Source of the DNA: a virus
Strand: one strand, 5' to 3'
Length of the DNA: 32,000 bases
IMG/VR virus record: IMGVR_UViG_3300032770_000004
Coordinates: 47,375 to 79,374 of that record
In this document: positions 1 through 32,000 of the stretch, in pieces
How the letters are laid out: every line of letters begins with the position of its first letter
How positions within the stretch are numbered: position 1 is the first letter of the stretch
Notes under the pieces: model-generated
Told to the model about the DNA's origin: nothing
The model's input: the letters and a program-made list of their open reading frames with translations, nothing else
Databases searched by the model: none
Position numbers and translations under genes: made by a program

Positions 1-1
1 G

Positions 2-151
2 CGTCGAGCTGCTAGAAAGCTTTCTGATGAACAAGTCGCCCAGCTCCGGACAGATCGCGTGAATGGTATGACTTATAACCAGCTTGTTGAAAAGTACGAC
101 ACCTGTAAATCGAACGTATCCTACATCGTTCGGGGCTTGACATGTAAGTAG
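2..151 (+). CDS. 3' end of a gene entering from the left edge; helix-turn-helix-like C-terminal tail
   Basis: Frame 2 is open from the window edge to TAG 149-151. The translation RRAARKLSDEQVAQLRTDRVNGMTYNQLVEKYDTCKSNVSYIVRGLTCK resembles HTH tails of phage homing-endonuclease or resolvase-type DNA binders. Confidence 0.45.
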   Translation, partial: RRAARKLSDEQVAQLRTDRVNGMTYNQLVEKYDTCKSNVSYIVRGLTCK

Positions 152-164
152 GATGTGGTAATCT
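137..164 (+). promoter_or_regulatory. sigma70-type promoter ending 6 nt before a tRNA 5' end
   Basis: TTGACA 137-142, 16-nt spacer, TGg-TAATCT 156-164. The tRNA acceptor stem begins at 171. Confidence 0.55.
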
Positions 165-170
165 TATTGT

Positions 171-245
171 TGCGCGGTGGAGCAGTCTGGTAGCTCGTGA
201 GGCTCATAACCTCAAGGTCGCGGGTTCAAATCCCTGCTCGCGCAT
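171..245 (+). tRNA. tRNA with CAU anticodon (Met, or Ile2 if lysidinylated)
   Basis: Hand fold: acceptor TGCGCGG/TCGCGCA, D stem GAGC/GCTC, anticodon stem TGAGG/CCTCA with loop CTCATAA, T arm GCGGG-TTCAAAT(C)-CCTGC. The T region has one extra nucleotide, so the ends are +/-1. Confidence 0.75.
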
Positions 246-258
246 TTGAAGTACCTGG

Positions 259-289
259 GGTTGTCATTAGTTAAGGGAGTTTCCCGGCC
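259..289 (+). repeat. 31-nt intergenic repeat, copy A (GGTTGTCATTAGTTAAGGGAGTTTCCCGGCC)
   Basis: Matches 1016-1046 at 29/31 positions. The two differences sit opposite each other in a GGGN-GTT-NCCC hairpin. Confidence 0.85.
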
Positions 290-300
290 CCAGTTTAAAT

Positions 301-372
301 GCGTCCTTGGCAGAATGGTTATGCACAACGTTGCCAACGTTGACTAAGTGGGATCGTGCCCCACAGGCCGCG
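301..372 (+). tRNA. tRNA-Gly (GCC), atypical T loop
   Basis: Acceptor GCGTCCT/AGGCCGC with one mismatch, anticodon stem CAACG/CGTTG with loop TTGCCAA, T stem GTGGG/CCCAC with non-canonical loop ATCGTGC, 3-bp D stem. Confidence 0.6.
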
Positions 373-375
373 CTG

Positions 376-783
376 ATGGAGTCGAAAGTCTGTTCTAAGT
401 GTCTAACTACGCAACCGGTAGATGCTTTTCACAAAAAGAACGGTAAAGCTCGTGATTGGTGCAAGAAGTGCTGTTCTGCTTATCATAGAGAACATTACAA
501 AAAGAATAAGGCCAAGTACGTCTCGGCTGCACTTCAACAAAGAGAAGATTTGAGGGCATTTATAGATTCTTTGAAAGATTTTCCGTGCGTCGATTGCGGT
601 AAGAAATGGCCTCCAGAAGCGATGGACTTCGATCATGTGTCTGGAACGAAAGTAAAGGATATAGCTAGTATGGTTCGGTTTGGAAGCCGAACAGCGATCG
701 AAGAAGAAGTTAAGAAGTGCGAATTGGTTTGTGCTTGCTGTCATAGAATCAGAACCAAGGCGAGATTGGCGGGTATGGCGTAG
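376..783 (+). CDS. HNH homing endonuclease, copy 1 (N-terminal Cys pairs plus C-terminal His-Me finger)
   Basis: The ORF-track start at 307 reads through the tRNA, so I use the first ATG after it (376). Motifs: CSKC...WCKKC, then CVDCG...FDHV...CACCHRIRT. Paralogous to 1169-1687. The stop TAG 781-783 lies inside the next tRNA. Confidence 0.85.
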   Translation: MESKVCSKCLTTQPVDAFHKKNGKARDWCKKCCSAYHREHYKKNKAKYVSAALQQREDLRAFIDSLKDFPCVDCGKKWPPEAMDFDHVSGTKVKDIASMVRFGSRTAIEEEVKKCELVCACCHRIRTKARLAGMA

Positions 784-839
784 AGGAAACGCGACGGGCT
801 TCCAACCCGTAGTCGAGATTTCAAAATTCTCTACCCGCT
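769..839 (+). tRNA. tRNA-Gly (UCC)
   Basis: Perfect acceptor GCGGGTA/TACCCGC, D stem GCGT/ACGC, anticodon stem ACGGG/CCCGT with loop CTTCCAA, T loop TTCAAAA. Confidence 0.85.
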
Positions 840-852
840 CTGAAGTGCAAGG

Positions 853-927
853 ATCTTCATGAAAAACTGCTGATCGCAGAGTAATGAAGATAGCCCCAGT
901 CAGTAGCGATCAGATACGTTGACTGGG
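853..927 (+). other. two back-to-back 8-bp hairpins between tRNAs
   Basis: ATCTTCAT 853-860 pairs with ATGAAGAT 884-891. CCCAGTCA 895-902 pairs with TGACTGGG 920-927. Both loops contain a GATC-centred element. No tRNA fold fits. Confidence 0.6.
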
Positions 928-933
928 TATTAT

Positions 934-1005
934 AGGCCGTAAGTGTTACGGTAGCACGGGAGCCTCCAAAACTCCACAGAGAGGGTTCAATTCCTTCACG
1001 GCCTG
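934..1005 (+). tRNA. tRNA-Trp (CCA)
   Basis: Perfect acceptor AGGCCGT/ACGGCCT, D stem GTGT/GCAC, anticodon loop CTCCAAA, T arm GAGGG-TTCAATT-CCTTC, discriminator G. Confidence 0.85.
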
Positions 1006-1015
1006 CTCCTCAGTT

Positions 1016-1046
1016 GGTTGTCATTAGTTAAGGGCGTTGCCCGGCC
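1016..1046 (+). repeat. 31-nt intergenic repeat, copy B (GGTTGTCATTAGTTAAGGGCGTTGCCCGGCC)
   Basis: See copy A at 259-289. As in copy A, it sits just upstream of a tRNA that is followed by an HNH gene. Confidence 0.85.
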
Positions 1047-1071
1047 TTCTGGGGAATTGTATTTGGTGTAT

Positions 1072-1144
1072 TCCGAGGTCGTCCAATTGGTAGGACACTC
1101 CGCTGTTAACGGAGAGAGTGTTGGTTCGAATCCAACTCTCGGAG
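1072..1144 (+). tRNA. tRNA-Asn (GUU), canonical type I
   Basis: Acceptor TCCGAGG/TCTCGGA, D stem GTCC/GGAC, anticodon stem CTCCG/CGGAG with loop CTGTTAA, T arm GTTGG-TTCGAAT-CCAAC, discriminator G. Confidence 0.9.
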
Positions 1145-1153
1145 TTTCGAACT

Positions 1154-1160
1154 GTAATCT
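1154..1160 (+). promoter_or_regulatory. GTAATCT element 8 nt upstream of the HNH-2 ATG
   Basis: Member of the recurrent (G)TAATCT family described in the findings. Confidence 0.4.
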
Positions 1161-1168
1161 TGTTGAGC

Positions 1169-1687
1169 ATGAAAACATGTTCCAAGTGCGGATCGGAGAA
1201 ACCCGAAGATCAGTTTCATTTAGCAGGGAATGGACGCAGACATACGTGGTGTAAGCCATGCCACAATGCCGTCACGCGCGAGCACTATCAAAAGAACAAA
1301 GGGAAATATCGCGAGAAGTCCTATCGAAATGGCAATAGGTATCGTCAAGAACGCCGAGAGTGGATTGCAGAATACAAAGCGACACACCCCTGCGCAGATT
1401 GCGGTCAGCAGTTTCATCCATACGCTATGGACTTGGATCGCGTGCGCGGAGAGAAGCATCTGGAGATCTCTGCTCTAGTAGGCGGCGGTTATAGCCGCGA
1501 AGCCATTGAAGCCGAGCTTGCAAAGTGTGATATAGTGTGCGCAATATGTCATCGAATGCGCACCTTCGAACGACGACACCGCCAGGTTGCGTCGAGTATT
1601 CCGTCGAGCTTGTTGGGCCGCACCGAACGCGCGATTGCGCGCGAGCGAATCAGCCCGAGACCTCGCGTGGAAGACGACGAGGGATGA
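1169..1687 (+). CDS. HNH homing endonuclease, copy 2
   Basis: The ORF-track start at 1118 lies inside tRNA-Asn, so I use the first ATG after the tRNA (1169). Motifs: CSKCG...WCKPC, then CADCG...DLDRV...CAICHRMRT. Paralog of 376-783. Confidence 0.85.
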   Translation: MKTCSKCGSEKPEDQFHLAGNGRRHTWCKPCHNAVTREHYQKNKGKYREKSYRNGNRYRQERREWIAEYKATHPCADCGQQFHPYAMDLDRVRGEKHLEISALVGGGYSREAIEAELAKCDIVCAICHRMRTFERRHRQVASSIPSSLLGRTERAIARERISPRPRVEDDEG

Positions 1688-1812
1688 ACTTCAATGTCGC
1701 CCCCACCGGCCAAGAAAGAAGAGGTCGGTCCGAAGCTCCTTAAGGCGGGGTGTTGTTCTTTAAGCGCTGATCGCAATCTCCATACACTAACCTACCTTTA
1801 CGGGAGACGTGT

Positions 1813-1995
1813 ATGGACGAGAACGAGACAATCAAAGAGAAGTTGAAGCGAATTGGCATCACTTGCGGGTGCTGTGGCTCTGACGAGCTGATCATGCGCT
1901 GGCGTTATGTCGGCTGCCTTGACTGTGGCCGTTGGACGTGGTACTTAGACCCTAAGGAAGGTTTTATACCATGGTCCTTTGCAAATGAAAAGTAA
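1813..1995 (+). CDS. small Cys-rich (zinc-ribbon-like) protein
   Basis: GGGAG lies upstream of ATG 1813. Motif: CGCCG...CLDCG. Confidence 0.6.
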   Translation: MDENETIKEKLKRIGITCGCCGSDELIMRWRYVGCLDCGRWTWYLDPKEGFIPWSFANEK

Positions 1996-2170
1996 GAAGC
2001 AACCCAAGTATTGGTATGTACACGTAATTGGAGAGTGTCCGATGTGTGGTAAGGATCAGAGCTATCGGCAGAGACGCTTTACGCCTAGACCCAACAATCC
2101 GTCTGATCGGGTCGAGTACATGTCTGAGGCGCTAGCCTATTGCGGTTGTATGGATCGGGAGTGGTACTAA
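1985..2170 (+). CDS. small zinc-ribbon-like protein
   Basis: The ORF-track start at 1979 is TTG; the first ATG is 1985. Motif: CPMCG...CGC. Overlaps its neighbours. Confidence 0.5.
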   Translation: MKSKKQPKYWYVHVIGECPMCGKDQSYRQRRFTPRPNNPSDRVEYMSEALAYCGCMDREWY

Positions 2171-2757
2171 TGTCAAAGCCAGTAGCCCTATTCGACCTAG
2201 ACGGCACACTAGCTGATTTTGACGGTGCCCTTGCTCGTGACCTACAGAGCATTACCAGTCCGTTCGAGAATCTTAAGGTCCAGGAGATTGCCAACCAAGA
2301 CGACAGGAATGATCCTCCTTGGCTCAAGGCACGCAAGAGCCTGATTAAGAAGCAACCTAACTGGTGGTTCAATCTTCAGCCGCTTCCGCTTGGTTTCAAG
2401 GTACTGGAGCTAGCTCGTAAGGTTGGCTTTCGTATTGTCATCTGCTCGCGTGGTCCTAAGCATAACGCCGATGCCTGGGCCCAGAAGGTTCTCTGGGTTC
2501 AAAAATACATTACTGGTCCACACAAGATCATCCTGGCCGACGAGAAGAACCTCGTGTATGGCCGCGTGCTGGTCGACGACTGGCCAGACTACGTAACACC
2601 CTGGCTTAACGCGCGCCCGCGTGGGAATGTCATCATGCCCGCCCATCGTTGGAATGAGAACTACACTCATGAACGTGTAGTCAAGTTGGCTACCGAAGCC
2701 GATTTGCCAGCGATAAGAATCATGCTAGAATCCCAGGTCAATAGGAACTCGAAATGA
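2170..2757 (+). CDS. 5'(3')-deoxyribonucleotidase-like HAD phosphatase (NT5C-type)
   Basis: N-terminal ALFDLDGTLADF (HAD DxDGT motif) and a late VLVDDWPDY motif. Start ATG 2170 overlaps the upstream TAA (TAATG). Confidence 0.7.
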   Translation: MSKPVALFDLDGTLADFDGALARDLQSITSPFENLKVQEIANQDDRNDPPWLKARKSLIKKQPNWWFNLQPLPLGFKVLELARKVGFRIVICSRGPKHNADAWAQKVLWVQKYITGPHKIILADEKNLVYGRVLVDDWPDYVTPWLNARPRGNVIMPAHRWNENYTHERVVKLATEADLPAIRIMLESQVNRNSK

Positions 2758-2939
2758 TTCTCAAAGAGCTAGGAGACGAACGGCATTTCGTACTTGTCAA
2801 TGACGAGCATCCTGTCCGTAGGCTCTATCAACGCAGCGGCGTGCATCCTATCTCCAAAGAGCTTGTTCGTGCTGTCGATTCGACTGGTGCGATCACCTAT
2901 TTTGATGACTCTGTAGAGATCATCTGGGTGCGGATATGA
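2754..2939 (+). CDS. hypothetical protein
   Basis: ORF track; ATGA overlap with the upstream gene. Confidence 0.6.
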   Translation: MILKELGDERHFVLVNDEHPVRRLYQRSGVHPISKELVRAVDSTGAITYFDDSVEIIWVRI

Positions 2940-3142
2940 TCCATTTCATTGAGATCTTCTACTTGGTATTGTCAGTGGCATGGATGATTTGCTTTATCTT
3001 GTCTGGCATTGCCAATGGTGGAGATGTCGGAGAGCCGTTCTTCTGGTTCGTGGTGATCGTACTTGGATTTCTCTGGCCCCTGTGGACAGTTCACCTTGTA
3101 TCCCGCGAAATTTGGTTTGTACTCAAAGACCTTAGACGATGA
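2936..3142 (+). CDS. small membrane protein (2 TM)
   Basis: ORF track; ATGA coupling; two long hydrophobic segments. Confidence 0.65.
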   Translation: MIHFIEIFYLVLSVAWMICFILSGIANGGDVGEPFFWFVVIVLGFLWPLWTVHLVSREIWFVLKDLRR

Positions 3143-3243
3143 CAATCTTTTTAAACGCTCTGATCCTCTTCGCTATTCTCACGATTGTCAATGGGTTTAC
3201 CGCTAGTGTAGTTGCTTTGATTGGCAGGATATGGAGAAAGTAG
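3139..3243 (+). CDS. 34-aa hydrophobic peptide
   Basis: Absent from the ORF track because it is under 60 aa. ATGA overlap with the upstream stop. Translation MTIFLNALILFAILTIVNGFTASVVALIGRIWRK. The next gene starts 1 nt after its stop. Confidence 0.45.
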   Translation: MTIFLNALILFAILTIVNGFTASVVALIGRIWRK

Positions 3244-3244
3244 G

Positions 3245-3538
3245 ATGATCTACGGCTACAAGCTCTTCAGGGTCAAGAAGGACGGCACGCTTACCAGCTT
3301 GTTCATCAACAAGAAGGTGGCCCTGGCTGTCGGTAAGTGGCTCAAGGCACGTCCGTACAGAACTCCTGGATTCGCCTTTCGTCCTGGCTGGCATGCCACC
3401 ACTAGGCCGCACGCTCCCCATTTGACAACTAAGGGTCGAGTGTGGAAGAAAGTAGCTCTGAAGGGCGTAAAGAAGTTCTATCGGCCAGCTCATGAAGGTA
3501 GTGTGTGGTATCTGGCTACACAGATGAAGATCCTATGA
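3245..3538 (+). CDS. hypothetical basic protein
   Basis: GGAG lies 8 nt upstream of ATG 3245. The ORF-track start at 3221 would overlap the peptide gene. Confidence 0.65.
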   Translation: MIYGYKLFRVKKDGTLTSLFINKKVALAVGKWLKARPYRTPGFAFRPGWHATTRPHAPHLTTKGRVWKKVALKGVKKFYRPAHEGSVWYLATQMKIL

Positions 3539-3723
3539 CAAACGATCAAGCCAAACCTTTGGTAGTTATTATCGTCTTGCTGTTCGTCCTTTGGTGGGGC
3601 ATCCCTATCGCAATGGAATTGCTGTGGGGACCTAGCCGAGAGGCCGCAGTCGCGTTCGCGGTCGGTTGGATCCACCTTGCTGTAATTGGCCCTTACATTC
3701 TCTCTAGGATTCATTCCAAATGA
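3535..3723 (+). CDS. small membrane protein
   Basis: ATGA overlap at 3535; two hydrophobic helices. Confidence 0.6.
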   Translation: MTNDQAKPLVVIIVLLFVLWWGIPIAMELLWGPSREAAVAFAVGWIHLAVIGPYILSRIHSK

Positions 3724-3765
3724 CCGATGTTTCCACTCAGATATACGAGATCTTTCGAACTCGAT

Positions 3766-3794
3766 TTGACATCAACCTCGTTACGTGATACGGT
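3766..3794 (+). promoter_or_regulatory. sigma70-type promoter, predicted leaderless
   Basis: TTGACA 3766-3771, 17-nt spacer ending in TGa, TACGGT 3789-3794, then 6 nt to ATG 3801. Confidence 0.55.
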
Positions 3795-3800
3795 ATCGTC

Positions 3801-3971
3801 ATGGACAATCAAACCAAGTCGATTGAAGTGAGTTCTGGCGGTCTTGGCATCGGTTCTGTCATCGCTGCCATCCTTTCGTGGACGACCAACCACTCGGTTC
3901 TGTGGTGTATTCTCCATACCCTGCTCGGATGGCTCTACGTGGTTTTCTGGCTGTTCGTTCACAAGCTGTAG
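3801..3971 (+). CDS. 56-aa membrane protein
   Basis: Absent from the ORF track. Translation MDNQTKSIEVSSGGLGIGSVIAAILSWTTNHSVLWCILHTLLGWLYVVFWLFVHKL. Has its own promoter. Confidence 0.6.
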   Translation: MDNQTKSIEVSSGGLGIGSVIAAILSWTTNHSVLWCILHTLLGWLYVVFWLFVHKL

Positions 3972-3979
3972 GAGAACCT

Positions 3980-4186
3980 GTGGACCCGTCTGACGCCATC
4001 TGCGTACTGGTCATTCACGAAGGTGAAGCTCATAGCGCCGAAGAGGCGTTGCGTTTGGCCAACAAGCTCTTACAAGACAGAAAGGATGAGATCGCCCACC
4101 TGGAAGTAGTGACCAGATACGTCTACCGACCTATAGAACAAGTACGTTACCTTGTCAGAGCGACAAAGAGGGAGAAGAAAATATGA
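3980..4186 (+). CDS. hypothetical protein
   Basis: GTG 3980 is preceded by AGGAG, directly after the stop of the previous gene. The ORF-track start at 3878 would overlap that gene. Confidence 0.5.
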   Translation: MDPSDAICVLVIHEGEAHSAEEALRLANKLLQDRKDEIAHLEVVTRYVYRPIEQVRYLVRATKREKKI

Positions 4187-4353
4187 AGAAGCGCCCCATA
4201 GTCATCAATCTCCAGGCCGAAATCCTGGCCAGGGTTCTTCAACTTGGCGGAAAGTCGATGGTTGCTGATGGTATCGTCACAGTCGAGATGCCCGATGGCA
4301 ACGTCTGGGATTTTACGTTGCCACAGGTTGTCCAGAAAGGTCTGAGCAACTAA
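4183..4353 (+). CDS. 56-aa hypothetical protein
   Basis: Absent from the ORF track. ATGA overlap, GGGAG upstream. Translation MKKRPIVINLQAEILARVLQLGGKSMVADGIVTVEMPDGNVWDFTLPQVVQKGLSN. Confidence 0.55.
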   Translation: MKKRPIVINLQAEILARVLQLGGKSMVADGIVTVEMPDGNVWDFTLPQVVQKGLSN

Positions 4354-4355
4354 AG

Positions 4356-4361
4356 TAAACT
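4356..4361 (+). promoter_or_regulatory. -10-like TAAACT 6 nt upstream of a tRNA 5' end
   Basis: Same geometry as TAATCT before the tRNA at 171. No convincing -35 element. Confidence 0.35.
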
Positions 4362-4367
4362 GTTGTC

Positions 4368-4451
4368 GTATCGTTGGCATGTCTGGTGATTGCGCCCGCC
4401 TGTTAAGCGGTGAGCGAAAGCTCTAGGAGGGTTCGATCCCCTCACGATACG
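4368..4451 (+). tRNA. 84-nt type-II-shaped tRNA with GUU (Asn) anticodon
   Basis: Perfect acceptor GTATCGT/ACGATAC, 3-bp D stem with 11-nt loop, anticodon stem CCGC/GCGG with loop CTGTTAA, variable arm GAGC-GAAA-GCTC, T arm GAGGG-TTCGATC-CCCTC, discriminator G. Confidence 0.7.
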
Positions 4452-4463
4452 AGGAGAAGAACA

Positions 4464-4817
4464 ATGAACGGCTGTTTGACAGAAGAAGAGTACAAGAACA
4501 TTCAGATCGGAGACGAGTTTGAGATTCTTTATGATGGTTGGGGATATGGATGGGAACCGGGAACCGTCTTTGTGGTGTTTGAATTCCATCCAACGGAGCG
4601 TACTCCTAGAATTCGTAGTTTGAGTTCCAACAGTATTGGAGCATTGGCCAAGACTACAGCCACGGAGGTTGATCCCCATTCTCACAAGCCATACATCAGG
4701 CGCATTGTCAGGAATGACATCGTTTTGATTGAGATCGATTCTGGCGGCCGTTTGACAACATGCTCGATTCCTGCTAAGGATTTTGACCCGAAGAAGCACA
4801 AGAAGTTTACATTCTGA
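4464..4817 (+). CDS. hypothetical protein
   Basis: GAGGAG lies 7 nt upstream of ATG 4464. The ORF-track start at 4410 lies inside the tRNA. Confidence 0.7.
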   Translation: MNGCLTEEEYKNIQIGDEFEILYDGWGYGWEPGTVFVVFEFHPTERTPRIRSLSSNSIGALAKTTATEVDPHSHKPYIRRIVRNDIVLIEIDSGGRLTTCSIPAKDFDPKKHKKFTF

Positions 4818-4823
4818 GGCACG

Positions 4824-5210
4824 ATGAAACTGAACAAGACTGAAATCATGGAGAGACGCAAGCGCATTGAAACGATGCGCACAGAGCGCATGGCGCTATC
4901 CAAAAAACTGTGGGAAGGCATGGGTAAAGCTGCTAATGCCGGTGAGTCGCTGCGTGAGGTAGCTCGCGTACTTGAGGTCGAGGAAATCGAAAAGTATCGT
5001 AAAGAGAATGCGGCTGAATATGCCAAGGTGGAAGAGCTGCGTCGTGAAGAGCATACGCTTCAAGCCGAGATTAACGGCAGCACGACTGGCTGCGATCACC
5101 TTTATGACAACAAGACTTCGGCACTAAAAACTCGTGCTCTGTACGGCTCCGATCCTGATGACAAACCGGAAGTAATGTGTGATATTTGTGGTGAAAGATG
5201 GCCTGGATGA
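4824..5210 (+). CDS. hypothetical coiled-coil protein with C-terminal Cys pair
   Basis: GAGG SD; ORF track. Confidence 0.7.
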   Translation: MKLNKTEIMERRKRIETMRTERMALSKKLWEGMGKAANAGESLREVARVLEVEEIEKYRKENAAEYAKVEELRREEHTLQAEINGSTTGCDHLYDNKTSALKTRALYGSDPDDKPEVMCDICGERWPG

Positions 5211-5626
5211 ACATGGGCAATACGTGCCCGCATGGTGTGAAGTACGGCGTCAAGAATCCGAAGACTTACAGGGTTGATGGGCGCTGTGAGATCTGCTCTT
5301 CTTTGGAGTTTCGGAAGGATCAGTCTGAGCACTGGTCAAACGAAGACTTGTTCCAGAGATTCCACCCACTTTTCAAAACCGACCTTTCTGAGGGCCCTGT
5401 TAATGCCATCGAGAAGATTCGCGCACTACTCGACGAGGCTCGCGGACAATGTTCTGACATGAAACATAGCTACTCTGGCTGGGGTCAACAACTCCAGGAT
5501 GTCGAAGGACTGTTGACATGCGGCCTCATTTGTCTGTACCGTGTCTTGCAAGAAATGCAGGAAGTCAAAGATAGACAAGAGAAACAGGCACGTGGCGACG
5601 AGATTTCTAAGGTAGTCGTTCGTTAA
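5207..5626 (+). CDS. hypothetical Cys-containing protein
   Basis: ATGA overlap at 5207; the ORF track starts at 5198. Confidence 0.65.
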   Translation: MNMGNTCPHGVKYGVKNPKTYRVDGRCEICSSLEFRKDQSEHWSNEDLFQRFHPLFKTDLSEGPVNAIEKIRALLDEARGQCSDMKHSYSGWGQQLQDVEGLLTCGLICLYRVLQEMQEVKDRQEKQARGDEISKVVVR

Positions 5627-5634
5627 GGATTCAC

Positions 5635-5862
5635 ATGACTCAAGAAGAAAGGCACGCCTGCAATCGATATGTCACAGCGTTGGCAGAATTCGAAGCTGCT
5701 TGCAAGGAGCTGAAGGATACATTCGATCCCAAGTTCAAGGAGCTGTATAGCGCCGGTATGTTCAGGGAGGCCAAGGACTACGTCGAGCAGATGCCCGTTA
5801 CCTCCGTCGAGCGTACGATTTTGTTGGCTACTCTTATGGGAGTGATGAGGAAACATGGATAA
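5635..5862 (+). CDS. hypothetical protein
   Basis: AAGGA SD; ORF track. Confidence 0.65.
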   Translation: MTQEERHACNRYVTALAEFEAACKELKDTFDPKFKELYSAGMFREAKDYVEQMPVTSVERTILLATLMGVMRKHG

Positions 5863-6262
5863 CGCACTTAAGGGCTGGAAGTATTTTCGCAAGCACTTTC
5901 CAAGTCTTACCGGCTATGATGGCATGATTATCCTAGAACAGATTAGCTGTACGACTCTGATCTCAGGAATGTATCGTGGCGCCAAGAGCGATCTACTGGT
6001 AAAGACGAGAAAGCATCGTATTCTAAGGGAAATCGAACATAGAGGTATTAAGCCTACCGAAGATCTCTTCTTGGCTGAAGTACATAATGAGACTATCGAA
6101 AGCCTCGATCATATCGCCGGTTTCCCCTATATCACTGACGTAACCCTCAAGCACTTCTGGGGCTGGGATCCGCTAGAGGATTACAAGCCGCTTCAGGATG
6201 GATACAATCACGATCCCAGGATCCAGAAGCTCTTCAAGAAGAGGAAGAAGAATGGCCACTGA
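5855..6262 (+). CDS. hypothetical protein
   Basis: GAGGA SD; ORF track. Confidence 0.65.
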   Translation: MDNALKGWKYFRKHFPSLTGYDGMIILEQISCTTLISGMYRGAKSDLLVKTRKHRILREIEHRGIKPTEDLFLAEVHNETIESLDHIAGFPYITDVTLKHFWGWDPLEDYKPLQDGYNHDPRIQKLFKKRKKNGH

Positions 6263-6437
6263 AATCCTCCCGCCCGATCTCCAGACTGCTCTTGCCGAAC
6301 GTAAGCGGCTGCTTAGCATGTGCGTGAAGGAGTTTCTCTACACGACTTTTGATGCTGCGATGGCCGAACTAGCTGCCTGGGATCGCTCACATCCTGATGT
6401 GGTACAATATCTCAAAGAGCGGGCCACGAAGAAATGA
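6252..6437 (+). CDS. hypothetical protein
   Basis: Internal ATG 6252 is preceded by a purine-rich AGAGGAAGAAGA stretch. The ORF-track start at 6198 would overlap by 65 nt. Confidence 0.5.
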   Translation: MATEILPPDLQTALAERKRLLSMCVKEFLYTTFDAAMAELAAWDRSHPDVVQYLKERATKK

Positions 6438-6658
6438 AAAAGACCAAGAAGAAGCTCAAGACAGTAATCAGCGCTAACAAGCGCTGGGAAAGCGGTACAG
6501 ATCATCATCCAAAGTCCGTTGCTCTTTTCGAGAAGATCCGCAAGGTCGTCGACTGGAAAGATCGCGGCGACGGTGACAATGGCGAAGAGCTAATGTATCA
6601 GCTTGATGTCATTTTCGAAGCCAAGGAAAACAAAGAGAGCAAGCTAATCTTTGGGTGA
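6434..6658 (+). CDS. hypothetical protein
   Basis: ATGA overlap; ORF track. Confidence 0.65.
   Translation: MKKTKKKLKTVISANKRWESGTDHHPKSVALFEKIRKVVDWKDRGDGDNGEELMYQLDVIFEAKENKESKLIFG
6645..6650 (+). promoter_or_regulatory. TAATCT element 11 nt upstream of ATG 6662
   Basis: Recurrent motif; see findings. Confidence 0.35.
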
Positions 6659-6661
6659 CGC

Positions 6662-7153
6662 ATGTGGTTTCAGAAGTGGCTGCTGTACGGTTGTATCGGT
6701 CTCCTCATTGAAGTCTGGTTCACCTCGATTAGCTCGCTACTTCGACGCCACTGGAAGCTCACTGGTGTTACCTATCTGTGGATGATACTCCCATATGGTG
6801 GCGTGGCTATTCTTTCTGAACTCGTTTGGGATACGCTTGATCCTGCTCTCCTGGGAATGGGTTGGGGCCGATATCTCGTCATTGCATTGATCCTGGTGCC
6901 TCTTTGGTACGGTGCAGAAGCCCTATCGGCATGGACTATCAAGACCAGCACGCACTGGTTACAGAAATGGTTTGGTGGAACTGGTGGTGGTGTGATTCCC
7001 TGGGAATATGACAAATCGAAGTGGTCACCAGCTGGAATGATCAATCTCAAGTACTTCCCGTTCTGGCTTCTTCTGGCGTGCGTTTTTGGGCCGCTATCTG
7101 GTATACTGCAACGCGTTCTGCACTTTTTGTCAACGCAGACGGTAGGAAAATAA
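6662..7153 (+). CDS. polytopic membrane protein
   Basis: ORF track; 4-5 hydrophobic segments. Confidence 0.7.
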   Translation: MWFQKWLLYGCIGLLIEVWFTSISSLLRRHWKLTGVTYLWMILPYGGVAILSELVWDTLDPALLGMGWGRYLVIALILVPLWYGAEALSAWTIKTSTHWLQKWFGGTGGGVIPWEYDKSKWSPAGMINLKYFPFWLLLACVFGPLSGILQRVLHFLSTQTVGK

Positions 7154-7716
7154 TGGAAACAGTTGAACTACATCCTGAAGTACAAGCAATTCTGAATCAG
7201 ATTCCTGACGACAAGACTCGTCGCCTCTACTCACAAGTGATTCATCCCGATCTGCGACTCGAAGCCCAAAAGGTGATCGCTACTCGTCTAGTTAAGGGCT
7301 ACGTTGGTTACACCACTGAAGAGCTAGAGGAACGTCGAAAGAAGGCGCTTGATGACCATTTTTCGGTAACTCCTGAGGAGCGAAAGAAGGATAATGAACG
7401 TGTGATGGAAAAGCTCGCTGCCAGCAATGCTGCTGCTGTACGCGATGCCAATCTATTCGGAGCTGATGCTCAATGGACTATCGATCAGGTCAATGAAGGG
7501 AACTACCACCGTGAACCCGTACTCAATCTTGCTGTTCTTGGTACTCTTGGAGTAGGTAGGGGCGTTACCGGTACCTTCGTTGTCGAAGCTGAAGACGGTA
7601 AGGTTTTGACCGCCTTTAGAATCACTGAACCCGTGCGTGAAGCCCGTACGTTCTGGGGCAAGGTTAAGGCCTTTTTCAAAGGGCAAGTCGCACTCTTCCG
7701 AGGGCTATTCGCGTGA
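7153..7716 (+). CDS. hypothetical protein
   Basis: TAATG overlap at 7153. The ORF-track start at 7021 overlaps the membrane gene. Confidence 0.65.
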   Translation: METVELHPEVQAILNQIPDDKTRRLYSQVIHPDLRLEAQKVIATRLVKGYVGYTTEELEERRKKALDDHFSVTPEERKKDNERVMEKLAASNAAAVRDANLFGADAQWTIDQVNEGNYHREPVLNLAVLGTLGVGRGVTGTFVVEAEDGKVLTAFRITEPVREARTFWGKVKAFFKGQVALFRGLFA

Positions 7717-8066
7717 GTGAAGAATATGATGAGTATGCCAAGATGAAGGCCGCTGTGGAGTCATTCCGCAGCAAGATTGTTCACGAGCATCTGCGTGCGC
7801 TATACGACAAGCTACCTTTCCAGTTTCAGTTTCTCGCCATTAGTAAGTTGACACTCATGCCGACAGATAAGGCAGAAAAGCACCTCAACCAACTCCTGGC
7901 TTATGTAGAGAGGCTCAAGGCCGCAGAGTTGAAGCACCTCTCGCCTCTTTTGACTCAGGTTGATCAGACGACCGGCCAGACACAGATTCCTGATCGCGTG
8001 ATGGAAGATCTCGATGAGTTTTACGAGAAAGTTGATCGCACTCTCAAAATCATCATAGGTAGCTAA
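7713..8066 (+). CDS. hypothetical protein
   Basis: GTGA overlap (GTG start); ORF track. Confidence 0.55.
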   Translation: MSEEYDEYAKMKAAVESFRSKIVHEHLRALYDKLPFQFQFLAISKLTLMPTDKAEKHLNQLLAYVERLKAAELKHLSPLLTQVDQTTGQTQIPDRVMEDLDEFYEKVDRTLKIIIGS

Positions 8067-8266
8067 TGCTTATCGCCAAGATCGTTGTTTTGTACCTAGT
8101 TTTCTCGTTGGTCTGGCTCGGCGGGTGGTGGGTCTATGGCTATACGGCCGATGATCCATCAGGAGACGGTAGGATCGCCGCATTCTTCATGGGCTTGATG
8201 CCAATTCTTTGGCCCATTCTGCTGTTTCGCTGGATTCGGGATCGCAACCAGGAAGACGAAGAATGA
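8066..8266 (+). CDS. small membrane protein
   Basis: TAATG overlap; two hydrophobic helices. Confidence 0.65.
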   Translation: MLIAKIVVLYLVFSLVWLGGWWVYGYTADDPSGDGRIAAFFMGLMPILWPILLFRWIRDRNQEDEE

Positions 8267-8730
8267 AGAAGGTAGCCGTAACGCCCAACCGTATAGCCAT
8301 CGTGGATGACGGAGACTTTGAGAAGGTTTCTGGTTATTCTTGGAATCTACATAGCCAAGGTTATGCGACCGCTTATGTCGGCGGTGGGCGCAAGAAGCAG
8401 GCTTATGTTCTAATGCACCACTTAGTGGTGGGTAAGAACGTTGAAACCGATCACGTTAATGGCAACAAGCTCGATAATCAGCGCGCCAATTTGAGGCAGT
8501 GTTCCAGATCTCAGAACAACGCAAATCAGCGCAAGACTCGCGGATCTTCAAAATTTAAAGGTGTAAGGTTTCACAAGCAAAATCGCAAATGGACCGCCCA
8601 AATAGGCTTCAACAAAAAAAGCAAGTATTTGGGATCTTTTGATACTGAACTTGAGGCAGCTAGAGCTTATGATGTAGCAGCTAAAGAGCTTTTTGGAGTT
8701 TTTGCTCGCCTCAATTTGGAGGCAGAGTGA
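8263..8730 (+). CDS. HNH endonuclease with AP2-type DNA-binding domain
   Basis: Motifs: MHHLVVG...TDHVNGNKLDNQRANLRQCSRSQN (HNH_3-like), followed by KFKGVRFHKQNRKWTAQIGFNKKSKYLGSFDTELEAARAYDVAAKELFG (AP2-like). ATGA overlap at 8263. Confidence 0.85.
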   Translation: MKKVAVTPNRIAIVDDGDFEKVSGYSWNLHSQGYATAYVGGGRKKQAYVLMHHLVVGKNVETDHVNGNKLDNQRANLRQCSRSQNNANQRKTRGSSKFKGVRFHKQNRKWTAQIGFNKKSKYLGSFDTELEAARAYDVAAKELFGVFARLNLEAE

Positions 8731-9656
8731 TTACAGCAAGAGTAATAGCGGATTCGATTTATGAGGGCGGTATTCGTCTAACTACAATGATTTGGCGATA
8801 TCCAAGGTTTATTCATAGTGAGGTTATGACTCACAGAATGTTCAGCCGAAATGCTTCAAGCTCGCGTGCTATTCCTGTCGAGAAGATGATTGCGGCGGTA
8901 ATGGCCGATCCTGCCATGCCCGTGTTCTGGGGTAAAAACCAGCCGGGCATGCAGGCTGCTGAAGAGCTTGCGATGTACATTCCGGTACCTGAAGGCTATA
9001 AGGGTGAAAAGTTCATGTCGCTATCGCCCAAGCTTCCAGGGCCTAGAATGGAAGCGCAAGCAGAATGGCTTAAAGCTCGTGATCACGCAGTCGAGCATGT
9101 CAAGAAGTTGATGGAAATTGGTCTCCACAAACAGATCGCCAATCGTATTCTTGAGCCCTGGATGCACATCGAAGTTGTGGTGACAGCTACTGACTGGGCC
9201 AACTTCTATGCCCTGCGTCGTGACAAGAATGCTCAACCCGAAATGCAGGCTCTAGCGAACGCTGCCTTTGAAGTTCACAGCAAGTCTGTGCCGCGTATCC
9301 TGAAGCCAGGAGAATGGCATCTGCCTTTTGTCAGTCTCGATGAACAGGCTCGCACCTTAGATGCCCACGAATTTATCGACTGGGAGCTGCTATGTAAGAT
9401 AAGTGCTGCCCGATGTGCGCGCGTATCCTACTTGAAGCATGACGGCACCAAGGCGAGCGTCAATGAAGACCTAGAGCTGTTCAATCGCCTCATGGGTGGC
9501 GAGATTAAGCACGCCAGTCCCACGGAACATCAAGCGAAAGTACCAAGAGATCAAGAAGAATCAGAACATTACCGAAGCAATCTTTATAGATGGGTGAGTT
9601 TCCGTAAGCTCATTCCAGGGGAAAACATCAGTGAATTCAAAGAATTCAAACGGTAG
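8727..9656 (+). CDS. thyX: flavin-dependent thymidylate synthase ThyX
   Basis: The ThyX signature RHRxxSxxxxSxR is present as THRMFSRNASSSR. GTGA overlap start; a later ATG start is possible. Confidence 0.85.
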   Translation: MITARVIADSIYEGGIRLTTMIWRYPRFIHSEVMTHRMFSRNASSSRAIPVEKMIAAVMADPAMPVFWGKNQPGMQAAEELAMYIPVPEGYKGEKFMSLSPKLPGPRMEAQAEWLKARDHAVEHVKKLMEIGLHKQIANRILEPWMHIEVVVTATDWANFYALRRDKNAQPEMQALANAAFEVHSKSVPRILKPGEWHLPFVSLDEQARTLDAHEFIDWELLCKISAARCARVSYLKHDGTKASVNEDLELFNRLMGGEIKHASPTEHQAKVPRDQEESEHYRSNLYRWVSFRKLIPGENISEFKEFKR

Positions 9657-10080
9657 GGTCTACAAAACTACAGAAGCGCAACGCCGATACATGGCCAAGA
9701 GGCGTCAAGATCCCGAGTATCGAGCACGCCAAAAGGTCTATTTAGAAAAGTGGCATCAAGATCCCGAGAACCATGAAAGAAAAAAGAAAACTGACGCTCA
9801 GTGGTACAACCAAAACGCTCGCCGCATCATTCTAGAACGAAAGGGCTTGACACAGGAACAGTACGATGCGATGGTTCAAAAACAGCAGGGACTCTGTGCC
9901 ATTTGTGGTGGCCCACCAAGAGGTCGATGGAAGAATCACTTGATGGTAGACCATGATCACAGTACCCAAGAAGTACGAGGGCTGCTTTGTACTTGGTGTA
10001 ATTTAGGATTAGGAAAATTTCAGGATAATCCCGAGCTTCTAGAAAAGGCGGCTCAATACCTTAGAAGAAACACACGATGA
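9631..10080 (+). CDS. endonuclease VII-type HNH nuclease
   Basis: Motif: GLCAICGG...MVDHDHSTQEVRGLLCTWCNLGLGKF...AAQYL. GTG start 9631 overlaps the thyX end; alternative ATG at 9691. Confidence 0.8.
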   Translation: MNSKNSNGRVYKTTEAQRRYMAKRRQDPEYRARQKVYLEKWHQDPENHERKKKTDAQWYNQNARRIILERKGLTQEQYDAMVQKQQGLCAICGGPPRGRWKNHLMVDHDHSTQEVRGLLCTWCNLGLGKFQDNPELLEKAAQYLRRNTR

Positions 10081-10679
10081 ATCTACACCTACTATTTAAC
10101 CTTTATAACCTTTATGTCTGCGTCGCGATCATTGCATTCTTAGTAGGCGTCGTACTGACGATTTACGACAAGGCGACAGGAGTTGGTGGCTTTCCCGCTA
10201 CTCCTGTCGGCTGGCTCGGCCTTCTGATTGTTGCTGCCATTCTGAGCGCCTTCTGGCTTCCTGTGGTGGTCATTGGTGGATTGTTATTCCTCTTCGTGAT
10301 GGTCGATGACAAACTGCACGAATGGCGCTTGGTCGCGAGAGCCCGAGCGCAAAGGAAGGCCAATAACGTATGTGTTGAGTGCGATCGGCCGTTAAGTTCG
10401 GCCACATACGATCCTGAGCATTACAAGGTAGTCCGTAAGACAAAGCACGTGTATGATCCATTCTACGATAAAGTTATTTCCATTGCGGAATTCAAAAGGC
10501 TGACTGACATCGAGAGGGAATTCAAAAAGTTGAATAAAGCATACAACAAACGTGTTATGGAGTGGCATGATCATCCCAAAAAATACGAGCATCCGGTACC
10601 CACCGAGGCCATTTACGGCTGCTACTGCCTGCATTGTGATGCGCTTCGTCGCTCGAAAGGCCTGATTGGTGAGCGGTAA
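10077..10679 (+). CDS. membrane-anchored protein with C-terminal Cys pairs
   Basis: ATGA overlap; two N-terminal TM segments; motifs CVECD...CLHCD. Confidence 0.65.
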   Translation: MNLHLLFNLYNLYVCVAIIAFLVGVVLTIYDKATGVGGFPATPVGWLGLLIVAAILSAFWLPVVVIGGLLFLFVMVDDKLHEWRLVARARAQRKANNVCVECDRPLSSATYDPEHYKVVRKTKHVYDPFYDKVISIAEFKRLTDIEREFKKLNKAYNKRVMEWHDHPKKYEHPVPTEAIYGCYCLHCDALRRSKGLIGER

Positions 10680-11020
10680 TGGAAACGCCCCCTAAAGTCA
10701 TTGTCGATCCAGAAGTACTGGAGAGCTTTCTGAAGACGCTCGACGACATGAAGGCAAACAATGCACTCACCGAAGCTCAGTACTATATGTGCGTGTTGAC
10801 AATGGCCTACGAGTTCCTTATCAAGCACCATAACGTCGACAGAACGATGGCACTCCTGAATGTTCCTACACCAGAGTACTATAGGGGAGCATTCAAGGAA
10901 CAAGTGCATGATGACAAACTGTTCGCCCATTCGATGTTCACTCTCGTTTACAACTTGATTGCTCTCGGCCTGACTGATATAGAGCTAGAGAAGCCGAATC
11001 AACCGGCTGCTGAGGCATAA
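10679..11020 (+). CDS. hypothetical protein
   Basis: TAATG overlap; ORF track. Confidence 0.65.
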   Translation: METPPKVIVDPEVLESFLKTLDDMKANNALTEAQYYMCVLTMAYEFLIKHHNVDRTMALLNVPTPEYYRGAFKEQVHDDKLFAHSMFTLVYNLIALGLTDIELEKPNQPAAEA

Positions 11021-11176
11021 ATGGCTGACGAAAACACCATGGCCGAGTTCCTTGATGAAATGAAGATTAAGCTTCTCCAGCAATACTCGATGCCGTTAAA
11101 GACAAAGTTGATCCATATGGAGAATTCTAATGAAAGACGAAAAGGTAACACAAGTTCAAATCAACGTTTCAGGTGA
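11021..11176 (+). CDS. possible 51-aa ORF
   Basis: The ATG directly follows the upstream TAA, with GAGG 5 nt upstream. It overlaps the next gene by 47 nt, so it is uncertain. Confidence 0.3.
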   Translation: MADENTMAEFLDEMKIKLLQQYSMPLKTKLIHMENSNERRKGNTSSNQRFR

Positions 11177-11519
11177 GGATGCTGCTGCGCGTGCTCTCAT
11201 TGCCCAGCAGATTGTCGGCTGGCTACGAGCTGGGGGCTTCCAGGTTGGCCAAAAGGACCCGGAGACCGTTCAGACCTATATCCGCCTGCCTGATGTAGCT
11301 CGCAATACGGTGGTGAGCGTGGCTTCTGCGAAGTCTCAGCCCCTTACCGCCGATCAGGTCTTGGCACTCTTCAAGGACCCTAAGGTTCCTAACCTCAACG
11401 ACCTTGTCGAGCTGTTCTCCAAGGATCCGATTTTGAAGGCCCAGGTCGATGCGGCCCTCAAGACTCCACTGGATCCTGTGCTTGGTGGAACCCAGGTCTT
11501 CGAGCCTCCTAAGGAGTAA
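11130..11519 (+). CDS. hypothetical protein
   Basis: GGAG lies 7 nt upstream; ORF track. Confidence 0.7.
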   Translation: MKDEKVTQVQINVSGEDAAARALIAQQIVGWLRAGGFQVGQKDPETVQTYIRLPDVARNTVVSVASAKSQPLTADQVLALFKDPKVPNLNDLVELFSKDPILKAQVDAALKTPLDPVLGGTQVFEPPKE

Positions 11520-11522
11520 CCA

Positions 11523-11930
11523 ATGGAAGATAAGTTGTGGCGATTCGTCTCTTGTGTTTTGCTGAATCGCGGCGAGCAATTCGAGTTGACCGATTTTCGC
11601 TTTGAGAACCCTGTGCCTGTCAAACTTGATGGCAAGCTAGTAGGATTCTGCTGCTTACACGATGAATCTGATAGCACTACTGGATTCAATCGACGAGGTG
11701 TGATTTGGGGCGAGTTTGCTGTCGAGTATTCGATTCCTACCCGCCTAGATGTCGAAAACGGGGCGAAGGTCTGGACGCTTCCCCATGTTTCCCTAGAGAA
11801 CTGGATTCAGGTCTCGCGTGCGGGTTCTCCCGATGCCGCCAAGCTAATGCCTCAGATTGGCAAAATCACTCACATCGAGTTGCGATCCGATTGTGATGAC
11901 AAAAATATGCTGGCAATTGGAGAGTGGTGA
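11523..11930 (+). CDS. hypothetical protein
   Basis: AAGGAG SD; ORF track. Confidence 0.7.
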   Translation: MEDKLWRFVSCVLLNRGEQFELTDFRFENPVPVKLDGKLVGFCCLHDESDSTTGFNRRGVIWGEFAVEYSIPTRLDVENGAKVWTLPHVSLENWIQVSRAGSPDAAKLMPQIGKITHIELRSDCDDKNMLAIGEW

Positions 11931-11937
11931 GGAATCT

Positions 11938-12021
11938 ATGGGCAAGGCAAAAGCCAAGAAACCGTGTGATGCCACAGCGGAAATATATCGCGATCTCGCC
12001 AAGAAGCTGAGCAAGGAATGA
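11938..12021 (+). CDS. possible 27-aa basic peptide
   Basis: GAGGAA upstream. The ATGA overlap with the next gene suggests coupling. Confidence 0.35.
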   Translation: MGKAKAKKPCDATAEIYRDLAKKLSKE

Positions 12022-12251
12022 GTAATCTACCCTGGTACCAGCGTCCGATTTTCCGAACATTCTCGTTCTGGGCGTGTGTGGTAGGATGTTGGCTGGACGT
12101 TAGCCTGTCCTATATATGCACGAAGATCCCGGAGCTTCATAGATGGGTTGGATACTGGTTGTTCTTTGCGTCTGTTTTTGCTCTGGGTGCGGTTATGCAT
12201 TGGGCCGCAGATCATTATCTTCGAAAGGAACGAGCGAGTACAAAGAAGTGA
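12018..12251 (+). CDS. small membrane protein
   Basis: ORF track; two hydrophobic helices. Confidence 0.6.
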   Translation: MSNLPWYQRPIFRTFSFWACVVGCWLDVSLSYICTKIPELHRWVGYWLFFASVFALGAVMHWAADHYLRKERASTKK

Positions 12252-12478
12252 AAGTAGTTACCAAGAATGCCCCGTTGTCAAAAATGGAGCTGATAAAGGA
12301 ACTGGTCGACGATGTCATTGAAGCTCAAAATGAGCTTCGTGACTTCTGGGAATCCGGAGATATGAAATCACCCGGTGCTGTCTCGCAAGACTTTCTTGAT
12401 CGGCTCGAAGTGGTGGAACACCATTACAACCTAGCATACGAAAAACTCTTGACCGCTATATCCAAGGAGATCGAATAA
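12248..12478 (+). CDS. hypothetical protein
   Basis: GTGA overlap start at 12248, or ATG at 12284. The ORF-track start at 12143 overlaps the membrane gene. Confidence 0.5.
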   Translation: MKVVTKNAPLSKMELIKELVDDVIEAQNELRDFWESGDMKSPGAVSQDFLDRLEVVEHHYNLAYEKLLTAISKEIE

Positions 12479-12702
12479 TGCCATTCAAACTAGTCAAGCC
12501 ATTTCCACCGCTATGTCGTCACAAAGACCATTTGCCGCCCGATATCAGGACGTTGAATCACTATGATCCTGGTGAATATGAGCACGAGTGTCCAGATTGC
12601 CACGAAAAACGTTTCTTCCAAGTCCTAGAGCATTACGATAAGGACGGAGCTGTTACAAAGGCATCTTTCGAAGTGACTTATACCAATAGGGCTCGTGGAT
12701 AA
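12478..12702 (+). CDS. hypothetical protein with CPDCH motif
   Basis: AAGGAG SD; TAATG overlap. Confidence 0.7.
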   Translation: MPFKLVKPFPPLCRHKDHLPPDIRTLNHYDPGEYEHECPDCHEKRFFQVLEHYDKDGAVTKASFEVTYTNRARG

Positions 12703-12711
12703 GCTGAACCT

Positions 12712-12718
12712 GTAATCT
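12712..12718 (+). promoter_or_regulatory. GTAATCT element 7 nt upstream of ATG 12726
   Basis: Intergenic, with no SD between it and the ATG. Confidence 0.45.
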
Positions 12719-12725
12719 TGCTGGT

Positions 12726-13136
12726 ATGTTACTATCAGCTCGAATGCTTAAAGACGTTGCGAACGTCAACGTATGGGAACCAGATACGCAGCTCAGTTGG
12801 ACTGAAGGCGATCAGCTTACCATCTACTTCCAACTCGTTGATATGTCGGTGGATAAGCCAGACCAAGGCTTCAATCCGCCTGGACGTCGTTACGTTCCTG
12901 CATCCGGTGCTACTCTCTCAGTCACTCTAGAGAACATTGACCAAGCCAAACAGCTAACTCGTTTTGCTGTACAGCCCTTTACTGGCGACGGAAGCATTTG
13001 GTCTCTTTCCATCATGAGCACCGATGTCATTCGTGGAACACCTCAGATGCGTCTCACTCTGACTGAAGGTGGCGTGGTCACTCGCGGTCTAGCCAAGTGC
13101 TCGATCAAGATTTGGCCCCAGGAGAACGTGACCTAA
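12726..13136 (+). CDS. hypothetical protein, possibly virion-associated
   Basis: ORF track. First gene after an intergenic gap that carries GTAATCT. Confidence 0.65.
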   Translation: MLLSARMLKDVANVNVWEPDTQLSWTEGDQLTIYFQLVDMSVDKPDQGFNPPGRRYVPASGATLSVTLENIDQAKQLTRFAVQPFTGDGSIWSLSIMSTDVIRGTPQMRLTLTEGGVVTRGLAKCSIKIWPQENVT

Positions 13137-13981
13137 TGGCATCTGATTACTCTAACAGCAAAGGCTTAAATGCCCCTGGCGTATATCCCGAAAACGCAGT
13201 AGACGCCGAGCTTCAGCGTCTAGAGCCCATCATCGGATTCGACGAGATTGTCTCCCGACACCTCTTCGGCATTCCCATGGTTAGCTACATGAAGGATCCA
13301 ATCACCGGCAAGAACGCCGTGATGACTCCAGAAATGGTCAAAGACATCATTGATGGAGCTGTACAGCAGGCCGAGGTTGAATGCAAGATTGACATCAGCC
13401 CCGTCAAGAGATCCGAAAAGTATCCGTTTGACAGGCATCTCTATGACTCCTACGGTTACTTCCAGGTCTTTCACCGTCCTGTCACTAGCATTACTAAGAT
13501 TTCGGTAACTCCTGCCAATCAGCAAGACGTTTACATTCTTCCTTTGGACTGGGTTGAAATGGGAAACATCATCCGTGGGCAGATTAATATCATCCCCATG
13601 ACAGCCGCCTTCATTCAGGGTGGTTACATTCCTGCCGGTTCAACTGGAGGCGCCTTCTTCTTGGCGATTCTCGGTAACCGAGCCTGGATTCCTGCATACT
13701 GGCAGATTGACTACACGAGCGGCTATCCTGATGGAATGGTACCTCGTATTGTCAACGAGCTGATCGGCACTATCGCAGCTCAGGAAATCCTGAGTATGCT
13801 AGCGGCTACCTATCGCATTTCATCCCACAGCATGGGTCTAGATGGCATGTCACAGAGTGTCTCACAGCCAGGACCCCAGATTTTCCAGGTGCGAATTGAA
13901 GACTTGGAGAACAAGAAAAAGCGCTTGACAAATCGTATCAAGGCGCTATATGGCCGCAAGATCTACACCTCGTCCTTGTAA
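13136..13981 (+). CDS. hypothetical protein, probable virion structural protein
   Basis: AGGAG SD; TAATG overlap at 13136. The structural role is inferred from context only. Confidence 0.65.
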   Translation: MASDYSNSKGLNAPGVYPENAVDAELQRLEPIIGFDEIVSRHLFGIPMVSYMKDPITGKNAVMTPEMVKDIIDGAVQQAEVECKIDISPVKRSEKYPFDRHLYDSYGYFQVFHRPVTSITKISVTPANQQDVYILPLDWVEMGNIIRGQINIIPMTAAFIQGGYIPAGSTGGAFFLAILGNRAWIPAYWQIDYTSGYPDGMVPRIVNELIGTIAAQEILSMLAATYRISSHSMGLDGMSQSVSQPGPQIFQVRIEDLENKKKRLTNRIKALYGRKIYTSSL

Positions 13982-13987
13982 GGTGCC

Positions 13988-14230
13988 ATGTTTAAAGAAT
14001 TCTTCATCATTACAGTTTGCCTCTTCTTCGGTGCCTGCGCCAGCTGGCAGCCTACGCCTCACGCAATCATGCGTCGTCAGGCCGAAGGCGAGCTGCGTGC
14101 CTGCATCATGGGCCAGTGCAATCGCATCAAGCAGTGTCTGAAGGAATCAGTGGTCAACTGCCGAAAGGTAGGACTAGAGGCTTCATGTGGTGCAGACGGC
14201 CTATTCATTGACCCCGTCGTTTGTAAGTGA
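13988..14230 (+). CDS. Cys-rich lipoprotein
   Basis: Signal peptide with lipobox: MFKEFFIITVCLFFGAC. Six further Cys residues in the mature part. Confidence 0.65.
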   Translation: MFKEFFIITVCLFFGACASWQPTPHAIMRRQAEGELRACIMGQCNRIKQCLKESVVNCRKVGLEASCGADGLFIDPVVCK

Positions 14231-14240
14231 GGTACAGTGA

Positions 14241-17024
14241 ATGTCAGCAACAAAGGACAAGCGAAAGGTCGCTAGTGTCGCCGTTATCCACGGCGGCAGG
14301 TTGCTATGGCTTTTGCGTGATGATTCCAAGAAGCTCTGCCTTCCTGGCGGCAAGTTTGAGGAAGGCGAGGAACCTCTCGACGCTGCTGTCCGTGAACTGA
14401 AAGAAGAGACCGGCATCGACGCTGAGCCCAAAGAGCTAGAGTTCTTGGGCAGCGAGAACGTGCCCGGTACCAAGCTCCACGTCTATTCGTTTAAGTATGA
14501 GCCAGAGAAAGCTCCCGAAATCGACCTTTCCAAGGATCCAGATAAGGAAGCGTGTGGCTATCACTGGTTCGAGGAACTTCCTTCTGAGGAAGAGCAATTC
14601 GTACCACAGGAGAGGAATGTCACGCTGCGTCTCCTTGGAATGGCCGTTCAAGACCTGAACAAGATGGCCATCAAGGACATTCGACCAGGACCAAAAATTG
14701 GATCCGACCGCATCTTTGACTATTCCCATATCCATCCTGGCTTGACAATTCACGAAATTCCCTTTTCGGACAAATGGCATCATCCTCATGTATTGGTAGC
14801 GAACATTCAACATGATCCTGAAAATTACTCGGAACAGTCGAATGTAGAAGGTACCCTCCTTGCGAACGGAATTCATGGTATTCCCGATCTGAATTTTACT
14901 TATTCGGAAGTTCATCCTGAACATCGAGGCCAAGGAATTGGCCGTAAAATGTATGAAGCCCTGATGGCACATGCGCTTCATAATTACGGCACTACCAGGG
15001 TTGTAGGCGGCCTTCACAGCACGCTAGCTCACGAAGCCCACAAGAAGCTATCTCAGAAGCACGGGTTTGAAGGCTATGACCCCAAACCCAATTGGGATCC
15101 AGAGTTTGAAGAGGAGCCTTTTCGCGGTCCATTCAATGATGCTTACGGAAAGTACTCCTATACCATCAAGTCCGAAAGCCTAGCTAAGTCTCAGCCAGAA
15201 TGGCGATCCAAGGATGGTCTGAAGATTCCTAAGAGTGGCACGCCTGCGCGTAAAGATTGGGATAAGGAATACCACAAGCGCCTTGTTGACGTATTCGCTG
15301 GTGGCGACAAAGAGCGTCTTAAGCTCGTGAAGATTCCGGTTACTCCAGCTCTTTCTGGAACCAATTTCGCTGGCAATAAGGATCGCTTGAATCTCTACTC
15401 TCGCATGATTCGTGGCGGCGACAAACTGCCTCCTGCTGTCGTTAAGCGTAATGGCATCGGCTGGCATGTCGTGGATGGCAATCATCGTGCCCAGGCTGCC
15501 TTGAATGCCCAGGTTCCCGAAATGCTCGCGTACGAGTTGATTGATCCTCCGAAGATGAAGAAGGCCGAAGAACCCTTCAAGGGTCTGGCCGAGCATATTG
15601 TTGGCTCGCTGACTGATGATTTACGAAAGCCCAAGTATAAGGGTCACGAGAACCCACTCGCAGGACACTGCTACGTCGCTTCAGAGGCTCTCTGGCACAT
15701 GTTGGGAGGCCCCGATAGTGGCTGGGTACCCCAGACAATTCGGCACGAAAACGACACGCACTGGTACCTGAAGCACAAGGACACCGGCAAGATTCTAGAT
15801 TTGACAGCTGGTCAGTTTAAGACACCAGTTCTCTACGATAAAGGTCGTGGTTGCGGATTCCTGACCAAAGAACCGTCGAAACTAGCCAAGGAATTGATCA
15901 ATCGAATCAACGTTCGACGCGCCCAGAAGAACGATCCAACCCTGAAGAAGGGTGTTCCTGGAGCTATGCTCGCAGCTGGTCTTTTGGCATCGCCTATTCA
16001 CACCGATGTGATGAAGCAGCCAGAACCAAAGGTCCAGCAACAACAAGTAGCTGCCTGGACTCCTGATGGACTAGATTCAGACCTAATTCCAATCGCTCAT
16101 CTGGAATCGAGCTTTGGCAAGAACATCAATCACGCTCCCAACCCAAAGGGCGAGTATTACACCGCTTACGGTGCCGTTGGCATGAAGCCAGTGACAGCCC
16201 ATGAAGAGTACAATAAGAATCAAACCCTTCAGAAGCTCTATCCGAACCTCAAGGATCCTGCTGAATTCATGAAGGCGATGAAGACTATCCCCCGCTTCTA
16301 CAATCTATTGGCATCAACACACTTCGCCCGGATGAAGCACCTCCATGGGTCTGCCGCCAAGGCCGCCTATGCATGGAGGCATGGCCATACTGCCGCTATG
16401 GGCGCATCTCCAGAACAAATTGACAGCGACTTGTATGTCCAAAAGTACCGCCATCTTGCGTCTCAGGCAGGTCTACAGAAAGGTGAGGACTTGATGAAAG
16501 CGATCAGCGACCTAAAGCCCGGTAAGCCAATGGATTTTGGGGTCGATTCTCAGTACTACGATTACAGCCATCTATTGGGATCTCCTGTTCTCAAAAAGAA
16601 GTACAAAATCATCCTCGCTCAAGCTCCCAATAGCTATCGTAATGGCCATCACCTCGAAGCCAAGATTTTCCATAGACCACCAGGAATGAGCAAAGAACAG
16701 GCGGCCGATTGGACTAACTGGCAGAACATTGGTCACCTTAGAAGCAATACAGCCGGACGGTTACTTTACCCATCAGTGGCCAAGTTAGATCCAGCCCATC
16801 AAGGTCGTGGACTAGGCAAGGCCTTGTATCTCGCTACTTTCAAGCACGGCCAGCACTTCTTAAAGACCCACACCATTGCCGGTGAAGTTCACAGCTCCAT
16901 GGCCCATCGTGTCCACGAATCAATCGCCAAGGAACACGGTCTCGCCTACAATGCCCACAAGTACGGACCAGAGATTGGCCCGAATGATGGTGCGTACGGC
17001 GAATACGAATACGCCCTGAAATAA
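14241..17024 (+). CDS. 927-aa polyvalent multidomain protein (NUDIX, GNAT-like, ParB-like, SLT-like, GNAT-like)
   Basis: Perfect NUDIX box GKFEEGEEPLDAAVRELKEETGI. GNAT motif A-like HRGQGIGRKMYEAL and HQGRGLGKALYLAT. ParB/sulfiredoxin-like VVDGNHRA. SLT-like LESSFGKN...AYGAVGMKP. GAGG SD. Confidence 0.85.
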   Translation: MSATKDKRKVASVAVIHGGRLLWLLRDDSKKLCLPGGKFEEGEEPLDAAVRELKEETGIDAEPKELEFLGSENVPGTKLHVYSFKYEPEKAPEIDLSKDPDKEACGYHWFEELPSEEEQFVPQERNVTLRLLGMAVQDLNKMAIKDIRPGPKIGSDRIFDYSHIHPGLTIHEIPFSDKWHHPHVLVANIQHDPENYSEQSNVEGTLLANGIHGIPDLNFTYSEVHPEHRGQGIGRKMYEALMAHALHNYGTTRVVGGLHSTLAHEAHKKLSQKHGFEGYDPKPNWDPEFEEEPFRGPFNDAYGKYSYTIKSESLAKSQPEWRSKDGLKIPKSGTPARKDWDKEYHKRLVDVFAGGDKERLKLVKIPVTPALSGTNFAGNKDRLNLYSRMIRGGDKLPPAVVKRNGIGWHVVDGNHRAQAALNAQVPEMLAYELIDPPKMKKAEEPFKGLAEHIVGSLTDDLRKPKYKGHENPLAGHCYVASEALWHMLGGPDSGWVPQTIRHENDTHWYLKHKDTGKILDLTAGQFKTPVLYDKGRGCGFLTKEPSKLAKELINRINVRRAQKNDPTLKKGVPGAMLAAGLLASPIHTDVMKQPEPKVQQQQVAAWTPDGLDSDLIPIAHLESSFGKNINHAPNPKGEYYTAYGAVGMKPVTAHEEYNKNQTLQKLYPNLKDPAEFMKAMKTIPRFYNLLASTHFARMKHLHGSAAKAAYAWRHGHTAAMGASPEQIDSDLYVQKYRHLASQAGLQKGEDLMKAISDLKPGKPMDFGVDSQYYDYSHLLGSPVLKKKYKIILAQAPNSYRNGHHLEAKIFHRPPGMSKEQAADWTNWQNIGHLRSNTAGRLLYPSVAKLDPAHQGRGLGKALYLATFKHGQHFLKTHTIAGEVHSSMAHRVHESIAKEHGLAYNAHKYGPEIGPNDGAYGEYEYALK

Positions 17025-17027
17025 CCC

Positions 17028-17033
17028 TAATCT
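17028..17033 (+). promoter_or_regulatory. TAATCT element 8 nt upstream of ATG 17042
   Basis: Lies in the 17-nt gap between the two giant genes. Confidence 0.35.
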
Positions 17034-17041
17034 AGTTAGGG

Positions 17042-19168
17042 ATGGAAGACGGAATTGAGCAGTTACTACAGGTAGATGATCCGATTGAGCGCAAGCTTGC
17101 TCTCAAGTCGAAGATTGTCGAGCCTTATCATCTTCGAATGGCACTCATGGATGAAGATCCAGATGTTCGCCTTGCCGCAGCCAAACATCCCAGTCTCACG
17201 CCAGAACTGATTAAGGAAGTCTTGCGTGGTGATGACAAATGGCTAGCAGAGCAGATTCTTCAACGTCCTGATTTGCGCCCAGAAGAGCTTGAGCACGCTT
17301 TAGCCGATCCAGACCTTAGGGGAACCGCAGCCAAGCATCCAGCGCTCTCTGAAGCCCAGCGGAACGCCTTAATCGAGGATCCTGAGACCCCAGACGGAGC
17401 CAGAGAACAGGCAGCCCAGGGCCTCATCAAGAACATTGGCGTGTTGACATATCCGCAGCTCGGTGAAGGCCGAGCCTATTCCATGCCGATGATTATTGAC
17501 CACCGTCCTGATGACAATATTCGTGGAACTACTGTCTACAACGCTAAGCGTACTCAGCCGATGAAGCCGGGCCAGGGTTATCTCTATAGCCACACCTCGG
17601 GCCATAATCCACAGGCCGAGCATGCTGGTGAAAGCCACGAAGCACAGCACATTCTCTTTGCCAAGCTTAAGCAGCGTTTCGGCCGCGAGGCTGGTTATCG
17701 CATCATCGCCAACACGCTTGCCGGTCTTGACCATGAGCATCGCCAGCATGTCTTCAATCTTCTGGACGCACATAAGCCCAAGTCTGCTCAGGATCCAATC
17801 CAGCGACCGGAAGAGGCTATTGCATATCTCCACAACTACCTGATGGATCCAGACCATCGACGCCAAGTTCATGTCAATATGCGTATCAGCCAGAACATTA
17901 ACGCCATGCGCGCGAGCGTGCAGAAGGCACGTAAGGCTTGGCATATGCTACGTGCTAGAGCTGAGGCTCTACGTCCAGAGGAAGTGGGCGTGCAGGTCAA
18001 GAAAGACGAACAGGTCATCGGTGATTGGGTTGAGAAGCTCAAGAAAAGCCAAGACGTTGATGATCCAAAAGTTGCAGACCATGTCGGAATGGACATGAAG
18101 CTGCCTGTTTTGTTACAGGCGGTCAAGTTCCTAACAGGCAAGGAGTTGGATCCAAGCATCGTACGACGCCATCTTATTGAGCAGGACGATGACATGAAGG
18201 AAGCCGTTCTTGCGGCAGCCGGTTTGACATCAAAAGAAGAACGCAAAGCTTTTGATGCCATTATGGATTTAGCTGAGCTGAATAAGTCTGAGGCAAAAGT
18301 AGACGCCAAAGACATTCAGGCACTTCTACCAGAAGATGAGCCTGTCGCTAAAGAAGTCCGCTGGTCATTCCAGCACGGAGAAGTCAAACCCGTAAAGCTC
18401 GGCGGTAAACACAGTAAGGGCACGTTGCTAGCAAAGGATTCAGACGGTCGCCTGCTTCTAATCAAGCCTGGATCCGGCAAGATTTCGCCAATCCGTGGAG
18501 CGCGCGAGGAAAAGGCCAATCAATCCCGTCGCGAGGCTGCATTCTCGTCTGTGGCTCGTTCTTGGGGTTTCAATCGTACTGTCCCTAGGGCTACGCTTCT
18601 AATCATCGATGGCAAGGAAATGGCGGTTATTGACATGTTGCCTTTGGATTGGTCGAATCTTCACAAGACTCGCATGGTGGATCCAACCGTTCCACAGAAG
18701 GCACTACGTGACTATCTAGACAGAGGTATTGTTCACAAATGGGCCGTGCTCGATTATGTACTCGGCAATGGAGATCGCCATGGTATGAACATGATGGTAT
18801 CGCCAGCCGATGAAAATCACAAGATCGCTCTCATTGACCATGGGTCGGCATTTGCTGGTTCTTCATTTGATCCTGGCCAGGACAAGAGCGCCTTTGTGCC
18901 CTACTATCTGCGCGCCTGGGGTCCACAGAAGGGCTTCATGAAGCTTAGCGAGAAGCAAAAGCTCGATACGATGCCCGTTCTTCACGAAACAAAGGATTTC
19001 GAACTACGAGATTGGATCGTCAAGCTCTCTGAAGAGGAGCTTGCTGCCCGTCTTCACCGTTTTGGCATCAACCCAGAACCAAGCGTTGAGCGCCTAAAAG
19101 CACTCAAGAATGCTGTGGCTCAAGCCAAGAGCGCGTCGCGTGTAATCAACGAGTTCTGGATCAAGTAA
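17042..19168 (+). CDS. 708-aa protein: N-terminal LRV/HEAT-like repeats plus C-terminal PI3/PI4-kinase-like catalytic domain
   Basis: Repeats DPDVRLAAAKHPSLTPELI and DPDLRGTAAKHPALSEAQ. Catalytic loop LGNGDRHGMNMMV at 18764-18790, and IDHGSAF at 18833-18853. Confidence 0.8.
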   Translation: MEDGIEQLLQVDDPIERKLALKSKIVEPYHLRMALMDEDPDVRLAAAKHPSLTPELIKEVLRGDDKWLAEQILQRPDLRPEELEHALADPDLRGTAAKHPALSEAQRNALIEDPETPDGAREQAAQGLIKNIGVLTYPQLGEGRAYSMPMIIDHRPDDNIRGTTVYNAKRTQPMKPGQGYLYSHTSGHNPQAEHAGESHEAQHILFAKLKQRFGREAGYRIIANTLAGLDHEHRQHVFNLLDAHKPKSAQDPIQRPEEAIAYLHNYLMDPDHRRQVHVNMRISQNINAMRASVQKARKAWHMLRARAEALRPEEVGVQVKKDEQVIGDWVEKLKKSQDVDDPKVADHVGMDMKLPVLLQAVKFLTGKELDPSIVRRHLIEQDDDMKEAVLAAAGLTSKEERKAFDAIMDLAELNKSEAKVDAKDIQALLPEDEPVAKEVRWSFQHGEVKPVKLGGKHSKGTLLAKDSDGRLLLIKPGSGKISPIRGAREEKANQSRREAAFSSVARSWGFNRTVPRATLLIIDGKEMAVIDMLPLDWSNLHKTRMVDPTVPQKALRDYLDRGIVHKWAVLDYVLGNGDRHGMNMMVSPADENHKIALIDHGSAFAGSSFDPGQDKSAFVPYYLRAWGPQKGFMKLSEKQKLDTMPVLHETKDFELRDWIVKLSEEELAARLHRFGINPEPSVERLKALKNAVAQAKSASRVINEFWIK

Positions 19169-19399
19169 TTATCTCTCGTTGGCGTCGTACCAGAGGGCAC
19201 CACCGACAAATGCGCTAACGACGCCAACTACCACGCCGATCCCGACCGCGAGCACCGCGCCGTCACCACTCCAAGCGACTCCACCGACGAAGCTAACTGC
19301 TCGACAGAACAGCACGAACAGCGGACCCATTGCGAGCCCCAGCGCGATCACGAAGATCGTGCCGATCCACTTCAGGTTCAGATTGATGTTGAGATGCAT
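19169..19399 (-). CDS. small Gly/Val-rich membrane protein (2-3 TM)
   Basis: ORF track. Its stop abuts the + strand stop (TAATTA). About 59% GC by hand count, visibly above the flanking sequence. Confidence 0.6.
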   Translation of the reverse strand: MHLNINLNLKWIGTIFVIALGLAMGPLFVLFCRAVSFVGGVAWSGDGAVLAVGIGVVVGVVSAFVGGALWYDANER

Positions 19400-19402
19400 G
19401 GC

Positions 19403-19759
19403 TTAAATCACCTGGGTAGAGGTCTTCTCGGCCTTCTCGGCGGCCTTGATCGCCCTGTCGAATGCCTTCAGAACCTGCTTCTTGGTGCGTCGCTTGTTAT
19501 CGTTCCAGGTTGGAATGGAGCTGGATTCACCCGCCCGATGGGGAATTACTTTCTCCAGGAAGGAGAAGGCAACGGTACTATGCTGCATGCCAGCCGCACG
19601 GAAGATCGCACCTGTTGCGCAGCATTTGGAAACAGCCCTGCTGTACTCGCTCACTATCCCACCCTTCTTATCAACAGCGTAGTGGCCCTGGCACCACCCC
19701 TTGGTTACGATCTTCTTGGCTTCTTTGAGAACTTCGACTGGTGTTTTGCTTTTCTTCAT
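19403..19759 (-). CDS. hypothetical protein (KGWCQGHYAVD...CCATGA motif)
   Basis: AAGGA SD; ORF track. Confidence 0.65.
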   Translation of the reverse strand: MKKSKTPVEVLKEAKKIVTKGWCQGHYAVDKKGGIVSEYSRAVSKCCATGAIFRAAGMQHSTVAFSFLEKVIPHRAGESSSIPTWNDNKRRTKKQVLKAFDRAIKAAEKAEKTSTQVI

Positions 19760-19831
19760 TTGGTTCCTTGATTGATTCAGTTGTTAGTACCGCAGCAGGC
19801 GCATTTTCTTTCGTACCATGAGAAGACCAAA

Positions 19832-19848
19832 ACCAACCAGTGGTTGGT
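19832..19848. other. 17-bp perfect palindrome ACCAACCA-G-TGGTTGGT
   Basis: Lies between two - strand genes. On the - strand it is followed by TTTGGTCTT, so it could be a terminator or an operator. Confidence 0.5.
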
Positions 19849-19880
19849 CACTCGTCGGCATTTCTTGCAAAAGAGCTGGA

Positions 19881-20084
19881 TCATCGCTCCTCGTTCCGTT
19901 CAATTTGACACAACACGTTGATTGCGGCCATGATCCAGTTGGCGGGAGCCGGACTAACCTGGAAGCTTTCCAGCTCCTCTCGGCACAACTGATTGAAAGT
20001 CTTGGGGTTAATGCCATCAAGTCCATATGCGAGTCGCTGGAGACGGGCATATTCACGACGGGCAGCTTCATAATTCAAGATCAT
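19881..20084 (-). CDS. hypothetical protein
   Basis: ORF track. Preceded by a promoter-like element with its ATG 6 nt after the -10. Confidence 0.55.
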   Translation of the reverse strand: MILNYEAARREYARLQRLAYGLDGINPKTFNQLCREELESFQVSPAPANWIMAAINVLCQIERNEER

Positions 20085-20090
20085 GATACT

Positions 20091-20119
20091 ATCCTATCAT
20101 CTGGAAATGACAACGTCAA
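20091..20119 (-). promoter_or_regulatory. sigma70-type promoter, predicted leaderless
   Basis: On the - strand: TTGACG, 17 nt, TAGGAT, 6 nt, ATG 20084. Confidence 0.45.
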
Positions 20120-20124
20120 GCCCC

Positions 20125-20131
20125 GTAATCT
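20125..20131 (+). promoter_or_regulatory. GTAATCT element 7 nt upstream of ATG 20139
   Basis: Lies in the divergent intergenic region 20085-20138. Confidence 0.45.
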
Positions 20132-20138
20132 TTGGGGT

Positions 20139-20453
20139 ATGACGAATATTCCAGCAGCGCAGATTGAACTCAAAAAGAAGATCGGTACCGCAAAAGGTAA
20201 AGACGTTTGGCACGTCAAAACTAAGGGCGGCTTGCACCTCATTACGGATTCTGGCGGCCGACTGCTTGGATCCGGTCCTCACCGTTCTGTCGCCCGCTTC
20301 CTGGCACAGAAGTTCGAGCCTGATGTAGTGTTCACCGAGCTAAGCAAGAGCGACCACTACGATTACGATGACTTCAAGCACCTCCTGCCCGAATACGAAG
20401 CTCTGACCGAACACATGCGTCAACTTCAGGAAGAAATGAAGAAGCAGGAGTAA
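20139..20453 (+). CDS. hypothetical protein
   Basis: The ORF-track start at 19818 overlaps the antisense genes, so I trimmed to ATG 20139, which follows GTAATCT. Confidence 0.6.
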   Translation: MTNIPAAQIELKKKIGTAKGKDVWHVKTKGGLHLITDSGGRLLGSGPHRSVARFLAQKFEPDVVFTELSKSDHYDYDDFKHLLPEYEALTEHMRQLQEEMKKQE

Positions 20454-20456
20454 CCG

Positions 20457-21404
20457 ATGGCTCGCCAGCCGGTAGAAGATATCCTCACAACGATTCCGCA
20501 GGAGCGGATCAGTTTTGACAACGACGCATTTGATGCGATGCTTCGTAGTCAGGGCGTGAAGCTTGTTCACTATCAGGCCATGCGCTGTCCGGTTGGAATG
20601 ACTGCACTCGATGACAATCGACGTCCACATGAGGACCATGCAGGTTGCACTAATGGTTTCATATACAAGAAAGTTGGTGTCATTACCGCGCTTTTTGTTG
20701 GCAACAGCAAGCACAAGAATCCTTCTGACCTTGGCTATTGGGATGGGAGCACTGTTCAGGTTTCATTTCCTCGCTATTATGATCAGGCTGAGGATTGTCC
20801 AGCTGATGACAAACAGGAAATTTTCGTAGCTCCGTTCGACCGCTTCTACCTACATGAAGAATCGATTGTGGTGCCGACGTGGCAGCTCTTTCTTCATCAT
20901 GAGTCTGGCATCGACCGCCTCAAGTATCCTCCGATTAAGGTTCAAGCTCTCATGGATTCTCAGGGGATCAGCTATACTGAGGGCGCCGATTTTGTCATGT
21001 TTAGCAATCAGCTTAAGTGGATTGGACGTCAACCCTCTGAGCAGATGACCGTAGGCCCAGGATTGACAACGGCTCTGGCGCCAGATGGCACGGACCCTAC
21101 TGACATTGCTGGAATCAACATTCAGAACTCTGGCGATTCTACGCGTGGCTCTGTATGCAGCGTGCGCTATCTTTATCGTCCGTTTTGGTATGTTGGCCAA
21201 ATCATTCATGAGATCCGCGTTACCCAGGAAACTAATGCCTATGGTGACCGCTCTCTTAAGCGTGCTCCCCAGCAGGTCATGTTGCATCGCGAATATGTCC
21301 CGTTGACAAAACAGGCCGATGAGCCTGGAAGTCCTGGAACGACAAGCTCTGACAGCTTCAGGCTCATGCCTGGGCCCGCTGATGGCGGCTTTGGCCCTAA
21401 GTAA
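20457..21404 (+). CDS. hypothetical protein, probable virion protein
   Basis: AGGAG SD; ORF track. Confidence 0.7.
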   Translation: MARQPVEDILTTIPQERISFDNDAFDAMLRSQGVKLVHYQAMRCPVGMTALDDNRRPHEDHAGCTNGFIYKKVGVITALFVGNSKHKNPSDLGYWDGSTVQVSFPRYYDQAEDCPADDKQEIFVAPFDRFYLHEESIVVPTWQLFLHHESGIDRLKYPPIKVQALMDSQGISYTEGADFVMFSNQLKWIGRQPSEQMTVGPGLTTALAPDGTDPTDIAGINIQNSGDSTRGSVCSVRYLYRPFWYVGQIIHEIRVTQETNAYGDRSLKRAPQQVMLHREYVPLTKQADEPGSPGTTSSDSFRLMPGPADGGFGPK

Positions 21405-21407
21405 TCT
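21401..21407 (+). promoter_or_regulatory. GTAATCT element 7 nt upstream of ATG 21415
   Basis: Overlaps the upstream stop codon. Confidence 0.4.
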
Positions 21408-21414
21408 AACCACC

Positions 21415-22155
21415 ATGAACGATGTCTCTTTCCAGTTTCTTGTAGGCGTTCTTGGTAGCGATGGCGCTAAGGTCTTAAAGAAGGCCACCGAACGCGTTTC
21501 CGACCTGGATCGCCTCCTGGTACCCCGCTCGGCATTATCCTGGGTGATGTCTCGTTCTTCGTTTGAAGGTGCTATTCCAGGTATGGACAACAGTTACCTA
21601 AAATTCGCCAAGTCTGAGGCTGGCTTTGATGGGATGGTCATGGTCCGTGACATTCCTATTGACTTTCAAGGAGCCAGTCCGGAATACGTAGCCGCTGCGA
21701 TTGGTGTAGCTGTTGGTATTGAAGGCGTAAGCCCCGAAGTAAATGACAAAACCTTGATGAAGTTCGGCAAGTCCATCGATGTGCTGGTACAGGCGCAGAG
21801 CCTTATCAAGTCCATGGCGAAGATCGAGCTGCCCGGCCAGACTGCTAAGCCTCTACCGCAAGGTGGGCCAATAGCTGCGACCGCACCCCAGAAGCAGCCG
21901 AAGATGAGTAAGCCCAAGCTTCCTAGGCCCTCGAAGGTTCCAGCTCTGAAAGTAGAGAAATCCGAGGCAGAGCATACCTGTGATAAGTGTGGCAAGCAGC
22001 TTTTCAACGACGGCAGATTTAAGCCCTGCATCTGCTTTGCTGACCTATCAAAGTCGATTCGTGTCACAACCTATAAAGATGGATGGGTGCTAGAATTCAA
22101 TGGGTCGGTCGATCATGAATCTGTACGGGCGCTTTCGAAAGTATTCAAGAGGTGA
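21415..22155 (+). CDS. hypothetical protein with C-terminal CDKCG...CICF motif
   Basis: The ORF-track start at 21319 overlaps the upstream gene; ATG 21415 follows GTAATCT. Confidence 0.65.
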   Translation: MNDVSFQFLVGVLGSDGAKVLKKATERVSDLDRLLVPRSALSWVMSRSSFEGAIPGMDNSYLKFAKSEAGFDGMVMVRDIPIDFQGASPEYVAAAIGVAVGIEGVSPEVNDKTLMKFGKSIDVLVQAQSLIKSMAKIELPGQTAKPLPQGGPIAATAPQKQPKMSKPKLPRPSKVPALKVEKSEAEHTCDKCGKQLFNDGRFKPCICFADLSKSIRVTTYKDGWVLEFNGSVDHESVRALSKVFKR

Positions 22156-22158
22156 TAC

Positions 22159-22581
22159 ATGGGTAAGGATCTATACTGGCTTGGACGAAAGATTGTCCAC
22201 CCTTCTCATGCTGATGACCTTGAGCACAATGCGGCTCTATTTGAGTTTGAGCATGGTCTTCCTAGGAAGGAAGCCGAAGCTCGTGCCTACGATGATTATC
22301 GTAAATCGCATCATCGAGATGGGGCGGCGCATCATTTAAGGGGAATGAAGGCCGCTCAGGCTGCTGGTGATATGGGCGAGGCACGCAAGCACGGTATCGC
22401 CTTCGCTATGCACATGGAAGCCCTCGGTCATGACCCCATGGACGAAGTCCCTGAAGAGATTCGATCGCTGGCCGAAGGTGATGACAAAAAGCCGTTCGCG
22501 AAGTTCAAGGCCCACCGTGGAGACTCTTTCTTCCTTGACAAGGAACCGAAAGGGACTACTGTGTGGACACCCTTCGTATGA
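22159..22581 (+). CDS. His-rich hypothetical protein
   Basis: GAGGTG SD; ORF track. Confidence 0.7.
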   Translation: MGKDLYWLGRKIVHPSHADDLEHNAALFEFEHGLPRKEAEARAYDDYRKSHHRDGAAHHLRGMKAAQAAGDMGEARKHGIAFAMHMEALGHDPMDEVPEEIRSLAEGDDKKPFAKFKAHRGDSFFLDKEPKGTTVWTPFV

Positions 22582-22940
22582 GCATTAGGAGAAAACTATG
22601 GAACATTGCAGCGAACATTGCGGCTCAACTCAGACCGTTTGAACCGTTATACCACTATGTCCTGGTGAGAGCAGATATCCCGTTTGGAGTCCAGCTCGCC
22701 CAGTCGATTCACGCCAGCGAAAATGAACCTCCTGGTACGCACGTTGTAGCCCTCCACGCAAATAATGAGCAGGAATTACTGAGCCTTGAGGTTCAGCTAC
22801 AGGCATTGGGCTATACCTATAAGGCAGTACGTGAGCCGGATGCCCCGTGGAATGGTCAGTTGATGGCTATTGGCATCGCCTCCCAGCTTAGAACCCCTCA
22901 GCTTAAGAAGTTGATGTCGAAGTACAAGCTAGCCAAATGA
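22578..22940 (+). CDS. minimal PTH2-like (peptidyl-tRNA hydrolase 2 fold) protein
   Basis: ATGA overlap. YVLVRADIPFGVQLAQSIHAS and VVALHANNEQELLSLEVQLQALGYTYKAVREPDAP...LMAIGI line up by eye with PTH2 blocks (VVRxDLxMxxGKxxAQxxHA; VVLKxxxexeL...DAGxT...TVLGIGP). Confidence 0.5.
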   Translation: MSIRRKLWNIAANIAAQLRPFEPLYHYVLVRADIPFGVQLAQSIHASENEPPGTHVVALHANNEQELLSLEVQLQALGYTYKAVREPDAPWNGQLMAIGIASQLRTPQLKKLMSKYKLAK

Positions 22941-22959
22941 TGGATCCTTTGGGCCTGAT

Positions 22960-22966
22960 GTAATCT
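22960..22966 (+). promoter_or_regulatory. GTAATCT element 24 nt upstream of ATG 22991
   Basis: Intergenic. An AAGGAG SD lies between the element and the ATG. Confidence 0.5.
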
Positions 22967-22990
22967 AGGTGACATTGAAGGAGACCATCG

Positions 22991-23335
22991 ATGGCCACTA
23001 TTTCCTCTGATACAAACACCCGTCTTAGCATCGCCCTCACCAAGTCGGATGCGGGTAACGAAGTCGCTAACGCTCTAAACAACGCTCTTGCGCAGAGCAG
23101 CCAGAATCCCTGGTGCCTCCCCGCCGTAATCGTTGCTACCAATGTCAGCCAGACTATTGACTTTGGTGCTCTCGCTGTTGGAGACCTTGTCGTCCACATC
23201 CCCGCTTCAGCCGGTAACGCTCAGAAGCTGGTGATTTCGACTGCTGGAACTCTTGGAGTCGCTGCTGTTGTTGGCGATCTCTACATTGTTCTTCGTGCGT
23301 TTGTAGCGCCCACTTACCCGACCCAGCAGTTCTAA
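22991..23335 (+). CDS. 114-aa Ala/Val/Thr-rich protein, likely abundant virion component
   Basis: Consensus AAGGAG SD, own promoter-like element, and a strong terminator immediately downstream. Confidence 0.75.
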   Translation: MATISSDTNTRLSIALTKSDAGNEVANALNNALAQSSQNPWCLPAVIVATNVSQTIDFGALAVGDLVVHIPASAGNAQKLVISTAGTLGVAAVVGDLYIVLRAFVAPTYPTQQF

Positions 23336-23360
23336 TCTGCTTCTTGGAGTGGCTAATTTC

Positions 23361-23408
23361 AAACCGCCTTGGCTCAAAAACAATGAGCCGGGCGGTTTTG
23401 TTATTTGC
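23361..23408. terminator. bidirectional rho-independent terminator
   Basis: AAACCGCC-TT-GGCTCA loop AAAACAA TGAGCC-G-GGCGGTTTTGTTATTT, with A-rich 5' and T-rich 3' flanks. It sits between convergent genes. Confidence 0.8.
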
Positions 23409-23919
23409 TGCGTACCGGACACCAGTTTGAATGGCCTGTGGCGAATGGCTGAATGCCGCATGCCGCAGCTCCACATTCACAAACTCCGAAATCGACAGAT
23501 CCCTCCTTTTCCTCTGCTTCATGGAGATCTGCGAACGGATCGAATGTAATAATGTTATGTACCGCTGCTCCGGGTACTCCCCGGCTACTGCCCGAATGTG
23601 TCAGCGTGACATCTGAATAGACCTTGCATTTGCGACAGTTCGTGCAGGTATTCGACGTTATTGAATGCTTCGACCAGGGACAACCACACTCAGCACACAT
23701 GTCGCTCTGCTTTGGAGGACTCATCCAAGGAGGCAAAGTTTGCCAAAGCCCCTTTGCGTAGATCACACCGTTACAAAACTTGTGATGGCCACCTCGATGT
23801 GTGCAGACCATGAGATTGCTGCCACCGGGGATTACGCATAGATTGCTACAAGTACAGTTGTACGTATTTTCGCCGCAATCTGTACAATCACCACTAACCC
23901 AATCATACCATTCCTTCAT
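23401..23919 (-). CDS. Cys-rich protein with C-terminal CxCG...GHSxWC motif
   Basis: The ORF-track start at 23961 is TTG; ATG 23919 lies 6 nt after TGgTATAAT. About 25 Cys residues. The tail CECGAAACGIQPFATGHSNWCP is shared with 27571-28206. Confidence 0.65.
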   Translation of the reverse strand: MKEWYDWVSGDCTDCGENTYNCTCSNLCVIPGGSNLMVCTHRGGHHKFCNGVIYAKGLWQTLPPWMSPPKQSDMCAECGCPWSKHSITSNTCTNCRKCKVYSDVTLTHSGSSRGVPGAAVHNIITFDPFADLHEAEEKEGSVDFGVCECGAAACGIQPFATGHSNWCPVRSK

Positions 23920-23925
23920 AGCACG

Positions 23926-23934
23926 ATTATACCA
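23926..23934 (-). promoter_or_regulatory. extended -10 promoter, predicted leaderless
   Basis: On the - strand: TGgTATAAT, 6 nt, ATG 23919. Confidence 0.45.
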
Positions 23935-24019
23935 TACCCTAGGAGAGATTCGGACTCTCAACCTTCCGGGTCATTACTCCGGCTGCTCTGGCCAATTGGA
24001 GCTACTAGGGCGAACTTCT

Positions 24020-24304
24020 TCAGTTCTTGAGGGTAATAGGATCGACCTCGTCCTCGGACTCGGGCTTGTCGCCTCCGCGCATCCTTTCGAACTCGGTCGG
24101 TTCAGGCATCGTGTTCACGAGTCCTTGCAGTAGGCTCTTGATGTTGTTGTGAACCTGGGGTTCGGCCGGGTGGAATCGATGCTTGTAGCACCACGTGCTA
24201 ATGGCGTCGACCAAATCGGTGGCAAGCTCCTGCATATGCTTACCGGATTCACCCCTGAAATTGCTGGCATCTACTTCTTGTACTACGTCTTTGGGATTGC
24301 TCAT
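24020..24304 (-). CDS. hypothetical protein
   Basis: ATGA overlap with the RNA ligase gene stop. Confidence 0.65.
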   Translation of the reverse strand: MSNPKDVVQEVDASNFRGESGKHMQELATDLVDAISTWCYKHRFHPAEPQVHNNIKSLLQGLVNTMPEPTEFERMRGGDKPESEDEVDPITLKN

Positions 24305-25332
24305 TTTTGTTCTCTCTTGAGTTGATTTGCTACCATTACCTCACGCATCCAATGAGCGTGGGTGGTCACGTGACCCTTACGAACGTATTTTCCCACGGAC
24401 TCTTTGAATTGTCTATAGGGAAACGACGACGCACTTCTAACTACATACCCTTCACATGGATCTCCTTGGTATTCCGGAATGTACAGGTTTTCGATTTTGG
24501 AGCGATCTCCGGGTCCGCGATAGAGCGTGGGAACCATTTGCAGCCCCAGCAACGCACACCATTCTACGGTCTCATCCCACGACAGAATTTCGTTCTTCTC
24601 GTTCCAGATGGAGAAGACCTGGAACCAGTCATCGAGATTGAGATAGTGGATACTGTGTTTGGCATAAAGGTTTTCGCCACAGATACGCCAGCCTTCGGGA
24701 ATCTCGTAAGAGATTCGACCGTGCAGAGATTTAACCCAGTTGCGGCTGGGGTGAGGCTCGTGAGTCAGCGAGCGGGCATGGATGAAGTCCTTGTACATGG
24801 TGGTATTCTCGCCATCCATCTTGATGGTAGCGATCACTTCTCGGCCCTTGAATGGATCGGGATTTGTCATCATTCGATCGTCTTTGGTGAGCCCAGGACT
24901 CCAAGGTAGATGATATGTACGAGGATACTTGACGTGCGTGGTAAAGAGAGTGAGAGCACCACCGTCTCCGAGAATCTTTTGAACGGACTGATCAAAGAAG
25001 AGATCACCACGCAATCTGGTGCCATTGGGAAGAACAGGATTCCCCCATTTGTCATAGATCTGATCGTTGTAGAGGTGCGGAGGCAGGATCGCCTTTCGAA
25101 TTCCAGCGGCCTCTCTGATCTGCTCAACCGAGAGCTTGGTCTGTTCAGCTTCCATATGATGAAGGCCGCACAAACTAGCACCGTTGTCCAGATAATAGCC
25201 CTCATCGGGCCATAGGCGGCGCTCGATAATGTGGTGAGCATCAACCGCTGGCGCCTTGCAAATGACGCACTGATGATTGTCGCGCTCGAAGACCCCTTCT
25301 CGGAATTGATCGCGAGTTTTAAGGTCGCTCAT
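24301..25332 (-). CDS. HNH domain fused to an RNA ligase (Rnl2/PF09414-like nucleotidyltransferase)
   Basis: N-terminal HQCVICKAPAVDAHHIIERRLWP...NGASLCGLHH. Ligase motif I is IKMDGEN; later motifs are ICGENLY, EGYVVR and GKYVRKGH. Confidence 0.8.
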   Translation of the reverse strand: MSDLKTRDQFREGVFERDNHQCVICKAPAVDAHHIIERRLWPDEGYYLDNGASLCGLHHMEAEQTKLSVEQIREAAGIRKAILPPHLYNDQIYDKWGNPVLPNGTRLRGDLFFDQSVQKILGDGGALTLFTTHVKYPRTYHLPWSPGLTKDDRMMTNPDPFKGREVIATIKMDGENTTMYKDFIHARSLTHEPHPSRNWVKSLHGRISYEIPEGWRICGENLYAKHSIHYLNLDDWFQVFSIWNEKNEILSWDETVEWCALLGLQMVPTLYRGPGDRSKIENLYIPEYQGDPCEGYVVRSASSFPYRQFKESVGKYVRKGHVTTHAHWMREVMVANQLKREQK

Positions 25333-25550
25333 GGCTCCTTAGTGATTGGCAGACGCAACAAATCGAGAGCAGCTTGGAGTTGGTTGGCTCGTTGAGTCTC
25401 TGCCAAATGACGTAGAACAGCCTTCATAAGCTGATCATTCGTCTTGAACAAGACTGCCCTAAGGGCCTGAATCTCTTTCAGGGCGGCAGGCAAATTGGTA
25501 GGTAGCGGAGGACCATCCTGGCGGTTTCTCTCGAATGGGTCAGACATCAT
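25329..25550 (-). CDS. hypothetical protein
   Basis: ATGA overlaps at both ends. Confidence 0.65.
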   Translation of the reverse strand: MMSDPFERNRQDGPPLPTNLPAALKEIQALRAVLFKTNDQLMKAVLRHLAETQRANQLQAALDLLRLPITKEP

Positions 25551-26380
25551 CTACCTCCGTGTCCAAAGGAAGTGGGTCTCCACATTCCTAAGTAGTTTCC
25601 TACTTCTAGTACGACCCGATGCAGTTTGTCAAGGTCTGCTCTCTTGTCGTTGATTATCTTACAGCTGAACCACCAATCAGGAATAGAGTCTTGGTCCTGT
25701 TCACTTACGTGAGCGCTGAAGCTCGCTGCCCGTTCTTCTGGATTGACAACAAGAATGGGAGCACCACCGAGCGCCTTAACCGAAAGAATCTCATTACGGA
25801 AACGCCCATCGCTGATAATCGCAACGGCTGGGCGTTCTGGGCCAGGAATGTGACCCTTGATTTTGTCGTATGTGCCACCTTCAGATAGAATCTTTACGGC
25901 TAGGTCTCGCGCGTGATCAGCCCAGATGGTGGGCTTGATCGATCGGCCAAACTCAGTACCGAGAGTTTGGAGAATGTATCTTGGGGTGGTCTCACGGGCC
26001 AGACTATCGTGGTCGGCTACCATACCGAGCCAGTCATTAAGCTTGCCATAAACATAGCCGCGTTGACTATGGCCAAATTTAAATCCCAGTTCATTTAGCC
26101 AGTTGCTGACGGTCATTCCCTTAGAAAGAATGTGAAAGTTACGATGCAAGTCATGCCAATCGTAACCGAAGAGTTTAGGATCAAGAGAGACCGGCTTGTT
26201 TCGCATCTCGCTGGGTCCCCAGAGCTGTTCTTCTGTAAAGCCGAAGAGCTGCATCGCGAAGCGCTTAAGAGGATCAGCTTGAGCGATGACAACACCGTTG
26301 AATTCTTTCTGGAGAATTGAAGCTACTGTATCCTTTCCTGATCCTGCCTTTCCTGCTAAAATTACAAGTGGATATTGCAT
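25547..26380 (-). CDS. P-loop kinase, T5-type dNMP kinase-like
   Basis: Walker A GKAGSGKDT, LQTLGTEFGR, ISDGRFRNE, HVSEQ. GGAG lies 7 nt upstream of ATG 26380. The ORF-track start at 26530 overlaps the upstream gene. Confidence 0.7.
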   Translation of the reverse strand: MQYPLVILAGKAGSGKDTVASILQKEFNGVVIAQADPLKRFAMQLFGFTEEQLWGPSEMRNKPVSLDPKLFGYDWHDLHRNFHILSKGMTVSNWLNELGFKFGHSQRGYVYGKLNDWLGMVADHDSLARETTPRYILQTLGTEFGRSIKPTIWADHARDLAVKILSEGGTYDKIKGHIPGPERPAVAIISDGRFRNEILSVKALGGAPILVVNPEERAASFSAHVSEQDQDSIPDWWFSCKIINDKRADLDKLHRVVLEVGNYLGMWRPTSFGHGGR

Positions 26381-26418
26381 CGACTGTTCTCCAAAGCTTT
26401 CAATTGTTGGGATCACTC

Positions 26419-26616
26419 TCAGGTCTTGTGGCCGCTCTTCAAGAATCCCAATAGTATCACAGCAGCGAAGGCTTGCCAGTATCCAATGTGTGGCATGATC
26501 GTGAAGCCACTTGCTCCGAGATAATTCCACACTATCTTGAATATAGCAGGCTGGCCGAACAACAGGATTAGGTATCCTAAAAGTTCGCCCAGCTGCTCTT
26601 CAATCGACTTTTCCAT
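26419..26616 (-). CDS. small membrane protein
   Basis: The ORF-track start at 26628 is GTG. ATG 26616 has an AAGGA SD and follows the upstream TAA. Confidence 0.6.
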   Translation of the reverse strand: MEKSIEEQLGELLGYLILLFGQPAIFKIVWNYLGASGFTIMPHIGYWQAFAAVILLGFLKSGHKT

Positions 26617-26617
26617 C

Positions 26618-26836
26618 TTATCCTTCACTACGGACCTTCAGATGGGCGACGATTTCGCCGTGAGTCTCAGCGATCTCCTCGTAGGCCTTGGCGATCTTGT
26701 TGAGCTTGCCAGCCAGGACGTTGTCCTTGCCATCGAATTTCTTGGCGAGACCAACAAGATCGCGCGCCGCCACTTTGCAGATTTGCTGGTTGGTCGCGTG
26801 ATTATTAATCGTTTCATTCAGTTCTTGCTTTGTCAT
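26618..26836 (-). CDS. hypothetical protein
   Basis: ATGA overlap; ORF track. Confidence 0.65.
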   Translation of the reverse strand: MTKQELNETINNHATNQQICKVAARDLVGLAKKFDGKDNVLAGKLNKIAKAYEEIAETHGEIVAHLKVRSEG

Positions 26837-27063
26837 TGTTCTTCCCTCTTTCGCCGGGCGATCAGCTCTGGCGGAATGTCATGCTCTGGAACGACTACCG
26901 TGGACTTGTCTTCAGGCAAACGGAGAGCCGTGCAGCACTCTCCACAAAAGAAGGTCCCGGTCATTCGCTCCGAGAACGTGATGTCGTTATACTGCTTCTT
27001 GCTGTCCGGGCACTGCCGTGACGGCACCTGCTGCTTGTCCTGCTGCTTCTGCTTCTTGCTCAC
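26833..27063 (-). CDS. hypothetical protein with CGECC motif; start uncertain
   Basis: The start at 27063 is GTG and overlaps the upstream gene by 77 nt. The alternative ATG 26964 lies after that gene's stop. Confidence 0.4.
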   Translation of the reverse strand: MSKKQKQQDKQQVPSRQCPDSKKQYNDITFSERMTGTFFCGECCTALRLPEDKSTVVVPEHDIPPELIARRKREEQ

Positions 27064-27304
27064 TTGTAGCTACCTTTCTTGCGGTCTTCTTGGTTGGAAG
27101 TACGACGGGAGTTCCTGCTTTCACGGCATCCTTCACTGCATCCTTGATTTCAAGGATTCGATGGGGTCGCATCTGGCGGCCGAACTTCTCCTTGATTTTC
27201 TCCTGCGCGGCACGAATAGTCACCGTAGGATCTTGCTTTACCAGTTCGACGAGAAAATTCTCACGATTGCTTACTTCTTCCTTCTTCAGTCTCATTTTGG
27301 TCAT
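26987..27304 (-). CDS. hypothetical basic protein with Ala/Gln-rich tail
   Basis: ORF track; consistent with the orientation of the block. Confidence 0.55.
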   Translation of the reverse strand: MTKMRLKKEEVSNRENFLVELVKQDPTVTIRAAQEKIKEKFGRQMRPHRILEIKDAVKDAVKAGTPVVLPTKKTARKVATSEQEAEAAGQAAGAVTAVPGQQEAV

Positions 27305-27539
27305 CTTCCTTTTCGGCCAGCCCCTTAAGAGCTTCTCGCAGGGGGGTCGAAACTTCTGTAATTTGGTGTGCTACCTCAAGTCTCATTATGAGCGTCTTGG
27401 CACGATTGTCAAGAGCAGAGAAATCTGGAGCGGTTTCATCGTCTTCTGCGTCTTCTGCGAGATCGACTAGGAAATCCCTGTAGACTTCCAATGCATCAAT
27501 CAGTAGGTCGCGTTCGTCTTGGGTGAGATTGAGGTTCAT
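27261..27539 (-). CDS. acidic hypothetical protein
   Basis: ORF track. Asp/Glu-rich: DLAEDAEDDETAPDF...EKEDDQNETEE. Confidence 0.6.
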   Translation of the reverse strand: MNLNLTQDERDLLIDALEVYRDFLVDLAEDAEDDETAPDFSALDNRAKTLIMRLEVAHQITEVSTPLREALKGLAEKEDDQNETEEGRSKQS

Positions 27540-27545
27540 GATTCC

Positions 27546-27574
27546 ATTCCTTCATACTTGAAAGCTTTTGTCAA
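27546..27574 (-). promoter_or_regulatory. possible promoter with weak -10
   Basis: On the - strand: TTGACA (overlapping the upstream stop), 17 nt, AGGAAT, 6 nt, ATG 27539. The AAGGA could instead be an SD. Confidence 0.3.
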
Positions 27575-28206
27575 CCAGTCTTTTTGACCTTGCTGAAGTG
27601 TGCATCGCACCATTCAGAGTGACCGACGTTCGAGAAGTCTTGAAAGCCGATCTGGTGGCCGCCACAACAGCACAGGTAGTTTTTGACAGGAGCAGAAGTG
27701 GGTTTGGTGTCAATAGCTTTCAGATAGGTAATGCAGTTACCATGGCAACGAGCGCAATTCAGACTGAAACCACTTGGCCTGTTTGGAGGAGTAGAGCGAT
27801 CCCATGTCACCACTATGAAATCACCACCTACACAAGAGACCGTTCCTTTCAGCCCCTTGGTTGGTTGAGAATTGTGTTCTAGACAATCCTGAGTCAGCTC
27901 AACACGATCCCCAACCTTAAAGGGAATGTTAAAGGCGTTAAGGGGAATGGGGGGCGAAGTCTGAGGCACGGGGTAATTGACCCGTGTCTGCATAATATGA
28001 AGATACTGACGACAATCAACTCCTCCGCACTTAGCACAGACTTGTTTAAGGACAGAAGAAGAACGGTTCGTGCTCTGATCCCATCGTACCCAAACGGCAT
28101 CGGAGTAAACCGCTGTAACTTCACCTGTCCATCCGGCGCGGGGCTTGTTCCCGTGTCCAGGCAAGTCTTGGCTTAGCTGAACTCGATCGCCTATATTGAA
28201 TGCCAT
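27571..28206 (-). CDS. protein with two tandem ~70-aa GDRV...V.WD.ST...CA.C repeats and a C-terminal CxCG...GHSxWC motif
   Basis: Repeat 1 is AFNIGDRVQLSQD...VRWDQST...CAKCGGVDCRQYL. Repeat 2 is PFKVGDRVELTQD...VTWDRST...CARCHGNCITYL. The tail is CCCGGHQIGFQDFSNVGHSEWC. Confidence 0.7.
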   Translation of the reverse strand: MAFNIGDRVQLSQDLPGHGNKPRAGWTGEVTAVYSDAVWVRWDQSTNRSSSVLKQVCAKCGGVDCRQYLHIMQTRVNYPVPQTSPPIPLNAFNIPFKVGDRVELTQDCLEHNSQPTKGLKGTVSCVGGDFIVVTWDRSTPPNRPSGFSLNCARCHGNCITYLKAIDTKPTSAPVKNYLCCCGGHQIGFQDFSNVGHSEWCDAHFSKVKKTG

Positions 28207-28207
28207 A

Positions 28208-28429
28208 TCATGCCTTCTTCTTGTTCTTCTTTTTCTCGATCAGGGCGGCCTTGATGCTCATCCAGATCACGTAATCGGCCACGTCCTGTAGTCGCGCCTC
28301 GTAGGCCTTCTTGAAGTGCTTGGGCCGAACCTGGATGAAGCCAGTATCACGATCGATCTCGACCGTGACCTCGTTCTTGTGGTGGAACTTGCTTGCTCCA
28401 AAGATCTTGAATCTCGCTACACGCGCCAT
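28208..28429 (-). CDS. hypothetical basic protein
   Basis: ORF track; Lys-rich tail. Confidence 0.65.
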   Translation of the reverse strand: MARVARFKIFGASKFHHKNEVTVEIDRDTGFIQVRPKHFKKAYEARLQDVADYVIWMSIKAALIEKKKNKKKA

Positions 28430-28437
28430 GCGGCTTC

Positions 28438-28815
28438 CTAGTTCTGCTCATCGTGGGGGACAAAAGCTTCCTTCTCCAAATGGATCAGCCGTCCATCCAT
28501 CTTGAGAACGAATTCCAGGGCCTTGTATTCGGCCATTGTCATCAGCATCGTGTAGGCATTTACCTTCCCATCTTTGGAGAAGAGCATACGCGCCAGTACC
28601 TGTGGGGTATCCGTCCTAGGTGTGGACTCAAGCGTCAGCGTTCGTTTGCTGCTCACCCCGGCTCGCTTCCAGTCTGGCAGCTCACGAACGGCCGAGGCGT
28701 CCTCCTTTACGCCCGTCCAGAACTCTTTGCTTTCTTGATCCCGCAGGTTTCGGGTCACCTTCTTTTTTTTACTTTCCAGGCGCCTCTCTTCATCGGTCTT
28801 GGTGTGTTTCGACAT
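28438..28815 (-). CDS. hypothetical protein
   Basis: GGAG SD 5 nt upstream; ORF track. Confidence 0.7.
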   Translation of the reverse strand: MSKHTKTDEERRLESKKKKVTRNLRDQESKEFWTGVKEDASAVRELPDWKRAGVSSKRTLTLESTPRTDTPQVLARMLFSKDGKVNAYTMLMTMAEYKALEFVLKMDGRLIHLEKEAFVPHDEQN

Positions 28816-28848
28816 AGCTTCTCCACATACTACGGACTGAAAACGGTG

Positions 28849-29055
28849 TCAAGCCACCGTCTTCTCGAAAAACTCTCCCAGCTCGGCGCGCTGCTCACGT
28901 TCCAAAGCCAGCTTACCCTCCTCAAAGGCCATGGCCAGGAGAGCGGCAATCTCGCTGCGGCCAAGGTGGGCTTCCACGCCGTTCGGATTCTTCCGCTTCT
29001 GGAAGATCTTGTCGGTCACCAGCATCCCAAATTCAACGGAGTTAGAGGTTTTCAT
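28849..29055 (-). CDS. hypothetical protein
   Basis: The ORF-track start at 29064 overlaps the -10 hexamer. ATG 29055 lies 7 nt after TAGGAT. Confidence 0.6.
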   Translation of the reverse strand: MKTSNSVEFGMLVTDKIFQKRKNPNGVEAHLGRSEIAALLAMAFEEGKLALEREQRAELGEFFEKTVA

Positions 29056-29062
29056 GATTAAC

Positions 29063-29091
29063 ATCCTATCATATGTTTAACTGAATGTCAA
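29063..29091 (-). promoter_or_regulatory. sigma70-type promoter, predicted leaderless
   Basis: On the - strand: TTGACA (overlapping the upstream stop), 17 nt, TAGGAT, 7 nt, ATG 29055. Confidence 0.5.
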
Positions 29092-29450
29092 CAGCTGCCA
29101 CGAGAGAACCAAGCAAACATGTCCGCCTCTGAACGCCAACGCCAAAGTAACTGTGGCAGAGCGAAAGGAGTGATTGGCAGAGCGAAAGGAGTGATATCTG
29201 GCTCGGATACTTCTAGGGCTCCAGTCTCAAGCAAGTGATCCAGGGCGACAGCGCAACGCTGACAGGAGTAACGGTCGGTCTGCCGCGCGACTCTTATTTT
29301 TGGATCAAAAGCGGGTTCGATGGTTTCGCGGACATCCCAGCCACACAGACATTTCCTGAAGATATCCTGCGTGAGCGCCCTATCGTAAAGCCTTGTCAGG
29401 TTTTGAAGGTTTTGAGGCCACAGCGGCCAGCAATGTTCTTGGTACACCAT
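29088..29450 (-). CDS. hypothetical Trp/Cys-containing protein with duplicated ITPFALP heptapeptide
   Basis: ORF track; first gene of the - strand block. Confidence 0.65.
   Translation of the reverse strand: MVYQEHCWPLWPQNLQNLTRLYDRALTQDIFRKCLCGWDVRETIEPAFDPKIRVARQTDRYSCQRCAVALDHLLETGALEVSEPDITPFALPITPFALPQLLWRWRSEADMFAWFSRGSC
29154..29195. repeat. perfect 2 x 21-bp tandem repeat (TGGCAGAGCGAAAGGAGTGAT)
   Basis: Units at 29154-29174 and 29175-29195 are identical and in frame. They encode ITPFALP twice on the - strand. Confidence 0.9.
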
Positions 29451-29456
29451 ATCCCC

Positions 29457-29485
29457 TTTATAGCACCGGCAAGTTTTAATGTCAA
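29457..29485 (-). promoter_or_regulatory. near-consensus sigma70 promoter, predicted leaderless
   Basis: On the - strand: TTGACA, 17 nt, TATAAA, 6 nt (GGGGAT), ATG 29450. Confidence 0.6.
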
Positions 29486-29498
29486 CACCGTTCTGCGT

Positions 29499-29505
29499 GT
29501 AATCT
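29499..29505 (+). promoter_or_regulatory. GTAATCT element 10 nt upstream of ATG 29516
   Basis: Lies in the divergent intergenic region 29451-29515, with no SD. Confidence 0.45.
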
Positions 29506-29515
29506 TACAAGTACC

Positions 29516-29779
29516 ATGACGAATTATCGTTTAACTCCGGAACAATACCAAGAAATTTGGGAAAAACAAGGGCGTTGTTGCGCGGTCTGTAAGGCAACCA
29601 AAAACTCTATTGAGGCCAGATCCTTTCCAGTAGATCATGATCACATGACGGGTATGGTTCGAGGGATTCTTTGTAATTCGTGTAATTTAGCCATAGGGCA
29701 TCTGAAGGAAGATCCGCGACTCCTAGAGTCTGCTTTGAGATACCTAAATGCGAGCCCCGCTTTGGAGAAAACAGAATGA
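29516..29779 (+). CDS. endonuclease VII-type HNH nuclease
   Basis: Motif: GRCCAVCKA...PVDHDHMTGMVRGILCNSCNLAIGHL...ALRYL. Paralogous in motif to 9631-10080. Confidence 0.85.
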   Translation: MTNYRLTPEQYQEIWEKQGRCCAVCKATKNSIEARSFPVDHDHMTGMVRGILCNSCNLAIGHLKEDPRLLESALRYLNASPALEKTE

Positions 29780-31476
29780 ATGCCATTTGGGTTTACATCT
29801 CGTGGTCGGCTGACCAGATCGACCGAATTCTTGAAGATGCAAAGAGAACTGACGAAATCGAGAACGTTCAGCGCATCATGCAGGCTATTGACAATGGCAA
29901 CGAATTGTGGAAGAGTTGGGCTCTTTCTCATGATGGAACTGTTGTATCCATGTCGGGGACAGAGGGCTGTATCAAGATTGGCGCCGACCATCTTGCGGAT
30001 CTCGTAGAACTGAGAGAACGTTACTCTAAGGCGACTAAGTCGACCGTCAGTGTGGGTGTAGCTCCAAAGCTCAGTGAATCTGAAATCGCACTCCAGCGTG
30101 CTCAGAGTGAAGGTGGAGACCGGATCCAGCTCTTCATGGAAGAGGATAGTCGAGACGATGAAGGTAAGCTCTCCAAGGCCGACAAGCCTGCACTTAATTC
30201 CCCAGCCGCTGGTGGCGGAATGACTGGGCCTTCGATGGCTCCTGCCGCAGCGCCAGCTGCGCCTGTAGCTGAAGGAAGCGAGCATAGCGAGAATGAAGCT
30301 CTTCAGAATTTGATTGACACGACTCCACCACCTCCCGAAGCGTCTGGTCCAGACATGGATCAATTAAAGGACTTTTTGTCAAGCTCCGCAGATGCACAGG
30401 GGCAAAAGGACACAGCTGAAGCCGATGCTGCCCAGAGTGCTAATGACAAAGCAGAAGGACAAAAGGATATTAAGGCACAAATCCTTAAGATCCTCAAAGT
30501 CTGGAAGACTCGCGGCGTAGAGCTTGAGAAGCTATCCGAAAAAGACCCGGAGCTATACAAGTCCATGGTCGGCATGCTTCAGACCATGGTCGCCATGGCT
30601 AAAGAACTGTTCGGAGAGAATCCTGCTGAACCTGAAGCACAGGAGCCTGAATCCGGATCGGAAACTGTCTCTAAGTCTGAATTTCAAAAGGCTTTCCCTG
30701 GAGACTATCCTCCTAGTGATCGAATTGCTATCGATGCGATGGGAGAAGCCGGGGGTATGCTTAAGCAGCACAAGGGTGTCGGGAATGTACTTAAGCAGAA
30801 GGCTGCCGCTGCTAAAAGGCAAGCTTTGGCTGGAATCCCAGATCCCGGTAACTTAGGAACTCCAAATGGTCGATGCAAAATGTGCGGAACGGCCTACGAG
30901 ATGGGGCCGCACGATACGCTGTGCCAGGATTGCGACACCAATGTAGGGCCAACCGCTGCTGGTGGCGCGGGCTCGAAGGCCAAGCAATACGCTCTAAACT
31001 ACAGAATTCATGATGTTGCCAATCGCAATTCGGCTGAACGACAAAACAATCAAATCCCACTAACGGACATTGGAGGCCGAGCCTACGATGTCAATTCCAT
31101 TGATTACCCAGAACTAGGTAGAGCGGCCGAATACGGTATGACTACTGCTGAAAAGCAATCGATGCCAGTAGAGCATGGCTACGAGCGTCCCAACGCTTAT
31201 GGCCCTACTTCCTTAGCGGCAATGCGCGATCGAGCTAGGAAGCAGGGGCTTCTTGGCAAGGCCGCTCTCGAAGCCGGTAAGACCGGCCGCCACAACGTCG
31301 TTCTACCTCCTGGTTCTCAGAAGGACGCAGCAGCCAATGGCTCGCGTGACAGTGGACAAATCAAGATATTGGATCCAGCCACAGGCAGGACCAAATGGCG
31401 CTCCGTTCGCGCAGGTCTTGTAATGGCTCCTGATGGCACTCCCGTTTCTTCTCGCAATCCTTCTGGTGGAAAGTGA
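29776..31476 (+). CDS. 566-aa protein: structured N-terminal domain, long acidic Ala/Pro/Glu-rich linker, C-terminal Cys4 motif (scaffold or internal-protein-like)
   Basis: ATGA overlap; GGAG upstream. Motif: CKMCG...CQDCD. The low-complexity centre is AAAPAAPVAEGSEHSENE... Confidence 0.75.
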   Translation: MNAIWVYISWSADQIDRILEDAKRTDEIENVQRIMQAIDNGNELWKSWALSHDGTVVSMSGTEGCIKIGADHLADLVELRERYSKATKSTVSVGVAPKLSESEIALQRAQSEGGDRIQLFMEEDSRDDEGKLSKADKPALNSPAAGGGMTGPSMAPAAAPAAPVAEGSEHSENEALQNLIDTTPPPPEASGPDMDQLKDFLSSSADAQGQKDTAEADAAQSANDKAEGQKDIKAQILKILKVWKTRGVELEKLSEKDPELYKSMVGMLQTMVAMAKELFGENPAEPEAQEPESGSETVSKSEFQKAFPGDYPPSDRIAIDAMGEAGGMLKQHKGVGNVLKQKAAAAKRQALAGIPDPGNLGTPNGRCKMCGTAYEMGPHDTLCQDCDTNVGPTAAGGAGSKAKQYALNYRIHDVANRNSAERQNNQIPLTDIGGRAYDVNSIDYPELGRAAEYGMTTAEKQSMPVEHGYERPNAYGPTSLAAMRDRARKQGLLGKAALEAGKTGRHNVVLPPGSQKDAAANGSRDSGQIKILDPATGRTKWRSVRAGLVMAPDGTPVSSRNPSGGK

Positions 31477-32000
31477 TTTTTCTGAACGTCGATTTGGCTA
31501 AAATCTTGGATCTTAACGAAGAGTTGAAGCCCAAGATTGAACGTGCTCTTCAAGAGGCTGGCAGGGCTCTAGCCAAACAGGCGGACGCTCATATCAAAGA
31601 GAATGTGCAGAAGTCATTACACAGTACGCGCGAAAAGTACATCAAGGCGATGAAGTTTGAGGATGTTGGCAATAACACGTGGATCATTTCGCTCGACGAG
31701 AGTGTCATGTGGCTTGAAGAAGGCATGCAAGAGCACGAAATGATTGATGACCTTTTGGCATCATCTAAGGCCAAGACCGCCAAGGATGGCTCTCGTTACC
31801 TCGCCGTGCCCTTTGAACATAAAAAGGGACCTACCCAACAGACGCAAGCAGCGACCGATTTGACAACAACTCTCCGTGCCGAGCTTCAGAAGCGCAACAT
31901 TCCGTATGCTGGCATTGAGACAGACAAAGACGGAAAGCCCAAGTTGGGGAAGCTACATTCCTTTGACATTCTCAAGCAGCCAATCAAGACTCAGGAAGGC
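31473..32000 (+). CDS. hypothetical protein, 3' partial (runs off the right edge)
   Basis: Absent from the ORF track because no stop falls in the window. GTGA overlap start at 31473. The frame is open for 176 codons to the window end: ...WIISLDESVMWLEEGMQEHEMIDDLL... Confidence 0.6.
   Translation, partial: MIFLNVDLAKILDLNEELKPKIERALQEAGRALAKQADAHIKENVQKSLHSTREKYIKAMKFEDVGNNTWIISLDESVMWLEEGMQEHEMIDDLLASSKAKTAKDGSRYLAVPFEHKKGPTQQTQAATDLTTTLRAELQKRNIPYAGIETDKDGKPKLGKLHSFDILKQPIKTQEG

What the first reader, a model, noticed from the sequence alone, without database searches (positions are those of the whole stretch)
4356..4451. Type-II-shaped tRNA with a long variable arm but an Asn GUU anticodon and G73
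The region 4368-4451 folds with a perfect 7-bp acceptor stem, a canonical T arm (GAGGG-TTCGATC-CCCTC), a 3-bp D stem with a large loop, and a 4-bp variable arm capped by GAAA. This is the architecture of bacterial Leu, Ser and Tyr tRNAs. The 7-nt anticodon loop, however, reads CTGTTAA, giving GUU for Asn. The discriminator is G, which together with the anticodon makes up the known AsnRS identity set. A canonical type-I tRNA-Asn(GUU) already exists at 1072-1144. The anticodon is one base away from the Tyr anticodon GUA. One reading is a Tyr-derived tRNA recruited to Asn codons. Another is a structurally divergent Asn decoder that would escape anticodon nucleases tuned to the host tRNA shape. 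It stands alone, 3 kb from the cluster, with a -10-like TAAACT ending 6 nt before its 5' end.
Basis: partly seen in the sequence, partly recalled or inferred. Interest (0 to 1): 0.65.

Follow-up and report, generated by a model that had tools for sequence, protein, structure and literature searches.

The report
Phage tRNA-Asn with extra hairpin arm
This is a real phage tRNA for asparagine that carries an extra small hairpin where such tRNAs normally have a five-base loop, and it belongs to a large phage-only family of such tRNAs that is annotated in hundreds of genomes but that I could not find described in the literature.

Summary
Window 4368-4451 (+) is a tRNA with anticodon GUU, discriminator G73, a perfect 7-bp acceptor stem, a canonical T arm and a 15-nt variable region forming a 4-bp hairpin capped by GAAA (ARAGORN; Rfam tRNA 40.4 bits, cutoff 29).

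It is not a one-off. The same architecture occurs in 87 distinct sequences with strong covariation, including in the extra hairpin. It is present in more than 500 cultured phage genomes (T5-like SP15, T4-like Klebsiella/Enterobacter phages, rV5-like phages). It makes up roughly 5-8% of phage tRNA-Asn genes. It is essentially absent from 185,579 bacterial and archaeal species genomes.

The Tyr-derived reading is not supported. Enterobacterial-phage members are host tRNA-Asn plus a net 10-nt insertion. G73 excludes TyrRS and LeuRS. Across other hairpin-bearing phage tRNAs (Lys, Met, Cys, Thr, Trp) the discriminator tracks the anticodon, which argues for cognate charging by AsnRS and not SerRS.

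Why phages add the hairpin is unknown. My leading inference, untested, is escape by altered shape from tRNA-cutting defence nucleases such as PARIS AriB, which targets Lys, Thr and Asn tRNAs beside the insertion point. The window copy is slightly degenerate (G14, two stem mismatches) and redundant with a canonical tRNA-Asn, so decay cannot be excluded.

The parts
4368..4451 (+). tRNA-Asn(GUU) with long variable arm, 84 nt to the discriminator; no encoded CCA
   Evidence: ARAGORN; Rfam RF00005 40.4 bits; family alignment and covariation
4368..4374 (+). acceptor stem 5' strand GUAUCGU (pairs with 4444-4450, seven Watson-Crick pairs; G1-C72)
   Evidence: sequence; pairing probability 0.82-1.0
4377..4393 (+). 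D arm: stem GCA(U)/(U)UGC with U13.U22 mismatch, 9-nt loop with G18 G19; G at position 14 (4381) instead of the usual A
   Evidence: Rfam alignment; column counts in A2
4395..4411 (+). anticodon arm CCCGC-CUGUUAA-GCGGU; anticodon GUU at 4402-4404; C27.U43 mismatch
4412..4426 (+). 15-nt variable region: hairpin GAGC-GAAA-GCUC (4412-4423) plus spacer UAG (4424-4426); the middle A of the spacer is invariant in this sub-class (33/33)
4427..4443 (+). T arm GAGGG-UUCGAUC-CCCUC
4444..4451 (+). acceptor stem 3' strand ACGAUAC and discriminator G73 (4451)
   Evidence: G73 in 83/86 relatives
1072..1144 (+). canonical type I tRNA-Asn(GUU) of the same phage (U1-A72, G73, 5-nt variable loop); a redundant isoacceptor
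   Evidence: Rfam 65.5 bits; ARAGORN
4183..4353 (+). upstream small ORF (56 aa, no family match) ending 14 nt before the tRNA
   Evidence: called as a gene on the metagenome contig
4464..4817 (+). downstream ORF (117 aa, no family match); its GAGGAG ribosome-binding site (4452-4457) starts directly after the discriminator

Best explanation
Window 4368-4451 is a phage-encoded asparagine tRNA that reads AAC/AAU and is charged by the host asparaginyl-tRNA synthetase through its GUU anticodon and G73.

It belongs to a widespread class, restricted to phages, in which a normally type I tRNA carries a small extra hairpin in the variable region. Here the hairpin is 4 bp capped by GAAA and followed by a 3-nt spacer with an invariant A. 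In the best-resolved lineages the class arose from an ordinary Asn tRNA by a net insertion of about 10 nt, not by retargeting a Tyr, Ser or Leu tRNA.

Shown: the structure, the family, its covariation, its restriction to phages, and the retention of Asn identity elements.

Inferred: charging by AsnRS.

Inferred more weakly: the reason for the hairpin. My committed guess, at about one chance in three, is that the hairpin projects from the face between anticodon stem and D arm and changes the tRNA's shape. Defence nucleases that cut host tRNAs in or beside the anticodon stem (PARIS AriB type, OLD-family Toprim nucleases, other anticodon nucleases) would then bind or cut it poorly, while the synthetase, EF-Tu and the ribosome still accept it. 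The phage would thus keep an Asn decoder when the host's is destroyed.
For: Real tRNA with GUU anticodon: ARAGORN; Rfam 40.4 bits against a cutoff of 29.

Family: strict pattern in 11 viral tRNAs; relaxed pattern in 117 viral contigs giving 82-87 distinct sequences.

Covariation: 93.5% of cells paired, against 57.9% in shuffles and at most 44.5% in slid controls. The three inner hairpin pairs are about 99% paired with 36-44 double-sided changes, and I did not select on hairpin pairing.

Breadth: with the variable region left free, 61 more distinct long Asn tRNAs appear in the first 120 rows, variable region 11-19 nt, G73 in 60/61. More than 500 cultured phage genomes carry it, annotated tRNA-Asn, e.g. 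SP15, Mineola, PVP-SE1 and Erwinia phages.

Phage restriction: 0 hits (strict pattern) and 7 hits (relaxed pattern) in 596 Gb of cellular genomes. Only 3 of the 7 parse as tRNAs, and all 3 sit in phage-like tRNA arrays on MAG contigs. No match in 5,426 E. coli genomes.

Asn origin and identity:
- Erwinia-phage copy 94.6% identical to E. coli tRNA-Asn over positions 7-43, with a net 10-nt insertion.
- G73 in 83/86; 1-72 is U-A (57) or G-C (27), matching ordinary phage tRNA-Asn (G73 87/90; U-A 66, G-C 21).
- In hairpin-bearing tRNAs of other isotypes the discriminator follows the anticodon (Cys U73 7/7; CAU A73 17/17; Lys mostly A73; Trp G73).
- Asn identity is GUU plus G73 and is transplantable; G73 is an anti-determinant for LeuRS and TyrRS (PMC9976931).

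Nuclease idea:
- PARIS AriB cleaves E. coli tRNA-Lys(UUU), Thr(UGU) and secondarily Asn(GUU) between positions 40 and 41, and contacts the D loop with its second monomer. Phage T5 Lys/Thr/Asn variants neutralise it (PMC12409363).
- T5's own Asn tRNA has no hairpin but a rewritten anticodon stem. Hairpin-bearing enterobacterial-phage copies mostly keep the host-identical U36-AAUC|C41.
- Hairpins of this geometry are most frequent in Asn, Lys, CAU, Cys and Thr tRNAs.
Against: There is no expression, processing, charging or nuclease-resistance data for this gene or any hairpin-bearing homolog. The window is known only from wetland metagenome DNA, and metatranscriptome contigs for a homolog are inconclusive.

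The window copy deviates from its family. G14 is unique among 87 sequences, and it has U13.U22 and C27.U43 mismatches. Its MFE is not the cloverleaf. The phage also has a better-scoring canonical tRNA-Asn.

Against the nuclease idea:
- T5 neutralises PARIS without a hairpin.
- Many anticodon nucleases read only the anticodon loop, which is unchanged here.
- Some toxins prefer long variable loops (MenT3 on tRNA-Ser, PMC11541572, seen), and retron-Eco7 PtuAB targets type II tRNA-Tyr (PMC11555353).
- Extended variable regions occur at a few percent in nearly all isotypes of phage tRNAs, and 36% of phage tRNA-Leu have lost the long arm. This fits relaxed constraint as well as it fits adaptation.
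- From my own recollection of the yeast AspRS-tRNA complex, class IIb synthetases approach tRNA from the variable-loop side, so the hairpin might hinder AsnRS and not be neutral to it.
Confidence: 0.62

Rival explanations
1. Tolerated ornament. The hairpin is a selectively near-neutral insertion at the one place in a tRNA where extra nucleotides are structurally permitted. Phage tRNAs evolve fast under relaxed constraint, so the type I/type II distinction simply blurs. The tRNA works as an ordinary Asn decoder and the hairpin does nothing in particular, beyond perhaps adding a little folding stability.
For: Extended variable regions occur at low frequency in almost every isotype of phage tRNA (Cys 15%, Ile 13%, Thr 9%, Met 8.5%, Trp 8%, His 7%, Lys 3.6%). 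Conversely 36% of phage tRNA-Leu lack the long arm. Hairpin length and loop vary continuously (variable region 11-19 nt; GAAA, GCAA, GUAA, UUCG and others). Some phage tRNA-Lys carry a mini-hairpin in the D loop instead. No conserved protein partner lies next to the gene.
Against: The hairpin is maintained by compensatory changes over deep divergence. It persists across hundreds of cultured phages in three unrelated families. It has an invariant spacer A in the window's sub-class (33/33). Cellular genomes almost never have it despite far more sequence. Its distribution over isotypes is uneven (Arg under 1%, Phe and Val about 2%, against Asn, Cys and Thr at 5-15%).
Confidence: 0.25
2. Decaying duplicate. 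In this particular phage the long tRNA-Asn is a degenerating or non-functional copy, made redundant by the canonical tRNA-Asn at 1072-1144.
For: G14 is unique in the family (1/87). There are U13.U22 and C27.U43 mismatches. It has the lowest Rfam score of the window's six tRNAs (40.4). Its MFE is not the cloverleaf. It is isolated from the tRNA cluster. No promoter-like site was found.
Against: The acceptor stem, T arm, hairpin, anticodon loop, G18 G19, U8 and G73 are all intact. The score is well above the curated cutoff and close to three other tRNAs of the same phage (43.6-44.7 bits), even though the general model penalises the insertion. The cloverleaf is only 2.1 kcal/mol above the MFE. 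11 of 87 relatives also lack the 27-43 pair. The sequence is identical on the independent metagenome contig record.
Confidence: 0.12
3. Serine (or dual) identity. The long arm plus G73 make it a substrate of seryl-tRNA synthetase, so the phage would insert Ser at Asn codons fully or partly, as a deliberate mistranslation or recoding device.
For: A long variable arm and G73 are the SerRS recognition elements (PMC5389517). The shortest genuine phage tRNA-Ser arms (15-16 nt, 43 of 153) overlap the Asn hairpin size. Ser(GCU) is one base from GUU and shares G73.
Against: In hairpin-bearing tRNAs of other isotypes the discriminator follows the anticodon's own rule (U73 for Cys, A73 for Met/Ile and Lys), not G73, so the hairpin as such does not signal Ser identity. 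The body of the enterobacterial-phage members is host tRNA-Asn. In several phages the hairpin form is the only tRNA-Asn they encode, where proteome-wide Asn-to-Ser replacement would be costly. The stems are 3-4 bp, like Tyr/Leu arms and unlike typical Ser arms.
Confidence: 0.05
4. One reading: a Tyr tRNA (GUA to GUU) recruited to Asn codons.
For: GUU is one base from GUA. Some family sub-classes, not the window's, have a D arm (UACCCGAGUUGGUAGCAGGGG) and a variable-arm geometry of 1 nt + 3 bp + 4-nt loop + 3 bp + 4 nt that resemble bacterial tRNA-Tyr.
Against: A73 and G1-C72, typical of bacterial Tyr, are not what the family has: G73 in 83/86 and mostly U1-A72. The window's sub-class has a 4-bp Asn-like D arm in its relatives, and the Erwinia-phage member is near-identical to host tRNA-Asn. 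Only 1 of the window copy's 25 nearest neighbours is Tyr.
Confidence: 0.04

Closest known systems
Canonical bacterial/phage tRNA-Asn(GUU), type I
   Same: GUU anticodon, anticodon loop CUGUUAA, G73, U1-A72 or G1-C72, 7/5 acceptor/T architecture. Enterobacterial-phage members share the D and anticodon arms of E. coli tRNA-Asn almost base for base.
   Different: Variable region of 15 nt forming a hairpin, instead of 4-6 nt.
Bacterial type II tRNAs (Leu, Ser, Tyr)
   Same: A base-paired variable arm of similar size to Tyr/Leu arms (13-17 nt). The window copy has an effectively 3-bp D stem with a large loop.
   Different: Anticodon and discriminator specify Asn. Most relatives in the window's sub-class have a regular 4-bp D stem. 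The hairpin starts directly after position 43 with no 5' spacer.
allo-tRNAs (Mukai et al. 2017, PMC5389517)
   Same: Long variable arm combined with anticodons other than Leu/Ser/Tyr. Some are found in phages. G73 is frequent.
   Different: allo-tRNAs are defined by 8/4 or 9/3 acceptor/T-stem composition and a tRNA-Sec-like D arm, and are thought to be serylated. The present family is 7/5 and keeps cognate identity elements.
Nematode nev-tRNAs (V-arm-containing tRNA-Gly/Ile charged with Leu; cited in PMC5389517 as Hamashima et al.; details from my own knowledge)
   Same: Type II shape with an anticodon of a type I isotype.
   Different: Eukaryotic. Identity follows the body (Leu) and not the anticodon. 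Here the identity elements follow the anticodon.
Nuclease-resistant phage tRNAs (T5 tRNA-Lys/Thr/Asn against PARIS, PMC12409363; phage tRNA-Thr against P2 OLD, PMC12445682; anticodon-loop variants, PMC10264068)
   Same: Phage-encoded copies of the very isotypes that defence nucleases destroy, Asn(GUU) included.
   Different: The known resistance comes from base substitutions in the anticodon stem or loop, or from a shortened stem. T5 tRNA-Asn has a normal 5-nt variable loop. No published case of resistance through an added arm was found.

Membership tests
tRNA (Rfam RF00005) | Cloverleaf scoring at or above the curated gathering score (29 bits) | tested here: met
   40.4 bits at 4368-4451, full model 1-71. 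Missed only by the default speed filters.
tRNA (Rfam RF00005) | Conserved core nucleotides (U8, A14, G18 G19, T-loop UUCRANY, G53-C61) | tested here: inconclusive
   U8, G18, G19 and T loop UUCGAUC are present. Position 14 is G, not A, which is unique among 87 relatives.
tRNA-Asn (bacterial identity set) | Anticodon G34 U35 U36 | tested here: met
   GUU at 4402-4404 in a 7-nt loop, by ARAGORN and the covariance model.
tRNA-Asn (bacterial identity set) | Discriminator G73 | tested here: met
   G4451; G73 in 83/86 relatives. Rule from PMC9976931.
tRNA-Asn (bacterial identity set) | U1-A72, required only for the indirect (ND-AspRS plus amidotransferase) route | tested here: not met
   The window copy has G1-C72. 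The family is split U-A 57 / G-C 27, as ordinary phage tRNA-Asn is. This implies direct charging by AsnRS if functional. The host is unknown.
tRNA-Asn (bacterial identity set) | Actual aminoacylation with asparagine | not testable with these tools
   Needs an in vitro charging assay or acylated-tRNA sequencing.
Type II (long variable arm) tRNA | Variable region over 10 nt forming a stem-loop | tested here: met
   15 nt, 4-bp stem plus GAAA, pairing probability 0.93, covariation in relatives.
Type II (long variable arm) tRNA | Isotype Leu, Ser, Tyr (or Sec) in bacteria | tested here: not met
   Anticodon GUU.
tRNA-Tyr (bacterial) | Anticodon GUA and discriminator A73 | tested here: not met
   GUU and G73. 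G73 is an anti-determinant for TyrRS (PMC9976931).
tRNA-Ser (bacterial) | G73 plus a long variable arm in the Ser orientation and length | tested here: inconclusive
   G73 is present. The arm is 4 bp/15 nt, at the short end of phage tRNA-Ser arms (15-23 nt). The discriminator-anticodon tracking in other isotypes argues against Ser identity.
allo-tRNA | 8/4 or 9/3 acceptor/T-stem composition | tested here: not met
   7-bp acceptor (an optional eighth C-G pair) with a 5-bp T stem. Definition from PMC5389517.
Phage hairpin-bearing tRNA-Asn family (defined here) | CUGUUAA loop, 5-nt 3' stem strand, NNNN-GAAA-NNNN hairpin, 3-nt spacer with central A, 5-bp T stem, G73 | tested here: met
   The window sequence satisfies every element. 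Its closest hairpin sequence, GAGC-GAAA-GCUC, is shared with Vequintavirinae phages.

The most novel reading that the evidence does not exclude
The extra variable-arm hairpin is a general phage counter-defence device: a piece of structural armour grafted onto the tRNAs that bacterial immune nucleases target (Asn, Lys, Thr, Met, Cys and others). It makes them poor substrates for shape-reading tRNases (PARIS AriB, OLD-family Toprim nucleases, PrrC/RloC-like enzymes) while leaving charging and decoding intact. This would be a second evasion route, independent of the known anticodon stem-loop substitutions, and it would explain why the class is confined to phages.
Probability: 0.3. Interest if true: 0.8.

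Novelty: new variant of a known kind. Interest (0 to 1): 0.6.

Why it matters
Textbook tRNA biology holds that in bacteria only Leu, Ser and Tyr (plus Sec) tRNAs carry a long variable arm. This finding leads to a phage-restricted population in which Asn, and at lower frequency nearly every other isotype, carries one while keeping its own identity elements.

Examples exist in easily handled model phages: SP15 and other T5-like phages, Klebsiella/Enterobacter T4-like phages, and PVP-SE1/rV5-like phages. That makes several questions directly testable:
- Can class IIb synthetases accept a type II-shaped substrate?
- Is tRNA shape read by defence nucleases?
- Do phages use added structure, not just base substitutions, to protect their tRNAs?

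It also has a practical side. The default Rfam filters missed this gene in a whole-window scan, and annotation pipelines label these genes plainly as tRNA-Asn, so the structural class has gone unnoticed.

Tried and rejected
- Close relatives of the window. Megablast of 1.2 kb and 25 kb against cultured phages found nothing. Back-translated search with the downstream ORF in IMG/VR found nothing. So synteny of this particular copy could not be studied.
- Ancestry by nearest neighbours. D arm plus anticodon stem (anticodon masked) against 2,013 phage tRNAs gave mixed isotypes for every sub-class, so it cannot assign origin. I rely instead on the host comparison for the enterobacterial lineage.
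- Expression. The window occurs only in one wetland DNA run. A cultured-phage record could not be submitted to the run finder. Metatranscriptome contigs laid on a Jiaodavirus-like locus are a mosaic of conserved tRNA fragments and may contain DNA. Inconclusive.
- tRNA-repair context. The RNA ligase at 24301-25332 is real (PF09414), but its neighbour is a dNMP kinase, not a polynucleotide kinase, so I do not claim a repair module.
- T5 as an experimental precedent. I expected T5 tRNA-Asn, which helps neutralise PARIS, to carry the hairpin. It does not, so there is no direct experimental support.
- Own promoter. None was found by the consensus scan.
- Literature. Eight searches with varied wording found no description of long-variable-arm Asn tRNAs in phages. 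The library lacks most subscription journals, so earlier mention cannot be excluded.
Full report
**1. What is in the sequence**

Window 4368-4451 (+) reads GUAUCGU-UG-GCAU-GUCUGGUGA-UUGC-G-CCCGC-CUGUUAA-GCGGU-GAGC-GAAA-GCUC-UAG-GAGGG-UUCGAUC-CCCUC-ACGAUAC-G.

ARAGORN calls tRNA-Asn(gtt) at 4367-4452. That is one base out of register, because C4367 can pair with G4451. The Rfam tRNA covariance model scores 40.4 bits (gathering score 29) on exactly 4368-4451 and places GUU in the anticodon position. The whole-window scan with default filters missed it.

Details to correct:
- The D stem is 3 pairs plus U13.U22.
- The anticodon stem is 4 pairs plus C27.U43.
- Position 14 is G, not the near-universal A.
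- No sigma-70-like promoter is found. The gene sits 14 nt after the stop of a same-strand ORF, and the ribosome-binding site of the next ORF starts right after its discriminator, so it is probably cut out of a longer transcript.
- The minimum-energy fold is not the cloverleaf, but the cloverleaf is only 2.1 kcal/mol higher, and the extra hairpin forms with probability 0.93.

**2. It is one member of a large family**

A distant blastn of the element hit annotated tRNA-Asn genes of 85-86 nt in Salmonella phage PVP-SE1 and Erwinia phages. The alignment showed the same architecture and nearly the same hairpin. PVP-SE1 has GAGU-GAAA-ACUC, a compensatory change from GAGC-GAAA-GCUC.

- The pattern CUGUUAA-N5-GAGNGAAANCUC gave 13 IMG/VR contigs, 11 of them tRNAs.
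- Freeing the stem sequence gave 117 contigs and, with a few from the other collections, 87 distinct sequences.
- On these, the cloverleaf plus hairpin is 93.5% paired, against 57.9% in column shuffles and at most 44.5% when partners are slid. The covariation score is 0.88 against 0.19 in shuffles.
- The three inner hairpin pairs are about 99% paired, with four pair types each and 36-44 double-sided changes. I filtered the set on acceptor, anticodon and T stems but not on the hairpin, so that result is unbiased.
- The outermost hairpin pair (always G-C) exists in 34 of 87, the sub-class that contains the window. In the 33 members of that sub-class for which I counted columns, the 3-nt spacer after the hairpin has an invariant central A (33/33).
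- Leaving the variable region entirely free produced 61 more distinct long tRNA-Asn(GUU) genes within the first 120 rows. Their variable regions are 11-19 nt, mostly small hairpins with GNRA-type loops, and G73 is present in 60 of 61. Calibrating on loci shared between scans suggests on the order of 900 such contigs in IMG/VR. This is a rough extrapolation.
- A scan that accepts both short and long forms returned about 90 distinct ordinary tRNA-Asn genes for every 5-8 long ones, so the long form is roughly 5-8% of phage tRNA-Asn(GUU) genes.

**3. Where it occurs**

Two representative sequences each matched more than 500 cultured phage records, annotated simply as tRNA-Asn. These include T5-like phages (SP15, S126, OSYSP), T4-like Klebsiella/Enterobacter phages (CC31, Mineola, PG7), Proteus phage PM135 and the rV5-like Vequintavirinae.

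Cellular genomes tell the opposite story:
- The strict pattern has no match in one genome for each of 185,579 bacterial and archaeal species.
- The relaxed pattern has seven matches. Only three parse as tRNAs, and all three lie in phage-like multi-isotype tRNA arrays on MAG contigs.
- There is no match in 5,426 complete E. coli genomes.

The window itself comes from an uncultured phage with no close cultured relative. It encodes thymidylate synthase, tail fiber and structural proteins, a PF09414 RNA ligase and a NUDIX-GNAT fusion. It is known from wetland/ENA metagenome assemblies.

**4. Identity and ancestry**

E. coli Asn identity rests on the three anticodon bases and G73, and can be transplanted into another tRNA. 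G73 is an anti-determinant for LeuRS and TyrRS (PMC9976931). The family has G73 in 83 of 86 and U1-A72 (57) or G1-C72 (27), the same profile as ordinary phage tRNA-Asn (G73 87/90; U-A 66, G-C 21).

The Erwinia-phage member is 94.6% identical to E. coli tRNA-Asn over positions 7-43. Aligned with it, the phage gene is the host sequence plus a net 10-nt insertion in the variable loop. So in that lineage the tRNA is an Asn tRNA that gained a hairpin.

Other sub-classes have D arms reminiscent of Tyr, Ser or Leu tRNAs. A nearest-neighbour test against 2,013 phage tRNAs was uninformative, because phage tRNA bodies are scrambled between isotypes. I therefore leave the ancestry of those sub-classes, and strictly of the window copy, open. 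Nothing points to Tyr for the window copy.

**5. A wider class, and the argument for cognate charging**

It also returned 68 further well-formed tRNAs with anticodons CAU (17), CUU/UUU (28), GCA (7), UGU (3), UUG (3), a few Leu, and single Trp, Glu, Ile and Gln(CUG).

Their discriminators follow each anticodon's own rule: U73 for Cys (7/7), A73 for CAU (17/17), mostly A73 for Lys, G73 for Trp. If the long arm redirected these tRNAs to SerRS, all would need G73. If they were disguised Leu or Tyr tRNAs, all would have A73. The simplest reading is that each keeps its cognate synthetase.

In bystander tRNAs of loci fetched with Asn-specific patterns, variable regions of 11 nt or more occur in Cys 15%, Ile 13%, Thr 9%, Met 8.5%, Trp 8%, His 7%, Lys 3.6% and Arg 0.6%. 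In addition, 36% of tRNA-Leu have a short loop. So the type I/type II divide is generally blurred in phages. The Asn hairpins (13-17 nt) are the size of Tyr/Leu arms and overlap only the shortest Ser arms.

**6. How it most likely works**

Shown: a structurally sound, evolutionarily maintained, phage-restricted tRNA with Asn identity elements.

Inferred: it is processed from an operon transcript, receives CCA from the host enzyme (none of the six Rfam-supported tRNAs in this window encodes CCA; read from the sequences printed), is charged by AsnRS and decodes AAC/AAU.

The role of the hairpin is not shown by anything here. The most attractive hypothesis is evasion of tRNA-targeting defence:
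[quoted passage not shown] Its second monomer contacts the D loop. It needs features distal to the anticodon loop. Phage T5 Lys/Thr/Asn tRNAs jointly neutralise it (PMC12409363).
- P2 OLD cuts both strands of the anticodon stem of tRNA-Thr(UGU) (PMC12445682).
- The hairpin emerges three nucleotides from the AriB cut site, on the face between anticodon stem and core.
- T5's own tRNA-Asn has a normal 5-nt loop but a rewritten anticodon stem. The hairpin-bearing enterobacterial-phage versions mostly keep the host-identical U36-AAUC|C41. This is what two alternative solutions to the same pressure would look like.

Against it:
- No hairpin tRNA has been tested.
- Loop-reading nucleases would not care about the arm.
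- Some toxins prefer long variable loops (MenT3, PMC11541572), and retron-Eco7 PtuAB targets the type II tRNA-Tyr (PMC11555353).
- The low-level presence of extra arms in nearly all isotypes fits relaxed constraint as well.

I put the shield reading at about 0.3 and a near-neutral ornament at about 0.25.

For the window copy specifically there is a further possibility, about 0.12, that it is decaying. G14 is unique among 87 sequences, it has two stem mismatches, and the phage has a better canonical tRNA-Asn.

**7. Comparison with known classes**

It works like an ordinary tRNA-Asn and passes the tests for tRNA and for the Asn identity set. The exception is U1-A72, which matters only for the amidotransferase route.
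- It has the shape of a type II tRNA but fails that class's isotype criterion.
- It is not an allo-tRNA (7/5, not 8/4 or 9/3; PMC5389517).
- It is not a Tyr tRNA (GUU, G73).
- It is analogous to nematode nev-tRNAs only in combining a long arm with a type I anticodon. There, identity follows the body; here, the anticodon.

**8. Novelty and verdict**

The genes are annotated in hundreds of GenBank records, so the sequences are not new. Eight full-text searches found no paper that notes or explains a long variable arm on phage Asn tRNAs or other type I isotypes. The library omits most subscription journals.

I rate it a new variant of a known kind. It is a real feature, moderately to highly interesting for tRNA and phage-defence specialists. 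Its immediate interpretation (an Asn decoder) is secure, its Tyr-derived reading is rejected, and the purpose of the hairpin is open and readily testable in model phages.

Noticed in passing
window 934-1005 (+): The phage's tRNA-Trp(CCA) has a C31.A39 mismatch in the Rfam alignment, leaving a 4-bp anticodon stem. It also has A8/U14 in place of U8/A14. A 2026 NAR paper (PMC13092985) links 4-bp anticodon stems in tRNA-Trp(CCA) to reading of UGA. Whether this phage reads through UGA was not examined.
   Followed up: no
window 23935-24011 (-): ARAGORN calls a tRNA-Ile with the unusual anticodon AAU here, overlapping the end of an ORF (23401-23961). Rfam gives no tRNA match even at E up to 1, so it is probably a false positive.
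   Followed up: yes
window 24301-25332 (-) and 25547-26530 (-): There is a PF09414 RNA ligase (phrog_24030, E 1e-134) whose first ~70 residues also match HNH endonuclease families. Its homologs are in jumbo phages at 40-57% identity. The neighbouring gene is a dNMP kinase, not a polynucleotide kinase, so no clear tRNA-repair pair is present.
   Followed up: partly
window 14241-17024 (+) and 17042-19168 (+): A 927-aa protein fuses NUDIX and GNAT acetyltransferase domains to a large unknown C-terminal part. The next gene (708 aa) has a PI3/PI4-kinase-like stretch and is 41% identical to a 'kinase' of Myxococcus phage Mx1, the only cultured-phage match.
   Followed up: no
L001:1332-1417, L002:1321-1407 (PVP-SE1 and Erwinia phage tRNA-Lys): These 86-87-nt tRNA-Lys(UUU) genes carry a GAC-GCAA-GUC mini-hairpin inside the D loop, not in the variable region. 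ARAGORN fails to call them correctly. This is another way phage tRNAs are decorated with an extra GNRA-capped hairpin.
   Followed up: no
loci L004-L123 and L226-L436 (phage tRNA arrays): 36% (75 of 206) of phage tRNA-Leu genes have a short, type I-like variable loop. Extended variable regions occur at 3-15% in Cys, Ile, Thr, Met, Trp, His, Pro and Lys. The type I/type II rule is broadly loosened in phages.
   Followed up: partly
L007:8642-8725 (-) = L221: In this contig the long tRNA-Asn is flanked by a perfect extension of the acceptor stem (about 19 bp of inverted repeat, ATTATACTCTCTGCTGTGA...TCACAGCAGAGAGTATAAT), close to the contig end. This could be a processing helix or a terminal or recombination feature.
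   Followed up: no
window 4367 and 4451: C at -1 can pair with the discriminator G73, giving a possible 8-bp acceptor helix. This is why ARAGORN shifts the gene by one base. The base at -1 is not conserved in relatives, so it is probably incidental, but it could influence the RNase P cleavage site.
   Followed up: partly
window 1-32000 (Rfam scan): The default-filter Rfam scan of the whole window missed the long tRNA-Asn, which scores 11 bits above the gathering cutoff when the region is searched with laxer filters. Routine annotation may under-report this class.
   Followed up: yes

Follow-up and report, generated by a model that had tools for sequence, protein, structure and literature searches.

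The window, a 32,000-nucleotide stretch of viral DNA, contains an ORF on the plus strand (14241..17024) that starts with ATG and encodes a 927-aa protein of 103.8 kDa, exactly as the earlier note had it. The identical protein is recorded on four metagenomic contigs, the longest of which is 169,962 bp, and the virus is a contractile-tailed phage of the Mx1-like kind, its genome being about 170 kb long. From the N-terminus, the modules are arranged in the order NUDIX, GNAT cassette A, ParB/Srx, YunG-like, a Gly/Ala-rich segment with an SLT-like module, and GNAT cassette B. All the motifs listed in the earlier note locate at the claimed residues to within one position, and its proposal of a polyvalent multi-enzyme protein with six modules is supported by Pfam, PHROG, profile searches against the PDB, and AF2 models searched with Foldseek.

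The NUDIX hydrolase module (aa 1–135; 14241..14645, plus strand) carries a perfect Nudix box, GX5EX7REUXEEXGU, at aa 37–59 with zero deviations. Pfam PF00293 matches the segment at E=5e-17 and the whole protein at E=2e-15 (57.2 bits against a cut-off of 21.1). With the box and a Pfam match above the gathering score, the module is, judged by its sequence, a member of the NUDIX hydrolase superfamily. Its matches in the PDB are generic MutT/ADP-ribose pyrophosphatases (E 6e-5 to 1e-3).

The GNAT-like cassette has its own N-terminal extension and occurs twice. Cassette A (aa 136–312; 14646..15176, plus strand) shows the head DLNKMAIKDIRPG..FDYSH, motif A as RGQGIG (motif-A-like HRGQGIGRKMYEAL, aa 228–241), and the tail YGKYSYTIK. 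It scores above the Pfam cut-offs for PF13508 Acetyltransf_7 (41.1 bits, cut-off 27) and PF00583 Acetyltransf_1 (39.7 bits, cut-off 20.7). Cassette B (aa 746–927; 16476..17021, plus strand) shows the head DLMKAISDLKPG..YDYSH, motif A as QGRGLG (HQGRGLGKALYLAT, aa 853–866), and the tail YGEYEYALK, followed by the stop codon. Cassette B alone gives a sub-threshold Pfam GNAT match (E=0.04), and the cassette profile matches GNATs exclusively in the PDB, if weakly (E=0.002). We assign both cassettes to the GNAT acyltransferase family, B via its homology to A.

The internal duplication described earlier is confirmed by BLASTP of aa 1–330 against aa 331–927, which aligns 116–310 with 728–927 at 27% identity (E=6e-16). 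The copies share the head DL.K(M)AI.D[IL].PG...[FY]DYSH and the tail ..AYG.Y.Y..K, and they are true paralogs. In a tree of 46 cassettes, copy A falls among the post-NUDIX copies and copy B among the C-terminal copies that follow an SLT module. The suggested fusion of two ancestral units fits this tree and a recent internal duplication does not, the two cassettes being placed by the tree in old paralogous lineages. Close relatives contain 0–3 cassettes and wider relatives up to 5–7, and the cassette is present in more than 500 protein clusters.

The third module (aa 313–445; 15177..15575, plus strand) contains VVDGNHRA at aa 410–417, with the DGNHR box at aa 412–416. The window segment has no Pfam match of its own. 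A profile of 20 homologous segments, however, matches the ParB family in the PDB (7bnk, E=3.9e-6; also Spo0J and Noc) in an alignment spanning ..DGNHR..AA.., and Pfam ParB_N (PF02195) is matched by 12 of these segments, at best with E=8e-7. The module also matches phrog_1033 (E=0.003). From the homologue profile, we assign it as a ParB/sulfiredoxin-type N-domain. What distinguishes the DdrB-like ParB domains of polyvalent proteins is a lineage-specific Asp or Asn ending strand 2, together with an additional helix that carries a conserved Tyr (Iyer et al., 2017; PMC5512222).

The following module (aa 446–570; 15576..15950, plus strand), which the earlier note had left as an unknown domain, equals Pfam YunG and phrog_12251. 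The phrog_12251 match has E=1e-21, and YunG (PF24585) scores 23.4 bits in the window protein, under the cut-off of 27, and 29.9 bits in the relative P0043. The module shows GHCYVASEALWHMLGG at aa 475–490, THWYL at aa 506–510 and ILDLTAGQF at aa 518–526, and its invariant residues are Cys477 at a helix start, His507 and Asp520. Its AF2 model (pLDDT 90.1) has no significant match among PDB or named viral structures in Foldseek. Most family members contain the module, and a free-standing YunG-like protein of ~105 aa occurs in Caulobacter phiCbK-like phages.

A Gly/Ala-rich segment, GVPGAMLAAGLLASPI (aa 571–586; 15951..15998, plus strand), is the most hydrophobic stretch of the protein (Kyte-Doolittle maximum at aa 572–586) and has low pLDDT in the AF2 model. 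Homologues have an equivalent stretch ahead of the SLT-like module. This lytic-transglycosylase-like, lysozyme-fold module (aa 587–745; 15999..16475, plus strand) contains LESSFGKN at aa 621–628 and AYGAVGMKP at aa 642–650. The window segment has no Pfam or PDB sequence match, and the homologue profile matches no PDB sequence either. On the other hand, the top 25 Foldseek matches of its AF2 model (pLDDT 90.8) in the PDB are all Slt70, MltE or GH23 structures (probability 0.63–1.0, TM ~0.5), if at modest E-values (best E=0.02). Pfam SLT (PF01464) is matched by 5 of 28 homologous segments (best E=6e-4), and Glu622-Ser623 is invariant across the 28 sequences. We take G-x-x-G-M-K and A-Y-A-W-R-x-G in this module to resemble the GLMQ and AYNxG motifs of family 1. 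Fold match and motif conservation together predict a Slt70-type (GH23) lytic transglycosylase.

Polyvalent proteins of phages and conjugative elements are single chains of two to fifteen domains without functional relationship, and their architectures vary among relatives (Iyer et al., 2017; PMC5512222). The 927-aa protein belongs to this class, since relatives have the same modules in many orders, together with extra modules. It resembles the proteins of that survey in its many unrelated effector domains, variable architecture and position beside virion genes, and in a shared repertoire of GNAT, ParB, kinase, ART and peptidoglycan hydrolase domains (PMC5512222). It differs in that NUDIX, here the anchor domain, is barely mentioned in the survey (PMC5512222), and in the extended GNAT cassette and its repetition. 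Pfam scans of the whole protein and its segments found neither of the hallmark domains ART-PolyVal and MPTase, and the relatives that were scanned also showed no MPTase.

The ortholog in Myxococcus phage Mx1 is the syntenic 'NUDIX hydrolase' WNM70333.1 (1479 aa; OR576727.2). Its five module types are those of the window protein, at 27–67% identity per module, and it shares the junction motif described below, but the order is permuted to YunG, GNAT, unknown, ART-PolyVal, NUDIX, SLT, ParB and tail. It has one GNAT cassette against two here, and adds ART-PolyVal and about 550 residues. No DNA-level similarity was found between the window and Mx1. Across 48 relatives, the family is freely shuffled, with many module orders and sets. 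The Mx1 ortholog (E=2.8e-16) and P0030 carry ART-PolyVal, P0043 has an ADPrib_exo_Tox module, and P0045 shows a fusion of NUDIX with an XkdF-type prohead protease. Mx1 is available in culture, and its host, Myxococcus xanthus, is genetically tractable; among the defences of this host named in one source are CBASS and type III CRISPR (PMC11506125).

The module junctions of the family are marked by the motif Phi-x-K-[S/A]-E. It occurs 88 times outside module cores and once inside; for K[SA]E, 115 of 122 copies lie outside (p=3e-22) and the seven inside are in the Nudix box, although the homologues are related and these counts are not fully independent. Control tripeptides show no bias toward or away from the cores. 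Among 137 independent representatives, the motif was observed 188 times against 23.5+/-3.4 in shuffled sequences, an 8-fold excess, with a spacing peak at 100–250 aa. NUDIX, ParB, YunG, SLT and GNAT modules and unknown inserts all end with Phi-x-K and begin with [S/A]-E. For the GNAT cassette, [KR].[ED] comes after 165 of ~199 internal copies, 14 C-terminal copies end on the K or immediately ahead of it, and natural N-termini M|S-D-E-L.KMAI correspond to internal K|S-E-D-L.KMAI.

Just two sites of the window protein are canonical. The first, T-I-K-S-E (aa 308–312; 15162..15176, plus strand), is followed by a second L-A-K-S; the other, M-K-K-A-E (aa 439–443; 15555..15569, plus strand), is at the position equivalent to KVKKSEEP in relatives. 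Three of the five junctions are degenerate or unmarked: K-N-D at aa 563–565 stands where relatives have K-S-E, L-Q-K-G-E (aa 745–749) lies at the start of cassette B, and the NUDIX-to-cassette junction shows no motif in this protein or in other NUDIX-GNAT dyads. The kinase-like neighbour contains one L-N-K-S-E (aa 413–417), and the window orthologs of other Mx1 block proteins have zero copies. With so few copies elsewhere in the window, this phage has the motif at a far lower density than Mx1.

Such a pattern could arise if the effector were packaged and injected uncut, as with N4 vRNAP or plasmid ArdC/TraC1, and K-[S/A]-E served just as a conserved link between domains, as a capping element, or as a trace of cassette boundaries at which recombinational shuffling is viable. 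Shuffling falls exactly at the motif boundaries, several junctions of the window protein lack the motif, and some polyvalent proteins are delivered unprocessed (PMC5512222). Since natural cassette ends coincide with the motif, joining '...LK' to 'SE...' would create it automatically. Against this reading, which we consider unlikely, unrelated module types share the same ends and starts. The codons of the two sites differ (AAG TCC GAA and AAG GCC GAA), so that no DNA-level repeat is present to drive recombination. The hydrophobic segment ahead of the SLT-like module suggests a destination different from that of the cytoplasmic enzymes, so that an anchored SLT piece and those enzymes would need to be separated. 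The motif also recurs in scaffold-like proteins, which are not shuffled, and at the portal ends, and it is concentrated in the head gene block.

The scaffold, capsid and protease genes of this phage lie outside the window, and the head-protein data come from Mx1, L003 and L004. Their scaffold-like proteins contain 3–5 copies of the motif each, so that it is shared with head proteins of the same phage group, and the Mx1 portal has copies near both ends. The Mx1 major capsid protein contains no canonical site, solely a K-A-M-E variant. In the whole Mx1 genome, 20 of 31 sites fall in the portal-to-pre-sheath block, and the density of 0.199 against 0.026 sites per 100 aa in the rest is a 7.7-fold enrichment (p=4e-8) for a block whose limits were set when some of the data were already known. 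The N-domain of the Mx1 protease resembles the SPO1 gp3.2 head maturation protease. Our literature search found no published specificity for SPO1-type proteases and no proteomics for Mx1-like phages, the Mx1 paper being a genome announcement.

The head-protein data also bear on an autocatalytic route, in which the YunG-like module would be a papain-like peptidase in the role of the MPTase domain. The order of Cys477, His507 and Asp520 and the secondary structure resemble the papain/NlpC-P60 core, the module is widespread in the family, and Foldseek gives faint matches to MepS, Josephin, coronavirus papain-like protease and a phage 'transglutaminase'. These matches, however, have probabilities of at most 0.15 and TM below 0.3. 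Relatives without YunG (P0016, P0026, P0031, P0039, P0041) retain the junction motif, the motif also occurs in the classic substrates of prohead proteases, scaffold and portal proteins, and the module exists free-standing in the Caulobacter phages. We regard autocatalysis as improbable.

The gene lies among morphogenesis genes, which agrees with the virion genes presumed in the earlier note. Upstream, a conserved morphogenesis gene (13097..13981, plus strand) encodes a 294-aa ortholog of Mx1 WNM70332 (tblastn, 44% identity) that matches phrog_772 (E=7e-24) and the head-tail adaptor phrog_442 (E=7e-5); downstream there is a match to a PHROG 'virion structural protein'. The immediate neighbour (17042..19168, plus strand) encodes a protein of 708 aa that is LRV/HEAT-like at the N-terminus and PI3/PI4-kinase-like at the C-terminus (PF00454, E=1.7e-9), syntenic with the Mx1 'kinase' and fused to the polyvalent protein in P0022, P0023, P0039 and P0042. 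Mx1 has the same upstream genes (136 aa and ~280 aa) and the same kinase-like gene downstream, and two metagenomic contigs of ~160 kb show the same layout.

Meanwhile, ThyA is 4.6 kb upstream, and Mx1 has a thymidylate synthase and a dNMP kinase between the capsid gene and the WNM70333.1 gene. NUDIX enzymes are frequently house-cleaning enzymes. These observations would suit a late cytoplasmic multi-enzyme, outside the virion, for nucleotide housekeeping, cell-wall remodelling or lysis. We give this idea little credence: ParB, SLT with its anchor, and the ART-PolyVal, kinase and prohead-protease fusions of relatives are typical of delivered effectors, Mx1 has a separate endolysin, conserved morphogenesis genes stand on both flanks, and the junction motif is specific to the head block.

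Our best reading, which we hold to be somewhat probable, is that the protein is a head-packaged effector polyprotein of an Mx1-like phage, cut in trans by the maturation protease. The earlier note had suggested a polyprotein cut after the Y.Y..K tail. This idea has genuine, if indirect, support, as K-[S/A]-E includes the tail K, marks the boundaries and is shared with scaffold-like proteins; the cleavage itself we infer. The protein would be made late and taken into the prohead with the kinase-like protein. A SPO1-type prohead serine protease would then cut at Phi-x-K-[S/A]-E. In this protein that means K310/S311-E312 and K441/A442-E443, with the degenerate K563-N-D and K747-G-E as further possible sites, and the scissile bond would be either K|S or the one after the E. 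The predicted products are an acidic NUDIX-GNAT piece of ~35 kDa, a basic ParB piece of ~15 kDa and a YunG-TM-SLT(-GNAT) piece of ~54 kDa, which may leave the head along with the DNA at ejection. Peptidoglycan in the envelope would be the target of the anchored SLT piece. In the cytoplasm, the NUDIX, GNAT, ParB and kinase pieces would work on nucleotides of the host, plausibly of the NAD/ADP-ribose type, and on its proteins and DNA in the first minutes of infection, with the ParB/Srx-type module as a putative NTP-binding or nuclease domain and the GNAT cassettes as putative acyltransferases. That the targets are second messengers, NAD/ADPR and acetylation, as the earlier note suggested, is speculation; Mx1 has genes for Nampt, Nmnat and a macro-domain protein, consistent with an NAD/ADPR theme.

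In T4, IPI-III and Alt are cut by gp21 at L/I-x-E, and the ART Alt, like vRNAP subunits, is delivered this way. In SPN3US and phiKZ, and also in 201phi2-1, the prohead protease cuts ejection proteins at the short motif A/S/G-x-E (PMC10052503). The window protein resembles this type in having a short Glu-containing motif common to scaffold or propeptide regions and, as we predict, to packaged, ejected proteins. In contrast, cleavage there strips N-terminal targeting propeptides, whereas here the motif lies between full enzymatic domains and cleavage is predicted; the consensus also differs from Phi-x-K-[S/A]-E, and the Mx1 protease is SPO1-like, not T4 gp21-like.

The Dar proteins of phage P1 (DarB, DdrB) are large, multi-domain, head-packaged anti-defence proteins, and one of them, DdrB, contains a ParB-type domain and undergoes proteolytic processing (PMC5512222). 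The window protein shares the large multi-domain form and a ParB-type domain, while its packaging and processing are predicted. The domain sets differ, Dar having methylase-helicase and MPTase, and no sequence relationship between the window protein and P1 Dar was found. Virion-packaged Nudix and ART domains have been predicted elsewhere, such as T4 NudE-like domains fused to MuF, portal or capsid-processing peptidase (Iyer et al., 2022; PMC9503650). Similarly, NUDIX lies here among late/head genes and is fused to a prohead protease in P0045, but the window protein is a six-module chain rather than a solo protein or two-domain fusion.

The polyvalent kind of protein is already known; the junction motif at module boundaries looks like a new twist. 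In the survey, a zincin MPTase domain was proposed as the processing device (PMC5512222), whereas here, without MPTase, we propose a trans-acting, cleavage-like motif common to scaffold proteins. More tentatively, we extend this to a 'punctuated effector array' in Mx1-like phages and in the more than 500 clusters with the GNAT-like cassette, in which interchangeable enzyme cassettes would stand in any order and number, the maturation protease would read the five-residue marks between them, and one gene would supply the host cell with a customisable set of separate enzymes. If true, dsDNA phages would have their own counterpart of RNA-virus polyproteins, and polyvalent proteins a processing route other than the proposed MPTase autoprocessing. 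Should the motif have no role as a protease site, the protein is simply another well-annotated member of the polyvalent class. The NUDIX-GNAT dyad, the ParB-type domain, the widespread YunG-like Cys-His-Asp domain and the distinct GNAT-like cassette are candidate early-acting effectors. If the motif is the site of the maturation protease, it would explain how one long gene supplies enzymes for both periplasm and cytoplasm and why modules shuffle freely in evolution, and it would provide a sequence rule that predicts the mature virion proteome of a group of ~170-kb phages.

The polyvalent gene (14241..17024, + strand, ATG start) encodes the 927-aa protein described in the earlier note, and the motifs quoted there were all located within ±1 residue of where it had placed them. 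Four metagenomic contigs, the longest of 169,962 bp, carry a protein identical to this one. A megablast search with the gene gave no match in 50,697 phage records. The six domain calls made from the sequence all hold, with a certainty that varies by module.

The NUDIX module (aa 1-135) reaches 57 bits against Pfam PF00293 (cut-off 21) and contains a perfect Nudix box at aa 37-59. Among solved structures it is nearest to MutT-type and ADP-ribose pyrophosphatases of a generic kind (E about 1e-4). PADLOC returned only a generic NUDIX similarity for the protein (PDC-S07), and nothing in this result would point to a defence system. GNAT-like cassette A (aa 136-312) scores above cut-off for both Acetyltransf_7 and Acetyltransf_1 in Pfam; cassette B (aa 746-927), homologous to A, stays below threshold on its own in Pfam. 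Motif A is kept in both, as RGQGIG in A and QGRGLG in B. The ParB/Srx-type segment (aa 313-445) gives no Pfam match by itself. A profile built from 20 homologous segments matches ParB N-domains in the PDB (7bnk, E=4e-6; also Spo0J and Noc) in an alignment that spans the DGNHR box, and 12 of these 20 segments match Pfam ParB_N.

The segment at aa 446-570, an unknown module in the earlier note, corresponds to phrog_12251 (E=1e-21) and to Pfam YunG, slightly under the cut-off for the window segment. Caulobacter phiCbK-like phages also have this domain as a small stand-alone protein. AF2 models it with confidence (pLDDT 90); an invariant Cys where a helix begins, with His and Asp on strands after it, is a hint of a putative thiol enzyme. 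Foldseek of the model against the PDB and BFVD gave no significant or interpretable neighbour, which leaves the idea of a papain-like peptidase without support. Both observations bear on the possibility that the YunG-like domain performs autoprocessing, which we regard as improbable.

A Gly/Ala-rich segment with the highest hydrophobicity in the protein follows at aa 571-586, and a similar kind of stretch is kept in relatives. For the lytic-transglycosylase-like (SLT-like) module (aa 587-745), the window segment has no sequence-level match in Pfam or by profile against PDB sequences, where the profile of the YunG-like module likewise found none. The top 25 PDB matches of its AF2 model (28 sequences, pLDDT 90.8) are Slt70-family lytic transglycosylases, MltE and GH23 enzymes, a modest fold match with prob up to 1.0, TM about 0.5 and best E=0.02. 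Glu622-Ser623 is invariant, and five of 28 homologous segments reach Pfam SLT.

The internal duplication was recovered by BLASTP between the N-terminal third and the remainder of the protein (aa 116-310 vs aa 728-927, 27% identity, E=6e-16). Both GNAT-like copies start with DL.K(M)AI.D[IL].PG...[FY]DYSH and end with ..AYG.Y.Y..K, and the stop codon directly follows copy B. We reject a recent tandem duplication on account of the 27-29% identity and the placement of the copies in different cassette lineages. In a neighbour-joining tree of 46 cassettes, copy A falls among the post-NUDIX copies and copy B among the post-SLT C-terminal copies. On this sequence evidence, the 'duplication' consists of two old lineages of cassettes, one in the NUDIX-GNAT dyad and the other in the SLT-GNAT dyad, in agreement with the two ancestral units that had been suggested. 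The cassette family is large: an exhaustive profile search found 556 representative clusters, of which 302 reach E<=1e-30, in proteins that are nearly all 500-2500 aa long and contain up to 5-7 copies.

A word-indexed homologue search yielded 47 relatives. The sole characterised relative is that of Myxococcus phage Mx1 (169.6 kb, contractile tail), whose paper is a genome announcement. The Mx1 protein WNM70333.1, a 'NUDIX hydrolase' of 1479 aa, has the same modules in another order plus an ART-PolyVal domain. Window and Mx1 are syntenic from thymidylate synthase through a 136-aa gene and an adaptor-like gene of roughly 280 aa to the polyvalent gene, and beyond it over a kinase-like gene, whose Mx1 product is WNM70334.1, and four more conserved genes. 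The same layout is present in two ~160-kb contigs from metagenomes, where the genes for the scaffold-like and the major capsid protein lie upstream at a distance of a few kb; the Mx1 major capsid protein as a query for Mx1-like capsid loci in IMG/VR gave no match. We give little credence to the reading of the protein as a non-virion metabolic or lytic enzyme.

The six modules map onto the 47 relatives in many orders, with 0-3 GNAT cassettes, large unknown inserts, and fusions to PI3/PI4-kinase-like domains, ADP-ribosyltransferases and an XkdF-type prohead protease. Such variable orders and fusions are the signature of polyvalent proteins as defined by Iyer et al. 2017 (PMC5512222), and the window protein is very probably a polyvalent effector. 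The same group later predicted head packaging of Nudix and ART domains to be common in myoviruses (PMC9503650). The kinase-like neighbour (17042-19168, + strand, 708 aa) combines N-terminal LRV/HEAT-like repeats with a C-terminal PI3/PI4-kinase-like catalytic core, and such a kinase is atypical in a structural module of a phage. It is a separate gene in the window and is fused to the polyvalent protein in four relatives (P0022/23/39/42).

Between the modules of these proteins we find a junction motif, Phi-x-K-[S/A]-E, in which Phi is a hydrophobic residue. Across 48 proteins, K[SA]E lies outside module cores in 115 of 122 occurrences, with 45% expected inside (p=3e-22, a value that overstates independence, the homologues being phylogenetically related). 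The seven occurrences inside cores are the Nudix box PGGK.E, and five control tripeptides show no core/junction bias. With the hydrophobic residue two positions upstream, 88 sites lie outside and 1 inside module cores. In 137 further representatives, clustered at 50% identity and left out of motif discovery, 188 sites were seen against 23.5+/-3.4 in shuffled sequences, with flat controls; neighbouring sites are most often 100-250 aa apart, the size of a domain.

Internal GNAT cassettes end with Y.Y.[LI]-K-[S/A]-E, and about 165 of 199 are continued by [KR].[ED] (KSE 84, KAE 18); C-terminal cassettes end at ...LK, with such a continuation in 0 of 14. Cassette-first proteins begin M|S-D-E-L.KMAI or M|A-D-D-L.KMAV. 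Since these natural N-termini align with the internal K|S-E-D-L.KMAI and the C-terminal copies stop at ...LK, both natural cassette ends fall at the K|[S/A] bond. Delivery as an uncut chain, with the motif as a mere linker, seems unlikely to us. We also considered a phiKZ-type S/A/G-x-E reading of the motif and rejected it: the Glu that it needs one residue past the conserved E is present in only 23 of 114 sites. Many NUDIX-first relatives (P0004-P0012, P0019, P0022, P0023, P0031, P0033, P0046, P0047) start M-(K/R/I)-L-G-K-S-Q-R-(D/E)-K, which puts Phi-x-K-S at residues 3-6 and is reminiscent of a targeting tag or very short propeptide at the N-terminus. The N-terminus of the window protein (MSATKDKRK...) is without this start.

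The junction motif also marks head proteins. In the scaffold-like protein encoded upstream of the capsid gene there are five sites in Mx1, where this protein is WNM70326.1, three at a relative's locus (L003) and four at a divergent one (L004), and the Mx1 portal has one near each end; these counts come from those three, the scaffold, capsid and protease genes of the window phage falling outside the window. Genome-wide in Mx1, 20 of 31 sites lie in the portal-to-pre-sheath block, 19% of the proteome (0.199 vs 0.026 per 100 aa, p=4e-8, with block limits fixed when some of the sites were already known). Of the K-S-E sites, 15 are in this block and one is outside. In the window the motif is scarce, with two sites in the polyvalent protein, one in the kinase-like protein and none in orthologs of the other Mx1 block proteins.

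The 'prohead protease' of Mx1 (genome segment L002:13002-16721; relative at L003:1-459) is a giant multidomain protein of 1239 aa, WNM70322.1. Its N-terminal domain, about aa 1-230, matches the SPO1-type head maturation protease, with a weak PHROG match, and has no match in Pfam or among PDB sequences. Past the protease domain lies a copy of the N-terminal segment of the capsid protein (KAMEAGNFNA.PSTL.GGSA.Q.E). The C-terminal part appears PI3/PI4-kinase-like from a weak precomputed match in the L003 homologue and a DRNDGNYML..HIDNA stretch. A literature search on the sites that SPO1/Herelleviridae-type prohead proteases cleave gave nothing usable. HK97 gp5 is cleaved at K103|S104. It is well documented for SPN3US and phiKZ that the prohead protease cuts scaffold, portal and ejection proteins at multiple short-motif sites (PMC10052503).

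The window protein has two canonical sites, T-I-K310-S-E and M-K-K441-A-E, and two degenerate ones, K563-N-D and K747-G-E, at the positions of K-S-E in relatives. No site marks the NUDIX-to-GNAT junction, and the same holds for other NUDIX-GNAT dyads. The protein is predicted to yield NUDIX-GNAT (35.4 kDa, pI 5.6), ParB (14.6 kDa, pI 9.9) and YunG-anchor-SLT-GNAT (53.9 kDa), the last of which may be split further. Because a putative hydrophobic anchor precedes it, the muralytic domain would be located at the envelope; NUDIX, GNAT, ParB and kinase would be cytoplasmic enzymes, so physical separation of the modules would make sense. As the most likely mechanism, held with moderate confidence, we propose that the polyprotein would be packed into the phage head as an effector, that the maturation protease would process it in trans, and that the pieces would be ejected along with the DNA.

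Among the other window genes, a 566-aa ORF (29776-31476, + strand) has an N-terminal minimal CRISPR polymerase (mCpol) domain above cut-off (PF18182, E=1e-8) and one strict junction-type motif, V-S-K-S-E. The head-gene block of Mx1 and relatives includes a 'nucleotide cyclase'/GGDEF gene, which raises the question whether a cyclase, too, is packaged. The lipoprotein gene noticed earlier beside the polyvalent gene (13988-14230, + strand, 80 aa) is a putative lipoprotein by its signal-peptide-like start and FFGAC lipobox-like site; none is annotated at the equivalent Mx1 position. A sibling contig that encodes the identical polyvalent protein has a homing-endonuclease gene (Endonuclease_7/HTH_7, L008:108-755) inserted directly upstream of this ORF. 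A homing-endonuclease-like HNH_3 + AP2 ORF (8209-8730, + strand) overlaps the start of thymidylate synthase (8727-9656). Seven tRNA genes lie at 171-1145, 4367-4452 and 23935-24011: five of them (Met, Gly-GCC, Gly-TCC, Trp, Asn) are clustered where the window begins, and the other two are another tRNA-Asn and a minus-strand tRNA-Ile with the unusual anticodon AAT. The window also encodes an RNA ligase (24301-25332, - strand), a dNMP kinase (25547-26530, - strand), which has a different place and the opposite strand in Mx1, and an NT5C-type 5'-nucleotidase (2140-2757, + strand).

Mx1 encodes nicotinamide phosphoribosyltransferase (Nampt), nicotinamide-nucleotide adenylyltransferase (Nmnat) and a macro-domain protein (genome segment L006, record 119182-127421). 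Together with the ART-PolyVal and NUDIX domains of its polyvalent protein, these genes are suggestive of a broad NAD/ADP-ribose counter-defence theme in the Mx1-like phage group. Proteins of this class have been described before, as has the virion-Nudix idea. What appears to be new is how large the GNAT-like cassette family is and how its cassettes repeat, along with the recurrent NUDIX-GNAT and anchor-SLT-GNAT dyads. The conserved punctuation motif, which scaffold proteins share, also appears new, and it could replace the autoprocessing by MPTase, a zincin domain, that has been proposed for polyvalent proteins.

Follow-up and report, generated by a model that had tools for sequence, protein, structure and literature searches.

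The locus described here raises the question of what a PI3K/PI4K-type kinase might do among the virion genes of a phage, and on which kind of substrate it would act. The respective gene (17042..19168, + strand, as are all features of its product given below) is located in a window of 32,000 nucleotides, i.e. the complete stretch of viral DNA that was analysed, and represents an ORF with an ATG start encoding a protein of 708 aa. An identical protein (P0001) is found on public contigs of up to 169,962 bp. The protein, for which an AlphaFold model with a mean pLDDT of 85.8 was available, consists of four parts: LRV/HEAT-like repeats, an HExxH domain, a helical linker and a PI3K/PI4K-type kinase. 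An initial annotation, which had proposed a kinase gene of this kind, was confirmed as a whole with respect to the ORF, the motifs, the gap to the upstream gene and the conservation, and all strings quoted in it were located in the ORF, namely RLLLIKPGSG (containing K475), LGNGDRHGMNMMV (D578-R-H-x-x-N583), IDHGSAF (D599) and HEAQH (residues 199-203).

The C-terminal domain (aa 421-708, 18302..19165) was assigned to the atypical kinases of the PI3K/PI4K type based on Pfam family PF00454, Foldseek and the conservation within the family. The window protein matched PF00454 with 38.4 bits, which is above the gathering cutoff of 27.1, over an alignment limited to residues 564-610 and profile positions 134-177 (44 of 241 positions), and a precomputed match to the same family was present in 36 of 46 homologues. 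In the Foldseek comparison of the predicted model with the PDB, ranks 1-34 were exclusively occupied by PI3K, PI4K or PIKK kinases, with a top E-value of only 3.5e-5 for this multi-domain predicted query and the best TM-score for PI4KIIα (4hnd_B, TM 0.50, 19% identity). The first kinase from outside these groups was CtkA at rank 35, Fam20C and PRPK ranked lower, and viral PI3Ks as well as phage proteins labelled "PI3K/PI4K catalytic domain" were also matched by Foldseek. At the sequence level, the best matches were the protein kinases Tel1 and ATM; a search of PDB sequences with the kinase profile placed Tel1 first with a marginal E-value of 0.017, the match spanning the catalytic loop to the DFG position only. 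Pfam gave no match of the window protein to the Pkinase family (Hanks-type or T7K-type) at E ≤ 1 and none to the FAT, FATC or PIK helical accessory domains, although a helical bundle precedes the kinase in the model. From the Pfam score and the agreement among the first 34 Foldseek ranks we consider it confirmed, as judged on the predicted structure, that the C-terminus has a PI3K/PI4K-type rather than a Hanks-type fold, as initially suggested, and the structural search gave no indication of an unrelated fold.

Conservation was assessed in 185 family members; the identity of their kinase domains to that of the window protein ranges from 37 to 100%, with a median of 45%. The glycine-rich GGKHSKG loop (aa 454-460, 18401..18421), which lies between strands in the model and is likely to bind the nucleotide, is well preserved (G455 183/185, H457 185/185, S458 178/185, G460 183/185). 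The ATP-binding K475 (18464..18466) of strand β3 (LLLIKPGSG, model strand 471-476) is present in all 185 sequences and is followed by the KPGSGK loop; its presumed partner E498 (18533..18535), located in the QSRREA helix (model helix 494-507), is likewise found in 185/185, as are G486, R497, D578 and N583. The catalytic loop D578-R-H-G-M-N583 (DRHxxN, 18773..18790) aligns with the loops of PI3K, ATM and Tel1 (H580 183/185, R579 168/185), and the DFG-equivalent, metal-binding D599-H-G (18836..18844) aligns with the IDLG/IDFG of Tel1 and PI3K, with D599 and G601 in 184/184. Thus, the Lys, DRHxxN and DxG residues that had been singled out at first are kept among the homologues, and the ATP/Mg catalytic set is complete and invariant in the alignment. 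This bears on the possibility that the kinase fold serves another chemistry, such as AMPylation or glutamylation (SelO, SidJ), or forms a structural pseudokinase. Atypical kinase folds have repeatedly proved to catalyse other reactions, and the GGKHSKG and KPGSGK loops are indeed unusual. However, all elements of canonical phosphotransfer, i.e. the Lys, the Glu, DRHxxN and DxG, are invariant over the 185 sequences. This pattern neither fits a pseudokinase nor hints at an inverted nucleotide site, and we regard such a deviation from kinase activity as very improbable.

The activation segment SAFAGSSFDPGQDKSAFVPYYLRAW (18845..18919) represents a signature of the family and the probable substrate site. 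F609, P611, D614, P620, Y622, L623 and R624 are kept in 180-184 of about 184 sequences, resulting in the invariant pattern FDPxxDxxSFxPYYLR, and residues 600-626 are neutral to acidic, with a mean net charge of -0.55 across the family. In addition, W706 (19157..19159), three residues before the C-terminus, is conserved in 181/181 members. If the enzyme were a lipid kinase, it would phosphorylate a lipid of the host membrane and thereby aid genome entry or envelope remodelling. The closest folds are those of lipid kinases, with PI4KIIα reaching the best TM-score and identity, and the invariant Trp near the obligatory C-terminus recalls the C-terminal helix of PI3Ks, which binds membranes. Moreover, Myxococcus, the only cultured host of the family, belongs to a group from which inositol lipids have been reported. 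However, the lipid-specificity loops of PI3Ks are basic, in contrast to the activation segment described above, the best sequence-level matches are protein kinases, phosphoinositides are absent in most bacteria, and a membrane-binding segment is not evident in the model. We consider a lipid kinase quite unlikely; the resemblance to PI3K is as yet uninformative with regard to a lipid substrate.

The initial annotation had regarded a phage copy of such a kinase next to virion genes as unusual; the family is, however, not rare in phages, since matches to the kinase domain at E ≤ 1e-30 amount to 411 or more clusters (50% identity). Its distribution is almost exclusively viral: only 1 match was detected among 185,579 species genomes, compared to 35 viral loci, in a search of the bacterial genomes that relied on exact peptide patterns and thus had limited sensitivity, and this sole match is a MAG contig of 17.7 kb, the gene order of which resembles that of phages. 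Several members already bear automatic labels ("kinase" or "PI3K/PI4K catalytic domain"), and the window protein had no matches in NCBIfam and PADLOC. In 141 of 150 representatives, 62 of which are ≥ 1000 aa long, at most 10 residues separate the end of the kinase domain from that of the protein. Giant members of up to 2445 aa carry NUDIX and PBECR5, and other phages fuse NUDIX, GNAT, ParB-like and further modules onto the kinase in shuffled order, while the kinase is the sole detected module in 38/185 proteins. The window protein is itself polyvalent, as it combines the kinase and the HExxH domain in one polypeptide.

Upstream of the kinase gene, a polyvalent protein of 927 aa is encoded (14241..17024, + strand), the modules of which were delineated by Pfam and PHROG matches and the GNAT module alignment A3. 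It comprises a NUDIX domain (14268-14609), a first GNAT (14862-15071), a weak ParB-like domain (about 15390-15560), a YunG/phrog_12251 module (15603-15908), a conserved module of no assigned family (aa 590-765, 16008-16535) and a second GNAT (about 16566-17021). In related phages, these modules are again located upstream of the kinase, although in a shuffled order. An "SLT-like" label for aa 590-765, prompted by the motif AHLESSFG, had no Pfam or PDB support and was withdrawn. The gap of 17 nt between the two genes is as reported before and consists of a perfect hairpin, CCCTAA-TCTAG-TTAGGG (17025..17041, + strand), which abuts the ATG; neither a promoter-like nor a + strand terminator-like site was found in this junction, and promoter-like sites across the region are no commoner than in shuffled sequence. 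The suggestion that both genes form one effector module is strongly supported, since the NUDIX, GNAT and ParB-like modules and the kinase occur as a single polypeptide in other phages, and myxophage Mx1 shows the same order (capsid ... NUDIX polyvalent gene, then the kinase homologue WNM70334.1 ... tail sheath).

The cassette is flanked upstream by an anchor gene (13097..13981, + strand) resembling phrog_772 "tail fiber" and phrog_442 "head-tail adaptor" (PHROG E=6.7e-24), which precedes the kinase in 23 of the 27 loci with ≥ 4.5 kb of upstream sequence. Downstream, a phrog_1004 "virion structural protein" gene (20457..21404, + strand, PHROG E=5.5e-11), just behind another conserved gene (20139-20453, about 104 aa), follows the kinase in 23 of the 30 loci with ≥ 7 kb of downstream sequence. 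This synteny is kept across 35 loci, with cassette modules being shuffled between NUDIX and kinase, and among 28 close-anchor loci 26 contain the kinase. In distant relatives, the anchor and phrog_1004 genes are adjacent with no cassette between them. The kinase closes a shuffled effector cassette between two virion genes of Mx1-like myoviruses of about 160-180 kb, and the location is a late, structural gene block.

This location could point to a role within the phage, in which the kinase acts on its cassette partners or on virion components during assembly or maturation. Indeed, the gene lies inside the structural block in the same orientation and always adjoins cassette proteins, here across a junction devoid of promoter-like and + strand terminator-like sites. 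However, the related phages with directly adjacent flanking genes lack the cassette, which is therefore not needed to assemble that virion type, and NUDIX, GNAT and PBECR5 are typical host-directed effector domains, so that a phage-internal function has, in our estimation, a small chance of being correct. The cassette also bears on a second alternative, namely a small-molecule kinase that would act, in one pathway with the NUDIX domain, on a hydroxyl of a nucleotide-derived or sugar-like molecule, e.g. a second messenger of immunity or a derivative of NAD/ADP-ribose. A constant pairing of the two could suggest such a pathway: 22 of the 28 close-anchor loci have NUDIX upstream of the kinase, and many giant proteins combine both in one polypeptide. 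Kinases of small hydroxyl compounds are common in this fold class, which includes the aminoglycoside and choline kinases, the Fam20B xylose kinase and the PI kinases, and Fam20C was a weak secondary match. On the other hand, 4 of these 28 loci (L050, L061, L062, L072) have the kinase but no NUDIX, as does L057, the upstream flank of which is shorter, and the kinase is the sole detected module in the 38 proteins mentioned above. Furthermore, NUDIX and kinase occupy the two ends of the cassette, separated by modules in shuffled order, and no ligand-specific motif is identifiable. We judge a small-molecule substrate of this kind to be unlikely.

The N-terminal part of the kinase protein (aa 1-127, 17042..17422) is predicted to be an LRV/HEAT-like α-solenoid of ten short helices (from residues 4-9 to 118-126) with a period of about 24-26 aa and block-mean pLDDT values of 86-97 up to residue 120. 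The repeat D-P-D-[VL]-R-x-x-A-A-K-H-P-x-L-[ST] is present in two copies (aa 38-52 and 89-103). In the window protein, the Pfam scores of LRV (16.8 vs 21.6, E=0.0087), HEAT (14.2 vs 23.5, E=0.054) and LRV_2 (12.4 vs 27) were all below the respective cutoffs; precomputed LRV_2 matches exist for some homologues, the one of P0022 being faint. Models of phage "Leucine rich repeat variant" proteins matched structurally (TM 0.44-0.62, rmsd 3.5-6.6 Å, E=1.8e-3 to 5e-2). The LRV/HEAT-like character proposed initially is thus upheld at the level of the predicted fold, and LRV-like repeats precede the kinase in 83/185 family members. The helical linker (aa 341-420, 18062..18301, model helices 342-411) was detected in 102/185 members and is also present in short stand-alone kinases, whose alignment starts at about aa 330.

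Between repeats and linker, the middle domain (aa 128-340, 17423..18061) belongs to no recognisable family and is a candidate zincin-like metal hydrolase. Modelled as a separate domain (pLDDT 85.2, pTM 0.80), it displays three strands (151-186) followed by the HExxH helix (197-213) and further helices, among them helix 255-268. The HEAQH string (H199-E200-A-Q202-H203) lies exactly at 17636..17650, as noted earlier, and the HExxH motif is conserved over 101 domain instances (H199 94/94, E200 93/94, H203 94/94), with position 202 varying between Q, L, F and M. At a spacing of 53 residues from HExxH, the Glu pair E257-E258 (17810..17815; 94/94 and 93/94 in the same instances), a candidate third metal ligand, is located at the start of helix 255-268. 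The domain is present in 88 of the 185 family proteins, in some as two tandem copies. Nothing significant was obtained with Pfam for 20 and then 26 members of the domain, with PHROGs or with two sequence profiles against the PDB; in Foldseek against the PDB the best E-value was 0.73, and the zincins 2y6i and 8t41 appeared only at E of about 3.6-3.8. Since HExxH and EE are invariant and the topology fits the published core fold, we propose a zincin-like metal hydrolase as the candidate assignment, with the Glu pair putatively contributing to metal binding; this domain represents a separate lead and may be a processing peptidase of the cassettes.

Two other assignments of the middle domain were discarded. 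A match to Pol gamma-B (E=0.0018) consisted of a 35-residue motif, which was scored twice because the PDB chain carries two copies of the sequence. A degenerate GNAT was rejected for the HExxH region given a profile-profile probability of 4.7% over 16 columns; MAFFT had paired the GNAT helix "HS..AH..H..L..KHG" with "SHEAQHILFAKLKQRFG" in GNAT-kinase fusions. A profile search of the domain against a large database returned 0 matches and missed the family's own members as well, and is not counted as negative evidence.

Taking the functional evidence together, we give about even weight to the reading that the protein is an active atypical kinase of the PI3K/PI4K/PIKK class, which forms the terminal module of the cassette, is probably delivered with the virion or made together with it, and would phosphorylate host proteins. 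The kinase would be produced together with the virion proteins and probably be packaged and ejected alongside them. Early in infection, it would transfer phosphate from ATP onto host proteins, and this phosphorylation could disable a defence or take over host functions, comparable to the unrelated T7 kinase. The LRV repeats might provide a protein-binding or targeting surface, and the HExxH...EE domain, as a zincin-like metallopeptidase, might process cassette proteins or cut a host target. A more specific version, which we hold to be possible but doubtful, is that the virion-delivered kinase is released or activated by its own HExxH metallopeptidase domain at DNA entry and pre-emptively phosphorylates host defence or housekeeping proteins. 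If true, this would be a second, evolutionarily independent anti-defence strategy of the T7 kinase kind, delivered as a protein and not expressed early. A variant, in which a lipid of the bacterium or a nucleotide of immune signalling serves as the substrate of the delivered kinase, is of lower probability.

The fold label is already known as an automatic annotation, while no publication was found that deals with the kinase family and its polyvalent setting or with the HExxH domain; the kinase is not discussed in the Mx1 genome announcement or in the polyvalent-protein, jumbo-phage, NAD/ADPr and T7K papers, and our literature search found no virion proteomics for Mx1. Phage kinases have lately been shown to be broad anti-defence weapons (T7K, JSS1_004). 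The PI3K-like family is unrelated to T7K, much larger and wired into polyvalent cassettes, which are presumed to enter the cell together with the genome. Should its members be both delivered and active, host takeover by phosphorylation would extend far beyond the T7 group, and PI3K-type kinases, usually deemed eukaryotic signalling enzymes, would gain a large viral branch inside bacteria. As Myxococcus phage Mx1 is a cultivable model, the question is directly testable.

Compared to known systems, the phage family shares with the PI3K/PI4K/PIKK enzymes (PF00454; PI4KIIα 4HND, Vps34 2X6F, p110, Tel1/ATM) the bilobal fold, the β3 Lys, the GxxDRHxxN loop, the (I/L)D-x-G motif, a helical region before the kinase and the extreme C-terminal position of the latter. 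However, the likeness in sequence covers only about 45 residues, no PIK, FAT or FATC domain was detected with Pfam, and the phage family has its own FDPxxDxxSFxPYYLR signature, neutral-to-acidic activation segment and KPGSGK loop. The PIKKs (ATM/Tel1/mTOR) are similar in the C-terminal kinase position, the conserved C-terminal Trp and the best sequence matches, i.e. to Tel1/ATM. Fam20C/Golgi casein kinase resembles the family in GNxDRH...(L/I)DHGxAF, but scores under PI3K/PI4K on every measure (Pfam E=0.011, below the cutoff; PDB 4kqa E=0.33-0.68; Foldseek rank 44). Phosphoinositide-kinase effectors are also known from intracellular bacteria, e.g. LepB and MavQ of Legionella. These likewise have a PI3K/PI4K-type fold in a prokaryote-associated element and act as delivered effectors; they target phosphoinositide-containing eukaryotic membranes, whereas the target cell of the phage kinase is a bacterium, and a relationship in sequence was not seen.

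Zincin-like metallopeptidase domains share with the middle domain an HExxH helix after a three-stranded sheet, a Glu in a later helix and helices inserted between, and, in polyvalent proteins, also the context and occasional tandem copies, whereas the middle domain lacks similarity to any peptidase family in Pfam, PHROGs, PDB profiles and Foldseek. Polyvalent proteins adjoin virion genes, are predicted to be injected and have zincin-like metallopeptidase domains as their commonest hub (PMC5512222). As described by Iyer et al. 2017, they are strings of unrelated enzymatic domains next to virion genes, shuffled and split or fused, which resembles the situation found here, and NUDIX, GNAT, ParB-like, PBECR5 and HExxH domains of this type occur in the phage kinase family. 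The kinases reported in PMC5512222 comprise only a truncated Ser/Thr/Tyr-type clade without C-lobe and zeta-toxin kinases, and the term "PI3" is absent from its main text; in contrast, the PI3K-like phage kinase retains the C-lobe and is always in last position. T7K (gp0.7), which disarms host defences by phosphorylating proteins, and JSS1_004 are phage kinases as well, nearly restricted to phages and directed against defences (PMC13645617), which makes them a functional analogy only. T7K belongs to a different family, with DPV in place of the DHG found here. In small podoviruses, T7K is expressed from an early gene; the window kinase, by contrast, is part of the structural gene block in myoviruses with genomes of about 170 kb and probably reaches the host in protein form.

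The kinase gene (17042..19168, + strand) was confirmed as an open reading frame of 708 aa, and the features which the initial annotation had read from it were recovered in its product: the strings RLLLIKPGSG, LGNGDRHGMNMMV and IDHGSAF are all found in the ORF, HEAQH is located mid-protein at residues 199-203 (nt 17636-17650), and the DPD[VL]RxxAAKHPxL[ST] repeat occurs in two copies (aa 38-52 and 89-103). An AlphaFold model based on 30 homologues was confident (mean pLDDT 85.8) and predicts four parts, namely an LRV/HEAT-like solenoid of ten short helices (aa 1-127), a middle domain in which three strands are followed by a helical bundle bearing HEAQH (aa 128-340), a helical linker (aa 341-420) and a bilobal kinase (aa 421-708). 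The solenoid scored under the cutoff against both Pfam LRV and Pfam HEAT, and it superposes on phage proteins annotated as 'Leucine rich repeat variant' with TM 0.44-0.62.

The gap that separates the kinase gene from the upstream polyvalent gene indeed comprises 17 nt, since the latter, encoding 927 aa, stops at 17024. The entire gap (17025-17041) is a perfect hairpin with a 6-bp stem (CCCTAA-TCTAG-TTAGGG) abutting the ATG, which leaves no space for a normally spaced ribosome-binding site; the hairpin may serve translation coupling or regulation. No promoter-like or + strand terminator-like site was identified at the junction, around which promoter-like sites were not more frequent than in shuffled sequence. 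The equivalent gap measures 10 nt in one related locus (L003) and 146 nt in another (L004).

Next to the repeats, a C-terminal domain of the PI3/PI4-kinase type had been proposed. The Pfam PI3_PI4_kinase profile matched with 38.4 bits (gathering cutoff 27.1), with an alignment spanning only the catalytic loop through the DFG-equivalent, and profile searches against PDB chain sequences returned only PI3K, ATM and Tel1, marginally and over the same stretch (best E=0.017). A clearer fold signal was obtained by structure comparison with the PDB, in which ranks 1-34 were all occupied by PI3K, PI4K or PIKK kinases, including Vps34, PI4KIIalpha (TM 0.50, identity 19%), p110 isoforms, PI3KC2alpha, mTOR and Tel1, while CtkA, Fam20C and PRPK ranked below them; an unrelated fold was therefore not indicated. 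Giant-virus PI3Ks and phage proteins automatically labelled 'PI3K/PI4K catalytic domain' were also among the structural matches. The phosphotransfer site is intact and strictly conserved in 185 members of the family, whose identity to the window protein in the kinase domain goes down to 37%: the catalytic K475, D578 and N583 of the DRHxxN motif, and H457, G486, R497 and E498 are present in 185/185, D599 and G601 of the DxG motif in 184/184, and H580 in 183/185. Neither of the two outcomes that would have contradicted the initial annotation, an unrelated fold or a lack of conservation of the DRH/IDHG residues, was thus observed. Further invariants are specific to the family, i.e. a GGKHSKG loop, KPGSGK right behind the catalytic lysine, an activation segment FDPxxDxxSFxPYYLR and a tryptophan three residues from the C-terminus. 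From these results we conclude that, by the tests available, the protein is a member of the PI3K/PI4K catalytic superfamily and belongs neither to the lipid-kinase nor to the PIKK subfamilies, whose accessory domains it lacks.

The HExxH motif of the middle domain is not a chance string, as it is nearly invariant over 101 domain instances (H199 94/94, E200 93/94, H203 94/94; inner Q202 variable), together with a glutamate pair (E257 94/94, E258 93/94). A confident model of the domain alone (pLDDT 85.2, pTM 0.80) starts with three strands, continues with the HExxH helix and the helices inserted after it, and then has a helix opening with the glutamate pair, an order that matches the zincin-like metallopeptidase core described for polyvalent proteins (PMC5512222). 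No sequence or fold search linked the domain to a known family, and its profile found 0 matches in a database of 5.8 billion 90%-identity clusters, a result which does not imply absence because dozens of family members contained there were missed. We moderately favour the view that the domain is a candidate zincin-like hydrolase outside recognisable families, which does not establish it as a peptidase. Some relatives carry two tandem copies; several giant ones combine one HExQH-type with one HEDLH/HEEFH-type copy (P0095, P0131, P0112, P0105, P0123).

With the full-length protein as query, the 5.8-billion-cluster database yielded 46 relatives, among them the 'kinase' of Myxococcus phage Mx1 and fusions to NUDIX or GNAT, and a kinase-domain profile searched against 1.84 billion representatives retrieved 1333 proteins at E<=1e-3, of which 411 pass E<=1e-30. 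Among the best 150 of these, the kinase domain ends at most 10 residues from the C-terminus in 141, and 62 have a length of at least 1000 aa (maximum 2445 aa); giant members carry an N-terminal NUDIX, and one of them also has PBECR5, a nuclease domain originally reported from polyvalent proteins. In local HMM searches, four architectures were the most frequent: kinase alone, LRV-HExxH-linker-kinase as in the window, linker-kinase and GNAT-kinase. One locus (L005) encodes two kinase paralogues almost in tandem (1385-2584, 399 aa; 2803-4701, 632 aa). The family is nearly absent from cellular genomes: a scan of 185,579 species genomes gave one match, carried by a 17.7-kb MAG contig whose gene order resembles that of a phage, and 35 loci were found on viral contigs, many of 160-180 kb, both counts being lower bounds since both searches relied on exact peptide patterns.

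Among 35 further loci that match the kinase strongly, one single-strand pattern recurs, in which a ~136-aa gene and a phrog_772-like gene (13097..13981 in the window) are followed by shuffled NUDIX, GNAT, ParB-like, YunG-like and other modules, then by the kinase, a ~104-aa gene and the phrog_1004 virion gene (20457..21404); the kinase is located among late/structural genes. Of the effector modules searched for, none comes after the kinase in any locus but L013, which has a GNAT farther downstream. Using the phrog_772-like gene as anchor, we found the kinase in 26 and NUDIX in 22 of the 28 closely related loci with sufficient downstream sequence; in more distant phages the cassette is missing and only 156-262 nt separate the anchor from the phrog_1004 gene. 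This comparison identifies the cassette as a hypervariable insertion that is specific to one clade and sits between two virion genes which are themselves conserved, with the kinase as its most constant member. In Mx1 the NUDIX polyvalent gene (1479 aa) is followed by the kinase, with the capsid gene farther upstream and the tail sheath gene farther downstream. Mx1 lacks a small island of minus-strand genes (19169-20084) which, in the window, separates the kinase from the conserved gene that comes next and so breaks up the + strand block. The island consists of a hydrophobic ORF of 76 aa, a 118-aa DUF6197 protein (Pfam E=1.3e-20) and an ORF of 67 aa.

The same phage is represented by another public contig (L002), which is 99.7-99.9% identical and encodes an identical kinase. 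Just behind its phrog_772-like gene this contig carries a 676-nt insertion (6270-6945) for a 215-aa HTH_7/Endonuclease_7 protein, at a site represented by only 20 nt in the window (13967-13986); at the cassette edge, a homing-endonuclease-like gene is thus polymorphic for presence or absence. Within the polyvalent protein, a distinctive GNAT module is present twice (14862-15071 and ~16566-17021), with a DYSHLL start, the core HRGxGLG ... GGxHSxxAHxxHxxLxxKHG and a Y-x-Y-x-[IL]-K end. It also occurs in other phages (P0004, P0043, P0045; L003 7601-7990), either as a direct fusion to the kinase or encoded by its own 129-aa gene immediately before it, and the order GNAT then kinase is constant in split and fused genes alike. 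Another module (aa 590-765, nt 16008-16535; IAHLESSFG...AYGAVGMKP...AAYAWRHG) is conserved in 15 of the 35 related loci, where it precedes the kinase, and matched nothing in Pfam or PDB; that its Glu-Ser motif recalls lytic transglycosylases is an unsupported impression only.

Elsewhere, the window contains seven tRNA genes (171-1145, 4367-4452 and, on the minus strand, 23935-24011); Mx1 likewise carries tRNAs (22). Five are clustered at the window start (Met, Gly-GCC, Gly-UCC, Trp, Asn), a second tRNA-Asn is unusually long (86 nt), and a minus-strand tRNA-Ile has the rare anticodon AAT. A 343-aa protein (24301-25332, minus strand) is matched along its entire length by an RNA ligase PHROG (E=1.2e-134) and along its first ~70 residues by many HNH endonuclease PHROGs, which suggests an HNH-RNA ligase fusion.

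We are highly confident that the protein is an active PI3K/PI4K-fold kinase belonging to the polyvalent cassette. It would be made together with the virion proteins, would probably be packaged into the virion and would phosphorylate host proteins early in infection. A lipid substrate is somewhat disfavoured relative to protein by three weak arguments: the activation segment has a neutral to acidic character, protein kinases give the best matches at the sequence level, and most bacteria are not known to contain phosphoinositides. A small-molecule substrate is plausible given NUDIX as recurrent partner. Taken as a whole, a virion-delivered kinase acting on host proteins is a proposal that we consider evenly balanced.

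The fold label itself pre-exists as automatic annotation ('kinase' in Mx1, WNM70334.1; 'PI3K/PI4K catalytic domain-containing protein' in UniProt), and we found no mention of this PI3K-like phage family in the other literature searched. The kinases covered in the polyvalent-protein paper are only a truncated Ser/Thr/Tyr-type clade and zeta-toxin kinases, which do not include it (PMC5512222). The protein belongs to a large clade of PI3K-like kinases that is specific to phages and serves as the last module in cassettes of polyvalent effectors, in the window joined to an unassigned HExxH domain. The proposed delivery and action on the host agree with what is predicted in general for polyvalent proteins (PMC5512222), and a precedent for such a role is provided by the unrelated T7 kinase, which disarms defences via protein phosphorylation (PMC13645617).

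What the first reader, a model, noticed from the sequence alone, without database searches (positions are those of the whole stretch)
20125..22966. (G)TAATCT: a -10-only element sitting 6-11 nt upstream of gene starts, mainly before late-looking genes
By manual scan I find 11 TAATCT hexamers on the + strand. Nine lie just upstream of a start:
- 159: 6 nt to the tRNA at 171.
- 1155: 8 nt to ATG 1169.
- 6645: 11 nt to ATG 6662.
- 12713: 7 nt to ATG 12726.
- 17028: 8 nt to ATG 17042.
- 20126: 7 nt to ATG 20139.
- 21402: 7 nt to ATG 21415.
- 29500: 10 nt to ATG 29516.
- 22961: 24 nt to ATG 22991, with an AAGGAG SD in between.
Seven of these nine are preceded by G. Only the copy at 159 has a -35 element. 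The remaining two are at 12023 (inside an ORF) and 23333 (over a stop codon). Five reverse-strand copies (AGATTA at 5068, 5940, 9502, 11064 and 13581) all fall inside + strand genes and all read TTAATCT. Raw hexamer frequency is unremarkable; the positional bias is the signal. A -10-only promoter before structural genes recalls the T4 late TATAAATA promoters read by a phage sigma-like factor. An alternative is a non-SD translation-initiation element, but the copy in front of a tRNA argues for transcription.
Basis: partly seen in the sequence, partly recalled or inferred. Interest (0 to 1): 0.7.

Follow-up and report, generated by a model that had tools for sequence, protein, structure and literature searches.

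The report
Late-gene promoter of Mx1-like phages
The short DNA word (C/T)AATCT in front of many genes is most likely the late-gene promoter of a large, mostly uncultured group of phages related to Myxococcus phage Mx1. It is probably read by a sigma factor the phage itself encodes, and it often sits so that the mRNA starts exactly at the ATG.

Summary
All 16 TAATCT coordinates are correct. The total count is ordinary (16 against 13.8 expected), but TAATCT ranks first of 4096 hexamers for lying 6-11 nt upstream of an ATG that opens a long ORF (7 of 16, p=2e-8).

The window is part of a ~170 kb phage distantly related to Myxococcus phage Mx1. The motif generalises to (G/C)-Y-AATCT-(T/A):
- **Conservation:** 135 of 144 non-identical upstream regions of five orthologous genes carry it, across about 100 relatives.
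- **Gene class in Mx1:** it is the top hexamer upstream of the plus-strand genes, which include every annotated structural gene but one. It is at chance level before the 164 minus-strand genes, which instead carry TTGACN-N17-TAnnnT promoters.
- **Upstream:** there is no -35 element.
- **Spacing:** the mode is exactly 7 nt to the ATG without a Shine-Dalgarno (SD) sequence. Otherwise it is 15-35 nt with one.
- **Sigma factor:** the family encodes a sigma-70-like protein that ends after region 4.1, so it lacks the -35-reading helix.

Best reading: a single-element late promoter read by host RNA polymerase carrying the phage sigma, often giving leaderless mRNAs. It is analogous to phiEco32 gp36 and T4 gp55 promoters.

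Not shown: any transcription start site, or the sigma gene in this window's own genome.

Verdict: a new member of a known kind, of moderate interest.

The parts
159..164 (+). TAATCT serving as the -10 of a full sigma-70-type promoter (TTGACA 137-142, 16-nt spacer, TG two bases upstream), 6 nt before tRNA-Met (171-245), the first of a five-tRNA cluster
   Evidence: This is the only copy with a -35. It could be read by the host sigma early and by the phage sigma late; that is inference.
1155..1160 (+). GTAATCT, 8 nt before ATG 1169 (HNH homing-endonuclease-like gene, 172 aa), directly after tRNA-Asn; no SD sequence
   Evidence: Mx1 has the same arrangement: TAATCT-N7-ATG before HNH genes at 47037 and 48185.
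6645..6650 (+). CTAATCT, 11 nt before ATG 6662 (163 aa); it lies inside the 3' end of the upstream gene 6434-6658; no SD sequence
   Evidence: Not checked in relatives because no locus covers it.
12713..12718 (+). GTAATCT, 7 nt before ATG 12726 (136 aa, N-terminus MLLS); the next gene (13136-13981) matches a PHROG annotated as tail fiber protein
   Evidence: In 10 of 12 non-identical upstream regions of this gene family, AATCT lies within 60 nt of the start (sequences). The Mx1 orthologue at 23137 has CAATCT, the same MLLS N-terminus and the same length, which fixes 12726 as the start.
17028..17033 (+). CTAATCT, 8 nt before ATG 17042 (PI3/PI4-kinase-like, 708 aa); it lies in the loop of a weak hairpin CCCTAA...TTAGGG
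   Evidence: The motif is kept before the kinase gene in L001, L002, L003 and Mx1 (CAATCT at 28835).
20126..20131 (+). GTAATCT, 7 nt before ATG 20139 (104 aa), the first gene of a rightward unit. It stands back to back with a leftward sigma-70-type promoter (TTGACG 20119-20114, TAGGAT 20096-20091) that serves the minus-strand gene starting at 20084
   Evidence: In 24 of 26 non-identical upstream regions of this gene family, AATCT lies within 60 nt of the start. A strong local hairpin spans 20114-20144 (-17.1 kcal/mol, z -3.9).
21402..21407 (+). GTAATCT, 7 nt before ATG 21415 (246 aa); its TAA is the stop codon of the virion structural protein gene 20457-21404
   Evidence: In 22 of 27 non-identical upstream regions of this gene family, AATCT lies within 60 nt of the start.
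22961..22966 (+). GTAATCT, 24 nt before ATG 22991 (114 aa), with an AAGGAG SD sequence in between: the leadered form of the same promoter
   Evidence: All 7 non-identical upstream regions of this gene family carry AATCT, all with an SD sequence.
29500..29505 (+). GTAATCT, 10 nt before ATG 29516 (endonuclease VII-like homing endonuclease, 87 aa), followed by the mCpol-domain gene 29776-31476. It stands back to back with a leftward TTGACA-N17-TATAAA promoter (29485-29457) serving the minus-strand gene at 29450
   Evidence: In L004 the same motif directly precedes the mCpol gene, with no endonuclease in between.
12023..12028 (+). Possible further copy (GTAATCT) in a probably non-coding stretch, 114 nt upstream of ATG 12143
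   Evidence: No gene is called at 11931-12142 on L009. Function is not supported further.
1774..1779 (+). Possible CAATCT-form copy, 33 nt before ATG 1813 with an SD-like GGGAG in between
   Evidence: Judged by eye only; not tested in relatives.
23333..23338 (+). TAATCT over the stop codon of gene 22991-23335, with no plus-strand gene downstream. A terminator-like hairpin follows at 23368-23392. Probably not a working promoter

Best explanation
(G/C)-Y-AATCT-(T/A) is the core promoter of the late, mainly structural genes of a family of ~150-180 kb phages related to Myxococcus phage Mx1. This window belongs to that family.

The motif has no -35 partner. The proposed reader is host core RNA polymerase carrying a phage-encoded sigma-70-family factor that has regions 2, 3 and 4.1 but lacks region 4.2, the helix that reads the -35.

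Transcription is predicted to start at the 8th base after the motif. Where the motif lies exactly 7 nt from the ATG, the mRNA would be leaderless, and such genes have no SD sequence. Where the motif lies 15-35 nt upstream, an ordinary SD-containing leader is made.

Shown: the motif, its conservation, its strand and gene-class specificity, the spacing classes, and the domain make-up of the sigma.
Inferred: that it is a promoter, the start site, late timing, and which sigma reads it.
For: **Window.**
- TAATCT is the top hexamer 6-11 nt upstream of ORF-opening ATGs (p=2e-8).
- The genes behind it lack an SD sequence, while most other genes in the window have GGAG-type SD sequences.
- 3 of 4 new copies in the adjacent 9.5 kb of the same genome also precede gene starts.

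**Mx1 whole genome.**
- CAATCT and AATCTT are the most frequent hexamers upstream of the 86 plus-strand genes and are 13-15-fold over expectation.
- 20 of 81 plus-strand YAATCT copies lie within 60 nt upstream of a plus-strand start (about 2.5 expected). They include portal, tail sheath, tailspike and two baseplate genes.
- Only 3 of 49 do so for the 164 minus-strand genes, which is the chance level.
- Minus-strand genes instead have TTGACN-N15-18-TAnnnT. 37 minus-strand genes have one within 80 nt upstream (the strand holds 39 such sites; 2.9 expected), against 0 plus-strand genes.

**Footprint across relatives.** 135 of 144 non-identical upstream regions of five ortholog families carry AATCT within 60 nt of the start. 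The base before is C or T in 132 of 135. The base after is T in 102 and A in 29.

**Needed where a promoter must exist.** The motif sits in divergent intergenic regions where rightward transcription has to begin, back to back with a leftward TTGAC -35.

**No upstream element.** Nothing beyond position -1 carries much information.

**Spacing.** There is a sharp mode at exactly 7 nt (21 cases), with SD-like matches in only 9 of 43 sites at 12 nt or less. The rest spread over 15-35 nt, with an SD sequence in 77 of 92. Canonical early-type promoters in the same window sit 6-7 nt from their ATGs, which is the same geometry.

**Co-variation.** One lineage (L103) has CAATCA at three orthologous sites.

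**Sigma.**
- The Mx1 335-aa protein is annotated as a putative sigma.
- The family has more than 500 members.
- Its profile matches SigA chains at E=3e-8 from region 1.2 to 4.1, and then the protein ends.
- The AlphaFold model (pLDDT 80) hits only sigma-A/sigma-70 chains in its top 46 Foldseek matches.
- The sigma gene sits on the same contig as the structural gene in 7 of 11 IMG/VR contigs of at least 120 kb. An eighth link rests only on a matching contig length.
- No phage RNA polymerase gene is annotated in Mx1.

**Precedent.** phiEco32 gp36 lacks region 4 homology and reads a single element tAATGTAtA, with starts 6-8 bp downstream (PMC8948821).
Against: - No transcript 5' ends, expression timing or in vitro transcription data exist for any member.
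- The sigma gene is not in the window. It could not be shown for the window's own genome: no hit with the 169,962-bp contig length appeared.
- Purine enrichment begins at the 8th base after the motif but continues downstream, so it does not pinpoint a start site.
- Some plus-strand units in Mx1 that follow minus-strand genes have no AATCT within 60 nt (13002, 55093, 147212). Other promoter classes must therefore exist.
- Several motif-led genes in the window are not structural (tRNAs, homing endonucleases, the kinase).
- The enrichment is much weaker in the sigma-flanking loci of very distant relatives, about 3-fold.
Confidence: 0.75

Rival explanations
1. The motif is a -10-only promoter read by the host primary sigma holoenzyme, not by the phage sigma. 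A phage factor that disables -35 recognition may help, as described for Thermus phage P23-45 (my own knowledge).
For: - TAATCT fits TAnnnT.
- At 159 it serves as the -10 of a complete TTGACA-N16 promoter.
- Canonical promoters in the same window have the same 6-7 nt distance to the ATG.
Against: - The commonest family form is CAATCT, which lacks the T at -12.
- The five-base core is almost invariant, unlike the degenerate host-type -10 hexamers seen before minus-strand genes in the same genomes (TAGAGT, TAGTAT, TACAGT).
- There is no consistent TG extension.
- The family has a conserved sigma lacking region 4.2, which otherwise has no assigned promoter.
Confidence: 0.12
2. The motif is the binding site of a phage late activator or another DNA-binding protein, and is not itself the element that fixes the start site.
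For: Its strand- and class-specific position upstream of late genes would also fit an activator site.
Against: - The sharp mode at exactly 7 nt from the ATG in genes without an SD sequence implies that the motif sets the start point.
- No separate -10-like element lies between the motif and the ATG in those cases; there is no room for one.
- No second conserved element is present.
Confidence: 0.07
3. The motif acts at the RNA level, either as a processing site that cuts polycistronic transcripts just upstream of genes or as a non-SD translation-initiation signal.
For: - It is close to start codons that lack an SD sequence.
- A few copies sit in hairpin loops.
Against: - Its distance to the ATG varies from 7 to 55 nt, and an SD sequence is present whenever there is room.
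- It occurs before a tRNA.
- It occurs in divergent intergenic regions where no upstream rightward transcript is expected.
- There is no general hairpin signature (mean z -0.23 over 42 sites).
Confidence: 0.05

Closest known systems
phiEco32 gp36-dependent middle/late promoters (single element tAATGTAtA)
   Same: - Both are a single, highly conserved -10-region element with no -35.
- In phiEco32 the start sites are 6-8 bp downstream.
- The phage sigma-70-family factor lacks region 4 homology.
- Early genes use host-type promoters and are transcribed in the opposite direction (PMC8948821).
   Different: - The motif sequence differs (YAATCT against tAATGTAtA).
- The phage type differs (a ~170 kb contractile-tailed phage against a 77 kb podophage).
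- The sigma here is longer (about 340 aa) and keeps regions 1.2, 3 and 4.1.
- Many promoters here are placed for leaderless mRNAs.
- Nothing has been tested experimentally here.
T4 late promoters (TATAAATA) read by gp55 with gp33 and the gp45 clamp
   Same: Both are -10-only late promoters in front of structural genes of a large myovirus, read by host core polymerase with a phage sigma-like protein (my own knowledge).
   Different: - The motif is different.
- The sigma here is a recognisable sigma-70-family protein with regions 2-4.1. It is not the minimal region-2-only gp55, and Pfam gave only Sigma70_r2.
- No gp33 or clamp dependence is known here.
- T4 late mRNAs are not typically leaderless.
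Thermus phage phiYS40 middle/late promoters and -10-adjacent ORFs in Deinococcus-Thermus
   Same: A -10-like element immediately upstream of the start codon gives leaderless mRNAs without an SD sequence (Sevostyanova et al. 2007, from my own knowledge; general pattern from the abstract of PMC12340547).
   Different: - The host phylum is different.
- phiYS40 is not known to me to use its own sigma.
- Here only about a third of sites have the short, leaderless-type spacing (43 of 135 at 12 nt or less), and orthologous genes switch between leaderless and SD-leadered forms.
Phage 7-11 gp47 and Bacillus phage SPO1 gp28/gp34 promoters
   Same: Phage-encoded sigma factors redirect host core polymerase to phage-specific promoters upstream of late genes (7-11: PMC8948821; SPO1: my own knowledge).
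   Different: Those promoters are bipartite (7-11: GTAAtg-N16-aCTA). The promoter here has one element only.

Membership tests
Single-element (-10-only) promoter dependent on a phage sigma (phiEco32 gp36 / T4 gp55 kind) | One conserved element in the -10 region and no conserved -35 | tested here: met
   The information profile of 42 sites shows the core YAATCT(T/A), with at most 0.36 bit at any position upstream of the motif.
Single-element (-10-only) promoter dependent on a phage sigma (phiEco32 gp36 / T4 gp55 kind) | Found upstream of late/structural genes and not early genes | tested here: met
   In Mx1, 20 of 81 plus-strand copies lie within 60 nt upstream of plus-strand starts, against 3 of 49 before minus-strand genes. 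Minus-strand genes carry TTGACN-N17-TAnnnT instead. Timing itself was not measured.
Single-element (-10-only) promoter dependent on a phage sigma (phiEco32 gp36 / T4 gp55 kind) | The phage encodes a sigma-like factor without a working -35-reading region 4.2 | tested here: inconclusive
   Met for Mx1 and more than 500 relatives: the profile aligns to SigA regions 1.2-4.1 and the protein then ends, and the fold matches sigma-A. It co-occurs with the structural gene on most near-complete contigs. The gene was not found in the window and could not be traced for the window's own genome.
Single-element (-10-only) promoter dependent on a phage sigma (phiEco32 gp36 / T4 gp55 kind) | Primary 5' ends 6-9 nt downstream of the motif, and transcription that depends on the phage-sigma holoenzyme | not testable with these tools
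   This needs RNA 5'-end mapping and in vitro transcription. The only indirect support is the mode of exactly 7 nt between the motif and the ATG.
T4 gp55 family (as a protein family) | Sequence homology of the sigma to gp55 | tested here: not met
   Pfam gives only a weak Sigma70_r2 match. The PDB profile search and Foldseek return sigma-A/sigma-70 chains and no gp55.
Canonical sigma-70 -10 hexamer (TAnnnT) | T at -12, A at -11 and T at -7 | tested here: inconclusive
   TAATCT fits. The commoner CAATCT does not fit at -12. In the register AATCT(T/A), A falls at -11 and T or A at -7, which also restores the 6-nt gap to the ATG seen at canonical promoters in the window.
Leaderless-mRNA gene arrangement | Promoter -10 element about 6-8 nt from the start codon and no SD sequence | tested here: met
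   Seven window genes have spacers of 7-11 nt and no SD sequence. Family-wide, 21 sites sit at exactly 7 nt, and SD-like matches occur in 9 of 43 short spacers against 77 of 92 long ones. Translation of such mRNAs in the host was not tested.
Non-SD translation-initiation element | Fixed distance to the start codon, and found only before protein genes | tested here: not met
   The distance ranges from 7 to 55 nt, with an SD sequence in between when it is long. One copy precedes a tRNA.

The most novel reading that the evidence does not exclude
The promoter may double as a translational gate. Genes with the 7-nt arrangement have no SD sequence, and at some sites (window 20126; the kinase gene in Mx1) the motif sits in the loop of a hairpin that ends at or spans the ATG.

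Such genes would be translated only from the leaderless transcript that starts at their own late promoter. They would stay silent on read-through transcripts from upstream genes. This would tie protein output strictly to phage-sigma activity.

A related possibility is that the region-4.2-less sigma needs a still unknown co-activator, as gp55 needs gp33 and the clamp.
Probability: 0.2. Interest if true: 0.7.

Novelty: new member of a known kind. Interest (0 to 1): 0.5.

Why it matters
Mx1-like phages are a large group, mostly from metagenomes. Hundreds of relatives of their sigma and structural proteins turned up, many on contigs of 150-180 kb. I found no published analysis of their transcription: only a genome announcement for Mx1 (PMC10720576) and no paper linking these hexamers to a late promoter.

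What the motif offers:
- A simple, testable key to their gene-expression programme.
- A split of genes into early-type (TTGACN-N17-TAnnnT) and late-type (YAATCT).
- Corrected start codons: 12726, 20139 and 21415 here, and 47050 plus an unannotated HNH gene at 48198 in Mx1.
- A predicted specificity for a new sigma subfamily that lacks region 4.2.

Mx1 grows on the genetically tractable M. xanthus, so the prediction can be tested directly.

Orthologous genes switch between leaderless and SD-leadered forms. This is a natural data set for studying how leaderless translation evolves.

Tried and rejected
- **Near-identity DNA search against phages:** no match.
- **Exact 41-mer in IMG/VR:** no match.
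- **Single-protein locus search in IMG/VR:** no relatives. It worked only with an alignment.
- **Tracing the window's own 169,962-bp contig and its sigma:** failed. The look-up returned only near-identical shorter contigs. No sigma hit with that contig length appeared in two protein searches or the metagenome scan. The HNH protein at 1169 is not on record.
- **A general hairpin around the motif (N4-like hairpin promoter, or an RNA structure):** rejected. Mean z was -0.23 over 42 sites. Only window 20126 and Mx1 28835 are individually significant.
- **The generic sigma-70 consensus scan of window 17000-32000:** not enriched overall, 12 against 11.2. It was informative only when restricted to TTGACN and read against gene starts.
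- **The purine at the 8th base as a start-site marker:** not specific, because purine richness continues downstream.
- **A second motif, CGCTATAGGTA, seen in L090/L091:** absent from the window.
- **The phiYS40 paper:** could not be opened.


Full report
**1. The observation**

The overall count is unremarkable: 16 against 13.8 +/- 4.0 in dinucleotide shuffles. The stated distances to the next start codon or tRNA are also correct.

I tested the positional bias without assuming a gene model. For each of the 4096 hexamers, I counted copies lying 6-11 nt upstream of an ATG that opens at least 80 codons. TAATCT ranks first, with 7 of 16 copies (7 of 11 on the plus strand) against a background rate of 2.1%. 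The binomial p is 2e-8, or about 8e-5 after correction for 4096 hexamers.

Most other genes in the window have GGAG-type SD sequences. The seven genes 7-11 nt behind TAATCT have none.

There are small corrections. One of the five reverse-strand copies reads CTAATCT, not TTAATCT. The copy at 12023 probably lies in a non-coding gap.

**2. What the window is**

The window has 50% G+C and carries tRNA genes. It encodes the following:
- a NUDIX-GNAT protein
- a PI3/PI4-kinase-like protein
- a virion structural protein
- two homing-endonuclease-like genes
- an mCpol-domain protein

The only cultured relative is Myxococcus phage Mx1 (OR576727.2, 169,621 bp). Its kinase is 41% identical and its structural protein 35% identical, in the same gene order. 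A protein 100% identical to the window's structural protein is recorded on a contig of 169,962 bp. Hundreds of metagenomic relatives exist, many on contigs of 150-180 kb.

Gene calls on close relatives show three minus-strand genes between the kinase gene and 20139. So 20139 opens a rightward unit in a divergent intergenic region.

**3. Conservation**

In relatives L001-L004, whose structural protein is 57-80% identical to the window's, TAATCT is kept at the orthologous positions. These are the sites before the kinase gene, the 104-aa gene (20139), the 246-aa gene (21415), the 114-aa gene (22991) and the mCpol gene.

I extended this to loci fetched through alignments of the sigma and the structural protein. 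Of 144 non-identical upstream regions from five ortholog families, 135 contain AATCT within 60 nt of the start. About 5% would be expected for a pentamer. The gene between terminase and portal has it in 72 of 72.

The base before the core is C (82) or T (50). The base after is T (102) or A (29). The flanks are otherwise unconserved, and no -35-like element exists.

One lineage (L103) shows CAATCA at three orthologous sites. This looks like a lineage-wide change of specificity.

**4. Whole-genome test in Mx1**

Using the record's own annotation, CAATCT and AATCTT are the most frequent hexamers in the 50 nt upstream of the 86 plus-strand genes. Each occurs before 15 genes, 13-15 times more than expected.

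Twenty of 81 plus-strand YAATCT copies lie within 60 nt upstream of a plus-strand start, where 2.5 are expected. The genes include portal, tail sheath, tailspike, two baseplate genes and the kinase. For the 164 minus-strand genes the figure is 3 of 49, which is chance.

The minus-strand genes are small genes of unknown function and replication genes. They carry TTGACN-N15-18-TAnnnT instead. 37 of them have one within 80 nt upstream (the strand holds 39 such sites; 2.9 expected), and no plus-strand gene does. This is the classical split between host-type early promoters and a phage-specific late promoter.

**5. Out-of-sample test in the same genome**

L196 is 100% identical to window 29776-32000 and continues 9.5 kb beyond the window. 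Three of the four new plus-strand TAATCT copies lie 7, 23 and 38 nt upstream of called gene starts. The fourth is internal to a gene, as is the only minus-strand copy.

**6. Geometry**

The distance from the motif to the start codon has a sharp mode at exactly 7 nt (21 cases) and a broad class at 15-35 nt. SD-like matches occur in 9 of 43 short spacers and in 77 of 92 long ones.

The same orthologous gene is leaderless-type in some genomes and SD-leadered in others. This rules out a translation-initiation element, and so does the copy in front of a tRNA.

Canonical TTGACA-type promoters in the window also sit 6-7 nt from their ATGs: 3794 to 3801, 29457 to 29450, 29063 to 29055 and 20091 to 20084. 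Leaderless expression therefore seems general in this phage. The motif has the same geometry if its register is read as AATCT(T/A), spanning -12 to -7.

In divergent regions the motif stands back to back with a TTGAC on the other strand at variable distance. That TTGAC is the -35 of the leftward promoter.

**7. The likely reader**

Mx1 encodes a 335-aa "putative RNA polymerase sigma factor" and has no annotated phage RNA polymerase gene. The evidence on this protein is:
- Pfam sees only a weak region-2 match.
- PHROGs places it in a sigma family.
- The family has more than 500 members.
- A profile of 24 members matches Thermus SigA chains at E=3e-8 from region 1.2 to region 4.1, and the proteins end there.
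- The AlphaFold model (pLDDT 80) has only two helices after the linker, and its top 46 Foldseek matches are all sigma-A/sigma-70 chains.

A sigma without region 4.2 fits a promoter without a -35. The same argument was made for phiEco32 gp36 (PMC8948821).

The sigma sits on the same contig as the structural gene in 7 of 11 IMG/VR contigs of at least 120 kb. An eighth link rests only on a matching contig length of 169,280 bp.

The sigma gene is not in the window, and I could not trace it for the window's own genome.

**8. Rivals**

- **Host sigma alone.** This is disfavoured by the CAATCT form, by the near-invariance of the core compared with the degenerate host-type -10 hexamers, and by the existence of the orphan sigma.
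- **An activator site.** This is disfavoured by the exact 7-nt spacing, which leaves no room for another core element.
- **An RNA processing or translation signal.** This is disfavoured by the variable spacing, by the occurrence in divergent regions and before a tRNA, and by the lack of a general hairpin (mean z -0.23).

**9. Comparison and novelty**

The closest known system is the phiEco32 gp36 promoter. It has a single element tAATGTAtA, starts 6-8 bp downstream, and its sigma lacks region 4. T4 gp55 with TATAAATA and the leaderless late genes of Thermus phage phiYS40 (both from my own knowledge) are functional analogues.

The sigma here is not gp55-like by sequence. I found no published promoter analysis for Mx1 or its relatives.

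My verdict is a new member of a known kind. The computational support is strong, and there is no experimental support.

**10. Limits**

- No 5' ends, timing data or biochemistry exist.
- Some Mx1 plus-strand units lack the motif.
- Enrichment is weaker in very distant relatives.
- Several motif-led genes in the window are not structural.

Noticed in passing
window 20108-20150; L005 (Mx1) 28818-28860: At these two sites the motif sits in the loop of a strong hairpin whose 3' arm ends at or includes the start codon: -17.1 kcal/mol with z -3.9, and -15.4 with z -3.3. Weaker inverted repeats of different sequence flank the motif before the kinase gene in the window (17025-17041), L001 and L002. 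This is not a general property of the motif.
   Followed up: partly
window 3766-3794 (+), 20119-20091 (-), 29091-29063 (-), 29485-29457 (-): Canonical TTGACA-N17-TAnnn(T/A) promoters end 6-7 nt from the ATGs at 3801, 20084, 29055 and 29450. Early-type genes of this phage therefore also look leaderless. In Mx1, by contrast, early genes have SD-containing leaders. This hints at a host that translates leaderless mRNA well.
   Followed up: partly
L005-L008 (Mx1), upstream of minus-strand genes: The spacers of the Mx1 early-type promoters very often contain GGATCT, AGATCC or TAGATC. These are the top hexamers upstream of the 164 minus-strand genes (19-24 genes each, 7-16-fold over expectation). This could be a regulator or methylation site inside the promoter spacer.
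   Followed up: no
L103 3022, 8081, 9236 (upstream regions): This lineage has CAATCA instead of CAATCT at three orthologous promoter positions. That suggests a lineage-wide change in promoter specificity, which could be paired with changes in its sigma.
   Followed up: no
L090 8588, 14069, 14949; L091 7933, 11031: A second promoter-like motif, (T)CGCTATA(G/A)GTA, lies 7-20 nt upstream of ATGs in one lineage, including in front of the operon that holds the sigma gene. It may be a middle-class promoter. It is absent from the window.
   Followed up: partly
window 1169-1687 and 29516-29779; L009 2892-3539; Mx1 47050 and 48198: Homing-endonuclease-like genes (HNH, endonuclease VII) each carry their own TAATCT 7-10 nt upstream.
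- The endonuclease VII gene at 29516 is inserted between the promoter and the mCpol gene, whereas L004 has none there.
- The near-identical contig L009 has an extra endonuclease gene that is absent from the window.
- Mx1 has an unannotated 142-aa HNH-like ORF at 48198.
- The Mx1 HNH gene at 47068 probably starts at 47050.
   Followed up: partly
window 14241-19168 and 29776-31476: There is unusual cargo inside or next to the structural block: a 927-aa NUDIX-GNAT protein, a 708-aa PI3/PI4-kinase-like protein, and a 566-aa protein with a minimal CRISPR polymerase (mCpol) domain. All three are conserved across the family (Mx1, L001-L004).
   Followed up: no
window 4367-4452 (+) and 23935-24011 (-): ARAGORN calls an 86-nt second tRNA-Asn(gtt) and a lone minus-strand tRNA-Ile(aat). 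Both are unusual in length or anticodon and were not checked.
   Followed up: no
window 23333-23392: A TAATCT overlaps the stop codon of the last rightward gene. It is followed by a terminator-like hairpin with a T-rich tail (23368-23392), at the point where gene orientation switches to the minus strand.
   Followed up: no

What the first reader, a model, noticed from the sequence alone, without database searches (positions are those of the whole stretch)
29055..29485. Host-type promoters positioned so that transcription should start on the ATG (leaderless mRNAs) or on a tRNA 5' end
The same geometry recurs: -35, 17 nt, -10, then 6-7 nt to the gene start, with no SD sequence.
- Minus strand, ATG 29450: TTGACA-17-TATAAA-6-ATG (29457-29485).
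- Minus strand, ATG 29055: TTGACA-17-TAGGAT-7-ATG (29063-29091).
- Minus strand, ATG 27539: TTGACA-17-AGGAAT-6-ATG (27546-27574), which is weak.
- Minus strand, ATG 23919: TGgTATAAT-6-ATG (23926-23934).
- Minus strand, ATG 20084: TTGACG-17-TAGGAT-6-ATG (20091-20119).
- Plus strand, ATG 3801: TTGACA-17(TGa)-TACGGT-6-ATG (3766-3794).
- Plus strand, tRNA 5' end at 171: TTGACA-16-TGgTAATCT-6 (137-164).
Bacterial RNAP usually initiates about 7 nt past the -10. These units would therefore be leaderless, and the tRNA would need no RNase P 5' trimming. Most genes internal to operons do carry GGAG-type SDs, so the phage appears to mix the two initiation modes. The pattern also resolves several ambiguous start codons.
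Basis: partly seen in the sequence, partly recalled or inferred. Interest (0 to 1): 0.7.

Follow-up and report, generated by a model that had tools for sequence, protein, structure and literature searches.

The report
Promoters flush against phage start codons
In this uncultured relative of Myxococcus phage Mx1, about a dozen genes have a promoter placed so close to the ATG that the mRNA should have no leader or ribosome-binding site; this way of starting translation is already known, but it is used unusually often here and has not been tested by experiment.

Summary

Across 190 independently called gene starts in this phage and four relatives:
- TANNNT peaks 12-14 nt before the start codon.
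- TTGAC peaks at -35 to -38.

The 25 genes with a promoter flush against the start codon share three features:
- All use ATG.
- Most lack a Shine-Dalgarno sequence (SD): 4/25 have one, against 124/165 of the other genes.
- A pyrimidine precedes the ATG in 21/25, as expected at a transcription start.

Orthologous genes keep the geometry although the sequence has diverged. Two divergent intergenic gaps of 54 and 65 bp leave almost no room for leaders.

It lies upstream of plus-strand genes, and five of them have the ATG 7-8 nt downstream.

The phage is Mx1-like. Mx1 itself has the same two promoter classes but mostly with SD leaders of about 20 nt.

Leaderless mRNAs are the best explanation (about 0.75). 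No transcription start site (TSS) data exist.

- The tRNA claim rests on one case whose first base is U.
- The 27539 unit has a poor -10.

Novelty: a new member of a known kind.

The parts
29448..29485 (-). Sigma-A-type promoter flush with the ATG: TTGACA(29485-29480)-17-TATAAA(29462-29457)-6-ATG(29450). It drives the 120-aa ORF at 29088-29450.
   Evidence: Sequence. The orthologous promoter in L003 is TTGACA-17-TACATT-6-ATG. The ORF has no homologue outside this phage and a weak coding score. Prodigal chose the GTG at 29447.
29053..29091 (-). Sigma-A-type promoter flush with the ATG: TTGACA-17-(TGa)TAGGAT-7-ATG(29055). It drives the 68-aa gene at 28849-29055.
   Evidence: The orthologues are L003 9937(-), TTGACA-17-TACATT-6-ATG, and L004 10111(-), TTGACA-18-(TGg)TAAGCT-6-ATG. 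The N-termini align from M1.
29500..29518 (+). TAATCT-type promoter, then 10 nt, then ATG 29516 of an Endonuclease VII gene (29516-29779). It sits back to back with the 29485 promoter in a 65-bp divergent gap.
   Evidence: In L003, L004, L005 and L007 the same promoter sits 7-8 nt from the mCpol ATG.
20082..20119 (-). Sigma-A-type promoter flush with the ATG: TTGACG-17-(TGa)TAGGAT-6-ATG(20084). It drives the 67-aa gene at 19881-20084.
   Evidence: The L004 homologue has TTGACA-17-TAAATT-6-ATG(1413). The coding score is positive.
20126..20141 (+). TAATCT-7-ATG(20139). It drives the 104-aa gene at 20139-20453. Together with the 20119 promoter it fills a 54-bp divergent gap.
   Evidence: The orthologues in L003, L004 and Mx1 have the same YAATCT motif but leaders of 16-23 nt with an AAGGTG or GAGGTG SD. 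The N-termini align.
3766..3803 (+). Sigma-A-type promoter flush with the ATG: TTGACA-17-(TGa)TACGGT-6-ATG(3801). It drives the 56-aa ORF at 3801-3971.
   Evidence: Prodigal calls this ORF. An antisense ORF at 3711-3962 has a similar coding score.
23917..23934 (-). Extended -10 promoter flush with the ATG: TGgTATAAT-6-ATG(23919). It drives the 172-aa gene at 23401-23919 and lies directly 3' of a tRNA-like element.
   Evidence: The L003 orthologue has TGaTACAAT-6-ATG.
27537..27574 (-). Doubtful unit: TTGACA-17-AGGAAT-6-ATG(27539). The gene is 27261-27539.
   Evidence: The -35 is kept 29-31 nt before the ATG in L003 and L004, but none of the three has an acceptable -10.
137..171 (+). Hybrid promoter TTGACA-16-TGgTAATCT, followed 6 nt later by position 1 (U) of tRNA-Met(CAT), which spans 171-245.
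   Evidence: This is a single case. No other tRNA here, in the relatives or in Mx1 has a flush promoter.
1155..1171 (+). TAATCT-8-ATG(1169). It drives the 172-aa gene at 1169-1687, just after the tRNA cluster.
   Evidence: The homologues in L004 and Mx1 align from residue 1. L004 has TAATCT-7-GTG.
12713..12728 (+). TAATCT-7-ATG(12726). It drives the 136-aa gene at 12726-13136.
   Evidence: The Mx1 orthologue aligns from residue 1 and has CAATCT, then a 19-nt leader with GGAGG. Prodigal mis-called the start at 12744.
17028..17044 (+). TAATCT-8-ATG(17042). It drives the 708-aa PI3/PI4-kinase-like gene at 17042-19168.
   Evidence: The Mx1 orthologue has CAATCT-10-ATG.
21402..21417 (+). TAATCT-7-ATG(21415). 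It drives the 246-aa gene at 21415-22155. The TAA of the motif is the stop codon of the upstream gene.
   Evidence: L003 has the identical geometry. L004 has TAATCT, then 11 nt containing GGAG, then ATG.
22961..22993 (+). TAATCT promoter with a normal 24-nt leader containing AGGAG, then ATG 22991. This is a leadered example within the window.
6645..6664 (+). TAATCT-11-ATG(6662). Short-leader case, for the gene at 6662-7153.

Best explanation
The window is part of a roughly 170-kb Mx1-like myophage. It carries two kinds of promoter.
1. Host sigma-A-type promoters (TTGACA-17-TAnnnT, or extended -10 TGnTAnnnT). They lie in front of small minus-strand genes that are probably early.
2. A compact family-specific element, G-(T/C)AATCT, with no -35. 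It lies in front of plus-strand genes; in Mx1 these include tail sheath, tailspike and baseplate genes. It is probably read with a phage-encoded sigma factor.

In this phage and its close relatives both kinds are often placed with the -10-like hexamer ending 6-8 nt before an ATG. RNA polymerase should then start on or within 1-2 nt of the A of the ATG. The transcript has no 5' UTR and no SD. It would be translated by the leaderless route, in which a ribosome with fMet-tRNA binds a 5'-terminal AUG. Downstream genes of each operon use ordinary GGAG-type SDs.

Shown here: the geometry, its statistics, its conservation, and the ATG / no-SD / pyrimidine-at--1 signature.

Inferred: the transcription start sites, the timing of the two classes, the sigma factor that reads TAATCT, and the mode of translation.
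For: 1. Position-specific peaks at 190 Prodigal gene starts. Prodigal looks for SDs, so it is not biased towards this result.
   - TANNNT begins at -14/-13/-12 in 6/10/7 genes, against about 1.7 per position elsewhere.
   - TTGAC lies at -38 to -35 in 14 genes, against about 0.2 per position.
   - YAATCT lies at -14/-13 in 10 genes.
2. ATG is the top triplet 6-8 nt after each promoter type. TAATCT-N7-8-ATG occurs 7 times against 0.51 expected. The strict sigma-A pattern occurs 2 times against 0.02.
3. The 25 flush genes have a distinct signature.
   - 25/25 start with ATG, against 141/165 of the others.
   - 4/25 have an SD-like motif, against 124/165.
   - 21/25 have a pyrimidine at -1, against 84/165 (p=0.002). 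This matches the known preference for a pyrimidine at -1 and a purine at +1.
4. Orthologues keep the geometry although the sequence differs.
   - The 29055 group has three orthologues, all flush.
   - In the L001-6773 group, 4 of 5 are flush with an extended -10, and the fifth has a 29-nt leader with GGAGG.
   - The 23919 gene and L003 3812 are both flush.
5. Divergent gaps of 54 bp (20084/20139) and 65 bp (29450/29516) hold two back-to-back promoters. They leave 6-10 nt on either side.
6. Mx1 serves as a natural control. It has the same two motifs, but TANNNT peaks at -37 to -30 (52 of 247 genes) and TTGAC at -61 to -53 (34 genes), followed by an SD. The motifs therefore behave as promoters, and the flush position is a derived state.
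7. A TANNNT signal about 12 nt before the start codon is the published criterion for leaderless genes in bacteria (PMC3160421).
8. None of the ten flush genes in the window has an in-frame SD-led alternative start within its first 31 codons.
Against: - No 5'-end data exist for this phage or for Mx1.
- Some -10 hexamers are imperfect (TATAAA, TACGGT).
- For 29450 there is a weaker upstream promoter-like site (29551-29523, 9/12 matches). There is also an AAGGGG-6-GTG(29447) arrangement that could give an SD-led start.
- The 29450 ORF has no homologue outside this phage, and the 3801 ORF is small and ambiguous.
- The 5' ends of the flush ORFs are not less structured than those of other genes.
- The host is unknown. 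No genome-wide figure for leaderless translation in Myxococcota was found; there is one predicted case, pexR (PMC12754779).
- The TAATCT element has no -35, and its reading as a promoter is inferred from its position only.
Confidence: 0.75

Rival explanations
1. The sigma-A-type sites are real promoters, but the TAATCT element is not. It could instead be an RNA-level signal, such as an endonuclease processing site at operon junctions or a terminator or anti-terminator element. It lies next to start codons only because it marks gene boundaries. The TAATCT-class genes would then be translated from processed or read-through RNAs.
For: - TAATCT has no -35 partner.
- It often overlaps or directly follows the stop codon of the upstream gene, for example at 21402 and 23333.
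- Its total count in the window is not above chance: 16 against 13.8.
- One copy (23333) lies at the end of an operon, just before a terminator-like hairpin.
Against: - At 137-164 TAATCT sits exactly where a -10 should, 16 nt after TTGACA and preceded by TGn.
- It has the two key -10 bases, A at position 2 and T at position 6.
- All 11 plus-strand copies are intergenic, and all 5 minus-strand copies are antisense inside genes.
- It heads divergent units where no upstream transcript can exist (20126, 29500; L003 9987, 13065).
- In the 68% GC relative L005 all 5 copies are on the coding strand upstream of genes.
- Even as a processing site it would leave a leader of only 7-8 nt.
Confidence: 0.12
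2. The promoters are real, but transcription starts elsewhere in the allowed range or from further upstream promoters. The mRNAs would then carry short or ordinary leaders. Translation would use weak non-SD contacts or a nearby alternative start, for example GTG 29447 after AAGGGG.
For: - Start-site choice varies over positions 6-9 after the -10.
- The TAATCT-10-ATG (29516) and TAATCT-11-ATG (6662) cases must have leaders of a few nt.
- 29450 has a possible upstream promoter and an SD-like AAGGGG.
- 28815 has TTGACA-17-TATGTG-8-ATG, but GGAG also lies in the right place for an SD.
Against: - The peak is sharp at -12 and -13. A pyrimidine at -1 and an A at +1 are the preferred start context.
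- A leader of 5 nt or less is still functionally leaderless.
- SD motifs are depleted five-fold.
- The divergent gaps leave no room for other promoters.
Confidence: 0.1
3. The pattern is due to chance or to mis-annotated starts. Promoter-like strings lie next to ATGs that are not real start codons.
For: - Several ORFs are short, have no homologue outside this phage, or are ambiguous (29450, 3801).
- Two TAATCT-8-ATG hits (9507-, 13586-) are antisense inside genes and are probably chance.
Against: - Shuffle controls.
- The triplet control.
- Independent gene calls.
- N-terminal alignments that begin at M1.
- The geometry recurs in relatives with 45-68% GC.
Confidence: 0.03

Closest known systems
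Leaderless ('TA-led') genes of bacteria, as defined by a TANNNT signal about 12 nt upstream of the start codon (Zheng et al. 2011, PMC3160421); the classic phage case is lambda cI transcribed from PRM
   Same: - The -10 hexamer ends 6-7 nt before the start codon.
- There is no SD.
- The start codon is AUG.
- Such genes are mixed with SD-led genes in the same genome.
   Different: - Here the pattern is seen in a large lytic-type myophage.
- It affects many transcription-unit heads (about 12% of all called genes), not one repressor gene.
- It also involves a second, non-host promoter class.
- No TSS has been mapped.
Myxococcus phage Mx1 (OR576727; PMC10720576)
   Same: - Gene order is shared: thyX, dNMP kinase, NUDIX, kinase, then mCpol.
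- Proteins are 25-53% identical.
- Genome size is about 170 kb, with many tRNA genes.
- GC content is below that of the Mx1 host (55.5% in Mx1, about 50% in this window).
- The same TTGAC-17-TAnnnT and YAATCT motifs lie upstream of genes.
   Different: - Mx1 early promoters sit about 20 nt further upstream and are followed by a conserved leader with GGAG.
- Only about 1 sigma-A-type gene and 4 CAATCT genes are flush, out of 247.
- No DNA-level similarity was found.
T4-type late promoters (TATAAATA read by gp55, no -35). This comparison rests on my own knowledge.
   Same: - It is a short -10-like element of 7-8 bp.
- There is no -35.
- It lies upstream of structural genes.
- A phage-encoded sigma-like factor is available: Mx1 WNM70309.1, with more than 369 homologues, many on contigs of about 160-180 kb.
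   Different: - The sequence differs (G-YAATCT).
- Neither the factor nor the timing has been tested.
- The sigma gene was not shown to exist in this phage, because the window does not cover that region.
Leaderless tRNAs of Nanoarchaeum equitans (promoters placed so that transcription starts at tRNA +1 or -1; PMC10100707)
   Same: One tRNA (171-245) has a strong promoter whose expected start falls on tRNA position 1.
   Different: - Only 1 of 7 predicted tRNAs shows it.
- The four tRNAs downstream in the cluster have spacers and need 5' processing anyway.
- Position 1 is U, whereas N. equitans shifts to a purine at -1 for three of its tRNA species (PMC10100707).
- The host presumably has RNase P.

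Membership tests
Leaderless (TA-led) protein-coding genes | A -10-like TANNNT hexamer begins about 12-13 nt upstream of the start codon | tested here: met
   There is a peak at -14/-13/-12 (23 of 190 starts, against a background of about 1.7 per position). The individual sites were verified.
Leaderless (TA-led) protein-coding genes | No Shine-Dalgarno sequence in front of the start codon | tested here: met
   An SD-like motif is present in 4/25 flush genes, against 124/165 other genes.
Leaderless (TA-led) protein-coding genes | AUG (rarely GUG) start codon at the 5' end | tested here: met
   25/25 flush genes use ATG, against 85% of the others. One relative has TAATCT-7-GTG.
Leaderless (TA-led) protein-coding genes | Primary transcript 5' end mapped 5 nt or less from the start codon | not testable with these tools
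   No transcriptome data are available. A pyrimidine at -1 and an A at +1 fit the start-site preference, but this is indirect.
Sigma-70/sigma-A-type promoter | TTGACA-like -35, a spacer of 16-18 nt and a TAnnnT -10 (or an extended TGn -10) | tested here: met
   Met for 29091, 20119 and 3766 and for 23934 (extended -10). Partly met for 29485 (TATAAA). Not met for 27574 (AGGAAT).
Sigma-70/sigma-A-type promoter | Drives transcription with the host holoenzyme | not testable with these tools
   The host is unknown. In Mx1 the same motif shows a positional peak upstream of 34-52 genes.
Leaderless tRNA genes (N. equitans type) | The promoter lies at a fixed distance, so that transcription starts at +1 or -1 of the tRNAs | tested here: not met
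   Only tRNA-Met at 171 has it. The other 6 predicted tRNAs in the window, 4 in the relatives and 22 in Mx1 do not.
Leaderless tRNA genes (N. equitans type) | The initiating nucleotide is a purine | tested here: not met
   Position 1 is U171. The nearest purines are G169 and G172.
Mx1-like myophages | Shared gene order and homologous core proteins | tested here: met
   The only tblastn hits in the phage collection for the mCpol protein and for the 315-aa protein (20457-21404) are to Mx1. The gene order is syntenic.
Late promoters read by a phage sigma factor (T4 gp55-like logic) | A short -10-like motif without a -35, upstream of virion genes | tested here: met
   The logo is G-[T/C]AATCT-[T], with no information upstream. 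In Mx1 the motif lies upstream of the tail sheath, tailspike and baseplate genes.
Late promoters read by a phage sigma factor (T4 gp55-like logic) | Dependence on a phage-encoded sigma factor and late timing | not tested
   Mx1 encodes a putative sigma factor, and the family is widespread. No homologue lies in the 32-kb window or the fetched loci.

The most novel reading that the evidence does not exclude
A whole clade of roughly 170-kb Mx1-like phages has moved both its host-type early promoters and its own G-YAATCT promoters flush against start codons. A tenth or more of its genes would then be made from leaderless mRNAs. These include virion-region genes, and in a strain variant a homing-endonuclease gene. 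Orthologous genes switch between SD-led and leaderless forms, with Mx1 keeping the leadered state.

This may reflect a deliberate translation strategy during takeover, such as independence from SD / anti-SD recognition. The first tRNA of the cluster may also be made with a mature 5' end, without RNase P.
Probability: 0.15. Interest if true: 0.75.

Novelty: new member of a known kind. Interest (0 to 1): 0.45.

Why it matters
- **Annotation.** If the prediction holds, gene callers tuned to SD motifs place several starts wrongly in these phages. Here that affects 12726 and 29450, and in the relatives the mCpol gene of L004 and a 1518-aa gene of L005.
- **Regulatory map.** Two promoter classes are defined for a large and almost unstudied phage family. 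More than 369 homologues of the Mx1 sigma factor were found in public data, many on contigs of about 160-180 kb.
- **Natural comparison.** The same genes under the same promoters occur with and without a leader. This allows a direct test of what leaderless initiation costs or gains.
- **Testability.** Mx1 and M. xanthus are culturable. Mx1 has a few flush genes, for example the baseplate assembly gene (CAATCT-7-ATG).

Tried and rejected
- **Near-identity DNA search against phage records:** no match. The phage was placed only through protein matches to Mx1.
- **The search for related loci in viral contigs with the mCpol protein:** nothing found.
- **Homologues of the 120-aa ORF at 29450:** only the phage itself, so the gene could not be confirmed by conservation.
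- **Less structure at the 5' end of leaderless ORFs:** no difference in the folding energy of the first 25 or 40 nt.
- **Other tRNAs with a flush promoter:** none in the window, the relatives or Mx1. The RNase-P-independence idea was therefore set aside as unsupported.
- **Overall count of TAATCT:** not enriched. Only its placement is informative.
- **CAATCT as a variant motif in the 50% GC phages:** too frequent to be informative. It is informative only in Mx1 and in L007.
- **My own codon-usage gene finder:** too crude, since it missed several real genes. It was replaced by the collection's Prodigal calls.
- **Genome-wide leaderless fraction in Myxococcus:** not found in the literature. The Cappable-seq paper does not report it.
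- **Link between the Mx1-type sigma gene and this phage:** the best candidate (P0031) is from other samples.
Full report
**What is there**

- 29485-29448(-): TTGACA-17-TATAAA-6-ATG.
- 29091-29053(-): TTGACA-17-TAGGAT-7-ATG.
- 20119-20082(-): TTGACG-17-TAGGAT-6-ATG.
- 3766-3803(+): TTGACA-17-TACGGT-6-ATG.
- 23934-23917(-): TGgTATAAT-6-ATG.
- 27574-27537(-): TTGACA-17-AGGAAT-6-ATG.
- 137-170(+): TTGACA-16-TGgTAATCT-6, directly before position 1 of tRNA-Met. ARAGORN and the Rfam tRNA model agree on position 1.

**Is it more than chance?**

- An internal control keeps the promoters and asks which triplet follows them at a gap of 6-8 nt. ATG is the most frequent of the 64 triplets after all three promoter types. 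It follows 4 of 13 full sigma-A-type sites, 8 of 38 TGnTAnnnT sites and 7 of 16 TAATCT sites.

**Independent gene calls**

The public collection holds Prodigal calls for contigs of the same phage (L001, L008, L009). L001 is identical to the window over their 6164-nt overlap. It also holds calls for four relatives, found through the mCpol protein at 29776-31476: L003, L004, L005 and L007. These share 33-57% amino-acid identity with the window and have 45-68% GC.

Prodigal searches for SD motifs, so it is not biased towards this finding. Over 190 such starts:
- TANNNT begins at -14/-13/-12 in 6/10/7 genes (background about 1.7 per position).
- TTGAC lies at -38 to -35 in 14 genes (background about 0.2 per position).
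- The SD core peaks at -12 to -9 in most other genes.

The 25 genes with a flush promoter differ from the other 165 in three ways:
- All 25 start with ATG (85% of the others do).
- 4/25 have an SD-like motif (124/165 of the others do).
- 21/25 have a pyrimidine just before the ATG (84/165 of the others; p=0.002). A start site preferred by bacterial RNA polymerase looks like this: pyrimidine at -1, purine at +1.

TAATCT, usually G-TAATCT-T with no conserved -35, lies in or at the edge of an intergenic gap in all 11 plus-strand copies. The five minus-strand copies are antisense inside genes.
- Five plus-strand copies are followed by an ATG after 7-8 nt: 1169, 12726, 17042, 20139 and 21415.
- TAATCT-N7-8-ATG occurs 7 times against 0.51 expected.
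- Two copies have short leaders: 6662 (11 nt) and 29516 (10 nt).
- One has a normal 24-nt AGGAG leader (22991).
- The tRNA promoter is a hybrid. There TAATCT sits exactly where a -10 belongs, 16 nt after TTGACA and preceded by TGn. This is the best evidence that TAATCT acts as a -10-like element.

**Comparative evidence**

- The orthologues of the 29055 gene have TTGACA-17-TACATT-6-ATG (L003) and TTGACA-18-TAAGCT-6-ATG (L004). The proteins align from M1.
- A gene just beyond the window (L001 6773-) and its orthologues have TGgTATACT-7, TGcTATACT-6, TGgTATTAT-6 and TGcTAGACT-7 before the ATG. The L007 orthologue has TGtTACAAT followed by a 29-nt GGAGG leader.
- The 23919 gene has TGgTATAAT-6 here and TGaTACAAT-6 in L003.
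- The 20084 gene has a flush counterpart in L004: TTGACA-17-TAAATT-6-ATG.
- The reverse also occurs. The 20139 gene is flush here but has SD leaders of 16-23 nt after the same motif in L003, L004 and Mx1. The 12726 gene is flush here but has a 19-nt GGAGG leader in Mx1.
- The two divergent gaps, 20084/20139 (54 bp) and 29450/29516 (65 bp), each contain one promoter of each class, back to back. Only 6-10 nt remain on either side.

**Identity of the phage, and a natural control**

No phage record matches at the DNA level. The mCpol protein and the 315-aa protein at 20457-21404 each hit only Myxococcus phage Mx1, and gene order is shared. Mx1 is 169.6 kb with 55.5% GC and 22 tRNA genes; its host has 68.8% GC (PMC10720576).

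Over all 247 annotated Mx1 starts:
- The same motifs are present but shifted. TANNNT peaks at -37 to -30 (52 genes) and TTGAC at -61 to -53 (34 genes), followed by a conserved leader and GGAG.
- Only about one sigma-A-type gene and four CAATCT genes are flush.

The motifs therefore behave as promoters in a cultured relative. The flush position is a feature of the window's clade.

In Mx1 the YAATCT motif precedes the tail sheath, tailspike and baseplate genes. Mx1 also encodes a putative sigma factor, whose family has more than 369 members, many on contigs of about 160-180 kb. I could not show that this phage has the gene.

**Interpretation**

A TANNNT signal about 12 nt before the start codon is the published criterion for leaderless genes in bacteria (PMC3160421). 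The first leaderless mRNA found was in phage lambda, according to that paper. The most likely reading is that about ten units in this window give leaderless or nearly leaderless mRNAs. These would be translated from a 5'-terminal AUG, while internal genes use SDs. I put this at about 0.75, because no 5' ends have been mapped.

The weak points, unit by unit:
- 27539 has no usable -10 in any of the three phages.
- 29450 has an imperfect -10 (TATAAA). Its ORF has no homologue outside this phage. It also has a possible alternative: a weaker promoter at 29551-29523 together with AAGGGG-6-GTG.
- 3801 is a small ORF with an antisense competitor.

**The tRNA claim**

The geometry is real, but it is a single case. 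No other tRNA in the window, the relatives or Mx1 shows it. The four tRNAs downstream in the cluster are separated by spacers and need 5' processing in any case. Position 1 is U, a poor initiating nucleotide, so the start may be at G172 or upstream. The known parallel is Nanoarchaeum equitans, where all tRNA promoters are placed this way (PMC10100707). That defining regularity is absent here.

**Verdict**

This is a new member of a known kind. It also yields two useful by-products: the promoter classes of the Mx1-like phages, and natural pairs of leadered and leaderless orthologues.

Noticed in passing
window 29516-29779 (+): An 87-aa Endonuclease VII gene (PF02945, E=2e-25) sits between the TAATCT promoter and the mCpol gene (29776-31476), overlapping it by ATGA. 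In relatives L003, L004, L005 and L007 the mCpol ATG follows the promoter directly. This looks like a homing-endonuclease insertion that took over the promoter.
   Followed up: partly
L008 15265-15925 (between the counterparts of window 13981 and 13988): A strain variant of the same phage carries an extra 215-aa HTH_7/Endonuclease_7 gene of about 650 bp that the window lacks. It has its own TAATCT-7-ATG. It appears to be a mobile endonuclease gene carrying the phage-type flush promoter.
   Followed up: partly
window 23935-24011 (-) and 4367-4452 (+): ARAGORN calls tRNA-Ile(AAT) and an 86-nt tRNA-Asn(GTT) here, but neither reaches the Rfam tRNA gathering score. The first is conserved in position in L003 and L004, and a gene start follows within 2-16 nt. 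It may be a tRNA-like element rather than a decoding tRNA.
   Followed up: partly
window 29154-29195 (-): There is a perfect tandem duplication of a 21-nt unit (ATCACTCCTTTCGCTCTGCCA x2) inside the 120-aa ORF that has no homologue outside this phage. It gives the peptide repeat TPFALP-I-TPFALP.
   Followed up: no
window 29776-31476 (+); L003, L004, L005, L007, Mx1: A 566-aa protein with an mCpol (minimal CRISPR polymerase, PF18182) domain is conserved at the head of a plus-strand gene block in all the relatives and in Mx1. Its role in a phage is unexplained.
   Followed up: no
Mx1 record about 86000-92000, minus strand (L011 43000-49000): More than ten consecutive small Mx1 early genes each have their own TTGAC-17-TAGTAT promoter. 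Each is followed by a conserved leader (GGATCT..CCTC..AACA..GGAG). (A)CCTC follows the -10 in 22 of 38 sites, which suggests a shared regulatory or RNA element.
   Followed up: no
window 12023-12028 (+) and 23333-23338 (+): Two intergenic TAATCT copies have no ATG nearby. One lies in a 212-bp gap 114 nt before the next called gene. The other lies at the end of an operon, just before a terminator-like hairpin (23368-23392). Possible small RNAs or unannotated small ORFs.
   Followed up: no
whole window: TTGACA occurs 47 times, against 19.6 in shuffles. Most copies are inside genes on the coding strand, so the excess is not explained by promoters alone.
   Followed up: no
L004 3543-3555 (+); L005 14543-14558 (+): L004 has TAATCT-7-GTG in front of the homologue of the window's 1169 gene, a possible leaderless GTG start. 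In L005, TAATCT-7-ATG lies 90 nt upstream of, and in frame with, the called start of a 1518-aa gene, which suggests the start was mis-called.
   Followed up: partly
window 14241-17024 and 17042-19168 (+): A 927-aa NUDIX plus acetyltransferase fusion is followed by a 708-aa PI3/PI4-kinase-like protein. Both are conserved in Mx1, where they are annotated as NUDIX hydrolase and kinase. L005 also carries a Ribosomal_L12-domain gene next to the divergent promoter region.
   Followed up: no
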